64,000 nucleotides of DNA from Gammaproteobacteria bacterium (GCA_963422205.2 CAXMWX010000005.1:576001-640000), one strand, 5' to 3'; positions 1 through 64,000 are shown, numbered from the stretch's first letter. The notes: generated by a model from the letters alone, not told the origin. Numbers and translations: made by a program.

Positions 1-427
1 TAAAGATGAGATCTTGTCGGTCAGCCAGTGCAGTTCATGCACGATTACCGATCCTCTAAACGATAACAATCGTGCCCTGATTAACGGCAACCCCTTCCAG
101 CATGCCCCGCTGTGGACGGCCAATATTGAGTTGGACTATCGCCACCCGCTCTCTGGCGATGGCGAGTTGTATCTGTTCACGGACTGGAAGTTCAAGGGCG
201 AGACCAACGACTTTCTCTACGAGAGTATTGAATACATCACCGATACCCAGTTCGAAGGCGGCTTGCGGGCAGGTTATCGCAATGTCACCCACAACTATGA
301 GATCGGTTTTTTCATCCGCAATATTACCGATGAGGACAACCTCATCGGCGGTATCGACTTCAACAACAACACCGGCTATGTCAATGAACCACGGGTGTGG
401 GGAGTGGAAGCGGCTTACCGTTTTTAG
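1..427 (+). CDS. TonB-dependent receptor, C-terminal part (runs off the left edge)
   Basis: Beta-strand pattern, NITDE..(N-loop)..PRVWGVEAAYRF tail with terminal Phe typical of outer-membrane TBDRs. Confidence 0.8.
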   Translation, partial: KDEILSVSQCSSCTITDPLNDNNRALINGNPFQHAPLWTANIELDYRHPLSGDGELYLFTDWKFKGETNDFLYESIEYITDTQFEGGLRAGYRNVTHNYEIGFFIRNITDEDNLIGGIDFNNNTGYVNEPRVWGVEAAYRF

Positions 428-579
428 GCCAACGGGCGGTGCCACAAGCTGGCGATAACCGATTGCCTCTGGCGCTTGTCCCTGTCCATACGGCACCAAA
501 GGCCGCCGCCCCATAGCCTGATGCCCGCCGATGATTGCAGCGTTGCCGCCGATGATTGCAGCGTTGTTTTAAGAGACCG

Positions 580-2163
580 ATGAGCAGGGTGAACAGACGC
601 GATTTTCTCCGTAATGCGATCCTAGGGCTGGGCAGTGCGCCGCTGGCCGGTGCGCTTGCCGCTGACATGCCCTCATCCAACCCGTTCACGCTGGGGATCG
701 CCTCAGGTGATGTCACGAGCAACTCGGCCGTTTTATGGACCCGGCTGGCGCCTCAGCCCTTGAGGGCAGATGGCGGTATGCCCGCCGTCAATATTCCGAT
801 CAGCTGGGAATTGTCACTGGATGCGAACATGTCCCGCATTGTCCGGCGCGGGGAAGCACAGGCCGGGCCAGCACTGGCCCACTCGGTGCATATCGAACTT
901 GAGGATCTGACGCCTGATCGGGCGTACTGGTATCGCTTCGCTACGGCAAAACACCTATCGCCAACAGGCAGAACCAAAACACTGCCGGGCATGGACGGCC
1001 TGCCGCGTGCTGCCCGCTTTATCACCGCCTCTTGCCAGAACTACACGCATGGTTACTTCATCGCCTATGCACATATACTTGCCGAGCGACCGGATTTCAT
1101 CATTCACCTGGGCGATTATATTTATGATACCGCCTATGGAGAGACATTCAGGCAGCACGACAGCGAGCAACCCCCGGTCACGCTGGCTGACTTCCGGCGA
1201 CGGCATGCGCTGTACAAAACCGATCCATACCTCAAGCACGCCCATGCACAACTGCCCTTCTTCGTCACCATCGACAACCATGATGCGGTGGAAGACAACC
1301 ATCCAGATACCTTCAAGCGGCGTACCGCCGCCTATCAGGCATGGTATGAGCACATGCCCGTATCCGGCTACCGCCTGGCCGGTCAACACGCTATCGATAT
1401 GCACCGGCGCATCCAGTTTGGCGAGCTGCTCACGATCAGCCTGTTGGATCCCCGGCAATTTCGCGATCAGAAAAATCTCTGCCCTGATAACCCGTACCCG
1501 GAGTATGGTTTCGGCAATTACCGTGAGCGATGCAAGGAGGTATTCGCCGAAGACAGAACCATGCTGGGCGCGGTGCAGGAGCAATGGCTGGCCGACAACC
1601 TCATCCACAACGAAGCGGCCTGGAATGTGATCGCCTCTGCCAGCCCCGTCTCAAGTTTTGAGTACCATCTGGACGGCAAAAAACTGCACTATACAGGTGC
1701 CTGGGATTTCTATCCTGCAAACCGGCAGCGCATTAAGCAGGCGCTCAGCCAGGCCAGGATAGGGCATCCCGTTATCCTAAGCGGCGATCTGCATTCCTTC
1801 TGGGCGATCAGGGATGCGCTTTGTATGCAGCAGGATAAGCACCTGCCAGTGACAGAGTTCGTTACCTCATCCATCACGGCTAACTGGCCGGAGCCGCTGG
1901 CAAGACCCGTGACGGATAATCTGCCGCACAATCCCCATGTCGCATTTTATGCGCCGGATAAACGAGGATACTTGCTGCATGAAGTGAACCAGACCACCTG
2001 GAAAACCACCGCCCGCGCAATACAGGATGTGAGAGATAGACACTCGCCCGCATTCAATCTGGCCAGCTTCCTGGTGGAGAACGGAAAACCCGGTTTTACA
2101 CGAATTTATCAAGACGTGCCTGGAGTTCAGGGCAGCACAGATTTTTCGAATTTGTACGCATGA
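580..2163 (+). CDS. phoD: Alkaline phosphatase D family, Tat-exported
   Basis: Twin-arginine motif NRRDFL; [31 protein letters not shown] motifs; start taken at ATG 580. Confidence 0.9.
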
Positions 2164-2873
2164 CGACAAAACACATCAATGCCAGGTTCGGTGATTTTGC
2201 CGAGACCATCATCCTGCCCGGTGATCCGCTGCGTGCGAAACACATTGCCGAGACCCACCTGCAAGCCGCCAGACAGGTGAGCGATGTGCGTAACATGCTC
2301 GGCTTTACCGGCACATACAAAGGCAAGCCCGTCTCGGTCATGGGCTCTGGCATGGGCATTCCTTCGGCATCAATTTACTGCACCGAGCTGATCAACCATT
2401 ACGGGGTAAAACAGATTATCCGTGCCGGTAGCTGTGGCAGTGTTCTGCCTCAGGTAAAATTGCGTGATATCGTCATCGGCATGGGCGCATGTACGGATTC
2501 CAACGTGAATCGCCTGCGTTTTAAGGGCTATGATTTTGCTGCCCTGGCCGATTATGATCTGCTGCATCATGCTGTAGCAACAGCCAAGGCAAGGCAACTC
2601 GCTGTCCATGTCGGTAATATTTTCTCGGCCGATTTGTTTTACACGCCGGATGCGGACATGTTCAAGGTCATGGCAAAATACACGATCCTCGGCGTGGAGA
2701 TGGAAGCGGCCGGGATCTATGGCCTGGCGGCGGAGTTTGGCGCCCGGGCATTGGCGCTCTGCACAGTCAGTGATCACATCAGCGATGGCACCGCACTGTC
2801 TGCCAAAGAAAGGCAACTCAGCTTTGATGAGATGATCGAATTGGCCATGGAGACCGCCCACATCAGCACGTGA
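2160..2873 (+). CDS. deoD: Purine nucleoside phosphorylase
   Basis: [45 protein letters not shown] motifs; ATGA overlap with phoD. Confidence 0.95.
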
Positions 2874-2956
2874 CTAGGGCGTTCTAAAAATGAGGCGTGG
2901 CTGACACAAAAAGTGAGGCGATACTTATCGTCATTTTCAACCGCTGTATTGGCTGC

Positions 2957-3646
2957 TCAATACCCATCGCCATGTCTATCACCGGCATCCTGCATGGCAG
3001 CACCGACGATAAGCAAACCGGCGCTGGTGCCCAGGCGATTGGCACCGGCGGCTACCATGGCACAAGCCGTCTCATAGCTACGGATCCCGCCACTGGCCTT
3101 CACGCCAATCTCAGCACCCACGGTGGCACGCATCAGCCTGACATCGTCCAGCGTTGCACCACCGGTAGAGAAACCGGTAGAGGTCTTGACAAAAGCCGCC
3201 CCGGCCGCCACCGCCGCCTTGCAAGCGATGACTTTCTCCTCAATATTTAACAGACAGGTCTCCAGAATCACCTTGACCAACCGGCCCCGGGCAGCCGCCA
3301 CCACAGCGGCCACGTCTGTGTGCAGAAAATCATACTGACCGGATTTTAACGCGGCAACATTCAATACCATGTCCAGCTCATCGGCGCCTTGCTCAACCGC
3401 AATGCGGGCCTCCCTTGCCTTTGCCTCGGCAGCATGTGCGCCCAACGGGAAACCGATCACCGTGCACAGCTTGACAGCAGAATGCCGTAATTGCTCGGCT
3501 GCCACCGGGACATAAAAAGGCAACACACAGACCGAGCAGAAATTCTCCTGGCGGGCTTCGGCACAAAGCTGTGCTACCTGCTCTGCTGTGCTCTCAGGCT
3601 TGAGTAACGTATGGTCGATCAAACCGGCCAATGCCTGGCGCTGCAT
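2957..3646 (-). CDS. deoC: Deoxyribose-phosphate aldolase
   Basis: IDHTLLKP, VIGFPLG, KVILET, FVKTSTGF, GVKASGGIR, RLGTS. Confidence 0.95.
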   Translation of the reverse strand: MQRQALAGLIDHTLLKPESTAEQVAQLCAEARQENFCSVCVLPFYVPVAAEQLRHSAVKLCTVIGFPLGAHAAEAKAREARIAVEQGADELDMVLNVAALKSGQYDFLHTDVAAVVAAARGRLVKVILETCLLNIEEKVIACKAAVAAGAAFVKTSTGFSTGGATLDDVRLMRATVGAEIGVKASGGIRSYETACAMVAAGANRLGTSAGLLIVGAAMQDAGDRHGDGY

Positions 3647-3667
3647 CAACTGAACCCGCCGCTCTCG

Positions 3668-4600
3668 CTAATAGCCGTAACCGAAATTTTCCTTGAAGCG
3701 TTCGGCAAACGCTTCTCGGCTGATGGTGTGGTTCTGGGTGCCACAGGTTTCGATCTTGACCGCCGCAATCAAGGCCGCAATCCGGCCGGTCGTCTCCCAG
3801 CCGAGGCCCTGCATCAGGCCGCATAACAGGCCCGCCCGGTAAGCATCGCCGCAGCCGGTCGGGTCTTTTATCTCACTGATCCTGGCCGCAGGTATGTCAA
3901 ACGTTTTCTCTTGCGTGTAGATAGATGAGCCTTGCCCGCCCCTGGTCACGATAAGCGCCTCCACATAGCGAAGGATGGTCTCTGCATTGAGCGCAGTCTT
4001 GTCTTTGACCAACTGCCATTCATAATCATTAAAGACCAGCCAGGTCGCCTGCCTGAACGCATGCAGCAACTCCTGTTTGCATAATACCGTCACGTTCTGG
4101 CCAGGATCAAAGAAACAGGGAATCCCGGCCGCCGCAAACTGCTCAACATGCTGCAACATGCCTGCTTTGCCATCGGGTGCAACAATGCCTATGCTGATGC
4201 CGGTTGCATCGGCGATGTGATTCTCATGTGCATAGGCCATCGCCCCCAGTTGAAATGAGGTGATCTGGTTATCGTCCAGATCGGTGGTAATAAAACACTG
4301 GGCAGTGAAGGTGTTATCAATCAGCTTGATATGACGGCTGTCCACGCCCAGTGAATCCAGATGTTTTTTATAGCTGTCAAAATCCATGCCGGCCGTGCTC
4401 ATGGGAATACCATCTGCATTGAGTAATTTCATATTGTAGATGATATTACCGGCACACCCGCCGAACTCGCGCCGCATCTCCGGCACCACAAAACAGACAT
4501 TTAATATATGGATTTTATCCGGCAGGATATGATTTTTGAAATGATCCGGGAAGACCATAATATGGTCATACGCCATCGAACCACACACGAGCGCTGTCAT
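3668..4600 (-). CDS. PfkB-family carbohydrate kinase, adenosine kinase-like
   Basis: GSMAYD, FGGCAGNI, FDPGQ, DPTGCGDAYRAG PfkB signature. Confidence 0.85.
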   Translation of the reverse strand: MTALVCGSMAYDHIMVFPDHFKNHILPDKIHILNVCFVVPEMRREFGGCAGNIIYNMKLLNADGIPMSTAGMDFDSYKKHLDSLGVDSRHIKLIDNTFTAQCFITTDLDDNQITSFQLGAMAYAHENHIADATGISIGIVAPDGKAGMLQHVEQFAAAGIPCFFDPGQNVTVLCKQELLHAFRQATWLVFNDYEWQLVKDKTALNAETILRYVEALIVTRGGQGSSIYTQEKTFDIPAARISEIKDPTGCGDAYRAGLLCGLMQGLGWETTGRIAALIAAVKIETCGTQNHTISREAFAERFKENFGYGY

Positions 4601-4750
4601 AGATATTCCTTATAGAGAAGCGATTCTAAGAATACGGCAAAGATTAGCAGATGATATTATTCCCAATGATATTCATCAAACCGTCATACTGCCCTGCTAT
4701 TTTACACCGATGACGCATTTGTTTGTACTTTAGCCTTGCACAGGAACACC

Positions 4751-5353
4751 ATGCCGGAAGAGAAAATGAAAATCTGCGTGTTCTGCGGCTCCAGCGTTGG
4801 CAGCAGGCAGGCATATACCGAGGCTGCTAAAGCATTGGCGCAAGAACTGGTGCAACGCGATATTGAGCTCGTCTATGGGGGCGGCGATGTCGGCCTGATG
4901 GGTGTGCTGGCAAACAGCGTGATGGCCGCCGGTGGGCGGGTGATCGGCATCATGCCAAAATTCCTCGCTGACAAGGAGCTGGCGAGCAACGAGATAACCG
5001 AGTTACGCATCGTCAATTCCATGCACCAGCGCAAGGCGATGATGTCTGAATTGGCCAACGGCTTTATTGCCTTGCCGGGCGGTCTTGGCACCTTCGAGGA
5101 GTTATTTGAAGTGCTGACCTGGCAACAACTGGGCATTCAACACAAACCCTGCGCCTTGCTCAATATCTGTGATTACTATGCGGTACTGCTGCAATTAATG
5201 GTGCAGGCAGTCGCCGAGGGATTTATCAGAACCGAACATAAAGATATGCTCATCGTTGGCGCCACACCGGCTGAGGTGCTGGATAAATTATCTGCCTATC
5301 AACACCGGCACATCGAGAAGTGGACTGATCGGGATGTTCAGGTGCAAATCTGA
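4751..5353 (+). CDS. LOG-family nucleotide 5'-monophosphate phosphoribohydrolase
   Basis: ICVFCGSS, VYGGGDVGLMG, MHQRK, PGGLGTFEE motifs. Confidence 0.9.
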   Translation: MPEEKMKICVFCGSSVGSRQAYTEAAKALAQELVQRDIELVYGGGDVGLMGVLANSVMAAGGRVIGIMPKFLADKELASNEITELRIVNSMHQRKAMMSELANGFIALPGGLGTFEELFEVLTWQQLGIQHKPCALLNICDYYAVLLQLMVQAVAEGFIRTEHKDMLIVGATPAEVLDKLSAYQHRHIEKWTDRDVQVQI

Positions 5354-5465
5354 TAAGATGACTGACTGGTGAGCATGACCATAGCCCCTTAAGTATAAAT
5401 TCCGCTTGCCTGCCTGGCTTACAATGCTACTATGCACCCCCGTAGCCTTGGTGTAGCAAGGCTTT

Positions 5466-5550
5466 CCTAAGGGGTGGCCGTTGCGGCCTGAGATGTCTTG
5501 ATGACGAACCCTGTGAACCTGATCCGGATCATACCGGCGTAGGGATAGGC
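5466..5550 (+). ncRNA. TPP (THI-box) riboswitch
   Basis: GGGGTG..CTGAGA..ACCCTGTGAACCTGATCCGGATCATACCGGCGTAGGGA matches the TPP aptamer core; directly upstream of thiamine salvage genes. Confidence 0.92.
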
Positions 5551-5620
5551 TTGGCGTTTCTGTTGTTTCCCCCCTGCCTCATCCGGGTCTCTTGCGGCAA
5601 ACCGCACAAGGAGGCTTGAT

Positions 5621-7741
5621 ATGTTGTTACAGTTATCGAACCGACTGGTTGCCACCGCCATGGCCCTATCCAGTATAGCCGCACCCGCCGCTAATGAAAT
5701 TGCCGCCAATGAAATTGAAGAAATCATCGTAACCGCAGGCTTTCGTCCATCTAAACTCATGCAGAGCACGGGCAGCATCAGTGTGCTGGATGAGATGCAG
5801 ATTTCTGATCGGGCGGCCTGGCAGATCACCGACATCCTGGGTACCCTGCCGAATGTCAATTACTCCTCGGCCGGTTCCCGAGCCAGGTTTATCCAGATGC
5901 GCGGCATCGGGGATATCGAGCAGTTTGTGGATCCCAAACACTATCCCTCCGTGGGTGTTTTAATTGACACCATGGAAGTCGGTACCACCGCCAATGGGGC
6001 AGTCTTGTCTGATGTGGCGCAGGTGGAAGTTTTGCGCGGCCCGCAGGGAACGCAATTCGGCGCCAATGCCCTGGCCGGCATCATCAACATACAGACACAG
6101 GATCCGGGCGAGAGATTCAACGGCACGGTCAGGGCCGGCTATGGCAATCGTGGTCACCGGCTGGTCAATGCCGTTGCCGGCGGGCCGCTGACAGAGACGT
6201 TCGGTGGTCGGCTTGCCGTGCAACGGCTGCAAAGCGATGGCTTTATCCATAATGCCTTCCTCAATGCTGAGGATACCAACGCCATTGACGAGACATCCCT
6301 GCATGGCAAGCTCATCTGGCGAGGTAAGGATGATAATGAAGTCCGGCTGACCGCCATGTATCTTGATCTCGATAACGGTTATGATGCGTTTTCACTGGAT
6401 AACAGCCGCACGACTGTGACCGATGCCCCGGGCCGGGATGCACAACACACCCGGGCGCTGGCAGTGCAGAGCCGGTGGGCTATCCGGGGTAACAGCCGGC
6501 TTGAAACACAGCTTGGCTGGAGTGGCCATGATGAGGTCTATGGGTATGATGAGGATTGGGTGTTTGCCGGTTTTTGTCGTGATCTCTCATGCCCGTCCGG
6601 CGAGTTTAGCGGCACGGATACCATACGCCGAACCCGTGATGTGTATACTTTTGACAGCCGCATTCAGTCCGAATCATCTGCAACTACCAGCGTGGCCGGG
6701 GTGTATGCACAAGCCAGAAATGAAGCTTTGGCCAGAGAACACGCCGGAACATTCAGCAGCACCTATGACACCCGGCGCTATGCACTCTACGGCCAGCTTG
6801 ATTATGTGTTTGCGCCAGCGCTCACTCTCACCACCGGGCTCCGGGTTGAGCATTTTCGCGATGCCTACAGCGACAGCCGGCGGCTGGATACCCGCTCCAG
6901 CGCCACCTACTGGAGCGGTGCGATCACATTGGCCTACCGCCCTTTAGAGAACACCTTGCTGTATGCCACCTTATCCCGTGGCGTCAAGCCCGGCGGAGTC
7001 AACACCGATGCCCGCTCCCGTCAACCGGCTATCTCGGCCAGCTTTACGCCCTTTCTTACCGAGCGTTTGCAATTTAATGCCGAGAGCCTGCTGAACAAGG
7101 AGTTGGGAGTCAAAGGCGATTATCTTAAACAACGCCTCCGCCTGCGGCTGTCCCTGTTTCATACAGACCGCCATAACGCCCAACTGGAGAGCTGGGTATG
7201 GGATGCGACAAATTTTATCTGGAGCGGCCTGCTGGACAGTACCAGCGATGCACAGAATTATGGTGCTGAACTGGCGCTTGACTACCGGCTTGCTGAGGGT
7301 ATTTCAACGTTTGCCAATATGGGCTATCTTAAAACCCGTGTGGATGCGCTGACAACATTCGATCTGGACAGCGGACAGTTTGTTATCAGCACAGGCCGGG
7401 AGCAGGCCAAATCCCCTAACTGGCAATACAATGCCGGGCTTGAGTTTACTCTGTGGGGCGGGCTGCAAGGCCGGGTTGAGGTAGAAGGCCAGGACAGCAG
7501 CTTTTTTGGCTACTACCACGATGGCCGGCTGGATTCTTTCACCCTCGCCCATGCCAGCCTCAGCTATCCGCTGGGCAATCTCCGTATCCAGACCTGGATC
7601 AAAAACCTGTTCGATAAGGATTACACCATCCATGGTTTGTATTTTGCCAATGATCCGCGTGATGGCTTCACCAGGAATCGATCCTATTTTCAACTTGGCG
7701 AAGCACGCCGCTATGGCGTTACCATCAGTTACCGTTTTTAA
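5621..7741 (+). CDS. TonB-dependent receptor, probably for thiamine
   Basis: TonB box EEIIVTA, VEVLRGPQGT plug motif, terminal YRF; follows TPP riboswitch. Confidence 0.88.
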   Translation: MLLQLSNRLVATAMALSSIAAPAANEIAANEIEEIIVTAGFRPSKLMQSTGSISVLDEMQISDRAAWQITDILGTLPNVNYSSAGSRARFIQMRGIGDIEQFVDPKHYPSVGVLIDTMEVGTTANGAVLSDVAQVEVLRGPQGTQFGANALAGIINIQTQDPGERFNGTVRAGYGNRGHRLVNAVAGGPLTETFGGRLAVQRLQSDGFIHNAFLNAEDTNAIDETSLHGKLIWRGKDDNEVRLTAMYLDLDNGYDAFSLDNSRTTVTDAPGRDAQHTRALAVQSRWAIRGNSRLETQLGWSGHDEVYGYDEDWVFAGFCRDLSCPSGEFSGTDTIRRTRDVYTFDSRIQSESSATTSVAGVYAQARNEALAREHAGTFSSTYDTRRYALYGQLDYVFAPALTLTTGLRVEHFRDAYSDSRRLDTRSSATYWSGAITLAYRPLENTLLYATLSRGVKPGGVNTDARSRQPAISASFTPFLTERLQFNAESLLNKELGVKGDYLKQRLRLRLSLFHTDRHNAQLESWVWDATNFIWSGLLDSTSDAQNYGAELALDYRLAEGISTFANMGYLKTRVDALTTFDLDSGQFVISTGREQAKSPNWQYNAGLEFTLWGGLQGRVEVEGQDSSFFGYYHDGRLDSFTLAHASLSYPLGNLRIQTWIKNLFDKDYTIHGLYFANDPRDGFTRNRSYFQLGEARRYGVTISYRF

Positions 7742-7774
7742 TCAGGCCAACGGATAGATCAGAGGAGGCAGACG

Positions 7775-8032
7775 ATGAGGATGACCGCCGAAATCAGCAT
7801 GTATCCATTATGCGAAGACCTTATCCCGAAAATTGATGCGGTGATAGCGAAGTTGAACACCTATGCCGAGATTGACGTGCACACCTTTACTACAGCAACG
7901 ACCCTGACTGGCGAGTATGAAGCCGTGATGGCGGCCATCAGCGAGACCATCGCCTGGAGTTATGCAGAACACGGCAAGGCCGTCTTTGTCACCAAGTTCA
8001 TTCCCGGCTATGCCCCTGGTGAGCATGTCTGA
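7775..8032 (+). CDS. YkoF/MTH1187-type thiamine/HMP-binding protein
   Basis: AEISMYPL and TTLTGEYEAVM pattern, 85 aa, inside TPP-regulated operon. Confidence 0.75.
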   Translation: MRMTAEISMYPLCEDLIPKIDAVIAKLNTYAEIDVHTFTTATTLTGEYEAVMAAISETIAWSYAEHGKAVFVTKFIPGYAPGEHV

Positions 8033-8648
8033 GCTGTGGCTGGCCCTGGGCGCCATGGCAAGCCAGACCTATTGGGAAAGTGCCGCCGTGCTGCTTGCCA
8101 TCGCCTATCTGCTGTTAGCGGCACGAGCGAGCAGCCTGTGCTGGTATTGTGCGCTGTTCAGCACGGCAATTTATACTGTCCTCCTCTGGCATGTCAGCCT
8201 GCCAATGGAATCGGCCTTGAACGTCTATTACATGGCGATGGCGGTCTATGGCTGGTATCAGTGGCGCCACGGTGGGCAGCAAAACACCGGCGTGCGGATT
8301 CACACCTTCACCGGCAGGCAACATATAAGCATTGTGACAGGGGTGCTGGTGTTGACCGTCATCTCCGGTTATCTGTTAAGTCAGCATACCCGGGCGGCAT
8401 GGCCTTATGTGGATTCTTTTACGACCTGGGCGAGCGTTGTGACCACGGTGATGGTGGCGAGAAAAATCCTGGAGAACTGGTTGTACTGGCTGGTGATCGA
8501 CAGCCTGTCCATACCGCTGTACCTTGAGCGGGGGCTATATCAGACGGCCTTGTTATTTGTTATCTACCTGTTTATTGTCGCCTATGGTTATGCCACCTGG
8601 CGCCGACTGTATCGGCAGCAGCCTGCCCTGGCCCCTCATGCAGGCTGA
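8025..8648 (+). CDS. pnuC: PnuC-family transporter (PnuT, thiamine)
   Basis: Multi-TM; YGWYQW, PYVDSFTT, ARKILENWLYWLVID motifs. Confidence 0.88.
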   Translation: MSELWLALGAMASQTYWESAAVLLAIAYLLLAARASSLCWYCALFSTAIYTVLLWHVSLPMESALNVYYMAMAVYGWYQWRHGGQQNTGVRIHTFTGRQHISIVTGVLVLTVISGYLLSQHTRAAWPYVDSFTTWASVVTTVMVARKILENWLYWLVIDSLSIPLYLERGLYQTALLFVIYLFIVAYGYATWRRLYRQQPALAPHAG

Positions 8649-9426
8649 ATTGACCGCGCTTTTCTCTGCCGGACAACTACCGTTTGCGAATCCGCCAGAA
8701 CTGCTCCGGCAATTAAGGGCCGGACGAAGCAACACAACATGGCTGATTAAGGCCGATGCTGAGTATTATATCGCCCAGGATAAAACCGCCAGCGCGCGCT
8801 GCCCCGGCGTTGAACCTCAGCGTGAACAACACATCATGCAGCAAGCCAGCCAGTGCGGCCTGGCCCCGGCGGTTGTCTATTATTCCCCGGAACGGCATAT
8901 TCTCATCACTGAATATATGGCCGGTCGGCACTGGCAACGAAGCGATGCGAAGAACAAGAGGCTGCTTGAGCGGCTGCTGCACGCCATTCAGCAACTGCAG
9001 GCGCTTGATTCCGGCTGGCCAGCGCTGGATTATGCTGCTCATATTGATGCGTATTTTAATCAGCTTCAGCAACACCCAAGCCCGCTATTGGTGCAACAAC
9101 AGCAGGCGGTGTCAGCCGAGTTGGCTCAGCTTGACTACCCGGCCGTGCTCTCACACCATGACTTAAATGCAGGCAATATCCTGCTGACCGACACCGGGCT
9201 GGTCTTTCTGGATTGGGAATATGCCGCCCCCGGCTGGTCATTATTTGATCTGGCGACTGTCATGGTCGAGTGCGGTGTCTCTGTAATGCAGCTGACCGAG
9301 CGCTTTGATGTTGACCGACAGCAACTGCAATCAGCCCGGCGCCTCTACAGTCATCTGTGCGATCTCTGGCGGCATGTCTGCCCTTCCCGCCTCACGCCAC
9401 CGGGCGCAGGAGCAAGAAGGGCATAA
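8638..9426 (+). CDS. Choline/thiamine kinase-like phosphotransferase (APH fold)
   Basis: GRSN, Brenner motif HHDLNAGNIL, DWEYA, FDLA; coupled to pnuC. Confidence 0.8.
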   Translation: MQAELTALFSAGQLPFANPPELLRQLRAGRSNTTWLIKADAEYYIAQDKTASARCPGVEPQREQHIMQQASQCGLAPAVVYYSPERHILITEYMAGRHWQRSDAKNKRLLERLLHAIQQLQALDSGWPALDYAAHIDAYFNQLQQHPSPLLVQQQQAVSAELAQLDYPAVLSHHDLNAGNILLTDTGLVFLDWEYAAPGWSLFDLATVMVECGVSVMQLTERFDVDRQQLQSARRLYSHLCDLWRHVCPSRLTPPGAGARRA

Positions 9427-9443
9427 GTGCATGAATCTCTCAC

Positions 9444-9914
9444 TCATGAATCTCTTAGGGGTAACTGCGTTTTTTTCGTCACCGGCCGAAGGGCAAAACT
9501 GGAGCGCACCCGGGATACCCCCGGCAGACAGGTCAGATGTTCATGATGAATACGCTCATAATCAGCCGCATCCGCCACAATAACACGCAGCAGATAATCG
9601 TAATCACCCGACATCAGATAACATTCCATCACTTCCGGCACAGCCACCACCGCCAGTTCAAATTCATCCAGATATTGACGTTGCTGCTGGTTTAAGGTGA
9701 TTTCGACAAACACATTCCCCGGCAGGCCGACTGCCGCCTGGTTGACCAGCATGACATAGCGCTCAACTACCCCCGCTTCGCTGAGCAATTTAACCCGTCT
9801 GAGGCAGGCAGACTCCGACAGATTAACCCGCCCGGCCAGGGCGACATTGCTCAGCCGGCCGTCCAGTTGCAGCGCAGACAATATCGCACGATCAATCTTG
9901 TCTACTGTAAACAT
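9444..9914 (-). CDS. Lrp/AsnC regulator (AldR-like), divergent from ald
   Basis: DKIDRAIL..DGRLSNVALAGRVNLSESACLRRVK HTH; ECYLMSGDYDYLL. Confidence 0.9.
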   Translation of the reverse strand: MFTVDKIDRAILSALQLDGRLSNVALAGRVNLSESACLRRVKLLSEAGVVERYVMLVNQAAVGLPGNVFVEITLNQQQRQYLDEFELAVVAVPEVMECYLMSGDYDYLLRVIVADAADYERIHHEHLTCLPGVSRVRSSFALRPVTKKTQLPLRDS

Positions 9915-10072
9915 GAGAGGATAATGCGTTTTATTTTCATAAAAGCGAATAAATATTCAGTTTGACAAGCTGATTATAGTCTTTTTTGCAAGACTATTTT
10001 TATCCAGATTAATTATTATTTGATTTAACTGTAGCCGCCTTGTTTTAAGGGGGCATTTTTAAGGGGCCAAAT

Positions 10073-11191
10073 ATGCTGATCGGCACGCCGAAGGAGATTA
10101 AAAATCATGAGTACCGAGTTGGCCTGACCCCGGCCAGCGTCAAGGAATTGGCTCATCATGGTCATGAGGTGTTAATTGAAACCCAGGCGGGCGCCGGCAT
10201 TGGCATGAGTGATGATGACTATCGGCGGGCGGGCGCCAGCATAGTAGACAGTGCAAAGGCCGTCTTCTCCCAGGCGGAGATGGTGGTCAAGGTCAAAGAG
10301 CCACAGCCTGATGAGTGTCGGCAATTACGCCGTGGGCAAGTGCTGTTTACCTATCTGCATCTCGCCCCTGATCCTCGGCAAACCGAATTGTTACTGGCCT
10401 CTGGCGTCACCGCCATCGCCTATGAAACCGTGACCGCCAGCGATAGCAGCCTGCCGTTGCTGGCACCGATGAGTGCGGTGGCCGGGCGGCTATCGGTTCA
10501 GGTCGGCGCCCATTGTCTGGAAAAAGCCCAGGGCGGGGCGGGGGTGTTGTTGGGCGGCGTGCCGGGGGTAGAGCCGGCCCGGGTGTTGGTCATCGGCGGC
10601 GGCGTGGCCGGTGAGAATGCCGCCGCTATGGCCTTGGGCATGGGGGCCGATGTGACCATATTGGATCGCTCATTAGCCCGCCTGCATCAGTTGGACTCTC
10701 ACTATAACCGCCGTGTTGACTGTATTTTTTCCACCGCCGAGGCCATCGAGGCACACGCCTTGCAGGCCGATCTCATCATCGGTGCCGTGTTGATCCCGGG
10801 CGCCACGGCGCCGAAATTATTGACCCGGGAGTTGATCAAAAAGATGAGACAAGGGGCGGTCGTTGTGGATATCGCCATCGATCAGGGCGGCTGTTTTGAA
10901 ACCTCCCGGGCGACCACCCACCAGCAGCCAACCTATATCATCGATGGCGTTGTACACTATTGTGTGGCAAACATGCCGGGCGCCGTGCCACGCACCTCAA
11001 CATTTGCGCTGAATAATGCCACCTTGCCGTTCACCCTTGCACTGGCAAACAAAGGCATTAAGCAGGCGCTGCGGGATGATCCGTTTTTGTGTCGTGGCCT
11101 GAATATTCATCACGGCAATATCACCCACGAGGCCGTGGCCACTGATCTGGCCTATGACTATACGCCGGCATTACAGGCGATTGCATCCTGA
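10073..11191 (+). CDS. ald: Alanine dehydrogenase
   Basis: PKEIKNHEYRVG, KVKEP, FTYLHLA, DIAIDQGGCFETS, HYCVANMPGAVPRTST. Confidence 0.96.
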   Translation: MLIGTPKEIKNHEYRVGLTPASVKELAHHGHEVLIETQAGAGIGMSDDDYRRAGASIVDSAKAVFSQAEMVVKVKEPQPDECRQLRRGQVLFTYLHLAPDPRQTELLLASGVTAIAYETVTASDSSLPLLAPMSAVAGRLSVQVGAHCLEKAQGGAGVLLGGVPGVEPARVLVIGGGVAGENAAAMALGMGADVTILDRSLARLHQLDSHYNRRVDCIFSTAEAIEAHALQADLIIGAVLIPGATAPKLLTRELIKKMRQGAVVVDIAIDQGGCFETSRATTHQQPTYIIDGVVHYCVANMPGAVPRTSTFALNNATLPFTLALANKGIKQALRDDPFLCRGLNIHHGNITHEAVATDLAYDYTPALQAIAS

Positions 11192-11276
11192 CTGGCGAGG
11201 TTGACTGGCGAGGTTGACCAGCAAAAGCGGTGAGGCCGCCGCCAATGCTCTCATGGCCTGCAACCACACATCGGGC

Positions 11277-11999
11277 CTAATACATGTGCTGACCGCCGTT
11301 AATACTCAGTGTTGACCCGGTAATAAAACCCGCCTCATCAGCCACCAGAAAGCGCACGGCGCGCGCTATCTCGCTGGCCTGCCCCAGGCGTCCGACCGGG
11401 ATCCCGGCGATGATCTTCTCCAGCACATGCTGTGGTACGGCGCGCACCATGTCGGTGTCAATATAGCCCGGGGCGATGGCGTTCACCGTGATGCCCCTGG
11501 CAGCACCTTCCTGCGCCAGCGCCTTGGTAAACCCATGAATACCGGACTTGGCAGCCGCATAGTTGACTTGGCCATATTGACCGGCCTGACCGTTGATAGA
11601 GCCAATATTGACGATACGCCCAAACCCCCGCTCACGCATACCCTCAATCACCGCCCGGCACATGTTAAAACACGACCCCAGATTGGTCTGGATCACGCTG
11701 TCCCACTGCTCAAAATTCATCTTGTGCATCGTCCCGTCCCGGGTAATGCCGGCATTGTTGATAAGGATATCTACCGGGCCAAGCGCACCCTCGATCTGTG
11801 CCACCGCCTGCTGCACTGCCGAAAAGTCACCGACATCGAATTTCCAGGTCTTTATGCCAGTGGTATCAGTAAACTGCCTGGCTGCCTCATCATTACCTGC
11901 ATAACTCGCCGCCACGTTATAACCTGCTTCTTTCAGACCCGTTGAAATCGCACCACCAATACCGCGCGTACCACCGGTTACTATTGCCACTCTTGCCAT
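11277..11999 (-). CDS. phbB: Acetoacetyl-CoA reductase
   Basis: VTGGTRGIG, NNAGITRD, SINGQAGQYGQVNYAAAKSG, INGGQHM. Confidence 0.92.
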   Translation of the reverse strand: MARVAIVTGGTRGIGGAISTGLKEAGYNVAASYAGNDEAARQFTDTTGIKTWKFDVGDFSAVQQAVAQIEGALGPVDILINNAGITRDGTMHKMNFEQWDSVIQTNLGSCFNMCRAVIEGMRERGFGRIVNIGSINGQAGQYGQVNYAAAKSGIHGFTKALAQEGAARGITVNAIAPGYIDTDMVRAVPQHVLEKIIAGIPVGRLGQASEIARAVRFLVADEAGFITGSTLSINGGQHMY

Positions 12000-12217
12000 T
12001 GCCTAGTCACCCCCGCTTGCCAATTCAAGCTGGTTGTTTTCATTTTAACAGACACAAAAGATAGCAAAAAAAAAGCCGCTTTTACAGGGAGACGGCAATT
12101 TTAACGCGATTTTCATAAAAACCTTCACGCCATTCACAGATGCTGGTTTGCAGGAACAAAAAACCTTGGCTATAGTCTCAGGAGAATAACCTTACCCGGT
12201 ATCTTTGAGGTACTGAT

Positions 12218-13573
12218 ATGCCTCCTTACATACACATCTGCCCTGCTATCCTGCTGCTGCTCTTACCCGCTTATCCACCAGGCACCGCTGCCGATAACAA
12301 CACCCCCGAAACCCCGAACACGTCAGCACACCAGAAGATCAGTGCGGCGGAGGCTGCCGAACGCAAGCAGACAGCAAACCGGTTTGCCGAAGAGATAAAA
12401 AGACGGGAGGCTGAATACGGTATTTATGATGCAAAAACCGCTGAATATCTGCTCAGTATCGGCCTGTTGCATCAAGCTGCTGGCAACCACAGCCAGGCGA
12501 TCGGGGCATTGGCACGTGCCCTGCAAATTCAGCGGGTGAACGATGGGCTGCAAAGCGCCAGCCAGTTGATCATCTTGGAACAACTCATCAAAAGCCATAT
12601 CGCCAGCGAGAACTGGGCTGAGGTGGACAAAAATTTCCATCAGCTATTGTGGATCAACCGGCGCAATTATGACCCGGGCGACCCCCGGTTGCTGCCCGTG
12701 ATTGACCGGGTAGGCCGTTGGAAGCTGAAGGCCTACAAAGACGAGTTGCTGGCAGAAAACCCAGTGACGACCCTGCAGGAAGCGGCCAGCCTGTTTACCA
12801 GCACGATCGCCATCCTGGACAAGGAATACGGGGCGCACGCCCCGCTGCTGGTGGATGCGCTTTATGGCGAGGCACTGACCAATTATCAGGTCGCCTTTCA
12901 ACTGCTGCTAACGCCACTGGATGAGTTTCACGGGCGAGGCAGCCCGGACACCTTGCAGACGGTGTGTACACCCATCAGACTCCCCAATGGCCGGATGAGC
13001 CAATCCTGCCGCACGATCAGGGTACCCAACCCGGGCTACTATGCAGGCCGGCAACAAAACAAGAATTTCTCTGTTGCCACCCAGGTCGGCAAAGTCGGCA
13101 AGTCCTTGAAACGGATCATCGCCATCCATGAAGCCAACCCCACACTCCCCCGGCAGCAACATGCGATGGCCCTGGTGCATCTGGGTGACTGGAACCTGCT
13201 GCAAAACCGGCGGACAACCGCATTGCGTGTCTACACGCAAGCATATCAGTTGCTGGCAGGCGACCCGGCGAGCGAAGAGAAACTGCAACGGCTGTTTGGC
13301 AAACCGGTCAGTATTCCGGCCCTGCATCTGCCGCTGCCTGAAGTGGATAAGCAGCTAGATGAGGAGGAGAACAAGGCGTATGCGCTGGCGACATTTGATG
13401 TCTCACAAAGCGGCACACCCAAAAACATCACCATCATCGAGACTCACCCCCCGGCCAGCAAGTCCGCCAGCCGCAAGGCGAAGAAATCGATCAAGGCACG
13501 GCGCTATCGCCCGCGTTTTGTCGATGGGCAGCCGGTAGAGACGACTGGCAACAGGATACGGGTGCTGTTATAA
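12218..13573 (+). CDS. Exported TPR-like protein with C-terminal TonB-C domain
   Basis: Signal peptide, helical repeats, C-terminal FDVSQSG..NITII..RYRPRFVDGQPVET typical of TonB-C. Confidence 0.7.
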   Translation: MPPYIHICPAILLLLLPAYPPGTAADNNTPETPNTSAHQKISAAEAAERKQTANRFAEEIKRREAEYGIYDAKTAEYLLSIGLLHQAAGNHSQAIGALARALQIQRVNDGLQSASQLIILEQLIKSHIASENWAEVDKNFHQLLWINRRNYDPGDPRLLPVIDRVGRWKLKAYKDELLAENPVTTLQEAASLFTSTIAILDKEYGAHAPLLVDALYGEALTNYQVAFQLLLTPLDEFHGRGSPDTLQTVCTPIRLPNGRMSQSCRTIRVPNPGYYAGRQQNKNFSVATQVGKVGKSLKRIIAIHEANPTLPRQQHAMALVHLGDWNLLQNRRTTALRVYTQAYQLLAGDPASEEKLQRLFGKPVSIPALHLPLPEVDKQLDEEENKAYALATFDVSQSGTPKNITIIETHPPASKSASRKAKKSIKARRYRPRFVDGQPVETTGNRIRVLL

Positions 13574-13760
13574 AAAAATAAGCGTTGTACTGGATAATCA
13601 CCCTGTATGGGATTTAAGCCATCGTATTGACTGCTTTATCGGCTGCCGGAATTGTCAAATCCCCATTCGCACACGTGCAAAAAACAGCAGGAAATGTTTG
13701 CCAGGGATGCCATTAACACATGCTTTCTGTGGTTGGATAACGAAAGGCGGCTAAGAATAT

Positions 13761-14702
13761 ATGCCAAATAAATCCCATGTTAACAAAAGCCATATCGCCA
13801 TAAACAGTCAAAAGAAAAAGGGTATCAGGCACAGTTCTGAAATTAATATAACAACTCATGAGACCCAAAATACCCTCCATGCCGTTTTTATTGAAGACGC
13901 TGTACACATCTTAAAGCAACTCCCTGACTCTTCCGCTCAACTGATATTGATTGATCCCCCCTACAATTTAGCTATGGACCACTGGGATGCTTTTGATAAC
14001 TACCTGGATTGGGCGAGGACATGGATAGATGAGATCTTCCGGGTATTATCCGATACTGGCAGTTGTGTGATTTTCGGCGGTTTCCAATACCAGGACTTGA
14101 AACAAGGCGACCTGCTGGAAATACTGCATTACACAAGGCATTATACCCGGCTCCGTTTCATAAATTTAATTATCTGGTATTACAAAAACGGCATGAGTGC
14201 ACAGCGTTTTTTTGCCAACAGGCATGAAGAGGCAATATGGCTGTCAAAGACAAATAAGTATTATTTTAATCTTGATTCAGTGAGAGTACCCTATAGTGAG
14301 GAGACCAAAAAACTTTATAAAAAAGATAAGCGATTAAACCCTGAAAGTGTGGAAAAGGGGAAAAACCCCACAAATGTTTGGGAAATAAGCCGGCTTAATG
14401 GAAACTCAAAAGAAAGAGTCGGGCACCCTACGCAGAAACCGGTTGAAGTAATTCGCAGATTTGTACGAGGATTATCATACCCCGGTGCTACGGTTTTAGA
14501 TTTTTTTGCCGGCTCAGGCACCACCGGGCGCGTTTGTATAGAAGAGGGGAGAAATTCTGTGCTGATAGATAATGATCCCATGTTAAAAAAATACCTCCAA
14601 TTACATCTATCTCAAATAAAAAATGATATGTTTATCACGCCTTATTCAATTCTAAACAACATAAGTGTGGAAACGGCAATAGATAAAATATTAAAAAATT
14701 GA
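13761..14702 (+). CDS. Beta-class N6-adenine DNA methyltransferase, M.RsrI-like (predicted GAATTC)
   Basis: DPPY before FAGSG; NGMSAQRFFANRHEE, KDKRLNPESVEKG, RLNGNS.ERVGHPTQKP segments match M.RsrI as recalled; AT-rich. Confidence 0.88.
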   Translation: MPNKSHVNKSHIAINSQKKKGIRHSSEINITTHETQNTLHAVFIEDAVHILKQLPDSSAQLILIDPPYNLAMDHWDAFDNYLDWARTWIDEIFRVLSDTGSCVIFGGFQYQDLKQGDLLEILHYTRHYTRLRFINLIIWYYKNGMSAQRFFANRHEEAIWLSKTNKYYFNLDSVRVPYSEETKKLYKKDKRLNPESVEKGKNPTNVWEISRLNGNSKERVGHPTQKPVEVIRRFVRGLSYPGATVLDFFAGSGTTGRVCIEEGRNSVLIDNDPMLKKYLQLHLSQIKNDMFITPYSILNNISVETAIDKILKN

Positions 14703-14722
14703 TTATTTAGAACAGATGTAGC

Positions 14723-15180
14723 ATGAAAAAGAACCAGGCAGACAGACTTAGCAAGCAACACAAAAAAGTAAAGGTCAAGGGGGGATATTTGGAAAGTCTG
14801 CACAAAAACACGATGTTTCAGTTAAAGATGTATCAAAGCTGGCATTTCAATCGCTTGTGAAAGAGTTTCCAGGGCTGGCATTTCGCTATCGAGAACAAAT
14901 TCAAAAGAAAGCAATTAATCAAAAGCTAAATGAACTGGATAGTCGGCTAGGCATTACGCTTTATGTGGCAAAATCTGCTATTAAGCCTGATGGCGGAATC
15001 ATTGAAGTGAAGGATAAACAAGATCGATGGAGGATTGTTCTTGTATCGGAAGCAAAACACCAGGGGAAAGATATTGAAAATATCAGCAAAGGAGTTTTAG
15101 TCGGGAAAATGAAGAATCAAGACATTATGGTCGCAGGAAATGCCATAGAACGATCTCATCCAGATACTTTACCTGGATAG
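14723..15180 (+). pseudogene. EcoRI/RsrI-family restriction endonuclease, frameshifted and 3'-truncated
   Basis: MKKNQADRLSKQHKK, then a shift at an A6 tract into SKGQGGIFG..IKPDGG..EAKHQGKD..GNAIERSH; similarity ends abruptly near 15160. Confidence 0.85.
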
Positions 15181-15987
15181 ACGCCGGGCCAGCGATTTTA
15201 ATATCGCAATGCGTTCGGTGGATGAGGGATGTGTGCCGACAAATCCACCTTGGCGATGTTTCTGTGATTTATACAATAATTCCTGTAACCTGACGGCGGC
15301 TTGGGGTTCAAACCCGGCCTCAACCATCCAGACTGTACCGATATAATCGGCCTCACGCTCATTCTCCCGGCTGTAGCGGGTGGCCTCGGCCGTGCGCCAG
15401 GACGATGCCGTCCGGCGGCTTTTTTGCCTTGCCTCCTCGCCATGATCAAGCACGATATGGCCCAACTCATGGCCGATCAAAGCAGCCGCCATGTGCATAT
15501 CATCACCCAGCATATCCAGCATGGCAAAATTGATACCGATCAGGTTTATCTCAACCGCCTCATCATCCTCAGCAACCTTGCCCGGCGGGCCGCCTGTTGT
15601 CCTGGCCATCACGCCGGAACCGCTGGCCTGCTGCTCACGTTTTTTTGCCATCTCCTGCTCTGTGAGTAACCGGCCCTTGACCTTGGTGGCAAAGGCATTC
15701 GGCGCCTGGCCATCGACAATCACCAGCATGGCATTGACCTCAGCAGCCTTTTCGATCCCCTTCAAGGCCGCATAAATACGCAGCAACTGCCGGGTGGGCA
15801 AGGTCTTCAGCAAGCGTCCTTTATCATCATGCAGATCAACCGTATCACCATCGCTCGCCAGCAGGTCACGCACATCCCAGGTGTAAGTGAACGGCGCAGC
15901 TGAGACGATATTGACCGACAGTAATGAGACGATGCAAAGAACAAGCCATCGGTGCTGATATGTTTTTTTACGCTGACATGTACGCAT
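15169..15987 (-). CDS. M48-family zinc metallopeptidase, exported
   Basis: PNAFA, HELGH, EREAD, THP motifs; N-terminal signal. Confidence 0.85.
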   Translation of the reverse strand: MRTCQRKKTYQHRWLVLCIVSLLSVNIVSAAPFTYTWDVRDLLASDGDTVDLHDDKGRLLKTLPTRQLLRIYAALKGIEKAAEVNAMLVIVDGQAPNAFATKVKGRLLTEQEMAKKREQQASGSGVMARTTGGPPGKVAEDDEAVEINLIGINFAMLDMLGDDMHMAAALIGHELGHIVLDHGEEARQKSRRTASSWRTAEATRYSRENEREADYIGTVWMVEAGFEPQAAVRLQELLYKSQKHRQGGFVGTHPSSTERIAILKSLARRLSR

Positions 15988-16270
15988 AGCTTTACCCTGA
16001 TAGAGATAAACCGCCGCTATCCACTGGGACGATACGGCAACTGTTTAGTTTCAGCAAGCCAGCAGATACCCGGCAACACCCGCCTGCCCCCCTTGGCCTT
16101 GCAACATGGTTATTTTAATATACACAAAAACAACCAGTTACAGCAGGCTTGCAAGTCATCTGCAAATGCCCGATATTAAGCCGCTTAATCAAGGCAAAAG
16201 ACAACCCGCCTCGCCCAGGACAGGCCGGGGAACATTATGCCGCCGCCACTATCGAAAACCATAAGGCTGT

Positions 16271-17074
16271 ATGGCAGACACAGACAAGATGAATACCAGC
16301 ACAAAACCCCTGAAAATTGCCATGGGGATCGTGATCGCAGGCATCGGCTTGTCTGCCTGTGTGAGTACGCCCACCAGGCCCCCCACCTCCAGCACGAGCG
16401 AACTCTCCGGGCCGCCGCAGGCATCAGGCAAACAGACAGACAGCGAGGCCACCGCCGAACAACACACCACGGCAACACCGCCAGCGCAACCCCAGACCCA
16501 GCCCTCCGCTGAACACACGGACAACACCGCCGCCAGCAGCCGGACAGATGATGAAATTCTGGCAGAGGCGCTTGAAGTCTTTGCCGGGCAATCCAAAGAC
16601 ATGGACGGGGACATGGGCGGCGACCCGCCCGGCAGTGCGAACACAGAAGCCGAAAAAACCGAGCAGCTTGATGAGGAGTTAAATGATCGGTTTGCCGAAT
16701 TCGATCGCCTGATGTTAAAGAAACGCCAGGCAGTGCAAGCCGAGGCTAACCGTGAGGGCAGCGGTCGCCGCATGGACCTGGGCAATGGTTCGGGCAGCAA
16801 CGGCGTATTCGGCGATGAGGATGGCGACATGGACGCCCTGCACAGCGCCAATGCCCGCCCGTCACGGCCATCGCAAGACAGCCGCCAGCGCCATGGCAAT
16901 GAGCCTGTCGCTGCCGATGTGCAAAGCGAAAGTCACGTGCCGGAAGATCTCGCCAGTACGGAAGGTGATGATGTGATCGCCCGGCAGTTGCGCGAGGCGG
17001 CAATGAAAGAACCTGATCCGGAATTACGGGAGAAACTGTGGGATGAATACCGTAAATACAAAAAGAGCCTGTGA
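16271..17074 (+). CDS. Hypothetical lipoprotein, largely low-complexity, ordered C-terminal helix
   Basis: Lipobox LSAC; C-terminal DDVIARQLREAAMKEPDPELREKLWDEYRKYK. Confidence 0.7.
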   Translation: MADTDKMNTSTKPLKIAMGIVIAGIGLSACVSTPTRPPTSSTSELSGPPQASGKQTDSEATAEQHTTATPPAQPQTQPSAEHTDNTAASSRTDDEILAEALEVFAGQSKDMDGDMGGDPPGSANTEAEKTEQLDEELNDRFAEFDRLMLKKRQAVQAEANREGSGRRMDLGNGSGSNGVFGDEDGDMDALHSANARPSRPSQDSRQRHGNEPVAADVQSESHVPEDLASTEGDDVIARQLREAAMKEPDPELREKLWDEYRKYKKSL

Positions 17075-17075
17075 G

Positions 17076-18275
17076 ATGAATGTTGCCAACACGCTGCCCG
17101 CCGTGCTGCTGTTGTTTGCCGGCCTGGTGCTGTCCGGTTGTAACTCCACCACGGTCAAGACCACCGCACACGAGCAAGTGATCACCGCCAATGACAGCCT
17201 GCCGGAAGACCTTATCCTTGATGTCGGCATAGGTATTTTTAATCCGGGCGTGGATAGCCTGAGCGCCAGAGAGGAAGGCGTGTACCCGCAGATCCGAAAG
17301 GCCGAGGCCCGTTACATGCCCCGCCTCATGCAACAGACCCTGCAACAAACGGGCAACTGGGGCGCTGTGCGGGTGATCCCTGAGCGCCTGAGCGAGATGG
17401 ATGTCTGGGTGGATGCCGAAATTCTCAGATCCGATGGTGAAAACCTCTGGTTACAGGTGCAGGTGCAAGATGCCAGCGGGCGGGTGTGGTTCAATAGAAA
17501 ATACACCGAACAAGCGAGTAAATTTTCATACGATACCGCCATCGGCGGACGCGTGGAGCCTTTCCAGGGGCTGTATAACAAAGTCGCCAACGACATGCTG
17601 CAATACCGTCGGCAGTTGAGTTTCAATGAACTGCAAACCATACGCACAGTGGCTGAATTGAAGTTTGCCAAGGCGTTCACTCCGGCGTTGTACAACGGGC
17701 ATCTGCAAGCCGACAAGCGCGGGCGGTACAGTATCACCCGCCTGCCAGCGGCGGGTGATCCGGTGTTTGCGCGGCTGCGGCAGATCCGGGAGCGCGACCA
17801 TATCTTCGTTGATACATTGCAGCAATACTATGACTCTTTTTACCGCCAGATGGAGGTGCCCTACCGGGAATGGCGTGAAGCCTTCTACATAGAAAATGCG
17901 GCCTTGAAAGAAGTGCGCTCACAGGCAAATGCCCGCCTGATTGGCGGTCTGCTGGCCGTTGCTGCCGGCATCCTCGCCCAGGGCAGCGGCAGCCGCACAG
18001 CACGCTCGGCCGGGGCGGTTGGCATCGGTGCGGGCGCCCTGGCTGTGCAAAGCGGCTTGGGCAAACGCCAGGAAGCCAAGATTCACGTTGAGGCGCTGGC
18101 AGAAATTTCAGACTCCCTGAATGCGGAGATCGAGCCACACACAGTGACGCTGGAAGATCGCACAGTGACGCTGACCGGCACAGTAAAAGAACAATATCAG
18201 CAATGGCGTCAGCTATTAAAAGCCATCTACCACAGCGAAACCGGACTGGCAAGTACGCCGCCAGATCAACGGTAG
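17076..18275 (+). CDS. Hypothetical lipoprotein with glycine-zipper-like segment
   Basis: Lipobox LSGC; LIGGLLAVAAG..AGAVGIGAGALAV; starts 1 nt after upstream stop. Confidence 0.75.
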   Translation: MNVANTLPAVLLLFAGLVLSGCNSTTVKTTAHEQVITANDSLPEDLILDVGIGIFNPGVDSLSAREEGVYPQIRKAEARYMPRLMQQTLQQTGNWGAVRVIPERLSEMDVWVDAEILRSDGENLWLQVQVQDASGRVWFNRKYTEQASKFSYDTAIGGRVEPFQGLYNKVANDMLQYRRQLSFNELQTIRTVAELKFAKAFTPALYNGHLQADKRGRYSITRLPAAGDPVFARLRQIRERDHIFVDTLQQYYDSFYRQMEVPYREWREAFYIENAALKEVRSQANARLIGGLLAVAAGILAQGSGSRTARSAGAVGIGAGALAVQSGLGKRQEAKIHVEALAEISDSLNAEIEPHTVTLEDRTVTLTGTVKEQYQQWRQLLKAIYHSETGLASTPPDQR

Positions 18276-18429
18276 ATGCAGGCACAGCCGGACCGGATGG
18301 ACATATCCTGCCCGGCTTGAATGCGCGCTGGCGGCCACGGCTTCCCGAACTTCACGCCGCCTGACCGATACCGGCACTGTCACAGACGAGCGCCGGATTC
18401 AGGCACTGCTTTGAAAAAAATACGCTTCC

Positions 18430-19992
18430 ATGACAAACGCTAATCAGACAAATTCCGGCGTAAGAAAAATTACCCCTGTCAGCATCAAGCCAGGCAACCC
18501 ATCTCACATAGCCGCCGCACAGGCAGACAAACCCATAGCCGCCAACACGCTGTTGCTGGTGATGTTGCCGGTGGTATTTCTGGCCGCATTGGCGGTGATC
18601 TTTGTCCTGCCAGCGATGATCAGCACGCCTGAAACACAGGCCCCCGCTATCGGCCAGCAGCAGGATGATACACCTGCCAAAAATACCGCGGCGACTCGCA
18701 ACCCCGCCGACAGAGCGGCGGCGGCCATATCTCCATGGGAGATGGCACAACAAAGCGAATTACGCAAGCAAACCCAGCATATCCTGGCCGAGATGCTGGA
18801 AGCACAGCAAACCCTGACGGCAAAAGGCGTTGAGGTCTGGGCGAGCGCAGATTATGCCCGGGCGATGCAACACGCCGAAGCAGGCGATCAGCACTACAGC
18901 AAGCAGGACTTCAGCACCGCAAAGACAGAATACAGCCAGGCCCTGGCCATCTTCTCAACGCTACTGGAACGTGTCGATACCCTGTTTGCCGAGGCGCTGC
19001 TTGCCGGACAGCAGGCCCTGCTTGCAGGTGATGCCATTGCCGCCCACACCGCATTCGATCGGGCCCTGCTCATTGATCCCATCGATCGAAAAGCACTGGC
19101 AGGCAAGGCAAGGGCTGAGAACATAGCCGAGGTGTTTGCCCTGCTAAGGCAGGGCGAGGATCTGTTGCAGGAAGACAAACTCTCCGAAGCAAAGGCTTAT
19201 TTTCAACAAGCCTATACCCTGGATAACGCACTGCCGGTGGCGGCCGAGAGGATCCAACACGTGGATGCGTTGATAGAAAACCGCAAGTTCAGCAAGGCCA
19301 TGTCGGCGGGTTTTCAGCAGTTGCAGAATAATCATCTGCAACAGGCACGGCAATCTTTCTCCGATGCCCTTCGCATCTCGCCGAACTCCAAGGATGCCAT
19401 TGCCGCCCTGAACCAGACCAGACACAAGATCACAGCCAATAACATCGCCAGGTTGATGCAACAGGCGAGGGAGCATGAACATAACGAGCAGTGGCCAGAG
19501 GCGCTGGAGAATTATCAAGCGGCCTTAAAACTCGATGCCAATCTTTTGAGCGCACAACAAGGCATCAGCCGGGCACAGCTCTGGGCGGACATTCACAAAA
19601 AAATGACCCAGATTCTCACCCGACCTGAGCGCCTGTATGATCCGGCGGTATTCGCTGAGACGACAACCTTTCTCGCCAATATCAAGCAAGTCGCTGCACC
19701 GGGCGAGAAATTCAAGGCCAAGCTCGCCCGCTTGACCACGGCAATTGCCAGGGCCGGTAGCCCGGTCCCGGTGCGTTTGCAGTCCGACAACAAAACGCAG
19801 ATCAACCTGTATAAAGTGGGGGAGTTAGGCCAGTTTGCCGATAAAGAGCTGGTACTGCGCCCCGGCAGGTATGTCGCTGTGGGGCAGCGGGAGGGCTATC
19901 GTGATGTCAGGGTGGAATTTTTTGTTGAACCCGATAAAGCCATCGAGCCGATCGTGATCGTCTCGCAGGAAAAAATAGCGCTCAGCAAATAG
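18430..19992 (+). CDS. Single-TM TPR-repeat protein with PEGA-like C-terminal domain
   Basis: N-terminal TM; TPR-like repeats (AFDRALLIDP, FSDALRISP, YQAALKLD); LRPGRYVAVGQREGY tail. Confidence 0.75.
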   Translation: MTNANQTNSGVRKITPVSIKPGNPSHIAAAQADKPIAANTLLLVMLPVVFLAALAVIFVLPAMISTPETQAPAIGQQQDDTPAKNTAATRNPADRAAAAISPWEMAQQSELRKQTQHILAEMLEAQQTLTAKGVEVWASADYARAMQHAEAGDQHYSKQDFSTAKTEYSQALAIFSTLLERVDTLFAEALLAGQQALLAGDAIAAHTAFDRALLIDPIDRKALAGKARAENIAEVFALLRQGEDLLQEDKLSEAKAYFQQAYTLDNALPVAAERIQHVDALIENRKFSKAMSAGFQQLQNNHLQQARQSFSDALRISPNSKDAIAALNQTRHKITANNIARLMQQAREHEHNEQWPEALENYQAALKLDANLLSAQQGISRAQLWADIHKKMTQILTRPERLYDPAVFAETTTFLANIKQVAAPGEKFKAKLARLTTAIARAGSPVPVRLQSDNKTQINLYKVGELGQFADKELVLRPGRYVAVGQREGYRDVRVEFFVEPDKAIEPIVIVSQEKIALSK

Positions 19993-19999
19993 GCCGCCA

Positions 20000-22102
20000 T
20001 TGCTCAACACACGTATGACTGTGGATACCAAACACACTCACGACAGGCAACGCACCGCATCAAGGCAGATAACACCGGCAAAATTTATCCCCCAGGAAAA
20101 CTTGCTGGGCAACAGGCAAGGGCGGTGGCGTATTAACAGGCCGCTGGTGCTGATCTCTGCCGCCCTGTTACTCATTGCCAGCATCGTGTTTTTTCTGCTG
20201 ACGGCGAAGGCCATCCACATAGAAACCGAGCCAGCGCAAAGTGATATAACCATCGCCAGCCGGCTGATGTTCAAGCTGGGCACAAGCTACCTGCTGCTCC
20301 CCGGCGAGCATAAGATAGCGCTGGCCGCCCCTGGCTATTACGACCTTGAAGAGAGCCTGGTTGTCGGCAGTAAGGGTCAGCAAAAATTCTTCTTTCAGTT
20401 GGACAAGCTGCCCGGCAGCTTAAAGGTAGAGACGGGTGCGCTAACCGGTGCTGAGGTCTTGCTTGATGGTGAGCGCAAGGGAAAGACACCGGTGGTGATT
20501 AACGCACTACCAGCCGGCAGGTATAAAATCGATATTCTCCTGGAGGGTTATCTTCCTCACACAGAGGAAGTTGACCTGAAAGGATTAGGCAAAGAGAACC
20601 ACCTGAAGGCGGAGTTGCTGCCCGCCTGGGCCGAAGTCAGCTTTACCTCCCGGCCTGAAAATGCCGAGTTGTATGTTGACGATACGCTGATCGGCCAGAC
20701 TCCCTTAACCACCAATATCATGCAGGGACAGCACACAGCCAGTGTAAGACGGCGTGGGTATAAGCAATGGCAGCGCACCCTCAAGGTGACGGCGGGGGAG
20801 GCGCAGCGCTTCGATGAGATTACGCTGGCACCGGCCGATGCCACGGTGGTATTGCAGTCGAAGCCCAGTGCCGCCAGCGTCACTGTCGATGGTAACTACC
20901 AGGGCTTAACGCCGATTGAGTTTGCCGTCACGCCCGATACAACTGCCCGGATCAGCCTGTTCAAGCAGGGCTACAAACCGGCAGCACACACAGTCAAACT
21001 GGCATCCGGTGAGCAAAAGCACGTCACGATCACGCTGGCTGCCCGCCTGGTCGAGATCGTGTTCAGCGTTGAACCGGCCGATGCCGAACTGTATATCAAC
21101 GGCAAGCGGCAAGCGGCGGCAAACACCCGCATTCAACTGCCCGCCCGCCAGCATAACATGGAAGTAAAACGTGACGGCTATGTCACGGTGAGCAAAAACA
21201 TATCACCGCACAGCGGGCTGGTGCAGCACGTGCGTGTGCGGCTGAAGTCATTGCAGGAGGTGAAGCGGGAATCCGTACAACCCATCATCAAGACCTCTGC
21301 CGGCCAGACGCTTAAATTATTCAGGCCCGGCGAGTTCACGGCCGGTGCCTCACGCCGGGAGCCAGGCCGGCAGGCCAATGAAACCCTGCAAAAGATCCGG
21401 CTGGGACGAGCGTTTTATATGAGCCTGCATGAAGTCACCAATGCACAGTACAAGCTGTTCAAACCCGGCCATTCAGCCGGCCGGATACAGGGTCACTCAC
21501 TGGATCAGGGCAGCCACCCGGTCACCAGGGTAAGCTGGCAGGATGCCGCAAAATACTGCAACTGGCTTAGCCGCCAGGAGAAACTGACGTCTTTCTATGA
21601 GGAGAGTAACAGTAAGATTGTCGGTATAAACCCGGCTGCCGATGGCTATCGCCTGCCCACGGAAGCGGAGTGGGCCTGGGCTGCCCGTACCCGGGCTGAC
21701 AAGCCGATGTTGAAATTTCCCTGGGGCGGCCAGATGCCGCCGACAGAGAAGAGTGGTAACTTTGCCGATACCAGTTCGGCCAATTTTATTGGTAAGATCA
21801 TCGGCGGGTATAATGATGGCTTTCCGGTCACGGCACCTGTGGGCAGTTTCATGGCGAATGACAAGGGGCTGTTTGATATGGGCGGCAATGTCGCTGAATG
21901 GGTCAATGACTTCTATGATATCGCTGTCAGTCAAAAGACCGTCCTGCGTGATCCCTTAGGGCCGAAAAGCGGTGAGTTTTATGTTATCCGCGGCTCTGGC
22001 TGGGCACATGGAACGATTACCGAATTGCGTTTGTCTTACCGTGATTATGGTAGCGAGCCCAGGGACGATGTGGGCTTCAGGATTGCGCGATTTTTGGAGT
22101 GA
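20000..22102 (+). CDS. Single-TM protein with PEGA repeats and C-terminal FGE-sulfatase-fold domain
   Basis: Repeated S.P..A...VDG...G.TP PEGA units; HEVTNAQY, VSWQDA, YRLPTEAEW, DMGGNVAEW, GFRIA. Confidence 0.85.
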   Translation: MLNTRMTVDTKHTHDRQRTASRQITPAKFIPQENLLGNRQGRWRINRPLVLISAALLLIASIVFFLLTAKAIHIETEPAQSDITIASRLMFKLGTSYLLLPGEHKIALAAPGYYDLEESLVVGSKGQQKFFFQLDKLPGSLKVETGALTGAEVLLDGERKGKTPVVINALPAGRYKIDILLEGYLPHTEEVDLKGLGKENHLKAELLPAWAEVSFTSRPENAELYVDDTLIGQTPLTTNIMQGQHTASVRRRGYKQWQRTLKVTAGEAQRFDEITLAPADATVVLQSKPSAASVTVDGNYQGLTPIEFAVTPDTTARISLFKQGYKPAAHTVKLASGEQKHVTITLAARLVEIVFSVEPADAELYINGKRQAAANTRIQLPARQHNMEVKRDGYVTVSKNISPHSGLVQHVRVRLKSLQEVKRESVQPIIKTSAGQTLKLFRPGEFTAGASRREPGRQANETLQKIRLGRAFYMSLHEVTNAQYKLFKPGHSAGRIQGHSLDQGSHPVTRVSWQDAAKYCNWLSRQEKLTSFYEESNSKIVGINPAADGYRLPTEAEWAWAARTRADKPMLKFPWGGQMPPTEKSGNFADTSSANFIGKIIGGYNDGFPVTAPVGSFMANDKGLFDMGGNVAEWVNDFYDIAVSQKTVLRDPLGPKSGEFYVIRGSGWAHGTITELRLSYRDYGSEPRDDVGFRIARFLE

Positions 22103-22308
22103 AGATGCGAGATATTGTTTTTATCCTCTTACTGCTTGGCATGAGTCCATCGGCGGCGCAAAAGACCGCCGATCAGGATACAGACGAGAAAACCGATAAA
22201 AACACAGAGAAAACACAGGCAACAGAGCAGGAACGGCGGCCGGAGGTGTTCAATCCAACAGAACAACTCTCCGAAGACAAAGACATTTCTTTCCCCACGG
22301 ATATCTAG
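22099..22308 (+). CDS. Small exported hypothetical protein
   Basis: Signal peptide; ends FNPTEQLSEDKDISFPTDI; overlaps upstream stop and ends 2 nt before next start. Confidence 0.65.
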   Translation: MKMRDIVFILLLLGMSPSAAQKTADQDTDEKTDKNTEKTQATEQERRPEVFNPTEQLSEDKDISFPTDI

Positions 22309-22310
22309 CG

Positions 22311-23114
22311 ATGTTAATGAAGCATAACCCGGTCTCGGATTTTCTCTACCAGCTATTTGCCCTGTTCATCTCCATCATCATTGTGCATGCTGTCTATGTC
22401 ACCCTCATCAGACCAAAAGCCGATGCCATACTCGAACAGCAGCGTAGCAGGCAGGAGGCAGGACAGAGTTATGAAATAAGGCGCTCGGTGTATATCGTCA
22501 TCAAAGACTTTGAACAGGAAGCCTGCTTTATTCTCGCCTTCTGGGTAAGTGCCATCATCGGCCTGAAGACCAAAATCGCCCTGCAGGAAAGAAGACTGCT
22601 GACACGCTCACTGCTCAAAGTAACGCCCGGCACCCGTATATTGCCACAGGATGCCCGACAGTATGCCAGACCCATACAGGCATTGGCTGAGGATGAGCGC
22701 GAATTTTTATTGCCGCGGGCCTTATTGGCGGCATTGCAACGGTTTGGCTCAACGGCCAATATTCAGGATGTCTCAACGGCAATACGTGAGACCTGTGAGA
22801 CTGAATCTGATCGGCTGGATTCTGAGTTGTCCATGGTGCGCTACATCATCTGGGCAATACCCTCTATCGGTTTCATCGGCACAGTCCGGGGGATTGGTGA
22901 AGCCCTGGGCCAGGCACACAAGGCCGTAGAAGGGGATATTGTCGGTGTGACAGTGAGCCTGGGGGTGGCGTTTAACTCAACCTTCATCGCCCTGATTATC
23001 AGCATTCTGATCATGTTTTTAATGCACCAGTTGCAGTTATTGCAGGAGCGCCTGGTGCTGGATACACAGAACTATTGTGATATAAATTTATTACGCCACC
23101 TGCAAGTACGCTGA
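22311..23114 (+). CDS. MotA/TolQ/ExbB proton-channel family protein
   Basis: IPSIGFIGTVRGI and LGVAFNST TM motifs. Confidence 0.88.
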   Translation: MLMKHNPVSDFLYQLFALFISIIIVHAVYVTLIRPKADAILEQQRSRQEAGQSYEIRRSVYIVIKDFEQEACFILAFWVSAIIGLKTKIALQERRLLTRSLLKVTPGTRILPQDARQYARPIQALAEDEREFLLPRALLAALQRFGSTANIQDVSTAIRETCETESDRLDSELSMVRYIIWAIPSIGFIGTVRGIGEALGQAHKAVEGDIVGVTVSLGVAFNSTFIALIISILIMFLMHQLQLLQERLVLDTQNYCDINLLRHLQVR

Positions 23115-23127
23115 CGGAGAGAGGCAG

Positions 23128-24450
23128 GTGAGAGTGATAGCAGAGCTCAATGACAGCAACATCACTGTCGCAACGATCAGCCGAATCATTGCCATGAGTC
23201 CCGGTGTTGCGATCATACGGGATGATACCATTGAACTGGGACAGGCGGCAGCAGACAAGCTGCACTTGTATCCACAAAATGCACACACACGATTCTGGAG
23301 TGAGCTCAATCTGGATAGGTTAAAAATCACATCAGGGCTGGCACGCCACCATGCCGATCTTGCATTTGCCCATATCGGCTTGATCCATGAACTGGCTGGC
23401 AAGCCTGAAGAGCTGGTGCTGGCTGTGCCTGGCAGTTTCTCTGAGAAGCAATTATCGCTGCTGGCCGGCCTGCTTGAAGCCGCCCCGTTTCAGGTTACCT
23501 CCTTGGTCGATACTGCCGTGGCCGCCATTGCCAGCCATCCAATCGCCGGACATTGTCAATACGTTGATATCGTCTTGCATCAAATCGTGATTACCACCGT
23601 GGAAGTCACCGACAGGGTACGGCTGATAACAACACAGGTGCTGGATGATACCGGCCTCTCAGCGGTTTATGATAACTGTGCACAGGTGATTGCTGATCTG
23701 TTTATTGCCCAATCCAGGTTCGACCCATTGCACCATGCAGAGACCGAGCAACGATTGTATGACCGGCTGCCCCACTGCTTGCAGTCGCTAACGCAACAAG
23801 ACGAGACCGTATTCGTGATTGACTATCAGCAAACGCCTCATCAGGCCAAGGTAAAACAGCAGGCACTGGCGGCTGCCCTGGCCGGTATGTGTGATAAGCT
23901 GAACGCCGTCCTTAACCCCGACATGACCACTGTACTGAACAACAGAGTAGCGCTGATCCCGGGCCTGCAAACACAACTGGATGGGGCCGTTGTGCTTGAC
24001 AGTCACGCCGTGTTTGCCGGGGCCTGCCTGTTCCCGCTACCGGCCGCCGATGACAGTCATGTTAATTTTGTCACCGAAATACCGCTGGATACAGCCGCTG
24101 CCCCGGTGAGAACAACTGCCAGCACACCGGCCCCGTCTCAGCCAACAGCAAGCCCCCCTGCCGCCACACACCTGCTGATTGCACATGAGGCCCACCCGGT
24201 CACAGACCGGCCGCTTTATCTGCATCTAAATAACAACAGTTTAGCGCTCAGTGATAAAAAAGCAGCGACTAACTGCGTTTTTCAGCAACGCCAGGGAAGT
24301 ATCCAGCTTGCCTGTGATGCGGCGGCTGATATTACGATCAACGGACAGATGGTAACCGGCAATCACCGGCTGGTTTGCGGTGATATGATTCAAACAGTTG
24401 CAGGGCAGATAACAGCCATCCGCATCAAAGACGAACATGAGCCGACCTAA
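23128..24450 (+). CDS. Degenerate Hsp70/actin-fold protein with FHA-like C-terminal domain
   Basis: SPGVA, LVLAVPGSFSEKQ, LVDTAVAA, EQRLY follow the DnaK nucleotide-binding-domain motif order; ITINGQ..LVCGDMI resembles an FHA tail. Confidence 0.6.
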   Translation: MRVIAELNDSNITVATISRIIAMSPGVAIIRDDTIELGQAAADKLHLYPQNAHTRFWSELNLDRLKITSGLARHHADLAFAHIGLIHELAGKPEELVLAVPGSFSEKQLSLLAGLLEAAPFQVTSLVDTAVAAIASHPIAGHCQYVDIVLHQIVITTVEVTDRVRLITTQVLDDTGLSAVYDNCAQVIADLFIAQSRFDPLHHAETEQRLYDRLPHCLQSLTQQDETVFVIDYQQTPHQAKVKQQALAAALAGMCDKLNAVLNPDMTTVLNNRVALIPGLQTQLDGAVVLDSHAVFAGACLFPLPAADDSHVNFVTEIPLDTAAAPVRTTASTPAPSQPTASPPAATHLLIAHEAHPVTDRPLYLHLNNNSLALSDKKAATNCVFQQRQGSIQLACDAAADITINGQMVTGNHRLVCGDMIQTVAGQITAIRIKDEHEPT

Positions 24451-25525
24451 ACGAACACTCTCGGCATTCAGCCTGTCATTTCTCGATATCATGTCCTGCG
24501 GCTTTGGTGCTGCCGTGTTGTTGTTCTTGATCATTAAACACAAAGTCGATACCCCCGAACCCATACCCTTAACCAGCAAAGATCAAACCTCAGAAGTCAT
24601 GCTGCTGGAAGAGGAGATACTGACAGGGAAAAAAAATCTGGCCGCCTTACGCAACACCCTGGAGGCAATAGAAGAGGAGATGATAACAGCACAGGGACGG
24701 GCCAGGCAGGTAAGTTCTGAGATCAGGGAAGTGGCAATGCACACACAGGCCATTGAGCCAGATGCTGTGGCGGCTGAACTTGAGGCATTGAAAACCAGAA
24801 TCAAAAAACTGGAACAACAGAAAAACAGCATCGCAGCAGAGAACAGCAAGACGGGGGAACAGGCATTGAAAATCAGCGGCGAAGGCAATCGCCAATATAT
24901 CACGGGCCTGCGGCTGGATGGCAGACGCTCATTGATCCTGCTGGATATCTCGGCCAGCATGCTGGATCGTACTGTTGTCAACATCCTGCGTTTTCGCAAC
25001 CTGCGTGATGAGCGCAAGCGGCTGGCACACAAATGGCAACAGGCCATTAAGATCGTTGAATGGTTAATGGCCAACCTGCCGGCGGACAGTCAATACCAAC
25101 TCTACCTGTTCAATACCGATACGCTGTCTGCCTTGCCTGACAGCAAAGGTCGCTGGCTTGATGTGGACGATAAAACCACATTGCAAAAAGTCATCGAACG
25201 GCTCAAGCGGCAGGTGCCTGAAAACGGCACCAACCTGGAAAACGCCTTCATCGTGGCACGGCAATTACGTCCGGCGCCCGACAATATTTACCTGATTACT
25301 GACGGCCTGCCAACCCAGGGTTCCAGGACCTATCGTGGTGCAACGATTACGGCTAATCAGCGTCAGAAATTATTTGAAAGAGCGATTCAAAAACTCCCTG
25401 ACAGGTTGCCAATCAATGTCATTCTGACGCCTATGGAAGGCGATCTGCAAGCTGCGTTTGCATTCTGGCAACTGTCCCAGCGCACCAACGGTGCTTTTAT
25501 CAGTCCGCAAGAGGGCTGGCCCTGA
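24437..25525 (+). CDS. ExbD/TolR-like TM anchor + coiled coil + vWA domain protein
   Basis: SFLDIMSCGFGA TM with Asp; MIDAS DISAS, GTNL, TDG. Confidence 0.8.
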   Translation: MSRPKRTLSAFSLSFLDIMSCGFGAAVLLFLIIKHKVDTPEPIPLTSKDQTSEVMLLEEEILTGKKNLAALRNTLEAIEEEMITAQGRARQVSSEIREVAMHTQAIEPDAVAAELEALKTRIKKLEQQKNSIAAENSKTGEQALKISGEGNRQYITGLRLDGRRSLILLDISASMLDRTVVNILRFRNLRDERKRLAHKWQQAIKIVEWLMANLPADSQYQLYLFNTDTLSALPDSKGRWLDVDDKTTLQKVIERLKRQVPENGTNLENAFIVARQLRPAPDNIYLITDGLPTQGSRTYRGATITANQRQKLFERAIQKLPDRLPINVILTPMEGDLQAAFAFWQLSQRTNGAFISPQEGWP

Positions 25526-25534
25526 GGCAAAAAC

Positions 25535-26524
25535 ATGAAGCGAGAAAAACGGACACCAGATGCCTTCAGCATTGCCTTTCTGGATGTCATCACCTGCGGT
25601 TTCGGGGCGATCATCTTGTTGCTGATGATCGCCAAGACCGGTGATACACCGATACTGGAGACAGCGACAGAATCCCTGCAAGGCATAGTGCGTGATCTAC
25701 AGGTACAGCTATTTGAAATCCGTGGCGAAGCCAGGGTATTGAACCGCGACCTGACCGATAAAAAAGAGCAGCTGTCGCAATGGGATGAGCGCATCGCCAA
25801 GCTGCAAGCCGAACTGGCGCTTGCCAAAAAACGCCAGCAGGCCATACGCAATGATTCGACTTTCAATGCCATCATCAAAGGCGAGTATCAAACCGCACTG
25901 CAAAAACTCACCGCCGAAATGAAACGCCTGCTTGCACAGCAACAAACCGCACAGAACGATCTGGTGGCGGGGATCTCGGCGGATACCGAGTACCTGATCT
26001 TCATCATTGACACCTCCGGCAGCATGGTGAATAACCACTGGAACAGGATGATAACGGAAATGATCAACACGCTGGATGCCTATCCGAGACTAAAAGGCAT
26101 ACAGATCATGAGCGATATGGGCGAGTATCTGTTTTCCCAGTTTCGCGGCCGATGGATTCCCGATACCAGGGGCCGGCGCCGGGCGATTATCAGCACCCTC
26201 AGAGGCTGGCGCACATTCAGCAACAGCAATCCGGCGGAGGGTATCACCGCCGCCATACGCACATTTTATGATGACGGTAAAAAGATCAGCATCTATGTCT
26301 ATGGCGATGAATTTCCCGGCCGATCGTTTGCGGAAGTGCTGGCGATTGTTGACCGGATAAACCCGAAGGACAGAGATGGCAATACCAAAGTGCAAATACA
26401 TGCTGTAGGCTTTCCGGCAGGTCGGCAACAACATCCGCAATATCAATTTACCAACGAGCGGTTTGCCGGACTCATGCGGGAATTAACCTACAGAAATGGT
26501 GGCACCTTCGTGGGATTAAACTAA
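25535..26524 (+). CDS. Second ExbD/TolR-like TM anchor + coiled coil + vWA domain protein
   Basis: AFLDVITCGFGA TM with Asp; MIDAS DTSGS, YGDE. Confidence 0.8.
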   Translation: MKREKRTPDAFSIAFLDVITCGFGAIILLLMIAKTGDTPILETATESLQGIVRDLQVQLFEIRGEARVLNRDLTDKKEQLSQWDERIAKLQAELALAKKRQQAIRNDSTFNAIIKGEYQTALQKLTAEMKRLLAQQQTAQNDLVAGISADTEYLIFIIDTSGSMVNNHWNRMITEMINTLDAYPRLKGIQIMSDMGEYLFSQFRGRWIPDTRGRRRAIISTLRGWRTFSNSNPAEGITAAIRTFYDDGKKISIYVYGDEFPGRSFAEVLAIVDRINPKDRDGNTKVQIHAVGFPAGRQQHPQYQFTNERFAGLMRELTYRNGGTFVGLN

Positions 26525-26587
26525 AATGACAGGTACTCTGAAATCATTCGCTTATAAGCGGGTATAACAAAAACAGGAAAACAACGC

Positions 26588-27193
26588 ATGCGAACAGTGC
26601 AGATACTCCCATACTTGCTGCTAACGATGACCCTGCTGGCCTGTAGTCAGTCGGTCACCATGAAGGTAGCCCCCGATATTCCCGCACCACGGGTGGAACA
26701 ACTGCCGCTGACAATGGGGATTTACTACGATGACACATTCCGTCATTATGCCTACAAAGAAGATTCGGCAGAACGGCCTGACTGGACAATTAACAGCGGT
26801 GAATCGCAAGTCCTGTTATTTGAGCAGATTTTCTCATCCATGTTTGCCCGGACTGAACAGGTCGCCGGCCATGCCGCTAACAGCGGCGTGGATGGTATTC
26901 TTTATCCTGAAGTTATCGAGATGCAATTCGCCCTGCCTGCCGAGACAAAGACGGATTTTTATGAATACTGGGTTAAGTACAAAATTGCATTATACGATAA
27001 CCAGGGTAACTTCGTTGCCGACTGGCCGGTTACCGGTTATGGTAAATCCTCTACTGAATTTCTCAAGAGTCGCGACAAGGGGCTTAACGCAGCGATTAAC
27101 CAGGCATTGCGCGATGTCGGCGCCAAACTGGCGATCGACTTTACCAGGGTAAGCGGTGTGGCCAAATGGCTGGCGGACAGACAGGCCAACTGA
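26588..27193 (+). CDS. Hypothetical lipoprotein
   Basis: Lipobox LLAC; co-oriented in operon. Confidence 0.7.
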   Translation: MRTVQILPYLLLTMTLLACSQSVTMKVAPDIPAPRVEQLPLTMGIYYDDTFRHYAYKEDSAERPDWTINSGESQVLLFEQIFSSMFARTEQVAGHAANSGVDGILYPEVIEMQFALPAETKTDFYEYWVKYKIALYDNQGNFVADWPVTGYGKSSTEFLKSRDKGLNAAINQALRDVGAKLAIDFTRVSGVAKWLADRQAN

Positions 27194-27207
27194 GTGACGG
27201 AGATGCC

Positions 27208-27873
27208 ATGCAAATCATACGGTATAGCAAGCTGTTCAGCCTTATCATCGTATTAACGGCCTGCAAAAGCACAACGGTGATCGATCAGCACCGGGAATTG
27301 GTCAACACGAGTCTGCGTGCTGGTGAATCCGTTGTCGTACTGGGGCGGCGGCATAGCATCCGCCATGAGACAGAGGCAAAATTCATCAACTGCATCGGCC
27401 AGAGTCTCGGCCAGGGCGAAAACCGGATTCGAGTCATTCCAGAGAAGACCTTCATCGATACCATGTATCCGCATTTTGAAACCAGCACCGCCCCTGTTGA
27501 TGTAAAAAACCTGAAAAAACTTATGCAGAATCCGGCGCTCGCCAGCAAGTTTGATGAGTTTAATATTCGCTACTTCATCTGGATCGACGGCTCAACGGAA
27601 ACAACAGATAAATCCGGCTCAATGTCCTGTGCAGTCGGCCCGGGTGGCGGTGGCTGTTTCGGCTTCACCTACTGGAGCGATGAGGCCAACTATGAAGCCA
27701 GCATCTGGGATTTCAAGGGCTTAGCTATCAGCGGAAAAATCAATGCAGAAAGCAAAGGCACGTCTTTCATGCCCGCCGTGATCATACCGATACCGCTGCT
27801 GGCACAGGTACAAAGCAGCACCTGTAAATCCTTGTCCCGGCAGATCAAGGCTTTCATTGCCGAACAAAGTTAA
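27208..27873 (+). CDS. Hypothetical lipoprotein
   Basis: Lipobox LTAC; CAVGPGGGGCFG motif. Confidence 0.7.
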   Translation: MQIIRYSKLFSLIIVLTACKSTTVIDQHRELVNTSLRAGESVVVLGRRHSIRHETEAKFINCIGQSLGQGENRIRVIPEKTFIDTMYPHFETSTAPVDVKNLKKLMQNPALASKFDEFNIRYFIWIDGSTETTDKSGSMSCAVGPGGGGCFGFTYWSDEANYEASIWDFKGLAISGKINAESKGTSFMPAVIIPIPLLAQVQSSTCKSLSRQIKAFIAEQS

Positions 27874-29012
27874 TCCGCTAATCGCAGTAGCTGCCGATGC
27901 TTATTCAGCCCGGCAAAGAGCTGCTCAATATCATCCTCGTTATTATAAAAGTGTGGCGAGATGCGGAGCTTGTTATCACGACAGGAAGTGATCACGCCTT
28001 CCCGACACAGTGAGGAGACCAACGGATACATATCCGAGGTTTGTAATGTCACCATCGCCCCATGACCAGCCCGTTGCTCCGGCATCCCTAAACAATACCC
28101 CTGCTCCAGCGCACGCCGCTTAATCAATCCTGTTAAATCAGTGATAGCCTGTTCAATCACATCCAGACCCACCGCATTCACCAGCCTAAGGCCCGCAATA
28201 ACCGCATACAGATTAGGCACATTCGGTGTGCCGGACTCCAGCTTGCGGGCATTATCCGCCGGCTTATTGTGATCGCCATCCATCGCATTGATATCAGCCT
28301 GTGCGAACCAGCCACTGCTGGTGGGCGTGAAGCGATCCAGATGTTTCTTTTTGCTGAATAAAAACCCCGCACCGGCTGAGGCCAATAAATACTTCAACAT
28401 GCCCCCGGCGGCAAAATCCACATCCAGCGCCGCAAGGTTCAGGCGCATCGTACCCACAGATTGATAACAGTCCAGAAAGACCAGCGCGCCCTGCTGCCTG
28501 GCATGAGCAATGATCGGTTGCAGATCAAGCCTGGCACCGTTGCGGTAGCAGACATGCGGTAATGAGGCGATCAGCGTGGACTCATCAATACAGCGGATGA
28601 AGTTCTCCAGCGGAATCGTCTTACCATCGCTGGCAGCAGCAACCTGTACGCACTCAGCACCACGTCTCTCCTGTGCACGCCAGATCTGCGCTGTCGTGGG
28701 AAAATCAAAATCGGTCAATACCACCTGATTACGCTTGCCGCTGAAATCCAGGTTAGCCGCCAGGCTGTTCAGCCCGTCACTCAAGCTGGAGGTCACGGTA
28801 AGCTCATCTGCGTTTACCGAAAAAAAATCCGCCAGCATGGTACGCACCATCTCCAGTTGGCTCACCCAAAACTCCCAATGTGCACCATAGGCATCCCGAT
28901 CAGCCAGGTAGTGCAGGTAGGCTTCCCTGACATCCACAGACAGCGCACCATAAGAGCAGCTATTGATATACGCTCGCTGCCTGAAGATGGGGAAGCGTTC
29001 ACGCAATGGCAT
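27870..29012 (-). CDS. PLP-dependent class V aminotransferase/lyase (kynureninase/SufS-like fold)
   Basis: RERFPI..YINSCSYG, DCYQSVG, GGMLKYLL (PLP Lys), ESGTP, LRISPHFYN; start taken at ATG 29012. Confidence 0.85.
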   Translation of the reverse strand: MPLRERFPIFRQRAYINSCSYGALSVDVREAYLHYLADRDAYGAHWEFWVSQLEMVRTMLADFFSVNADELTVTSSLSDGLNSLAANLDFSGKRNQVVLTDFDFPTTAQIWRAQERRGAECVQVAAASDGKTIPLENFIRCIDESTLIASLPHVCYRNGARLDLQPIIAHARQQGALVFLDCYQSVGTMRLNLAALDVDFAAGGMLKYLLASAGAGFLFSKKKHLDRFTPTSSGWFAQADINAMDGDHNKPADNARKLESGTPNVPNLYAVIAGLRLVNAVGLDVIEQAITDLTGLIKRRALEQGYCLGMPEQRAGHGAMVTLQTSDMYPLVSSLCREGVITSCRDNKLRISPHFYNNEDDIEQLFAGLNKHRQLLRLAD

Positions 29013-29020
29013 GGATACGC

Positions 29021-30085
29021 CTAGTAATTGACCTTGGGGCTGCCTGCAGGATAGAAAACACCCATCAGACGCATACCCTCGGCACTCGTGCATTCCAGGG
29101 CATGATCCTGTTTGGCCGGCAGGAAAATAATATCGCCCGGCCCGACTGCTGCCTTGACTGTATCCGTCCACATCATGCCTGAACCTGAGAGGATATAAAT
29201 CACCTCTTCATAGAGATGGCGGTGATACGCTGCCTTGGATTGCGGGATCTCGCCAATAAATTGTGTCACCTGCTCACAGCCAAGCTGCTGATTGATCAGC
29301 TCCTGTAGAAAACGATCTGCCATCGTCTCACGCTTGTCTTCCGCATAGGTTCTTGTGCGCTCCGGCTGACTGATATCAAAATCAGTCGGCATGCTATCAG
29401 GCAGTATCAACTGAGCATCACCCGGGCAGACGGTGATCAGCGCATCAATCAACTCTCCACTTTCATTACCTAGAGAGAACACTTCTCCAGAGCGAATATA
29501 GGCACCAGTTTCCAACGGCATGGCAAAGGCTTTGCCCGAGATAATAATACTGCCAGAACCCTGGGAAAAAAACACCACTACCTCTGCACCTGGAAAGGTC
29601 ATAAGCGGTGAGGTGCCTTGTTCAACAAGCACGGTGTATTGCGCCAGATGTTTAGCCCCGGTTGCAGCGGATATGATGGGTGCTATCCGCAGATTGCCAT
29701 AGCGTTGCAGGGCAGCCGGATTACGCCGCAATACATAACAACCATTATCAAGCCGGGCTTGTTGTGAAACATTATCAATAAACGTACCGTAACCCGTCTC
29801 TGTAACATCAACATGGTCATCCGGCTCTGCTTCTGCATATTTATCGAGCAGGTTATTATGCGAACCATCGCAAAAAGGCGGGGATCTGGTATGTTTGCAG
29901 GCGCAAAAAATCCGTTCTTCATCTTGCTCGGGGACATAGCGTAAAGGTTTAAATTCTGTCCCCTCATGTGCACCATCACAAAACGGTTGCTTACTACTGC
30001 GTCCACAACGACACCAGGTATAAGGCCTGCCCGTCTTAAGCTGCACAAAGTAAGGTTTTAATCTGGCGATTACCGGCTCAGTCAT
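29021..30085 (-). CDS. Tandem CDGSH [2Fe-2S] domains fused to cupin domain(s)
   Basis: WCRCGRS..PFCDGAH and FCACKHT..PFCDGSH; C-terminal HRHLYEE..GDIIFLPAKQDH cupin motifs. Confidence 0.82.
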   Translation of the reverse strand: MTEPVIARLKPYFVQLKTGRPYTWCRCGRSSKQPFCDGAHEGTEFKPLRYVPEQDEERIFCACKHTRSPPFCDGSHNNLLDKYAEAEPDDHVDVTETGYGTFIDNVSQQARLDNGCYVLRRNPAALQRYGNLRIAPIISAATGAKHLAQYTVLVEQGTSPLMTFPGAEVVVFFSQGSGSIIISGKAFAMPLETGAYIRSGEVFSLGNESGELIDALITVCPGDAQLILPDSMPTDFDISQPERTRTYAEDKRETMADRFLQELINQQLGCEQVTQFIGEIPQSKAAYHRHLYEEVIYILSGSGMMWTDTVKAAVGPGDIIFLPAKQDHALECTSAEGMRLMGVFYPAGSPKVNY

Positions 30086-30417
30086 TTGTCATTGTCTTGC
30101 TGTATCAAAAGATCATTATAAAAATAATTGCTGTAATTGAAACCCTGCCCCTAGCCTTAAAAGACTAAACAACAAGCACAAGATAAAAACAGCCGATTAA
30201 GCCAGGGGAAATTTCGCTGATGTTGTGCTCCCGTTCCTTCATATACGGATCTTGCCACCCAGCTGGAAAGAGATATGTCATACAGCAACACCTATTTCAG
30301 CACACCAATAAACTTTGACAATACATGTTTTCCATACCGATGTTGAGACCGGCCTTCCTCTGACAGAAATACAGACAAAACATGTAAGCTGCTGCTGGCT
30401 GTATAAAAAAGCAGCGG

Positions 30418-31728
30418 TTAGCTACCAGCAAGGGATTCGTACAAAGTTCCACTCAGGGTAATGAATAAAATCATTGGAGCAAACCATTTAATCCAAAAAA
30501 AGTAGGCACGAGCTAACCGTGGATAACCATTGCCAAAAACCTGTTTAATCGTATTCGCTCTGCCTATGCCCCAAGCCAGAGCCAGCAAGGCAAGGCAACC
30601 TCCTATCAGCATGGCAGCCGAGCCAAAGAGCATGTCGGCTGAAGCGATTAGCTGGGGGTAGAAAGTAAAGGGTAATAATAATAGGGCCTGAACGGTAACC
30701 AAACCAATGAGTAACTGGCGTTTGTTAATGTGTAGTCGCTCTACATCACCAAGCAAGCCACCGACTAGGGCTTCAAGCAGGGCGACATAGGACAACAGGG
30801 CCACCAAGAACAAAGAGCCTAACATCAGGCTACCAAAAAGACGACCGCCTGGAAGCGTGCTAAAAAGATCAGGCAAGGTTTCAAACAATAAGGTCGGGCC
30901 CGAAGTCAACTCCACCCCGAATACCAGTAAGGCCGGAATAAGATACAGCGAGGCTAATAATGCTGCGCCGGTATCACCAAGGCAGGTCATGAGTCCCAGC
31001 CGGGGCAGTTTGATCTCATCTTTTAAATAACTGCCATAGATCAGTGTCAATGTGGCTCCCAGACCGATGGAGAAATACGCCTGACCCATGGCGGCAAAGA
31101 CTTCAGTAAACCCTATCTTGCTGAAGTCTACTTGTAGAAACATGGATAAATGTGTAACCGCACCCGGCAAGGTCAACACTTTGCACACCAAATAAAAACT
31201 GCTCAAAAAAAAGAACGGGACGAATAGCTTGCTAACAAGCTCAATACCGCTTTTAACTCCTCGATGTATGATAAAAGCGGCAATAAACAGGATAAATAGC
31301 GCCAGAGATAATTGCAGGAAAGGATTATGTAGGCCTGACTGAAAAATACGCGTTGTCTGCTGGCCAAAACCATGCACTGTTGCAAAATAGGTGCTATAAA
31401 AAACATGGCCGATGACCACAAGATAATAGCCACCAGCAATAGTGAGACAGCACAGCAAAGCATAGCCAACCAGACGTCCGTACAGCAACCCAAAGGTGGC
31501 AGTAAATGCCCCAATGGTTCCCTGACGAGTGTGTCTGGCCAAGGCCCATTCCGACATCAGGGCCGGCAAGGTTAGCAAAACGATAAAAAGAATAAATACC
31601 ACGAGAAAGGCGCTGCCGCCGTAACTGCCCATCATGTAAGGAAAACGCCAGACATTGCCAATACCGATAGCAAGACCGGCAGTGACCATCAGGGAGCTGA
31701 AAAAAGAACTAAAACGCAGCGCCGGCAA
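30418..31728 (-). CDS. Sodium-dependent transporter, NSS/SNF family
   Basis: GLAIGIGNVWRFPY, GGSAF, GQAYFSIGLG, GPTLLF. Confidence 0.9.
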   Translation of the reverse strand: MPALRFSSFFSSLMVTAGLAIGIGNVWRFPYMMGSYGGSAFLVVFILFIVLLTLPALMSEWALARHTRQGTIGAFTATFGLLYGRLVGYALLCCLTIAGGYYLVVIGHVFYSTYFATVHGFGQQTTRIFQSGLHNPFLQLSLALFILFIAAFIIHRGVKSGIELVSKLFVPFFFLSSFYLVCKVLTLPGAVTHLSMFLQVDFSKIGFTEVFAAMGQAYFSIGLGATLTLIYGSYLKDEIKLPRLGLMTCLGDTGAALLASLYLIPALLVFGVELTSGPTLLFETLPDLFSTLPGGRLFGSLMLGSLFLVALLSYVALLEALVGGLLGDVERLHINKRQLLIGLVTVQALLLLPFTFYPQLIASADMLFGSAAMLIGGCLALLALAWGIGRANTIKQVFGNGYPRLARAYFFWIKWFAPMILFITLSGTLYESLAGS

Positions 31729-31752
31729 ATTACCATTCCTTTATGATCAAAA

Positions 31753-32220
31753 TTATTTACGACGCAAGGCAGTGATTTCAATTTCGATCAAGGCACCTTC
31801 TGCCGCCAATTGCGTGACTACTGTCGTATTTGCTGGCCTGACATCACCCAGGTACTGATGTAATTTATTCGGCATGGCTGCAATATATTTCGTATCAACG
31901 ATGAAGCAGCGTACCCGAACGATATCTTCAAGCCTGGCATTGACCCGGTTTAGCGTGTCGCCAATATTGATAAAAATCTGGTCCATTTGCTGATCAAAAC
32001 CGGCAGGGATAGAACTGTCTTTGGGGTTGAAACCAACAGTGCCGGAGGCAAATATCCAGTCTCCATCTACCACTGCACGTGAGTAGGCTGCCATTGCTTC
32101 CCACTTTGAACCTGAGGAGATAAACATCCTTTGTTGACCATCAGACTCAGCGGCCGATATAGAGACGGATAACAGTAACAACAGAACGATCATGAGCAAG
32201 CGGACGGGTTCAACTATCAT
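31753..32220 (-). CDS. Rid (YjgF/YER057c) family protein with signal peptide
   Basis: SSGSKWE..YSRAV..SGTVG, RPANT, IEIEITA; hydrophobic leader LLMIVLLLLLSVSISA. Confidence 0.82.
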   Translation of the reverse strand: MIVEPVRLLMIVLLLLLSVSISAAESDGQQRMFISSGSKWEAMAAYSRAVVDGDWIFASGTVGFNPKDSSIPAGFDQQMDQIFINIGDTLNRVNARLEDIVRVRCFIVDTKYIAAMPNKLHQYLGDVRPANTTVVTQLAAEGALIEIEITALRRK

Positions 32221-32236
32221 ATTGATATGCTCCCAT

Positions 32237-32716
32237 TTATTGATGATAACGCCTTGCTTCAGGGCGATTGGCCCGCCAGCGAAAGAACTCGACAATATAG
32301 CCCTCTGGATCATACATGCGGAACTCTTCAATCATCCCATCGGCGCCGTCTTCTATACCGTGAATCATGTCAATTCCCTGCTTATCTTTTAATGTATCCC
32401 ACCAAACCTCTAACTCAGGCGTTTCAATCGACAACAGGGCACCCTTGTTTTTTGTCGGCTTGAGCGAGCCGCCAGAATCATTCACCAGGCCAATGAAGGA
32501 TGAGGGCGTTAATTCAAATATATACACCCAGTCTTCTTCGGTGATCAGCTTAAGCCCCAGCGTGTTTTTATACCAAGCTGCTGCTGCAGGCAAATCCTGA
32601 TAATAAAAGAAGGTTACGCCAGCGGCAATCGATGGATTAGGCTCTGCCGCCGTGATCTCTCCGGCAAGCAACAGGGAGAGTACAGAGCCGATAAACAGCA
32701 CCTGAATATCCTTCAT
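32237..32716 (-). CDS. VOC/glyoxalase-family protein with signal peptide
   Basis: AAAWYKNTLGL, FRMYDPEGYIVEF; hydrophobic leader. Confidence 0.8.
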   Translation of the reverse strand: MKDIQVLFIGSVLSLLLAGEITAAEPNPSIAAGVTFFYYQDLPAAAAWYKNTLGLKLITEEDWVYIFELTPSSFIGLVNDSGGSLKPTKNKGALLSIETPELEVWWDTLKDKQGIDMIHGIEDGADGMIEEFRMYDPEGYIVEFFRWRANRPEARRYHQ

Positions 32717-32759
32717 TTTTCCTACCTTAGTTGCTGTATTATTTAATCTGTGCATCTCC

Positions 32760-35114
32760 TTAGAAATAACGCTTGATACGCAAGCCCCATTCTATGGGAC
32801 GGGAGATAGCACCATCGGCGTAATTAAACCCTTTAAACCCAGCCAGCACCACCTGCTTGTCCAAAGCATTTTGCACAAATAGAGAACCACTCCAGTTTCC
32901 CTTATTGCTGGCGTAGCCCAGGGCCAGGTTAAGCATGGTGTAGGCATCCCGTTTTAATACCTGACTGTTAATAGCATCGTTGTACTGCTTGTCTGTATAG
33001 CCAACATCAAGGCGCGGCGTGAAGGCGCCATAAGCAGTATGAATAACATAAGCCACTGAAGCGTTAAATTGCCATTCCGGTGTATTAGGCAGCGCATCAT
33101 CCACAGTGATAGCCGAGTTGGGATCACGTACATTTCCAGGATTATTGGCGACAACGCTTCTATACTGTGAGTCAAGATAAGCCAATCCGGTTGAAATACG
33201 CAGATTGGGCATTGGCAAAGCGGAAATTTCTAATTCAAAACCCTTGTTATCCGCATTGCCCAGATTACCGATCAGGCTAACCGCATTGCCAAGATCAGGT
33301 TGGAAAACATTCGCAGGTAGCTGAACCCCTTTATAGCGCATCAGAAAACCAGCAGCGGACAGATTCATCCTGCCTGCAAATGTAGACCATTTCAAACCCA
33401 ATTCATAGGAGGTCACAAACTCAGGGCCAAACTGTGGCAGAAAGGCCAAGGGCCCATTTCTTACCTGAATGCCGCCGCCCTTGAAGCCCTCAGAATAACT
33501 GGCATAAAACATGACATCCTCGCTTAATCGATAGGAAAGATTAAGATAGGGTACCGTCTCTTTTACAGCAGCCTTGTATGTTCCTGTAGGCACCAGGGGA
33601 GCAGGCAGGTTGGCGCCAGCCAGTGTATTGGCCTTGATGCCCCTAAAAGAGAGATTATTGACAAACCCGGTGGTGAGCGCCTGGTGCCTCGCTCCATCCA
33701 CAATCGCCTGTTTTTCTTCATGGGTATAGCGCAGACCTGCGGTCAAAGACCATTGTTCAGTAATATGAAAGGTGCCTTGAGCAAACACAGCAAGGTCCTC
33801 GGTTTTAAAGAATCCACCAGAGAGAATATCGAAACTGGCAAACAGAATTGCATCGTCCTCCACGCCATCCTCATAGAAATAATACCCACCGATAGTCCAG
33901 TCCAGCCGGTCATTGAAAGAGGTGCCACTTAGCTGAATCTCTTGACTCCAAACATCGTAATCAACCGACAGGAACAATTCGACCTGCTGATTAAACGGAA
34001 GATTGTCTGCATCACGACCAAAATGTGATGTCAGCGTTTTATAGGCACTGATGGACTTCAGTCTGAGTTGATCATGGATATACCAATTTAGCGTCAAAGA
34101 CGCATTGTAGCTTTCCAAATCAGTTGGAATATCAGTATTGGTAAAACTGATGCAGCAGGGGCCATCGGGATCGTTAATAGCTTGCGGGCTAAACCCCTGT
34201 AACATCCCCCGCAAGACAGCAGAGTCCACAAACGGTGCGATAAAATCCCGGAACCGAGTTGGCTGCGTCCCGGCCGGGTGAGTCGGATCCTGTGACAGGG
34301 CAACCTGGGCAGCGCCCTCGGAATCATCACGATCAAAGCCTATAGTCAGATCAGCGGTCAAACGATCACTTGCCAACCAGCGTGCCTGCGCTATCAGATT
34401 GACCGCATCCTTATCACCACTTTTCCCATCAACAAAGGGACGAGCAACAAAACCATCGCGGTCTTGGGATAATGCGGATAACCTGAAAAAAAATCTGTCT
34501 GATAAAGGAATGTTCATATGTCCTTTAAAGTCCAGGCGATTATATGAACCGGCGATAAATTCAATATCTCCATCGTGCTCAGCATGCGGTTTTTTTGTGA
34601 CTACACGAATGGCACCGCCAATAGTATTACGGCCAAACAAGGTACCCCGTGGCCCGCGCAATACCTCAATACGCTCCACATCCACCACATTGGTCACATT
34701 ACCGATAGAATGGGGAAGATAAACATCATCAATATAGATGCCTACGCCGGGTTCAACCGCCAGCGTGTAATCACTTTGACCAATACCACGAATAAATACC
34801 GCGGCCGCGTTATTGCTGCCGGAAATATTCGCTGAACTGCTAAACACCAGGCCCGGGGTCTGAGTACCAATCTGATCGATACTGCTGATGTTTCTGTCAA
34901 TCAGCTCTTCACCCTTAAATGCAGTCACGGAGATTGGGGTACTCATCAGAGACTCTTCCCGCTTGCGTGCGGTAACAGTGATTTCCTCGAGCCTCAAAGC
35001 ATCGCTGTTGCCTGCCTGCTGCGCTTGAGCAGGGATGGCTAAAACAGCCACGAGAGAAACGGCAAGACTACTAAAATATCGTTCTTTAAAAAACATCTGC
35101 TTTTCCTCACTCAT
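32760..35114 (-). CDS. TonB-dependent receptor
   Basis: LEEITVTARKREE, IEVLRGPRGTLFGRNTIGG, terminal YF. Confidence 0.92.
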   Translation of the reverse strand: MSEEKQMFFKERYFSSLAVSLVAVLAIPAQAQQAGNSDALRLEEITVTARKREESLMSTPISVTAFKGEELIDRNISSIDQIGTQTPGLVFSSSANISGSNNAAAVFIRGIGQSDYTLAVEPGVGIYIDDVYLPHSIGNVTNVVDVERIEVLRGPRGTLFGRNTIGGAIRVVTKKPHAEHDGDIEFIAGSYNRLDFKGHMNIPLSDRFFFRLSALSQDRDGFVARPFVDGKSGDKDAVNLIAQARWLASDRLTADLTIGFDRDDSEGAAQVALSQDPTHPAGTQPTRFRDFIAPFVDSAVLRGMLQGFSPQAINDPDGPCCISFTNTDIPTDLESYNASLTLNWYIHDQLRLKSISAYKTLTSHFGRDADNLPFNQQVELFLSVDYDVWSQEIQLSGTSFNDRLDWTIGGYYFYEDGVEDDAILFASFDILSGGFFKTEDLAVFAQGTFHITEQWSLTAGLRYTHEEKQAIVDGARHQALTTGFVNNLSFRGIKANTLAGANLPAPLVPTGTYKAAVKETVPYLNLSYRLSEDVMFYASYSEGFKGGGIQVRNGPLAFLPQFGPEFVTSYELGLKWSTFAGRMNLSAAGFLMRYKGVQLPANVFQPDLGNAVSLIGNLGNADNKGFELEISALPMPNLRISTGLAYLDSQYRSVVANNPGNVRDPNSAITVDDALPNTPEWQFNASVAYVIHTAYGAFTPRLDVGYTDKQYNDAINSQVLKRDAYTMLNLALGYASNKGNWSGSLFVQNALDKQVVLAGFKGFNYADGAISRPIEWGLRIKRYF

Positions 35115-35366
35115 AAGTAGCCATTGTGTTTTCTGCTAAGAGACTTAGAAGAAGCGAAGAACCATTGGATGTTCTGCGATAACTACGATATTTATGCTCC
35201 ACCTAACAAGTCTATTTGCACTAGCGATTTGAATTTACAGTTTGCCCCTGATGGTTAGCTAAAAATACTATAGCTGCTCAGGTTGTGATGGTAAACAGAA
35301 AAATTAGACTAAGAGGGCTAACTTTAGTAAATTTACCTCCCCCGATAGTCGTTTAATGCGTAAAAA

Positions 35367-36011
35367 ATGACAAGTAAAAACACTCGGAAAAAAATTAAGA
35401 CTGCGGCAACTTTTTTATTTAATCAGTTTAGTACCAGCAAAATATCGACTAATCGTATCGCCATAGAATGCCAGATCAGCAAAGGCAACCTGCATTACCA
35501 CTTCAAAAATAAATAAGAGCTAATTCGCGATATTTTCGCTGATATGGTGCACGAGATAGAAACCGACTGGCATGGTGATGAGGATAAACCAAACGTAAAA
35601 CACATGGCAGAGATGTTCGTGCGCCAGCTAGACTTGATCTGGCGTTTTCGTTTTTTCTATCGCGAAATGGTTTCTCTGGTCAGGCTTGATCCTGTGTTGA
35701 AAAAATCTATCAGTCAATTCAGGGTTAAGCGTATTGAAGCCGTTGTAGGCTTTTTCGATAGCCTGATAGAGGCGGGTGTGCTGATTATGCCACGTAGCAG
35801 AGAAAGCCTGCGCTATCTGGTATTAATGACCTGGATATTCTGTGACAACTGGCTGAATTTTCTGGAGTTGCAAAATGAGGAAGAAACCGATGAGGCCCTG
35901 CAACTAGGCTATGATTTTATTATTGAGATTCTCTACCCTCATATGACTGAAAAAGCCAAAGCGGAAATCTACCACAGCTATGCGATGATTAATATGGCCA
36001 TCAAGCCTTGA
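35367..36011 (+). pseudogene. TetR-family regulator interrupted by an in-frame TAA
   Basis: ATG 35367 gives ..STNRIAIECQISKGNLHYHFKNK*ELI, TAA at 35514-35516; the same frame continues into ORF 35544-36011. Confidence 0.85.
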
Positions 36012-36268
36012 CAGGCCCCATCGCTATCTCTTTCAGGTAAGCAATCATTTCGGTGATAAACTCAGCTGCCCTGCTGCAACACCTCCATGTCAGGCATTTG
36101 TAATGATAGCCAGAGTTTAAGCAGTCTGAATGAACGGATAACTTGCAGACTAAGCTTGCGCCAATTCATCGTCTTCTGATCAATGAAGAGAGTTTATCTA
36201 TGCGGTAAACTACCCGTGCTTTTAATACATTGTCATACTGAAACAAAACAGGACATGAGGTAATAGCA

Positions 36269-37309
36269 ATGCAGTTAGGTTTGCAATTAGGTTATTCCCG
36301 GGCAGGGATTCAGATCCCCATGGATATGATTCTGGAGGCAGAACGGCTCGGTTATGATTCGGTATGGACTGCCGAGGCGTATGGCTCTGATGCCGTGACG
36401 CCAGCAAGCTGGATCCTGGCGCAAACTTCCAGGATCAAGGTCGGTACTTCCATCATGCAGATACCTGCCCGTACCCCGACCATGACGGCAATGACGGCCA
36501 TGACCTTGCAGCATTTATCTGCCAATCGGTTTATCCTGGGTCTGGGGCCATCCGGGCCACAGGTGGTTGAGGGCTGGTACGGCGTCAGTTACGCCAGACC
36601 GCTCACCCGTATGCGTGAGTATATCGACATTATCCGACAGGTGTTTGCCCGACAGCAGGCAGTACACCATGATGGCTATCATTATCAGATCCCTTATGCC
36701 GGGGCGGACAGCACCGGGCTGGGCAAGCCGTTAAAAAGCATATTGCATGGCGATCCGAAGGCAAAGATCTACACGGCGGCGATGACTCATGGCGGTGTGG
36801 CGCTGGCGGCGGAGTTGGCCGATGGTTTCTTTCCGGTGTGGATGAATCCGGAGCGGTTTGATATTTTCAGTGCAGCTATCGATAGCGGTTTTGCCAGGGC
36901 CACAGCGACAAAGAAGCTGGCGCAGTTTGATATTGCCCCGTTTGTGATGGTCGTTATGGGTGAGGATATTAATGCATGTCGGGAACAGGTGAAGCAGCAC
37001 CTGGCGCTGTATGTGGGCGGCATGGGCGCGGCGAAGAAAAATTTTTATAACGATTACACCAGGGCCCTGGGGTATGAAGCGGCGGCCGAGACCATACAGG
37101 CATTGTTTCTGGCGGGGAAAAAGGCCGAGGCGGCGGCCAGCGTGCCGGATTCTTACGTGGATGATATTGCGCTGGTCGGCCCGGCCGATCATATCCGTGA
37201 GCAGTTGCCACGCTGGCGGGAAGCGGATAAAAAACATCACGTCAGCACCATGTTGCTCAACTGCAACTCAACCGCCGCACTGCAACTGCTGGCCGAAGAG
37301 ATGCTCTAG
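36269..37309 (+). CDS. Luciferase-like monooxygenase family, F420-dependent-type oxidoreductase
   Basis: VWTAEAYGSDA, ARTP..AMTAMTL, LGLGPSGPQVVEGWYG, LYVGGMG..KNFYN. Confidence 0.85.
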   Translation: MQLGLQLGYSRAGIQIPMDMILEAERLGYDSVWTAEAYGSDAVTPASWILAQTSRIKVGTSIMQIPARTPTMTAMTAMTLQHLSANRFILGLGPSGPQVVEGWYGVSYARPLTRMREYIDIIRQVFARQQAVHHDGYHYQIPYAGADSTGLGKPLKSILHGDPKAKIYTAAMTHGGVALAAELADGFFPVWMNPERFDIFSAAIDSGFARATATKKLAQFDIAPFVMVVMGEDINACREQVKQHLALYVGGMGAAKKNFYNDYTRALGYEAAAETIQALFLAGKKAEAAASVPDSYVDDIALVGPADHIREQLPRWREADKKHHVSTMLLNCNSTAALQLLAEEML

Positions 37310-37474
37310 CCATGACAGGCAATTCACATTATCAAAAATGCAAACACCCAACTTATGCCAGGACGTGATGGATGGCCTGATGAGTAGCTTGATGGATAAT
37401 CTGTATTCGAGTGCAATCAAACAGGCAATATGAAATCCTTATCCGCTGCACACACAGCACTCGCCGGGGCCTAT

Positions 37475-37966
37475 TCACGCATACAGCCAGACCGGTGTGT
37501 TTTCTGTCACCCGATCGAATAATTCAATCACGTCCCGGTTACGCATACGGACACAGCCGCCAGAACCCGGCACACCCATCGCCACCTCATCCGGTGCCCC
37601 ATGCAGATAGATATAGCGCTGATAGGTATCCACATCCCCGCCCTGATTGACCCCGGGCTCCTCGCCGGCAAGCCAGAGAATGCGGGTTAATATCCAGTCG
37701 CGCTGTGGGTATTGTTCGCACATGCCCGGTTGATAAATTTCACCGCTGGGAACCCGCCCGACAAATACGGTGTTCTCCTGGCAGCCGGCACCAATCTTCT
37801 CGGCAATCCTGTGCCTGCCTCTGGGCGTACAGCCGCTGTTTTGCAACTCGCCCGCCCCCTGTTTTGCGGTCGAGACAGTATATCTGCGCTCAACTTTATC
37901 GGCCAGTTTAAGCAGCAACACCTGCCTGCTGATGTCAACTTCAATACATCGCCGGATGGTCGTCAT
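37475..37966 (-). CDS. L,D-transpeptidase (YkuD) family protein
   Basis: TPRG, IYLHG..PGSGGCVRM catalytic motif. Confidence 0.85.
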   Translation of the reverse strand: MTTIRRCIEVDISRQVLLLKLADKVERRYTVSTAKQGAGELQNSGCTPRGRHRIAEKIGAGCQENTVFVGRVPSGEIYQPGMCEQYPQRDWILTRILWLAGEEPGVNQGGDVDTYQRYIYLHGAPDEVAMGVPGSGGCVRMRNRDVIELFDRVTENTPVWLYA

Positions 37967-38017
37967 GAAGCTGACAGGCTGCTGGATTTTTGCCTGTGCA
38001 AAATGCTAATCATGAGT

Positions 38018-39343
38018 TCAGCGCACAAACAGTGCCATGGATTCAACGTGGCGTGTGTGAGGAAACATATCCACCACCCCGGCTTTTTTAAGGCGATAGC
38101 CGCTGTGATTGACCAGCATGTCTGCATCTCTCGCCAGGGTGGCCGGGTTACAGGACACATACAATATCATCGTTATATGCTCCAGTGGCAGTTGTTGTAA
38201 CACCTGCCGGGCGCCGCTTCGTGGCGGATCCAGCAGCAGCTTGTTGACTGCGGACAGATCGAACACTGTATCAACGGTATCCTGCACAAGATCGCTGATG
38301 GCGAACTCGATATTGGTTATCTCATTGTCATCGGCATTGGCCCTCGCCTGCTGGATTAAACGGCGACTGCCCTCCAGACCAAAGACATGCCTGGCGTATC
38401 GTGCCAATGGCAGGGAAAAATTACCCAGACCACAAAACAGATCCAGCACAACATCCTCTTTATCAGGTGCCAGCAGCTCTATCGCCCGATCGATCATTTT
38501 GTTATTCAGGGCAAAATTAATCTGCGTAAAATCCTGCGGGCGAAAACCGACAGTGATCGCCCCATGGTCAATCGTGTAATGCAACGCCGGCTCCGGTTCA
38601 GATAAGGGATGAATGGTATCCAGCCCGCCCGGTTGCAGGTAAAACCGCAGACCATGAATCTCCTCAAACTGCCTGAGTGCGACCATATCCCCGGTGCTTA
38701 ACGGCTGTAAATGCCGCAGGATCAGCGCTGTCGTATTCTCCGCCACGGCAATCTCAATCTGCGCCAGTTGATTATAAACAGACAGGCCGGCGATTAGCGT
38801 CTGCAACTCCGCTATACGCTCACCGACCTTCGGATGCAACACCACACACGCATCCATATCAGTGATGAATCTGCTGTGCTTTTCCTTAAAGCCCACCAAC
38901 ACCCTGGCCTTTTTCAGCACATGTTTTACACCCAGCCTGGCCTTGTGTCGATAACCCCAGTGCCTCTCTGTCAGGGGCGGCAAGAGTTGCTCTGGTATGC
39001 TGGCGGCCAGATGGGCGAGCTGTTCCAGCAACACCGCCTGCTTGTGCTTTATCTGCTCGGCTGGCTGCAGGTGCATCAGACTGCAACCCCCACAAACGGC
39101 ATAGTGCCTGCACCTGGCCGCCACCCGAAGCGGGGAGGGCTTCAAGATGTCCACGGCATAGCCCTCATCAAACCGGCGGCGTTTGCTTGAGTAGAGAAAA
39201 CTCACCTCCTCACCCGCCAGGGCGCCCGCAATAAACACGGCCTTGCCATCAACACGGGCAACGCCTCTGCCATCGTGCGAGAGTGACTCTACCGTGGCAA
39301 TCACAGGCGAAGCAGCGGATTTTTTGCGCCGGCAAGGTGACAT
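38018..39343 (-). CDS. rlmD: 23S rRNA m5U1939 methyltransferase
   Basis: TRAM domain, C..Y..CGGC, DLFCGLGNF, DPPRSG, YVSCNPATLARD, DMFPHT.HVES. Confidence 0.95.
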   Translation of the reverse strand: MSPCRRKKSAASPVIATVESLSHDGRGVARVDGKAVFIAGALAGEEVSFLYSSKRRRFDEGYAVDILKPSPLRVAARCRHYAVCGGCSLMHLQPAEQIKHKQAVLLEQLAHLAASIPEQLLPPLTERHWGYRHKARLGVKHVLKKARVLVGFKEKHSRFITDMDACVVLHPKVGERIAELQTLIAGLSVYNQLAQIEIAVAENTTALILRHLQPLSTGDMVALRQFEEIHGLRFYLQPGGLDTIHPLSEPEPALHYTIDHGAITVGFRPQDFTQINFALNNKMIDRAIELLAPDKEDVVLDLFCGLGNFSLPLARYARHVFGLEGSRRLIQQARANADDNEITNIEFAISDLVQDTVDTVFDLSAVNKLLLDPPRSGARQVLQQLPLEHITMILYVSCNPATLARDADMLVNHSGYRLKKAGVVDMFPHTRHVESMALFVR

Positions 39344-39374
39344 GACTTCACGCTGATCTGCGCTTGACGTATTT

Positions 39375-40157
39375 CTAAGCCCGCCCCTGCCAGGCGTTGA
39401 GAAAGGCAGTCAGATGCGGTTTATCCGCCTGTTTGAGCCGCTCTTTCAGGCGCTCACACGCCGCGTGAAATTCATCCTCGTTGAGATGAGCTCGAATAAG
39501 TTCAAAGCGCAGATACACAAGATAGGTATTCAGTACATCTGTCTCGCAATAATGGCGGATGGCGGCGACATCGCCTGCCAGGTAACGCTCCCACACCTGC
39601 CCGCCACTCATGCCCATTTTGCCGGGAAACCCCAGCAGGGTAGCAATCTCGGTCAAGGGGGCATTGGCACGAGGCTCATAACCGGCCAGCACATCCATCA
39701 GATCGGTATGCCTGAGGTGATAGCGGTTAAGGTAATTATTCCAGCGAAAGTCCCGATCCTTATCGCCCAATTCCCAGTAGCGGCTGGCCGGTATGCCATG
39801 CAGCAGGCAGCGATAATGCAATACCGGCAAATCAAAGCCGCCCCCGTTCCAGGAGACCAGCGTTGGCGTATATTTCTTTATGCCATTAAAAAAGCGCTGC
39901 ACGATATCTTTCTCTGGTGCATCAACATCACCAAGCGACCGCATTTCCAGCTTATCCTCGCTCGCCAAGACGATAGAGATCGCCACCACCTTATGCAGAT
40001 GCAAACGCAGAAAATCCGTCCGGTTATCGCTCTCCTGTCGCCGCTTGGTAAACATCACCTCGGCGATCTCTTTATCCGACAAGCCATCTAAGGCAAACAA
40101 CCGGCGCCCGGCATCCGTATCCGGCACGGTCTCAATGTCAAACACCAGGACAGTCAT
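39375..40157 (-). CDS. PolB-related 3'-5' exonuclease
   Basis: FDIET, SWNGGGFDLP, YCETDV Exo I/II/III motifs. Confidence 0.85.
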   Translation of the reverse strand: MTVLVFDIETVPDTDAGRRLFALDGLSDKEIAEVMFTKRRQESDNRTDFLRLHLHKVVAISIVLASEDKLEMRSLGDVDAPEKDIVQRFFNGIKKYTPTLVSWNGGGFDLPVLHYRCLLHGIPASRYWELGDKDRDFRWNNYLNRYHLRHTDLMDVLAGYEPRANAPLTEIATLLGFPGKMGMSGGQVWERYLAGDVAAIRHYCETDVLNTYLVYLRFELIRAHLNEDEFHAACERLKERLKQADKPHLTAFLNAWQGRA

Positions 40158-41065
40158 GCGGGCGCTGCCGCCGGCCAGGCCGGAAACACATCAATGGAGA
40201 GATAACGATCACCACGATCACAGACGATGCAAACGATCGTGGCGTTCTCAACTGTCGCAGAAAGCCTGAGGGCCGCGGATACCGAACCGCCGGATGAGAC
40301 ACCAGCGAATATGCCCTCTTCTGCCGCCAGCCGCCGAGTCATGTCCTCGGCCTCGGCCTGGGTGACATCCATGATGCTGTCGACCCGTTGTCTGTCGTAG
40401 ATGCGTGGCAGGTAGGCCGGCGGCCAGCGCCGGATGCCCGGAATGCTGTCATCGCCAGCCGGCTGCACGCCGATGATCTCTACCGCCGGGCGTTGCTGTT
40501 TCAAATACTTCGACACCCCCATGATGGTGCCAGTGGTGCCCATAGCGCTGACAAAATGGGTGACCCTGCCGTTGGTATCGCGCCAGATCTCCGGGCCGGT
40601 GCCTTCATAATGTGCACGCGGATTATCCGGGTTGGCAAACTGATCCAGCACCTTGCCCTTGCCTTTTGCCTGCATCGCCTCGGCCAGGTCACGTGCGCCC
40701 TCCATGCCTTCCTCCCTGGTCACCAGAATAAGCTCCGCACCGAAGGCCCGCATGACCTGTCGCCTTTCCACACTCAGATTCTCCGGCATGATCAAGACCA
40801 TGCGGTAACCGCCCGTGGCCGCCGCCATGGCGAGCGCAATGCCGGTATTGCCGCTGGTCGCCTCTATCAAGGTATCCCCCGGTGCGATCTCCCCTCGCAT
40901 TGCAGCCTGTTTGATCATGCTCAGAGCCGGCCTGTCCTTGACCGAACCCGCCGGGTTATTGCCTTCCAGTTTTGCCAGAATGGTATTTGTGGTATTGCCG
41001 GGCAGCCGTTGCAAACGCACCAGCGGCGTATTGCCGACAAAGGCTTCGATGGTGGGGAGACGCAT
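40154..41065 (-). CDS. cysM: Cysteine synthase B
   Basis: KLEGNNPAGSVKDR, EATSGNTG, IPGIRRW, CDRGDRYLS. Confidence 0.95.
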   Translation of the reverse strand: MRLPTIEAFVGNTPLVRLQRLPGNTTNTILAKLEGNNPAGSVKDRPALSMIKQAAMRGEIAPGDTLIEATSGNTGIALAMAAATGGYRMVLIMPENLSVERRQVMRAFGAELILVTREEGMEGARDLAEAMQAKGKGKVLDQFANPDNPRAHYEGTGPEIWRDTNGRVTHFVSAMGTTGTIMGVSKYLKQQRPAVEIIGVQPAGDDSIPGIRRWPPAYLPRIYDRQRVDSIMDVTQAEAEDMTRRLAAEEGIFAGVSSGGSVSAALRLSATVENATIVCIVCDRGDRYLSIDVFPAWPAAAPA

Positions 41066-41067
41066 CG

Positions 41068-41535
41068 CTATGCCAGCCCCACGGCCATGATAATGGCATC
41101 CTCACGACCCCTGGCCGCCGGGTAGTAATCACGCCTTGCGCCCACTTCCACAAAGCCATTGTGGCTGTACATTAACCTGGCTTTATTGTTTGATGGCCGG
41201 ACTTCCAAAAGCGCAGTATCGGCATAATACTGGCGAGCCACATCCAGTAAAAAATGTAACAGCGCATGACCATAGCCGGCGCCCTGTAGCTGCGGATCAA
41301 TACATAAATTCAGGATATGCGCCTCGCCGGCGGCCACTGACATCACACCATAACCGGCAATCACGCCATTGCTCTCCATTAACCAGCTACAATAGCCGAC
41401 CTGCAAACAGTCTCTGAAGATAACGGGCGTCCAGGGAAACTCATAGGCAATGTTTTCAATTTCCAATACATGATCCAGATCGTCTGCCTGCATGGGCCGG
41501 AAATACAAGGCGGCCTGTTCAGGCACAGCACTCAT
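41068..41535 (-). CDS. rimI: Ribosomal protein S18 N-acetyltransferase
   Basis: AYEFPWT, EAHILN, LEVRPSN, RRDYYP, REDA. Confidence 0.92.
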   Translation of the reverse strand: MSAVPEQAALYFRPMQADDLDHVLEIENIAYEFPWTPVIFRDCLQVGYCSWLMESNGVIAGYGVMSVAAGEAHILNLCIDPQLQGAGYGHALLHFLLDVARQYYADTALLEVRPSNNKARLMYSHNGFVEVGARRDYYPAARGREDAIIMAVGLA

Positions 41536-42233
41536 GTCATCTCAAGCAGCCGCATGACCAACTGCAAGTCCTGCCAGGATTTGCGTTTCTCGCGCGGCGA
41601 GCGCAGCAGATACGCCGGATGATAGGTGACCACAACGGGTATATTTGTCTCACCATAGCGGTATTGTTGCCCGCGCATCCGGCCTATAGGTGTCTCTGTC
41701 TTCAGCAGGTTTTGCGCGGCGATGCGGCCAAGCGCCACGATCAGCCGGGGCTGAAGCATCGCTATCTGTTGCCTTAGATAAGGCTCACATGAGCGCACTT
41801 CCTGTGGCAGGGGATCGCGGTTACCAGGCGGCCTGCATTTGAGAATATTCGCAATAAACACCTGCTCCCGACGTAACCCGATTGCCAGGAGCATGGCATC
41901 GAGTAATTTACCGGCACGGCCAACGAATGGCTCACCCCGCCGGTCTTCCTCGGCACCGGGGGCCTCGCCGATGAGCAGCAGATCGGCATGTCGATCACCC
42001 ACGCCGAACACAGTCTGGGTACGGCTGGCCGACAAACTGCATTGCTTGCAGATGTGCACCTGCTGTTTGAGTGCCTGCCAGTCAGCGCTGACTGTGGCAG
42101 CAGGCGCCATGTCAGGCGGGATGCGGGGTGAGGCGTCAGCCGCTTGATCTGGCGGGGGCGGTGGGTTGCGCGCCAGCCAGACCGGCACACCCATAGCGTG
42201 CAGATAGCGACAGTGTCTCTCCGATCTTGCCAT
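41532..42233 (-). CDS. Uracil-DNA glycosylase family 4
   Basis: C..C.L...[34 protein letters not shown]. Confidence 0.92.
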
Positions 42234-42244
42234 CGGTCAGCGGC

Positions 42245-43777
42245 TCATATCTGCGGGTGTATTTTTTCGCCTAAGTTGTTGGCACGGTTGATGGCGTTAA
42301 TATACGCCTTGGCCGAGGCGGTGACGATATCGGTATCTGCACCACGGCCATTGACTACACGGCCGGCTTTTTTCACCCGCACGGTCACCTCGCCCTGGGA
42401 GTCTATACCCTCGGTAATATTATTGACGGAAAACAACAGCAACTCGCAACCGCTGGCCACGATGTTCTCGATCGCACTGAATGCGGCATCTACCGGGCCA
42501 TCGCCGGTTGACTCACACGACTTCTCGGCCCCGTTCACTGACACACAGACAGCCGCCACAGGAATCTCGCCCGTTGCCGTGCTGATGCGTATGCTGATCA
42601 ACTTGATCGCCTCCAGATCATCCAACAGGCCATCGGTGACAATGGCTTGCAGGTCCTCATCGTAGATTTCATGTTTTTTATCGGCCAATACCTTAAACCG
42701 GGCAAACGCCTCATCCAACTGCGGCTGGCCTTCAAATTCAAAACCAAGTTCAGCCAGGCGCGTCTTGAAGGCATTGCGCCCGGAATGCTTGCCCAACACC
42801 AGGCGATTATGACTCCAGCCCACATCCTCAGCGCGCATGATCTCATAGGTCTGGCGGCTCTTTATCACCCCATCCTGATGAATGCCGGACTCGTGTGCAA
42901 AGGCATTGGCGCCGACTATGGCCTTGTTCGGCTGTACCGGGAAACCGGTGATGTTGGCAATCAGCTTTGAGCAGGCCAAAATCTCCTCTGTCTGCAACTG
43001 CGTATCGCAGTTAAAATAATCCTGGCGGGTGCGTACCGCCATGACGATCTCCTCCAGGGCTGCATTGCCGGCACGCTCGCCAAGGCCATTGATGGTGCAT
43101 TCCACCTGCCGTGCGCCATGGCTCACCGCCGCCAGGGAATTGGACACGGCCAGCCCCAGATCATTGTGGCAATGCACGGAAAACACGGCCTTGTCGGCAT
43201 TGGGCACGCGCTCGATCAGCTGGCGGATGGTCTCGCCAAATTGCTCCGGTATGGCATAGCCGACCGTATCGGGGATATTTACCGTGCTCGCCCCGGCGGC
43301 AATCACGGCCTCAATGATACGGCACAGAAAATCCAGCTCCGAACGCCCGGCATCCTCCGGCGAGAACTCCACATCATCGGTATGGTTACGGGCGCGCCGC
43401 ACCGCCTTCACAGCCGCTGCCAGCACCTCATCCGGTTGCAACCTTAACTTCTCCCGCATGTGGATTGGCGAGGTGGCGATGAAGGTGTGTATGCGCCCGG
43501 CCACCGCTGGCTTCAAAGCATCAGCCGCCGTATCAATGTCTTTATCACCCGTCCTGGCGAGACCACACACCACACTGTCTTTAACCACCTCGGCAACCGA
43601 CTTGACCGCGGCAAAATCGCCCGGGCTGGCAATGGGAAAACCCGCTTCGATGACATCCACCCGCATTTTCTCCAGTGCCCTGGCCACACGGACCTTCTCG
43701 CTCCGGGTCATGGATGCGCCCGGGCTTTGCTCGCCATCGCGCAAAGTGGTATCAAAAATAATTAATTTATCCGGCAT
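42245..43777 (-). CDS. leuA: 2-isopropylmalate synthase
   Basis: [38 protein letters not shown]; GGAG RBS before ATG 43777. Confidence 0.96.
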
Positions 43778-43870
43778 GTCACGGCTCCAGTCAACATAGT
43801 AAATCACATGGGCAACCCTGCCTGGCAGAGTTGAGAGAATAGCAAAAGAATGTGGATGAGAATAATTGCC

Positions 43871-43960
43871 CTAGCAGGGCAGCAGCAAAGACAGACGTGC
43901 AACACCGAACAAGACTGGCTGAACACGCTGGGGGGGATAGTGTCTTGTGCTTTTGTGCAT
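43871..43960 (-). promoter_or_regulatory. Putative leucine-responsive leader peptide upstream of leuA
   Basis: 29-aa ORF MHKSTRHYPPQRVQPVLFGVARLSLLLPC with a Leu codon cluster near its 3' end, 93 nt upstream of leuA. Confidence 0.4.
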
Positions 43961-43969
43961 ACCTTAAAA

Positions 43970-44266
43970 CTATAGCGACAAAATCCGAAAATGCAAGCCC
44001 TCCCCGCCTGCGATAAACTCTGGTGATGTCTTTACGTTAAACCGAATCTGCCGCTGCCGGTTTGTCAGGCAGCAGAATTTCAAGCCAAAAAATACCCGGA
44101 TCATCGGCTGATATGCCTGCGATTTTTCATATAAATCCACCAGCACCTTGCCCTGCAACCTGAATTTTGTCCCGTGGTTATGGCCGCTTCTTGCATTAAA
44201 ATCGATATAAATATCGCCCCTTTCAATGGCATCAATGAATTTATCTTTCGTCAGTGTTTCGAGCAA
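43970..44266 (-). pseudogene. C-terminal remnant of an MvaI/BcnI-family restriction endonuclease
   Basis: FIDAIERGDIYIDFNARSGHNHGTKFRL resembles the family C-terminal motif as recalled; no room for the N-terminus (pssA stop is 14 nt away). Confidence 0.6.
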
Positions 44267-44279
44267 CGTATTACAGTGG

Positions 44280-45023
44280 CTAGTGGGTCTCCTCTGTGCT
44301 TACCCGATTGGCGCGATGGCGCCTGAGCAATACCAGGGTCATGATCGGGCCGGAGGCGGCATAGCCCGATGCGAGCAAAAACAAGGTTAATGAGGGCTTG
44401 CTGGCAATGAACACAAAGATCAGCACGATAAGCAAAATCGTCACAAACGGCACCTTGCCGTGCAGGTTGATCTGCTTGAAACTGTGATAACGGATATTAC
44501 TCACCATCAACAGGCCAGCGAGCACAGTCACCGGGAAGGTGATGAACAGCCTGGTCGTGCCATCATGCAATCCATTCGCATCACCTAACCAGATCAAGCC
44601 GGCAATCACGGCGGCGGCGGCTGGGCTGGGCAGACCCTGAAAATACCGCTTGTCGGCACTGCCCGCCTGGGTGTTGAAACGCGCCAGACGCAAGGCAGCC
44701 GCCACCGCATAAATAAATGCCGCCAGCCAGCCCAGCTTGCCAAAGCCAAACAAGGACCACTGGTGCATCACCAGCGCCGGCGCCAGGCCGAATGAAACCA
44801 TGTCCGACAAGCTGTCATACTGCACACCAAAATCACTTTCGGTATGTGTCAGCCTGGCGATGCGGCCATCCATGCCATCCAGAATCATCGCCACAAAAAT
44901 TGCCATGGCAGCCGCTTCAAACTTGCCATCAATGGCCGCGATGATGGCATAAAAGCCAGCAAATAACGCCGCGGTGGTCAATAAATTAGGCAGTAAATAA
45001 ATACCCCGGCGGCGTGTCAGCAT
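44280..45023 (-). CDS. pssA: CDP-diacylglycerol--serine O-phosphatidyltransferase
   Basis: PNLLT, DGMDGRIAR..G..YDSLSD, RLARFN, FQGLPSP. Confidence 0.95.
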   Translation of the reverse strand: MLTRRRGIYLLPNLLTTAALFAGFYAIIAAIDGKFEAAAMAIFVAMILDGMDGRIARLTHTESDFGVQYDSLSDMVSFGLAPALVMHQWSLFGFGKLGWLAAFIYAVAAALRLARFNTQAGSADKRYFQGLPSPAAAAVIAGLIWLGDANGLHDGTTRLFITFPVTVLAGLLMVSNIRYHSFKQINLHGKVPFVTILLIVLIFVFIASKPSLTLFLLASGYAASGPIMTLVLLRRHRANRVSTEETH

Positions 45024-45107
45024 AGCGGCTTTTCAATCGTACAGGTCATCGCACAACTATAGGGGCTGGATGGCTGTAAAATCAATCCGTAAACAGGCAG
45101 CCCGGGT

Positions 45108-45731
45108 TTAATCATGCACAAACCGGCCGAGTATATCACGCCCGGCCCGCAGTCTGTGCCCGGGCGCCAGATCATGACAGGTATTGGCCGGCAGATACAG
45201 ATCAACCCGGCCACTGAAATAGAGAAATCCCACCACATTCCCCTGCCCTACCCGCTGGCCCGTGATGAATTGCATCTTCACCAGGGGGGCGGCCATGCCC
45301 AGTGCAAAACTCACCACCACATCATCCTGCTCATCGGTCTGAATCCAGCAGGTGTAGCGCCTGCCAGAGAATGTATCGGGACGCCGACTACGCCAAAGCT
45401 GCATCACCTTGCCCTCTATCGGGCTGCGTAAGGTGGGCGCATCCAGCCAGCCCAGGTGAAGGCTGAGCTTGAGTGCATCACGTTTTAACCAGGGATCGCC
45501 GGCGTCCTCCCTACCCACGATCAGCCCGTCAACCGGACTGACAATGGCCAGTGGCACAGCGGGCACAGAGACGGGCGGACGGCGAGACAGAGCGGCCAAC
45601 AGCAAGGCCAGGAGCAGTATCGCTGAGGCGGATAACCCGCCCGCCTGATGCCAGCACAGCACCGCCACCAGCACCAACAGCAGGAGGATGGGCCTGCTCG
45701 CTGGCAAGCGCGGAAAGTTGCTGGCGGGCAT
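45108..45731 (-). CDS. Phosphatidylserine decarboxylase-like protein with degenerate catalytic motifs
   Basis: SPVDG, RSPIEG, GFLYFSGRVDLYLP (canonical form is FGSRVD); lies between ilvC and pssA. Confidence 0.7.
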   Translation of the reverse strand: MPASNFPRLPASRPILLLLVLVAVLCWHQAGGLSASAILLLALLLAALSRRPPVSVPAVPLAIVSPVDGLIVGREDAGDPWLKRDALKLSLHLGWLDAPTLRSPIEGKVMQLWRSRRPDTFSGRRYTCWIQTDEQDDVVVSFALGMAAPLVKMQFITGQRVGQGNVVGFLYFSGRVDLYLPANTCHDLAPGHRLRAGRDILGRFVHD

Positions 45732-45807
45732 TATGCCTCTTGCATCAGCCCGGCTGTGCCGACACTCAGGGTAAAGCTCAACCCGGAACCCTCAACCCGG
45801 AACCGGC

Positions 45808-47341
<1,534 letters not shown>

Positions 47342-47342
<1 letters not shown>

Positions 47343-49084
47343 CAGGCCAGCTCCCGGACAGCGGCAGATGGTGCCAGGTGCATCTCATGCTGCCCTTTAC
47401 CAGCCGCTATCATGGGATAGACATTCTCATGACGATCGGTAATCACATCCATCAACACTACCCTGTCCTTAATCGCCAGCGCCGCTTTAAGGGCCGCTTT
47501 AACATCAGCCGTCTTGTCGATACGCATACCGACATGACCGAAGCTCTCGGCCAGCCTGGTGAAATCCGGCAAGGCATCCATGTAGGAATGCGAGTAACGC
47601 TTATCGTAGAAGAACTCCTGCCATTGCCTGACCATGCCCATATAGCGATTATTCAAACTGACGATCAGCACGGGTGTGTTGTATTGCAGGCAGGTGGAAA
47701 GCTCCTGAATACACATCACCAGGCTGGCCTCGCCGCTGATGCAAACCACTGTCTCATCAGGAAACGCCATCTTCACGCCCATGGCGGCGGGCAGGCCAAA
47801 CCCCATCGTGCCAAGACCGCCCGAATTGATCCAGCGCCTCGGCTTGTCAAACTTGTAATACTGTGCCGCCCACATCTGATGCTGCCCCACATCAGAAGTC
47901 ACATAGGCATCGCCCCCGGTCAGCTCATAGAGCGTCTCAATGACGTACTGCGGCTTGATCACCTCGGTGTTCCGATCATAGTGCAGGCAGTTAATCGAGC
48001 GCCATTGATTGATCTGCTGCCACCAGCCGGCCAGGGCCTTGCTATCAGGCGAGCGTTTATTTTTATCCAGTAACCTCAGCATGTCCTGCAAGACATGTTT
48101 GACATCGCCGACGATCGGGATATCCACCGGCACATTTTTCGATATGGAAGCCGGATCGACATCGATATGAATGATCCTGGCGTGCGGGCAGAATTTCCCC
48201 AGATCCCCGGTCACCCGATCATCAAAACGCGCACCGATCGCAATCAGCACATCACAATGGTGCATGGCCATATTGGCCTCATAGGTACCGTGCATACCCA
48301 ACATGCCGATGAACTGCCGATCTGATCCGGGATAAGCGCCCAGCCCCATCAGCGTGTTGGTAATCGGGTAGTCCAGCTGACGGGTAAACCTGACAAGCTC
48401 CTCGCTCGCCTCAGCCAGGATAACCCCGCCGCCACTGTAGATCATCGGCTGGCGGGCGGACAGTATCAGTTTTACCGCACGCTTGATCTGCCCCGGATGG
48501 CCTTTGACGGTCGGGCGATAGGAGCGCATATCCACCGTCCTGGGATAGACATACTCGCAGGAGTCCGCGGTCACGTCTTTGGGAATGTCCACCAGCACCG
48601 GCCCGGGACGACCACTCAAGGCCACATAAAACGCTTTTTTGATCGTACTGGCCAGCTCGCTGACCTGCTTGATCAGAAAATTATGCTTCACGCAGGGGCG
48701 ACTGATGCCAATCGCATCGACTTCCTGAAAGGCATCATTGCCGATCAGCGGTGTCGGCACCTGGCCGCTGAACACAACCAGGGGAATGGAATCCAGATAA
48801 GCGGTGGCAATACCGGTAACCGCATTGGTCATGCCCGGGCCGGAGGTCACAAGCACCACGCCGGGCCGGCCGGTGGCACGGGCATACCCATCGGCGGCAT
48901 GGGTAGCACCCTGCTCATGACGCACCAGGATATGCTCGACCGCCGTCTGCTGATATAACTCATCGTAGATATGCAGCACCGCCCCGCCCGGGTAGCCGAA
49001 CACATGCTTAACCCCCTCATCCTGCAACGCCCTGACAAAGATCTCGGCGCCGCGCAAAATCTCGCCCGCTTTACTCACGATCAT
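47342..49084 (-). CDS. ilvI: Acetolactate synthase large subunit
   Basis: [46 protein letters not shown]. Confidence 0.96.
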
Positions 49085-49276
49085 TGACCACAGTATCTAC
49101 CCACCGATCCCTTGCATTTATTCATGCGAAACCCACAGAAGCTACTGATAACCCAGAAAAAAGTCAAGTTGTGCTTTGCACCAACCGCTATCTTGCGCCC
49201 GCCTGGCTGAAGCGATTTTCAGCATTTCATCGACAATCAGGTTAAGATGCCCAGCTTTGCCGGATTGACGATACCC

Positions 49277-50986
49277 ATGCGTAGTTCACACCTGTTACTT
49301 GCCACCTTACGCGAAGCACCGGCCGATGCCGAGCTTATCAGTCATCGGCTGATGCTGCGTGGTGGCATGATACGGCAACTGGCGGCTGGCATTTACACCT
49401 GGCTGCCGCTGGGGCTGAAGGTGTTGCGTAAGGTGGAAGCCATCGTGCGCGAGGAGATGGATAACATCGGCGCACAGGAAGTGCTGCTGCCGGGCGTACT
49501 GTCTGCTGAACTCTGGCGCGAATCCGGGCGCTGGGATGAGTACGGGCCGGAGTTGTTACGTTTTTGCGACCGACATGAACGTGATTTTTGTCTCGGCCCG
49601 ACCCATGAAGAGGCCATCACCGATCTGGTGCGCCGGGAGATTCGCAGCTACAAGCAGCTGCCCGCCAACTTCTACCAGATTCAAACCAAGTTCCGGGATG
49701 AGATCCGGCCGCGGTTCGGCATCATGCGGGCGCGCGAATTTCTGATGAAGGATGCGTACTCCTTTCATCTGCATCAGGATTGCCTGCAACAGACCTATGA
49801 GCAGATGCACCAGGGCTACTGCCGCATATTCGATCGCCTTGGCCTGAAGTACCGGGCGGTGCTGGCAGACTCCGGCAACATCGGCGGCAACCTGTCGCAT
49901 GAGTTCCACGTGCTGGCCGACTCCGGTGAGGATAAAATTGCCTTCAGCGAGGAGGGGGATTTTGCGGCCAATGTTGAGTTGGTGCCGGTGGTGATGGAGG
50001 CCGACCGACCGCCGGTGCCGGGCAAGCCGATGAGTAAAGTGGCCACGCCTGACCAGCACAGCATCGATGAGGTCAGCCAGTATTTATCCAGCCGCCCGAT
50101 GCACTGCATCAAGACGCTGATCGTCAATGGCAGGGAGGATACGCTGGTGGCCTTGTTGTTGCGTGGCGATCATGAACTCAATCGCATCAAGGCCGAAGCA
50201 CTGTCCCAAGTCGCAAGCCCCTTGACCATGGCCGATGCCAGCGAGATTAAAAAACGCACCGGCAGCGATATCGGCTCCCTCGGCCCGGTCGGGCTGGATA
50301 TCCCCATCATCGCCGATCATGCCGTCCTACACATGGCGGATTTTATCTGTGGTGCCAATGAGGCCGGCTTTCACTTGACCGGGGTCAACTGGCAACGTGA
50401 TCTGGACACGCCCGAAGCGGCTGATTTGCGCCAGGCAGTCGATGGCGATGCCGCACCCGATGGCAGCGGCAAACTCCGCATTCGTTGTGGCATTGAAGTC
50501 GGCCATATCTTTCAGCTGGGCAGAAAATACAGCCGGGCCATGAAGGCGACTTGCCTGGATGAGCAGGGCCAGGCGGTCGTCCTGCTCATGGGGTGTTACG
50601 GCATCGGGGTGTCCCGAATCGTTGCCGCCGCTATTGAGCAGAATCATGATGCACACGGCATCATCTGGCCGGACAGCCTCGCCCCGTATCAACTCAGCCT
50701 GATCCCGATACATGCCCATAAATCACAGCGGCTTAGGGCGGCGGTGGAGAGGCTCTACCATGAACTGCTGGAGGCGGGCGTGGCGGTGTTGCTCGATGAC
50801 AGAAAAGAACGCCCGGGGGTGATGTTTGCTGATCAGGAATTGATCGGTATTCCGCATCGGCTTGTTTTCAGCGAGCAGGGACTGGATGAAGGCCGGCTGG
50901 AATACAAACGACGAAGAGATAAACACAGCATGGCTGTCAAGCTGAATGAGGCCGTCAACTTTTGCAGACAGGGGTTTGGGGCGTAA
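49277..50986 (+). CDS. proS: Prolyl-tRNA synthetase
   Basis: [50 protein letters not shown]. Confidence 0.97.
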
Positions 50987-51014
50987 CCCCTGTCACACCG
51001 TGGTTGACTGACAT

Positions 51015-51290
51015 TCATTGCCTGATCTCAAATTCAGAAAACTCACCATCGGCAATCTGCTGCCAGTTAAGCCGGGTGATTTGTGCCTGTGGCGGCCCGA
51101 CTCTCAGCCACGCCTGAAATAGCGCAAGGGCGGCCTCATCACCTGTGACCACGCCCGTTACCGTACCAGCCTGGGTATTTCTCACCCAGCCATGCAGCCC
51201 AAGCTGCCCGGCCTGCTGTTTGCTTGACTGGCGAAACCAGACGCCCTGCACTCGCCCGTACACCTGAAATTCATACGTCTTGATCTTCAT
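51015..51290 (-). CDS. acyP: Acylphosphatase
   Basis: VYGRVQGVWFR, GWVRN, GPP. Confidence 0.9.
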   Translation of the reverse strand: MKIKTYEFQVYGRVQGVWFRQSSKQQAGQLGLHGWVRNTQAGTVTGVVTGDEAALALFQAWLRVGPPQAQITRLNWQQIADGEFSEFEIRQ

Positions 51291-51519
51291 GTCGGTCTGA
51301 AAGATTATCCTGAAAGTGATGTAAAGAGAAACGACAATGCAGCACTTCATCATGCTTCAAACACGGCGATGATTTTTATATCCTATCGCCAATGAATATC
51401 ACAATGCACCCTAAGCCTCGCTGTTCCAACTCAAGACAGGCACTGGCCTTGTTACCGCCCAGGGTATCACGCCGGACAGTGAACGCCCGATTGCCATCGT
51501 TGATGATAAGGCCGCCTGA

Positions 51520-52140
<621 letters not shown>

Positions 52141-52205
52141 ATTGAAACCGTGCTATTGAAGCCGTGCTGACGAAGGCACAGCGCAATCAGCAATCGTTCG
52201 GAGAA

Positions 52206-52937
52206 TCACCCGGCGCCCCCGCCCTGGCCTGTGTGTAATAATTCCCGCACAAAGGGCACGGTCAGTTTTTTTTGTGCGATTAGCGTGCTGTCATCCAGCC
52301 TGTCCAGCCAGCTTAAGATCCCGGGCACATCACGGGGGATATGCGATAATAAATAATCTGCCACCTCATCGGGAATTTCAAAGCCCCGATAATCTGCCCT
52401 GAGTTGCAATGCCTGTTTTTTACCCCCATCGTCCAGCGACTGAAGATGATAAACATGATCACCCACAAAGCGGGAGCGTAAATCTTCCAGCATAATCGCA
52501 CTGACAACCGGGTTGGTGCGGGCGCTCATCAATAACGGGGTGGCCGCTGCTTTCAGCTGATTGAACAAATTAAACACGGCGTGTTCCCATGCGGCCTGTC
52601 CGGCGATGGCATCCACATCGTCAATGCTGACCAAATCCAGCACATCAAGATTATCCAGCATATCCGGGACGAACTCATCCGCCCGGCCAAACGGGATATA
52701 CACACTGGTCAGTTTGTGTTGACCGGCCAAGTGGCAGGCAGCCTGAAGTAAATGGCTTTTCCCCACACCACTTGCCCCCCACAGAAAAATATTGTTGCTC
52801 TCCCTGCCGCTGGCCTGGCGGATAATATGCTCAACGGCCAGGTGATTGCGGCCAGGCAGATAGGAATCAAATTCCAGCGGGTCGAATCTGGCAAAGGGTA
52901 ACAGCAGTTGTTCCTGCCGGTGGCTTAACCCGGTCAC
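52206..52937 (-). CDS. hda: DnaA regulatory inactivator Hda
   Basis: QLLLPF clamp-binding motif, GASGVGKSHLL, DLRSR, LTVPFV. Confidence 0.92.
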   Translation of the reverse strand: MTGLSHRQEQLLLPFARFDPLEFDSYLPGRNHLAVEHIIRQASGRESNNIFLWGASGVGKSHLLQAACHLAGQHKLTSVYIPFGRADEFVPDMLDNLDVLDLVSIDDVDAIAGQAAWEHAVFNLFNQLKAAATPLLMSARTNPVVSAIMLEDLRSRFVGDHVYHLQSLDDGGKKQALQLRADYRGFEIPDEVADYLLSHIPRDVPGILSWLDRLDDSTLIAQKKLTVPFVRELLHTGQGGGAG

Positions 52938-53995
52938 GGTGAATACAACTCGCTGTTCATATACTGTGCGTGCATATAACGTAATAACACCATGACGATG
53001 GCGGCCACGGGCAAGGCCAGCAGGATGCCGACAAAGCCGAACAACTGCCCGCCCGCCATCACCGCAAAAATGACGGCGACCGGATGCAGACCAATCCGCT
53101 CGCCCAGCAACAGGGGCGATAAGACCATGCCTTCAATCAGCTGTCCCAGTGCGAACACCATGGCAACATAGACAAGATGCAGGATGTCCTGATACTGCAT
53201 AAAGGCGACGATGGCAGCGATACTGATGCCGATAATCCCGCCCAGATACGGCACAAAACTGACGATCCCGGCCAGCATACCGATCAACAGGGCGAACTCC
53301 ACGCCCGCCAGCCATAGACCGAGCGAATAAATAAACCCCAGAGCGGACATCACCAGCAACTGACCACGCAGAAATTCCGCCAACACCTGATCACATTGTT
53401 TTGCCAGCGTGCTGATCACCGGCTCATAGGTGCGCGGAATGAGATCGCATATCCTGGCGAGCAGGAGATCCCAGTCACGCAAGAGATAGAACGTAACGAC
53501 CGGGATCAATATCAGGTAGGTCAGCCAGATAATGATTGCCTGGCCGGAATGCGATACCCGGCCCAGCACAAACGTCAGCACATTGCCCACATCACGCCAG
53601 TTATTCATCAAGGTATTTTTCAACGCCTCCAGATGAATAGCATCGGCGGGCACGCCAATGAATCTCGCCAGTGTCGGGATAAGCTGATCCTGCACCCAGC
53701 CTATCATGATCGGCAGGCGGTTAAAAAAGGCATTGAATTGCTCTTGCAGCAGGGGCATGAGGATTAACAACAAGGCCAGGGCGAGCAACATCATAAACAA
53801 GAACACAATACAGACGGCCACGATGCGGGACAGCCCACGGGCCTGCAGGCGATCAGTGACCGGATCAGCCAGATAGGCGATTAAGGCGGCGATCAGAAAA
53901 GGGATCAGCACTGGTGAGAGCAGATAGATTATCCAGCCGCTGAAGATCAACAGCAGCAGATAAAACCAGCGCCGTGAATAGAGATTGTCAATCAT
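52934..53995 (-). CDS. AI-2E family transporter
   Basis: Multi-TM; FYLLRDW, FLRGQ, SFVPYLG, GLHPV; usual hda neighbour. Confidence 0.88.
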   Translation of the reverse strand: MIDNLYSRRWFYLLLLIFSGWIIYLLSPVLIPFLIAALIAYLADPVTDRLQARGLSRIVAVCIVFLFMMLLALALLLILMPLLQEQFNAFFNRLPIMIGWVQDQLIPTLARFIGVPADAIHLEALKNTLMNNWRDVGNVLTFVLGRVSHSGQAIIIWLTYLILIPVVTFYLLRDWDLLLARICDLIPRTYEPVISTLAKQCDQVLAEFLRGQLLVMSALGFIYSLGLWLAGVEFALLIGMLAGIVSFVPYLGGIIGISIAAIVAFMQYQDILHLVYVAMVFALGQLIEGMVLSPLLLGERIGLHPVAVIFAVMAGGQLFGFVGILLALPVAAIVMVLLRYMHAQYMNSELYSP

Positions 53996-55050
53996 GGCAA
54001 CATCCGGTAGGTGTTGGCCTTTGCACCGGCAACCGCCTGCAACACCCGGCCGAGTTCAATGGCCTGTGCTATCGCTTTATCGCCGCCATGGGCGGTTAAT
54101 GACAAGGTGAGCTTATCGGCATCGGCCTCGATCACATCAACCGTCTTGATCGCAGATAGGGACTCAAGATAATGCAGCACACTGGCATAATCGTCCACCG
54201 AAGCTACCTGATTGACAAACAGGCGAAACTCGCTCAGGCCGCCGTCCGCCATGTACTTGACAGCCAGGCTGTCCACCAGCACATCCAGCCCCTCATCCAG
54301 CACCAGTGCCAGCAGATCAGCCTTAGTATGCCAGCCTGAAACCTCGCCATCCGCCGCATGCGCCGTCCAGTCTGCCTGCCATAACCCCGCAGAGGGCGAG
54401 TTGACATGACCAATTAAAACAATGTCCGGCTGGTAGCGCTCGGCGGCGATAAGGATGGACTCGGTAAACCCGCCCAGGATATCCCCCGGCTGCACAGCAC
54501 GGCCATCTTGCAGATCCATCAGCGGAAAGAGCAGGCTGATGCCGCGTTGTTCGGCCCGGCGGTAGAGTATCTCCAGCACAGCAGGCGTTTGCTCCAGGCT
54601 GGCCATCAGCCGCTTGTTATCCTGCTGCACCAGCAACCACAGCAGGACGGCAGGCCGCTCATTGCCCCACAGGTTCACGCCTGCAAGACGCAAATCGTGG
54701 CTGAGGGTCGCCTCATCAAAGCTGACCGTTAGCATCAGTTGAGGGACAGCCCGGCCAGTATCCGCATCAATTTCCCGGCCCTGACGATAGCTGAACTGCT
54801 GCACATAGCTGCCCGCCTTGCTCACTATGCCGCGTAACTCCGGTTTCAGGGCGGCACGGCGATCACCGGTCAATTTGACCAGCACGATCTTCAGGGCGGT
54901 TGCAATCGCCTGCCTTCGAGTCTGCTCGCGTTTATCGGCTATGCGGGCCTCCGCCTGATACAGGCCCGTCACCCGAACAGCGAAACAGTCAGGGATGAGC
55001 GCACCATGCAGCAGCAAAACGGCCAGAGAAATGGCCAGGCACCGGATCAT
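53992..55050 (-). CDS. DUF2066-like exported protein
   Basis: GLYQAE, VLVKLTG, WG.ERP..LLWL, FPLMDL; usual position between purM and AI-2E/hda. Confidence 0.75.
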   Translation of the reverse strand: MIRCLAISLAVLLLHGALIPDCFAVRVTGLYQAEARIADKREQTRRQAIATALKIVLVKLTGDRRAALKPELRGIVSKAGSYVQQFSYRQGREIDADTGRAVPQLMLTVSFDEATLSHDLRLAGVNLWGNERPAVLLWLLVQQDNKRLMASLEQTPAVLEILYRRAEQRGISLLFPLMDLQDGRAVQPGDILGGFTESILIAAERYQPDIVLIGHVNSPSAGLWQADWTAHAADGEVSGWHTKADLLALVLDEGLDVLVDSLAVKYMADGGLSEFRLFVNQVASVDDYASVLHYLESLSAIKTVDVIEADADKLTLSLTAHGGDKAIAQAIELGRVLQAVAGAKANTYRMLP

Positions 55051-55127
55051 TGGTTATTCATGCCCCCAGGAGTTAAGTCATCGTGTCCATGTTTGCGCCA
55101 TTTTACAGCGAACGATACTATGCCGCC

Positions 55128-56162
55128 ATGAGCGCTTGCAAAACAGATTATGCCGCCGCCGGAGTCAGCATTGCACGTGGCAACGAGCTGACAGCACGTA
55201 TCAAAAACACAGCAAGCAGCACCGCCCGGCCCGGCGTGATGGGCGCTATTGGCGGCTTCGGCGGCCTGTTTGATCTGGCGGCAACCGCTTACCGTGATCC
55301 GGTGTTAGTCTCGGGCACCGATGGCGTGGGAACAAAAATCAAACTCGCCATCGACAGCGGCCGCTATGATACCATCGGCATCGATCTGGTCGCCATGTGT
55401 GTCAATGATGTAATCGTATCCGGTGCTGAACCGTTATTTTTTCTGGACTATTTTGCCTGTTCCTCGCTGGATGTCAGTGTGGCCGAGACCGTGATCACCG
55501 GCATAGCCAGGGGCTGCCAGCAGGCCGGTTGTGCGCTGATTGGCGGAGAGACAGCGGAGATGCCGGGCCTGTACCGACCAGGGGACTATGATCTGGCCGG
55601 TTTTTGTGTCGGTGTGGCAGAGCGGGCTGCCCTGATCACAGGCGAGGCGGTCTGTGATAATGATCTGCTGCTCGGCCTGCCATCCAGCGGCGCTCATGCC
55701 AACGGTTATGCGTTGATACGAAAAATCATGCAGGATAACTGCCTTGATGGGCAGACAGAGTTTGCCGGCCAGCGCCTGCTCGATGTGTTGTTACAGCCCA
55801 CCCGCATCTATGTGCGTGAAATCCTCGCCCTGCAACAAGCGGTCACGCTGCATGCGGTTGCCCATATCACCGGCGGCGGCATGACGGAGAATCTGCCACG
55901 GGTACTGCCTGCCGACATGCAGGCCGAAATTGACACCCAGAGCTGGCAATGGCCTGGCGTCTTTTCCTGGTTGCAGGCCACGGGCAATATTGACACCTGC
56001 GAGATGTACCGGACGTTTAACTGTGGCATAGGTATGGTGGTTGTGATATCGGCGGACGATCTGCCGCAGGCAGATGCCATACTGGCCGATCTCTGTACGC
56101 CAGCCATCGTCATAGGACGCATCGGCGAGCGCAAAGGGGATGCACAACTCTGCTACCGGTAG
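55128..56162 (+). CDS. purM: Phosphoribosylformylglycinamidine cyclo-ligase
   Basis: GGFGGLF, SGTDGVGTK, GIDLVAMCVND, GGETAEMPG, HITGGG, TFNCGIGM. Confidence 0.96.
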   Translation: MSACKTDYAAAGVSIARGNELTARIKNTASSTARPGVMGAIGGFGGLFDLAATAYRDPVLVSGTDGVGTKIKLAIDSGRYDTIGIDLVAMCVNDVIVSGAEPLFFLDYFACSSLDVSVAETVITGIARGCQQAGCALIGGETAEMPGLYRPGDYDLAGFCVGVAERAALITGEAVCDNDLLLGLPSSGAHANGYALIRKIMQDNCLDGQTEFAGQRLLDVLLQPTRIYVREILALQQAVTLHAVAHITGGGMTENLPRVLPADMQAEIDTQSWQWPGVFSWLQATGNIDTCEMYRTFNCGIGMVVVISADDLPQADAILADLCTPAIVIGRIGERKGDAQLCYR

Positions 56163-56233
56163 CTGCTATCTGGCATGTCCTTGCCCCCATGCCGGTCCCC
56201 GTCGTGCCGTGCTGTCAAGCCAGCCTTGATGGC

Positions 56234-56974
56234 TTATTTCAGTTTTTTCTTAACCGCCGCTAACACCCCCATCAAAATATGATACTCATCATCATCCGGC
56301 GGATTTCTGTTGAACAGACGATGCAGCCGCCGCATCAGTTTGCCCGGATTGTCAGGATCAAGATAGTCCAGCAGCACCAGCGTCTGCTCCAGTTGCTGAT
56401 AGAACCGCGCCATCTGCTCGGCCGGGACCGGCGCTGGCAGGACGGCTGGCGGCGGATGGTCGCCTGTCTCAAGGCCAAGCTGACGATGCAGCTCATAGCA
56501 GATAATCTGTACCGCCGAGGCGATATTTAAGGAAGAGAAATCCGGGTTGGTCGGGATTCGTATCATGAAATTGCAGCGATCCAGCTCGGCATTTGACAAG
56601 CCGCTGCGCTCCGGCCCGAAGATAACAGCGACAGATTGCCCGGCCCGGGCCTGCCCCAGCAAGCGCACGGCGGCCTTGCCAGGCGGCATCTCAGGCCACT
56701 GCACATGGCGAGACCTGGTCGTGGTGGCGGCCACCAGGCTGCAACCAGCAATGGCCTCATCCAGCGTGGTGCAGATCTTGGCATGGGTCAGAATATCATC
56801 GGCACCTGCCGCCCGCACCGTGACTTCAGCCGATGGAAATACCCGCGGTGAGACCAGCGTCAAGGCGCTTAGGCCCATCGTCTTCATGGCCCGGGCGGTG
56901 GCGCCGATATTGCCCGGGTGGGTGGTGTGGCACAGGATGATTTTCAGTCGCTGCGACAGCGTGTTGTTGTGCAT
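56234..56974 (-). CDS. trmJ: tRNA 2'-O-methyltransferase, TrmJ family
   Basis: HPGNIGATARAMKTMGL, FGPERSGLSN, SSLNIA; divergent from suhB. Confidence 0.92.
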   Translation of the reverse strand: MHNNTLSQRLKIILCHTTHPGNIGATARAMKTMGLSALTLVSPRVFPSAEVTVRAAGADDILTHAKICTTLDEAIAGCSLVAATTTRSRHVQWPEMPPGKAAVRLLGQARAGQSVAVIFGPERSGLSNAELDRCNFMIRIPTNPDFSSLNIASAVQIICYELHRQLGLETGDHPPPAVLPAPVPAEQMARFYQQLEQTLVLLDYLDPDNPGKLMRRLHRLFNRNPPDDDEYHILMGVLAAVKKKLK

Positions 56975-57037
56975 ATTACTCCGGTTCTGGCTGTAGTATG
57001 ATCAGCACTATCTTATCAGCCCAGGTTGGGAGAAATC

Positions 57038-57811
57038 ATGCACCCCATGCTCACGATGGGTATACGTGCTGCAAGAGCAGCAGGCGACTTTTTAATCCGC
57101 TCTCTGGAACGGGTGGACAGCTACCCGGTCTCGGTTAAAGGGCGGAACGATTTTGTCACCGACATCGACCGGCAGGCCGAGCAGATCATCATCACCACCC
57201 TGAAAAATGCCTATCCCGAACATGCTGTCCTGGCAGAGGAAAGCGGCGCCCAGGGGGAGGGGGATTATGTCTGGATCATTGACCCGCTGGATGGCACCAC
57301 CAACTATCTGCATCAATTCCCGCAATTCGCTGTCTCCATCGCGCTGCAACACAAGGCGGTGACCGAGCAGGGCATTGTCTATGATCCCTTGCGGCAGGAA
57401 TTATTTACCGCCAGCCGGGGGGGCGGGGCCTACCTGAATAACCGCCGGATACGGGTGAGTAACATATCAGCGCTTGAGCTGGCCTTATTGGGCACCGGCT
57501 TCCCGTATCGAGGGATACAGCAGCTTGATGGCTACCTGGATACATTCAAGCGGATCATGCAGTCCTGCGCCGGTGTGCGCCGCCCCGGCGCTGCCGCACT
57601 GGATTTGGCCTATGTCGCCTGTGGCAGGCTGGATGGTTTCTGGGAGTTTGGCCTTCGAAAATGGGACATAGCGGCGGGCGAGGTTCTGATCCGTGAAGCA
57701 GGCGGACTGACTTCTGAGATTTATACCGGTGCCAGCAACACAGATTCCGGCGATATACTGGCCGGTAATCCCAAAATTCACGCCCAGTTGGCCCGCCTGT
57801 TCACTGACTGA
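57038..57811 (+). CDS. suhB: Inositol monophosphatase family
   Basis: WIIDPLDGTTN, GAAALDL, WDIAAG. Confidence 0.93.
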   Translation: MHPMLTMGIRAARAAGDFLIRSLERVDSYPVSVKGRNDFVTDIDRQAEQIIITTLKNAYPEHAVLAEESGAQGEGDYVWIIDPLDGTTNYLHQFPQFAVSIALQHKAVTEQGIVYDPLRQELFTASRGGGAYLNNRRIRVSNISALELALLGTGFPYRGIQQLDGYLDTFKRIMQSCAGVRRPGAAALDLAYVACGRLDGFWEFGLRKWDIAAGEVLIREAGGLTSEIYTGASNTDSGDILAGNPKIHAQLARLFTD

Positions 57812-57896
57812 TGCCAACAGGCTTGCTCATTCCGTCTCCCGATCTGATTAGCCATTTATGTTTACTGGATTTATTTTGATTTAACTTGCCCATTTA

Positions 57897-58787
57897 TCAC
57901 GCTTCTTTATGCACGTATTCAAAAAAAGCACGCTCAAGCGTTAAATGCGGTTTGACGGACAGGATGCTGTGGCCGGCCTGTTCAATCTGGCGCAGCTTGT
58001 CCCACAACCCTTCCCGATGAATCTCAAGCAACCAGCGTTTGCCAAACTCATGAACATACTCTGGCAATGGCTCATCGGCCTCCACCTGGATAACAAAGAC
58101 ACCTTGACTGTCAGTGAATAGATCAGTGGCCGTTTTCACCACGGCTATCCTGCCTTTATGGATGAGGCCAAAGCGATCGGCGATGCGCTCGACATCAAAC
58201 AACACATGCGAGGTAAAAAACAGGGCACCGCCGGCCTTGCGGTACTCAAGCAATATATCGACCACATCCCGCCGGCCGACCGGATCAAGCCCGGATAAGG
58301 GCTCATCCAGAATCAGCAATCTCGGCTGGCAGGCCAGGGCATGTGCCAGTGCGGTGCGTTGGGTCATGCCCTTGGATAAGCTACGGATGCGCTTGTTGGC
58401 CGCCTCGGCAATCGCAAATTTATCCAGCCACTGCATGGCATATTGCCTTGCATCGGTACACGTGACCCGATGCTGGGCAAGGCCCATGGTGACCAACTCC
58501 AGCGGGGTCAGGTAATCATACAGATACGGGTTCTCCGGCAGATAAGCCACGCCCCTCCTGGCCTTCGGATCACGACAATCCGCACCGAAGAGCCTGGCCG
58601 TGCCGGAATCGGCGCGCAGAATATCCATGATGATCTTGATCGTCGTGCTCTTGCCGGCCCCATTGGCGCCGATAAAACCGAATGCCTCGCCCTCGGCAAC
58701 TTCCAGATTGACATCAAACAACACGGGCAGCCGGCCTTTGCTGCTGCAAAAGGATTTATTGATGTGTGTCAATTCGATCGCATTCAT
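57897..58787 (-). CDS. ABC transporter ATP-binding protein of the pilin locus (PilH/XapD-like)
   Basis: GANGAGKST, LSKGM, ILDEPLSGLDPVGRR. Confidence 0.88.
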   Translation of the reverse strand: MNAIELTHINKSFCSSKGRLPVLFDVNLEVAEGEAFGFIGANGAGKSTTIKIIMDILRADSGTARLFGADCRDPKARRGVAYLPENPYLYDYLTPLELVTMGLAQHRVTCTDARQYAMQWLDKFAIAEAANKRIRSLSKGMTQRTALAHALACQPRLLILDEPLSGLDPVGRRDVVDILLEYRKAGGALFFTSHVLFDVERIADRFGLIHKGRIAVVKTATDLFTDSQGVFVIQVEADEPLPEYVHEFGKRWLLEIHREGLWDKLRQIEQAGHSILSVKPHLTLERAFFEYVHKEA

Positions 58788-58801
58788 GGCCTCGGCCTCA
58801 T

Positions 58802-59623
58802 CTAAGGTCGCCGGATCACCACCTCGCCCGCCGCATTCACCTCAAAACCGTGGTTAAACGGGTCCCTCGGCAGAACCAGCAGATACCCCTGCTCAAGCAG
58901 ATCAGTCAGCTGCCGGGCCGGCCTGCCATTGAGCAAGGTGTACAACTGCATCGCCGTCTGAATCCTGTGCAGGTTCTCGGTCTGCACGATGCGGGCGGCC
59001 AGTTGTCTTTGTATATCCGCATCTGTTGTGGTTTGCTGCAAAATCCTCAGCAGACGTATCGCCGTATCCTTATCTTCTGTTTGGGCAAACCACCTCGATG
59101 CCGTCATTCTGAAAAACCGCCGGTTTATCCCGTCCGCCCGCTCGGCGGCGATGAGGGCCAGCTCGCCAGCACGCTCATAGTCTTTATCGAAATAATAGGC
59201 ATTAAAGCCTTGATAGAAAGGCGGCTCCGGGTCCCAGTCACGTGCGATGGTGGTGCGATTCAATATCCACTGGGCGATCTCAACCTGCCCCTCCCAGGCC
59301 AGAACAGCCGCCGCCAGATACGCATTGTCCTGATTGTAGGGATTGAGCAGATTCGCCTGTTGCTGAATTTTTGCCTGTATGGCGTAGCTGTTCGGGTCGG
59401 CGATGACAGCACTTAGCGTTACCGCCCGAAACACCTCCAGATTGGAGGCCAGATACTTATCGCCACCGGCGAGCAACACCTGCACATAGGCCGGCATCGC
59501 CAGGCGCAATCTCTCATCCAGCGGCGGGCGGGGAATGGCGCGCAGCCCATGCACCGCCGTGGCATAAACCGCCACACCACACAGCAGCAGCAACCAGGGC
59601 AGGCGATATGACGAGAAGCGCAT
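58802..59623 (-). CDS. Membrane-anchored helical-repeat protein of the pilin locus (PilG/XapA-like)
   Basis: N-terminal TM, helical repeats, C-terminal LPRDPF; sits between ABC permease and ATPase. Confidence 0.6.
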   Translation of the reverse strand: MRFSSYRLPWLLLLCGVAVYATAVHGLRAIPRPPLDERLRLAMPAYVQVLLAGGDKYLASNLEVFRAVTLSAVIADPNSYAIQAKIQQQANLLNPYNQDNAYLAAAVLAWEGQVEIAQWILNRTTIARDWDPEPPFYQGFNAYYFDKDYERAGELALIAAERADGINRRFFRMTASRWFAQTEDKDTAIRLLRILQQTTTDADIQRQLAARIVQTENLHRIQTAMQLYTLLNGRPARQLTDLLEQGYLLVLPRDPFNHGFEVNAAGEVVIRRP

Positions 59624-59630
59624 CGCCGTT

Positions 59631-60437
59631 TTAAGTGAACTCCCGGCCTTGAAACCGGTTGATGGCAATCGCCAGCAGCAGGGCAGAGTAAGCCAGCGAC
59701 ATAAGCAATCCGTAGACTAACAGCAATGGCTCGGGCCGAACGTTGTAAAGACACCAGTTACGTATGTCCAGGCGGCTTAAATCCGGCAGCAGCCAGATGA
59801 CCTTGTTCAGTATCGGCGTGATGTAGACCTGATGCGCCGGGTCGGCACCGGGCGCCAGCAGGATATAGTCAATCGTCGGCCCGATACTCGTGGCCATGAC
59901 AGCGAAGGCCCCTCCCAGCAGCAGCGGCAGCATCGGCACAGTGGACAAGGTGGCGATCATCAGGGCGAAGGCGATGACTGTGATAACGGCCAGCCACAGA
60001 TAACCTAAGGTCATGATATAAGGCAGGCCCAGCCTGACAGGCACGGCGCCGGGGTAGTCCTCGATCGGCCCGAAGACCACCAGCAGGGCAACAATCACGC
60101 CCATGATGGCTATCGCCGCGGCGGACAGGAACGTGATACCAAAGAAACGTCCCAGCAGGTAATGGGCGCGCGGGACGGGGTAAGATAACACGAAGATGAC
60201 GGTTTTTAATTCGATGTCCTTGGCGAACAACTCCTGCACCCAGTACAGCACCAGCAGGATGACAACCAGGCGAATACCCGAGATACCCACATCCAGCGCC
60301 AGGGTTTCCGGGTGACGGGCAGAGAAATGCGCCGCCAGCCAGGCCAGCACCAGTATCAGCAGAGAAAACAGCAACAGGCCGAAAAAAATCCGGCTGCGGA
60401 TCCCGGACAGGATGGCGGTTTTAATAAAAGCGGACAT
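59631..60437 (-). CDS. ABC-2 type permease of the pilin locus (PilI/XapB-like)
   Basis: About 6 TM; KDIELKT..VLSYPV.R..YLLGRF.G; F..REF C-terminus. Confidence 0.8.
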   Translation of the reverse strand: MSAFIKTAILSGIRSRIFFGLLLFSLLILVLAWLAAHFSARHPETLALDVGISGIRLVVILLVLYWVQELFAKDIELKTVIFVLSYPVPRAHYLLGRFFGITFLSAAAIAIMGVIVALLVVFGPIEDYPGAVPVRLGLPYIMTLGYLWLAVITVIAFALMIATLSTVPMLPLLLGGAFAVMATSIGPTIDYILLAPGADPAHQVYITPILNKVIWLLPDLSRLDIRNWCLYNVRPEPLLLVYGLLMSLAYSALLLAIAINRFQGREFT

Positions 60438-60596
60438 CGCTCAAGACCCCAGCCGAAGACGCCTTCAACCGCTTCGCCCTTTGTTTGCCCGGCAATGCCT
60501 GCTTTCGCCGAACCAGTCGCACCAGCACCGCTTGTCCTTCATCAATCCGGCCTAATTCCTTGTGCATTGTCTGTTGTCTCATGATGCTATCGGCAA

Positions 60597-60914
60597 TCAG
60601 CCTGAGAGAGTAAACAGCTTCCAGAGTACGCCTGAGGTCAGGGCAAGGTTGAAGGCCACCATCCAGTGCAGCAGATTGATCCTGCCCGTCAGCCTGGAAT
60701 CCAGCCGGTCAATTTTGGTATCCAACTCGGTATGTATCCGATCAATTTTGGTATCCAGCTTGATAATATCGGCCTTGGTCGCCAACTGGTTATCCAGGGT
60801 CTCGCTGAAGACATCCTTGATTGCATCGGCCTCCGCTTCCGCCTGCTGTTCCGGCACACCAGCTGCGCGCAGGCGACGGACAAACTTCAGGGTATCAAAC
60901 GCCGCCACGCCCAT
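60597..60914 (-). CDS. DUF1640/CCDC90-like coiled-coil membrane protein, long copy
   Basis: FDTLKFVRRL..AG..EQQAE head, LATKADI neck, LDTKID stalk repeats, C-terminal TM. Confidence 0.85.
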   Translation of the reverse strand: MGVAAFDTLKFVRRLRAAGVPEQQAEAEADAIKDVFSETLDNQLATKADIIKLDTKIDRIHTELDTKIDRLDSRLTGRINLLHWMVAFNLALTSGVLWKLFTLSG

Positions 60915-61023
60915 CAGACCGATCCCCGTCGGTTGACTGACAGCATCGGCTGGCGGGGAAGCGCAGTGTCAATCCGGCCTGACTCCTTGTGCATTGTCTG
61001 TTGAATCATGATGCTATCGGCAA

Positions 61024-61275
61024 TCAGCCTGAGAGAGTGAACAGCTTCCAGAGTACGCCTGAGGTCAGGGCAAGGTTGAAGGCCACCATCCAGTGCAGCA
61101 GATTGATCCTGGCTTCCAGCTTGATAATATCGGCCTTGGTCGCCAACTGGTTATCCAGGGTCTCGCTGAAGACATCCTTGATTGCATCGGCCTCCGCTTC
61201 CGCCTGTTGTTCCGGTACGCCGGCTGCACGCAGGCGACGGACAAACTTCAGGGTATCAAACGCCGCCACGCCCAT
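61024..61275 (-). CDS. DUF1640/CCDC90-like coiled-coil membrane protein, short copy
   Basis: Same head, neck and TM as 60597-60914, but stalk 22 aa shorter. Confidence 0.85.
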   Translation of the reverse strand: MGVAAFDTLKFVRRLRAAGVPEQQAEAEADAIKDVFSETLDNQLATKADIIKLEARINLLHWMVAFNLALTSGVLWKLFTLSG

Positions 61276-61466
61276 CAGACCGATCCCCGTCGGTTGACTG
61301 ACAGCATCGGCTGGCGGGGAAGCGCAGTGGCAATCCGGCCTGACTCCTTGTGCATTGTCTGTTGTCTCATGAGGTAAGGGGCGATAGCGGCAGTATAAAA
61401 GATTTCATGGCAGATTTCATAACGGACTCTGGGCGGATAGCGCCCTTCCCTGTGCTTTAAGGTATT

Positions 61467-61631
61467 GCCTGCATGGACGCAGGTACTTGGGATTTGTCGG
61501 GAGCAAAAATCCCAAGAGTACATCCTGTACTCGCCGCTCCTGTGCATGACCGCCATGGATGGTGGAAATGCAGCAGGATTGCCAGGAGCAATCCCTGCCC
61601 CTGCACTTGCGGCGTACAGTACATCCTGTAC
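61467..61631. repeat. Two copies of a three-hairpin palindromic module (REP/MITE-like)
   Basis: Stems CCTGC/GCAGG, CTTGGGATTT/AAATCCCAAG, GAGTACA/TGTACTC, then CCGCCAT/ATGGTGG, GGATTGC/GCAATCC, GTACA/TGTAC. Confidence 0.6.
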
Positions 61632-61633
61632 AT

Positions 61634-61660
61634 AAAAAAAGCGCCTGGTGACAGGCGCTT
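61634..61660 (-). terminator. Intrinsic terminator after pilA-C
   Basis: AAGCGCCTG-GTGA-CAGGCGCTT hairpin followed by a T run on the minus strand. Confidence 0.85.
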
Positions 61661-61694
61661 GTTACTGTGGTTTTGCGGGGCGCTGGATTATTCG

Positions 61695-62087
61695 TTAGGG
61701 AGTAGTAGTAGCAGCAGGACAAGGTTCAGTGGCAGATGCAGGCTCTGCCGCTTTCCAAGCAGTGTTAAAATCCGCGCGCTTGTCGCCGCATTTTGCTATT
61801 GCACCGCCTTCCGAGCTGCCGACATATTTATACAGTCCGTCCGCATGGGCGCTCTGCACGGCAATGGCAGAGGCAGTCTCAGCCGTCTGCATCGTAACGC
61901 CTGAGGAAAGATTAAAGGCAAAATTCTCCTTCACAAATTCCGGGTCGGCAGACAACGCAGCGCATGGATTCGCCTCCCCTTCATAACATTGTCTGCCTTC
62001 TTTTGAATACTCCGCGGCAAGCGCACTGTGACTGGCGCCTGCCAGGAGCAGGGCGGCCAACAAGCCGATGGTATTTTTGCTTCTCAT
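61695..62087 (-). CDS. PilA-C-like pilin head domain with its own Sec signal peptide
   Basis: 24-aa signal ending ALA; FAFNLSSGV..IAVQSAHADG..Y beta-strand pattern; 4 Cys; GAGGAG RBS; 22 nt after the pilA-N stop. Confidence 0.7.
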   Translation of the reverse strand: MRSKNTIGLLAALLLAGASHSALAAEYSKEGRQCYEGEANPCAALSADPEFVKENFAFNLSSGVTMQTAETASAIAVQSAHADGLYKYVGSSEGGAIAKCGDKRADFNTAWKAAEPASATEPCPAATTTP

Positions 62088-62109
62088 GGTTTATCTCCTC
62101 ACTCCAAGG

Positions 62110-62295
62110 TTATTCGGATGCGGCGATGGCGGCGGTCAGGAAGTTACGGGCATCCGCCTGTGCTGCCTTGTCGTTCGCCTTGCGCTTGTAGTTGGCAAAT
62201 TGCGGGATGGCAATCGCCGCCAGAATGCCGATGATCGCAATCACGATCATCAACTCGATCAGGGTGAAACCCTGTTGTTTCTTTCTCATCATCAT
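62110..62295 (-). CDS. pilA: Short type IV pilin (PilA-N-like, 52 aa mature)
   Basis: G|[24 protein letters not shown] prepilin motif; stops after helix alpha1; strong RBS. Confidence 0.9.
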
Positions 62296-62384
62296 GATGT
62301 GGTCTCCTCTACATGGTTGATGACAGATTTATCACATGTGTCAAGCACGGGCGGCAGCCGGTGTGGTGCAGCCAGCGACAACTC

Positions 62385-62429
62385 AACTTCTACTGCATGA
62401 ACTTCTACTGCATGCCTCGCTACTGCATG
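62385..62429. repeat. 15-bp tandem repeat in the pilA-N leader region
   Basis: AACTTCTACTGCATG x2 plus degenerate CCTCGCTACTGCATG. Confidence 0.8.
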
Positions 62430-62468
62430 GCTTACCTGCCAGCATGGCCTGTGCCTGCCTGTCGGTTA

Positions 62469-62484
62469 AGCAGTATTCATGCCA
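62469..62484 (-). promoter_or_regulatory. Sigma-54 (-24/-12) promoter for pilA-N/pilA-C
   Basis: Minus strand TGGCATGAATACTGCT (GG-N10-GC); a PilR-like activator is nearby. Confidence 0.75.
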
Positions 62485-62654
62485 GGTTTTGGTCAAGTGC
62501 TGTGCAGGTGCCGGCCGGCGTTATCCTGTGGCGGCAGGGATCGGCCTGGGGCGTGCCTAACCGCTTGTTTGATATAGGTTTTAAGCTGGCAAGTCTGTGT
62601 TCGGCGGCGGCGTGTTGGCGAGATGGCGGCGGCTGGCCACTTAATGCCGCAATG

Positions 62655-62669
62655 CGTCACACTATGACG
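62655..62669. promoter_or_regulatory. Candidate enhancer-binding-protein site
   Basis: Inverted repeat CGTCA-N5-TGACG about 170 bp upstream of the sigma-54 promoter. Confidence 0.35.
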
Positions 62670-62687
62670 TAGAAGGGACAGTCCCGG

Positions 62688-62885
62688 TTATTGGGAGGAG
62701 ACGTACTGTGAGGAGGCGATGGCGGCGGTCAGGAAATTACGGGCATCGGCGGCGGCGGCCTTGTCGTTGGCCTTGCGCTTGTAGTTGGCAAACTGCGGGA
62801 TGGCAATGGCCGCCAGAATGCCGATGATGGCGATGACGATCATCAACTCGATCAGGGTGAAACCACGGGTTGGTTGGCGTATCAT
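62688..62885 (-). CDS. pilA: Second short type IV pilin (PilA-N-like, 57 aa mature)
   Basis: Same prepilin motif; mature residues 1-49 differ from the other copy at one position; different leader and tail. Confidence 0.85.
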
Positions 62886-62917
62886 ATCAGCTCCCTCATC
62901 CGGTTAAGTGAAGTTGC

Positions 62918-62933
62918 AGCAATATTCATACCA
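62918..62933 (-). promoter_or_regulatory. Sigma-54 promoter for the second pilin
   Basis: Minus strand TGGTATGAATATTGCT, 14/16 identical to the first promoter. Confidence 0.7.
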
Positions 62934-62976
62934 TCAAACCCTGGTGGCCTTGTGTCCGGTGCGGCAGGGGATGGCC

Positions 62977-63540
62977 TCATAAGGGAAAGAGGACAATACG
63001 CACCATCATCGCCAACATGCTGGTCAGAATAGCCGCCAGCATCCATTTTATCCAGCGAAGATCGTTTCTCACCACGATCAACTCCTCACGTACCGTGGTA
63101 ATCTCGGCCTTTAGCTCCGTTCGTACCCCGGTAATCTCGTTATTTAGATCCGTCCGTACCCCGGTAATCTCAGCCTTTAGCTCCTCCCGTACCCCGGTAA
63201 TCTCGGCCTTTAGCTCCGTTCGTACCTCGGCAAGATCATCCTGGGTGGCCAGTTTGGCGACCTCGGCCTTTAGTTCAGCCCGGGTGACAAGATTGGCCAT
63301 CTCGGCCTTGAGTTCAGCCCGGGTGACAAGATTGGCCATCTCGGCCTTGAGTTCAGTTCGGGTGACAAGATTGGCCATCTCGGCCTTGATATCCTCCCGT
63401 ACCTCGGCGAGATCATCTTTGGTGGCCAGGTTGGCATCATAGGGGAAGGTGGCAAGCGATACGGCGGCAGCACGGGCCTTGTCCTCCGGCGTCCCGGCGG
63501 CGGTCAGCGCATCGTAGAGTTCGGCGTTCATAGTGCTCAT
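62977..63540 (-). CDS. CCDC90/DUF1640-like coiled-coil membrane protein with internal 39-bp and 33-bp tandem repeats
   Basis: ELYDAL..AG..EDKA head, LATKDDL neck, (L/I)KAEMANLVTR(A/T)E x3, LKAEITGVR(E/T)(E/D)-like x4, C-terminal TM. Confidence 0.82.
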   Translation of the reverse strand: MSTMNAELYDALTAAGTPEDKARAAAVSLATFPYDANLATKDDLAEVREDIKAEMANLVTRTELKAEMANLVTRAELKAEMANLVTRAELKAEVAKLATQDDLAEVRTELKAEITGVREELKAEITGVRTDLNNEITGVRTELKAEITTVREELIVVRNDLRWIKWMLAAILTSMLAMMVRIVLFPL

Positions 63541-63597
63541 GGCTGTAAGTCTAAGCGATATACTGGCTGCAAGGCAAGCAAAGGGGCGGTCAGGCGG

Positions 63598-64000
63598 TCA
63601 ATCCAGGCCCAGCTTCTCCAGACGATAGCGCAGGGCCCTGAGGGTGATGCCGAGTGATTTTGCTGTCGCCGTTTTATTCCATTTATGCCTCTCCAGCGCC
63701 TGCATAATCAGGTTTCTCTCCACATCAACCAGATAGGTGTCCAACTGCACCGTGGCGGCGGGTGTTTGCTTGCGATCAGGGGCGGCGGCAGGCGGGAGGG
63801 TATCGTTCTGAATATCGTTCTGGGAGTCAGCCGGGGATAATTTCAGATCGTGTACATGGATCATATTGCCATCACACAAGGTGGCCGCACGTTGCAGGAT
63901 GTTCTCCAGTTCGCGGATGTTGCCGGGGAAGGCATACGCGGCCAGCGAGGCGAGGGCATCCGGGTGTATCTGCACCGTGCTGGCTGACGGGCGGGTCAGA
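63598..64000 (-). CDS. pilR: Sigma-54-dependent activator, PilR-like, C-terminal part (runs off the right edge)
   Basis: Y.FPGNIRELEN; Fis-type HTH WNKTATAKSLGITLRALRYRLEKLG; adjacent to pilins. Confidence 0.82.
   Translation of the reverse strand, partial: LTRPSASTVQIHPDALASLAAYAFPGNIRELENILQRAATLCDGNMIHVHDLKLSPADSQNDIQNDTLPPAAAPDRKQTPAATVQLDTYLVDVERNLIMQALERHKWNKTATAKSLGITLRALRYRLEKLGLD

Follow-up and report, generated by a model that had tools for sequence, protein, structure and literature searches.

A conserved operon of marine Gammaproteobacteria around a TolQ/ExbB-type channel and its possible role as a Tol-Pal-like envelope machine

We describe a conserved operon of marine Gammaproteobacteria which is arranged around a TolQ/ExbB-type channel. 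Slightly less than an even chance is given here to the reading that this cluster is a Tol-Pal-like, proton-driven envelope machine, additional to Tol-Pal, which links the inner membrane to outer-membrane lipoproteins. A prediction of the motor core was published in 2025, while the other parts of the cluster and its function are without a published description.

The window, i.e., the whole analyzed stretch of 64,000 nucleotides, contains eleven ORFs at 16271-27873 (g1 to g11; ORF listing), all co-oriented on the plus strand. Gaps between neighboring genes range from -32 to +63 nt, except for g2 and g3, which are separated by 154 nt. Gene content, conservation, motifs and folds were observed directly. 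The original prediction of 11 co-oriented genes with named domains was borne out by ORFs, Pfam and AlphaFold/Foldseek, and the predicted locations of the products (cytoplasm, inner membrane, periplasm and lipid-anchored, outer membrane included) agree with it. Likewise as claimed, TBDR, TolB/Pal, flagellar, Zorya and secretion-ATPase families gave zero matches in the block using Pfam, NCBIfam and PADLOC. However, whereas the genes of the 11-gene block are real, the block is incomplete as a unit, since two further conserved genes are located upstream, from position 12218 on.

Wherever the contig extends far enough, gene order and strand are identical in the related loci (80 of 80); the proposal that the gene set forms a conserved unit is thus upheld by the synteny search. 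The cluster occurs in two forms, which never co-occur in one genome. The short form consists of the 8-gene core g1-g6, g8 and g9 and recurs in 16 further loci, another class included; the long form comprises 13 genes, i.e., the core plus g0, g7, g10, g11 and an M48 protease. g10 and g11 were found in 72/80 and 71/80 loci, respectively, and in three loci (L072, L073, L075) g10 is relocated upstream together with g11. A relative of g8 is present in 80 of 126 genomes of the order, the cluster has one copy per genome, and its host genomes measure 1.7-2.0 Mb. Presence is largely consistent within genera (22/23 in genus group g531, 4/4 in genus group g516 and 5/5 in genus group g3). Occurrence is nevertheless patchy: only 9% of the genomes sampled from the class (36 of 400) have a g8 relative, and among the 81 high-quality genomes of the order, 24 lack the cluster; therefore, the system is not essential.

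The core gene g6 (22311-23114, +) encodes a channel of the MotA/TolQ/ExbB family. It matches PF01618 (MotA_ExbB) with 55.3 bits at a cut-off of 22.9 (57.1 bits in the genome-wide search), and its top NCBIfam match is TolQ (7.6e-6). Two threonines, T191 and T224, are invariant in 86/86 sequences and align, in a weak alignment with an E-value of 0.79, with threonines in the GTVWG and IATA stretches of TolQ (8odt), which we take to be its essential pore residues. The essential status of the pore threonine in the TolQ family is also given in the text of PMC12204202. Of the two core partner proteins, g8 (24437-25525, +) combines an N-in membrane helix containing Asp17, a coiled coil of about 100 aa and a vWA head with a MIDAS site, and g9 (25535-26524, +) is a paralog of identical architecture (BLASTP, 1e-12). 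The VWA_2 score amounts to 32.4 bits for g8 at a cut-off of 27, and to 14.7 bits for g9, which is under the cut-off. Asp17 in the membrane helix is invariant (g8, 88/88; g9, 86/86 sequences), the MIDAS residues DxSxS...T...D are conserved in both proteins, and the DTSGS of g9 is invariant. By eye, the FLD[IV] helix of g8 and g9 resembles the P[LY]IDV helix of the ExbD/TolR proteins of the same genome. The coiled coil of g8 has weak SMC/JetC matches (NCBIfam, PADLOC). No match to the ExbD periplasmic domain PF02472 was obtained on g8 or g9, and no ExbD-family gene was detected inside the cluster using Pfam and a genome-wide PF02472 search, which finds three other genes elsewhere in the genome. 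Thus, of the earlier label “ExbD-vWA”, the Asp-bearing membrane helix as in ExbD stands but the ExbD Pfam domain is absent, while the claim of a channel with an Asp-bearing partner is supported by the two threonines of g6 and the invariant Asp of g8 and g9.

A motor heart of this kind has been described before. According to its text, PMC12204202 (Mol Biol Evol 2025) reports in silico a tolQ-like gene with a heterologous transpore-helix (TPH)-vWA pair and no tolR/exbD; the pair carries a conserved Asp, has a Proteobacterial distribution and no assigned function, and an AlphaFold 3 model of a pentamer:dimer complex is given for this TPH-vWA/TolQ-like family. The features described there, including the conserved Asp, are found in g6, g8 and g9, and by these features the three genes belong with the TPH-vWA systems of that paper, which include Idiomarina proteins. 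Consequently, the claim of the original prediction that no such system had been described fails.

Three further core genes encode bitopic or exported proteins. g3 (18430-19992, +) is bitopic, with a motif in its cytoplasmic tail, a single TM helix and a periplasmic TPR region (TPR_2, 1e-11 in Pfam). By eye, the C-terminus of g3 looks PEGA-like. The likewise bitopic g4 (20000-22102, +) has a tail motif, one TM helix, four PEGA stretches (1.7e-52) and an FGE-sulfatase domain (3.2e-41; both Pfam); PF03781 covers profile positions 9-255 of 255 in the C-terminus of g4, i.e., the FGE-sulfatase fold is present. However, the stretch after the RGGSW motif, presumably the position of the catalytic Cys pair in FGE, reads RGSGWAHGTITELRLSY and contains no Cys; with the pair absent, g4 was rejected as a formylglycine-generating enzyme. 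g5 (22099-22308, +) is an exported mini-protein of 69 aa with the C-terminal end SFPTDI, and an ORF ending with [FY]PxDI-stop occupies the gap between g4 and g6 in 78 of 82 scorable loci, seven short-form loci included.

In the long form, the accessory gene g7 (23128-24450, +) encodes a cytoplasmic protein with an Hsp70-NBD fold and a degenerate FHA-like beta domain. Its AlphaFold model (pLDDT 89.7) matches the nucleotide-binding domains of BiP, DnaK and Hsc70 in Foldseek with E-values of 5.8e-16 to 2.8e-14, and with a TM-score of approximately 0.65 when normalized by target length against chains of the nucleotide-binding domain only. In the alignment, g7 shows ELNDS and D-x-HLH at the positions of the Hsp70 phosphate loops, which presumably read DLGTT and DLGGG, and in the model the FHA-like beta domain stands in place of the substrate-binding domain. 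With both the Gly-rich loops and the substrate-binding domain missing, g7 was rejected as a working Hsp70 chaperone. The C-terminal beta domain aligns with homologs, of which 5/107 have a Pfam FHA match (PF00498); g7 of the window itself has no Pfam match. GR...SRLH in the PF00498-bearing homologs, whose Arg, Ser and His are presumably the phosphothreonine-binding residues of FHA, aligns with HL...ATNC in g7 of the window. Forms restricted to the NBD (307-308 aa) occur in L117 and L118, and L122 has a gap of similar size, yet no g7 match by tblastn. Among the short-form loci, nine of the first 12 and four more have no g7.

At the sequence level, the presence of g7 tracks short motifs in the predicted cytoplasmic tails of the scaffolds g3 and g4. 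Of the 59 scorable loci that have a full g7, 56 show the g3 motif [IV]x[PA]xx[VIFL]x[LFV], against 0/8 loci without g7; it is missing from the three long-form loci L072, L073 and L075. In the g4 tail, residues I24, F29 and P31 are at least 90% conserved, and the motif IxPxxFxP occurs in 62 of the 63 loci that have a full g7, against 0/8 without (the long-form locus L052 is without it). For both motifs, the co-variation with g7 rests on few independent events, as the long and short forms are clades.

Each of the four lipoproteins carries a lipobox Cys, and for g2 (Cys33), g10 (Cys19) and g11 the alignments show this residue to be invariant. The core protein g1 (16271-17074, +) is acidic and disordered, has the lipobox GLSAC (read from the sequence) and belongs to no Pfam family; its conservation is confined to the last ~45 residues, and this C-terminal motif is present in short-form loci. 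For g2 (17043-18275, +), also a core protein, no sequence match was found in Pfam, NCBIfam or PDB. Its AlphaFold model (pLDDT 79.6) combines an LptE/PelC/FlgT-like domain, a long helical hairpin whose tip has a Gly zipper, and a small C-terminal domain; Foldseek matches comprise DUF330 (2iqi, 6.8e-5), the Vibrio LPHT ring (8z5n) and FlgT (3w1e), further PelC (5t11/9h80), LptE, the TolB N-domain and CsgG. The accessory lipoprotein g10 (26588-27193, +) is of a family without a name; no Pfam family was found in 22 members, and LolA is a weak lead in two of them. g11 (27166-27873, +; true start probably the ATG at 27208), also accessory, has four invariant Cys and no Pfam family. Matches in the protein atlas are to DUF4136-like and lipoprotein clusters; CsgG and CT253 count as no more than leads.

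Upstream, g0 and a BepA-like M48 protease, both accessory genes of the long form, belong to the conserved unit, which is thus larger than first reported. g0 (12218-13573, +) encodes an exported 451-aa protein with TPR_12 and TonB_C domains (Pfam; TonB_C reaches 35.6 bits at a cut-off of 24.6 in the L004 ortholog). In 43 of the 53 loci that could be scored, an ortholog immediately precedes g1 in the same orientation; g0 was not found in the 12 short-form loci searched. In this genome, a DNA methylase (13761-14702, +; Pfam N6_N4_Mtase, 6.5e-57) and an incomplete EcoRI-like endonuclease ORF (14857-15180, +; 107 aa, Pfam profile match covering positions 32-131 of 257), both outside the system, are inserted between g0 and the remaining cluster. 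In other loci g0 abuts g1, and the restriction-modification insertion is missing from the other loci examined. The M48 metalloprotease (15169-15987, -) has a signal peptide and an HELGH motif; it and its orthologs pass Pfam Peptidase_M48. Of 53 loci, 40 have an ortholog of it. Downstream of g11 and in the same orientation there are 31 such ORFs, 30 of them no more than 180 nt beyond its end and one at a distance of 711 nt; another 10 are found upstream. The closest NCBIfam model is BepA (NF052400). The equivalog cut-off of 570 bits was not reached by the window protease (32.1 bits) or the long orthologs (127-154 bits), and an assignment as BepA proper was rejected.

For the assembly, the partners and the role of the machine we infer the following. 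g6, g8 and g9 would form a proton-driven 5:2 motor, in which a g8/g9 heterodimer would sit inside a g6 pentamer, as ExbD, TolR and MotB do in theirs. This motor is supported by PF01618 and T191/T224 in g6, by Asp17 and the MIDAS in g8/g9, and by the AlphaFold 3 model described in the text of PMC12204202, while the weak TolQ alignment counts against it. Coiled coil and vWA head together would be long enough to cross the periplasm, and the axle subunits themselves may reach over to the outer-membrane lipoproteins. The metal-site vWA heads might grip an acidic ligand, for which the FPxDI end of g5, the conserved tail of g1, or g2 are guessed candidates. g2 may anchor the outer-membrane side, as its N-terminal domain resembles the ring-forming lipoproteins PelC, FlgT and CsgG. 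g3 with its TPR and g4 with a PEGA rod and non-catalytic FGE fold could act as TolA/TonB-like bitopic scaffolds. In the long form, g7 would dock on the tail motifs of g3 and g4, since these track g7, and the TonB_C-TPR protein, two more lipoproteins and the BepA-like protease would be added. The proton-motive force may be spent on outer-membrane maintenance or quality control. Unit conservation, one copy per genome, genus consistency, the genome size of the hosts, the g2 fold, the BepA-like protease, the tail motifs that track g7 and the existence of a separate canonical Tol-Pal argue for the Tol-Pal-like reading. Against it stand the patchy occurrence, the motif exceptions in L072, L073, L075 and L052 and the few independent events behind the co-variation with g7; moreover, the domain parallels with Agl-Glt, as far as the text of PMC11761067 gives them, fit motility equally well. 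We regard as doubtful the more far-reaching idea of a third general proton-motive-force route to the outer membrane beside Ton and Tol, in which the axles g8/g9 would transduce by gripping a lipoprotein ring and the long form would be gated by a dead Hsp70/FHA clamp reading two scaffold tails, with the BepA-like protease in quality control.

Alternatively, the cluster might be a proton-driven device for assembly, export or quality control of one envelope product (an outer-membrane protein, lipoprotein or exopolymer). In such a device the g2 ring would serve as the outer-membrane station, in the manner of PelC or LptE, and the cargo would be acted upon by the M48 enzyme. The g2 N-domain matches to PelC, LptE, CsgG and DUF330 transport-auxiliary lipoproteins, the closeness of the protease to BepA and the LolA lead in g10 are consistent with this. 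However, we consider it unlikely, as the 13 products include no outer-membrane barrel, synthase, glycosyltransferase, ABC/secretion ATPase or cargo gene, and the protease, g10 and g11 are absent from the short form and, therefore, not central. An Agl-Glt-type engine for surface motility or adhesion, whose motor would move an envelope complex along the cell, shares the domain inventory given in the text of PMC11761067, and FGE-fold proteins, to which the partial GldJ/GldK matches point, belong to Bacteroidota gliding/T9SS. Nevertheless, this is less probable still: the GldK and GldJ scores are well under their cut-offs, no surface-exposed adhesin or GltA/B/H-like outer-membrane barrel was found, neither the cluster nor its conserved flanks gave an MglA- or AglZ-like gene, the vWA heads are tethered to the inner membrane, and the hosts have small, planktonic-type genomes. 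Zorya uses a MotAB-like 5:2 motor, which it would have in common with the cluster. An envelope-sensing defense or signaling system of this kind, in which the motor reports envelope damage, is highly improbable: conflict systems carry vWA, FGE-fold and PEGA domains according to the text of PMC7159879 and a restriction-modification remnant lies within the cluster of this genome, but PADLOC matches are weak and coiled-coil only, no nuclease, NTPase or other effector is encoded, the cluster is single-copy, largely genus-consistent and not island-like, and the insertion is particular to this genome among the loci examined.

As for the preferred reading of a Tol-Pal-like machine, a canonical tolQ-tolR-tolB-pal is located elsewhere in the genome on contig C11 (profile searches). 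The cluster resembles Tol-Pal (TolQRA, TolB, Pal, CpoB) in its TolQ-family channel, Asp-bearing pore-helix partner and TPR protein, in a helical element that spans the periplasm and ends in a globular head, and in the outer-membrane lipoproteins at the far end. In contrast to Tol-Pal, it has no TolR periplasmic domain, TolA, TolB or Pal, and the pore-helix subunit itself bears the head in the form of a fused vWA domain; with TolB and Pal not encoded together with the motor, an assignment as Tol-Pal was rejected. g4 is comparable to GldK/PorK and GldJ, the ring lipoproteins of Bacteroidota gliding/T9SS, as a periplasmic structural protein with a non-catalytic FGE-sulfatase fold, but unlike these it is no lipoprotein: it is bitopic, resides in the inner membrane and has PEGA repeats. 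The NCBIfam equivalog scores (GldK TIGR03525, 115.7 bits at a cut-off of 350; GldJ TIGR03524, 63.1 bits at 458) led us to reject it as either. In PilM-PilN/GspL-type systems, a cytoplasmic actin/Hsp70-superfamily fold is combined with short N-terminal tails of bitopic envelope proteins, a fold and layout to which g7 and the g3/g4 tails are similar. However, the best structural matches of g7 are Hsp70 nucleotide-binding domains, and an FHA-like domain is added. In agreement with the original prediction, no defense, Ton, Tol, flagellar or gliding model of NCBIfam or PADLOC covers the gene set; PADLOC gives weak coiled-coil-type matches only (LmuB, JetC and PbeC on g8 and g9; E-values 1.6e-4 to 9e-3), and Zorya or another catalogued defense system was rejected.

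Myxococcus Agl-Glt/Nfs shares a domain inventory with the cluster. As described in the text of PMC11761067, Agl-Glt has a TolQ-like pentamer whose TolR-like partners are of two kinds (AglR5:AglQ:AglS), a cytoplasmic FHA, TonB_C domains, periplasmic TPR proteins, lipoproteins and a vWA protein. In the cluster, on the other hand, the vWA is on the motor and the FHA-like domain on an Hsp70-fold protein, and outer-membrane barrels, a giant GltI, MglA and AglZ were not found; outer-membrane-barrel, GTPase and giant-TPR families had no match in the 13 products (Pfam for all 13, NCBIfam for g1-g11). The closest relative is the TPH-vWA family as presented in the text of PMC12204202, with which the cluster shares a tolQ-like gene without tolR/exbD and two unlike Asp-helix vWA proteins. 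The main and supplementary text of that paper names no PEGA, sulfatase/FGE, Hsp70 or other partner, although its figures may draw neighboring genes. In contrast to that text, the pair is here embedded in an 8-gene core or a 13-gene long form, and new are the full parts list of this operon, the pseudo-Hsp70/FHA protein tracking the scaffold tail motifs, the FPxDI mini-protein and the link of the cluster to a BepA-like protease.

The cluster comprises eleven closely packed ORFs (g1–g11) on the plus strand between positions 16271 and 27873 of the window, with intergenic gaps of −32 to +63 nt in the ORF listing and a single exception of 154 nt. In family scans, g1 (267 aa) and g2 (410 aa) showed a lipobox but no family, the body of g1 being acidic and of low complexity. 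The putative scaffold proteins g3 (520 aa) and g4 (700 aa) each have a single membrane helix, which is followed by TPR in g3, whereas g4 carries four PEGA stretches and a full-length FGE-sulfatase domain. The C-terminus of g3 appears PEGA-like by eye only and was not called by Pfam; an active FGE enzyme was ruled out for g4, as the Cys pair is absent. For g5 (69 aa) a signal peptide was found, and the channel protein g6 (267 aa) scored 55.3 bits for MotA_ExbB against a cut-off of 22.9. No family was assigned to g7 (440 aa). A membrane helix, a coiled coil and a VWA_2 domain above cut-off make up g8 (362 aa); its paralog g9 (329 aa; 1e-12) has the same layout, with the vWA domain under cut-off. 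The lipoproteins g10 (201 aa) and g11 (235 aa) have no family either, and a Pfam scan of 22 members each yielded isolated stray matches only. Profile-profile comparison of g2, g10 and g11 gave alignments confined to the signal peptide and lipobox, so that paralogy is unsupported. PDB sequence searches with g2, g6, g8, g10 and g11 returned no match, and in the protein atlas g2 fell in unnamed clusters only. Since the ORF layout and family scans agree with it and PADLOC gives no defence system, the gene-by-gene content of the original prediction was correct in substance. Besides the lipobox Cys33, g11 orthologs share four invariant cysteines (C76, C155, C164, C220) and a GPGGGGCFGF stretch; this pattern points to a compact periplasmic domain with two disulfides.

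Hallmarks of an ion-driven motor were found in g6, g8 and g9. Asp17 is invariant in the orthologs of both vWA proteins (88/88 for g8, 86/86 for g9), where it is embedded in F-L-D-[IV]-x-x-C-G-F-G, and T191 and T224 of g6 are kept in 86/86 sequences. The nearest solved chain to the g6 profile is E. coli TolQ, with a weak E-value of 0.79; in this same weak alignment, T191 and T224 fall on threonines of TolQ GTVWG and IATA. At the position matching the Asp helix of g8 and g9, the three true ExbD/TolR genes of this genome have P[LY]IDV. PF02472 matched neither g8 nor g9, and we therefore place both outside the ExbD/TolR family; judging from the matching Asp helix, they would nevertheless act like ExbD/TolR within the membrane. 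The full DxSxS...T...D metal site is kept in both proteins. As read from the basic residues ahead of the helix, their N-terminus would lie in the cytoplasm, with coiled coil and vWA head on the periplasmic side.

Using a search pattern from the g7 alignment, relatives were detected in 191 species genomes and 80 loci were kept, among them isolates of Microbulbifer, Porticoccus, Elongatibacter and Biformimicrobium and many marine MAGs. When the eleven proteins were compared with these loci by tblastn, order and strand of g1–g11 were identical as far as the contigs extend. Matches were obtained for g7 in all 80 loci, for g6, g8 and g9 in 78 each, and for g4 in 77, followed by g10 (72), g11 (71), g3 (68), g2 (66) and g1 (64). 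The short and divergent g5 was matched in 24/80; reading the g4–g6 gap directly, an ORF ending in [FY]PxDI before the stop codon was found in 78 of 82 scorable loci. As a side observation, the g10–g11 pair is relocated upstream of g1 and inverted, still together, in L072, L073 and L075.

Clustering of the flanking ORFs in 53 loci revealed two further conserved genes: one for a TPR and TonB_C protein immediately 5′ of g1 (43/53; window copy at 12218–13573, plus strand) and one for an M48 protease (40/53; window copy at 15169–15987, minus strand). The TonB_C score is above cut-off in orthologs. The closest family of the M48 enzymes is BepA, yet they score far under the BepA cut-off. Among the orthologous M48 ORFs, 31 follow g11 in its own orientation (30 at most 180 nt from the g11 end, one at 711 nt) and 10 lie upstream. 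Thus, the proposed unit is real and conserved, but its extent was drawn too small, as these two flanking genes had been missed. In the window they are split by an N6/N4 DNA methylase gene (313 aa) and a truncated EcoRI-like ORF (13761–15180); the match of the latter (107 aa) is limited to positions 32–131 of the 257-position EcoRI endonuclease model. The segment resembles an insertion of an orphan methylase and a truncated endonuclease that parts the TonB_C-TPR gene from the remaining cluster. The GC content falls to 0.457 over 14001–16000. Downstream, on the minus strand (27870–32331), genes for a class-V aminotransferase/kynureninase-like protein, a CDGSH and cupin protein, an SNF-family sodium symporter and a RidA-family protein follow; the aminotransferase was found beside the cluster in 0/92 loci, and the downstream genes are not conserved neighbors.

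Of 400 genomes sampled from the class, 36 have a g8 relative; one of these is unpublished (G039). Twelve of the more distant loci contain g1 (with its C-terminal motif), g2–g6, g8 and g9 in unchanged order; g10, g11, the TonB_C protein and the M48 enzyme were not found in them, and g7 is absent from nine. We refer to this eight-gene core as the short form, and to the core with g7, g10, g11 and the two flanking genes as the long form. In L117, L118 and L122, approximately 900 nt separate g6 and g8. This gap encodes a 307–308 aa protein corresponding to the nucleotide-binding domain alone in L117 and L118; in L122, tblastn gave no g7 match despite the gap. In short-form loci L112, L113, L115, L116, L120 and L123, g5 has 47–56 aa, comprising an apparent uncleaved membrane anchor and about 12 residues to an FPVDI end; its binding site should therefore be close to the inner membrane in this form.

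With the g2 profile, the system was detected in 21 of 401 genomes sampled over the phylum, 17 of them in a single family of another class. The short form was also seen in all four additional loci examined, of which L142, L143 and L145 belong to that family and L144 to the window's own class. Within the window's order, 80/126 genomes carry the system (57/81 of high quality), always in one copy and mostly consistently by genus. In a genus labeled g2 (not the gene), some genomes score about 1e-120, indicating the long form, and others about 1e-45, indicating the short form. As no genome has both, it seems that one form has replaced the other. The single copy, the genus consistency and the forms never occurring together fit a physiological system that is kept by vertical descent and occasionally lost or replaced.

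The predicted structure of g7 (pLDDT 89.7; alignment of 23 homologs) combines residues 1–320, whose fold matches nucleotide-binding domains of the Hsp70 family (Foldseek E 5.8e-16 to 2.8e-14), with a beta sandwich at residues ~345–435. Pfam called FHA in the latter region in 5/107 homologs; the FHA-bearing homologs have GR...SRLH where the window g7 has HL...ATNC. ELNDS and DxHLH stand in place of the phosphate loops with their canonical Hsp70 motifs. An active chaperone was ruled out, as the phosphate loops are replaced and a substrate-binding domain is absent; we infer that g7 is a non-catalytic Hsp70-fold/FHA-like scaffold.

A possible docking site was found in the cytoplasmic N-tails of the putative scaffolds, both conserved in the long form. 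The g4 tail contains IxPxxFxP, in which I24, F29 and P31 reach 90% conservation or more across 30 sequences, and the g3 tail [FI]xxIxPxx[VIF]xL[TS]. After exclusion of the L079 row as an ORF-extraction artefact, the g4 motif was present in 62/63 scorable loci with full g7 versus 0/8 without g7, and the g3 motif in 56/59 versus 0/8. Both loci with the nucleotide-binding-domain-only g7 retain a g4-like motif. This co-occurrence suggests that g7 docks on the g3 and g4 tails, although it reflects few independent events, because long and short forms are clades. In L072, L073 and L075, g3 has a longer N-tail and the motif is absent.

In the g2 model (pLDDT 79.6), an alpha/beta domain is followed by a helical hairpin of ~120 residues, whose tip is hydrophobic and rich in Gly, and by a small C-terminal domain. 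Structural matches of the first domain are DUF330 (2iqi, 6.8e-5), the Vibrio LPHT ring, FlgT, PelC, LptE, the TolB N-domain and CsgG; this fold is found repeatedly among ring-forming outer-membrane lipoproteins.

Starting from what is observed directly, namely composition, conservation, invariant residues and folds, a mechanism may be proposed. g6, g8 and g9 would form a 5:2 proton motor, from which g8 and g9 would reach, as coiled coil and vWA heads, to a lipoprotein assembly of g2 and g1 at the outer membrane. g3 and g4 would serve as bitopic scaffolds; PMC7159879 describes PEGA as peptidoglycan-associating. The invariant C-terminal peptide of g5 may act as a ligand or plug. The long form would add g7 as a clamp on the scaffold tails, together with the extra lipoproteins, the TonB_C-TPR adaptor and the BepA-like protease. 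As to the role, we tentatively favor outer-membrane maintenance of the Tol-Pal kind. A device for assembly or export of a specific cargo is rather unlikely, and a motility engine like Agl-Glt is less probable still. Envelope-sensing defence is very improbable.

To our knowledge, the jobs of 5:2 ion-driven motors are few (flagella, Ton, Tol, gliding and Zorya), and the cluster would add one more. The system is common among marine Gammaproteobacteria and accessible to genetics, since its hosts include the four culturable genera. A natural series, from clamp-less via a nucleotide-binding-domain-only clamp to a clamp with FHA and protease, can guide its dissection.

Canonical tolQ-tolR-tolB-pal lies on a separate contig of this genome, which also has two further ExbB/ExbD sets; hence, the cluster is an additional system. 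In PMC12204202, a membrane-tethered vWA family is described that occurs as unlike pairs beside a tolQ-like gene, without tolR/exbD and with no phenotype reported; g6, g8 and g9 show all features stated for it. The text and supplement text of that paper make no mention of PEGA, sulfatase or Hsp70, and full-text literature searches found no other paper combining these parts. The suggestion that no such system had been described thus fails for the motor core, predicted in print; for the other parts, the two forms and the motifs it stands as far as searched. The full parts list (eight-gene core, accessory genes, invariant residues, tail motifs and C-terminal FPxDI peptide) turns that two-protein prediction into a testable machine. 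The Agl-Glt model of PMC11761067 includes AglR5QS, a cytoplasmic FHA on GltG, TonB_C domains, TPR proteins and a vWA lipoprotein; its inventory parallels that of the cluster, but the arrangement is different.
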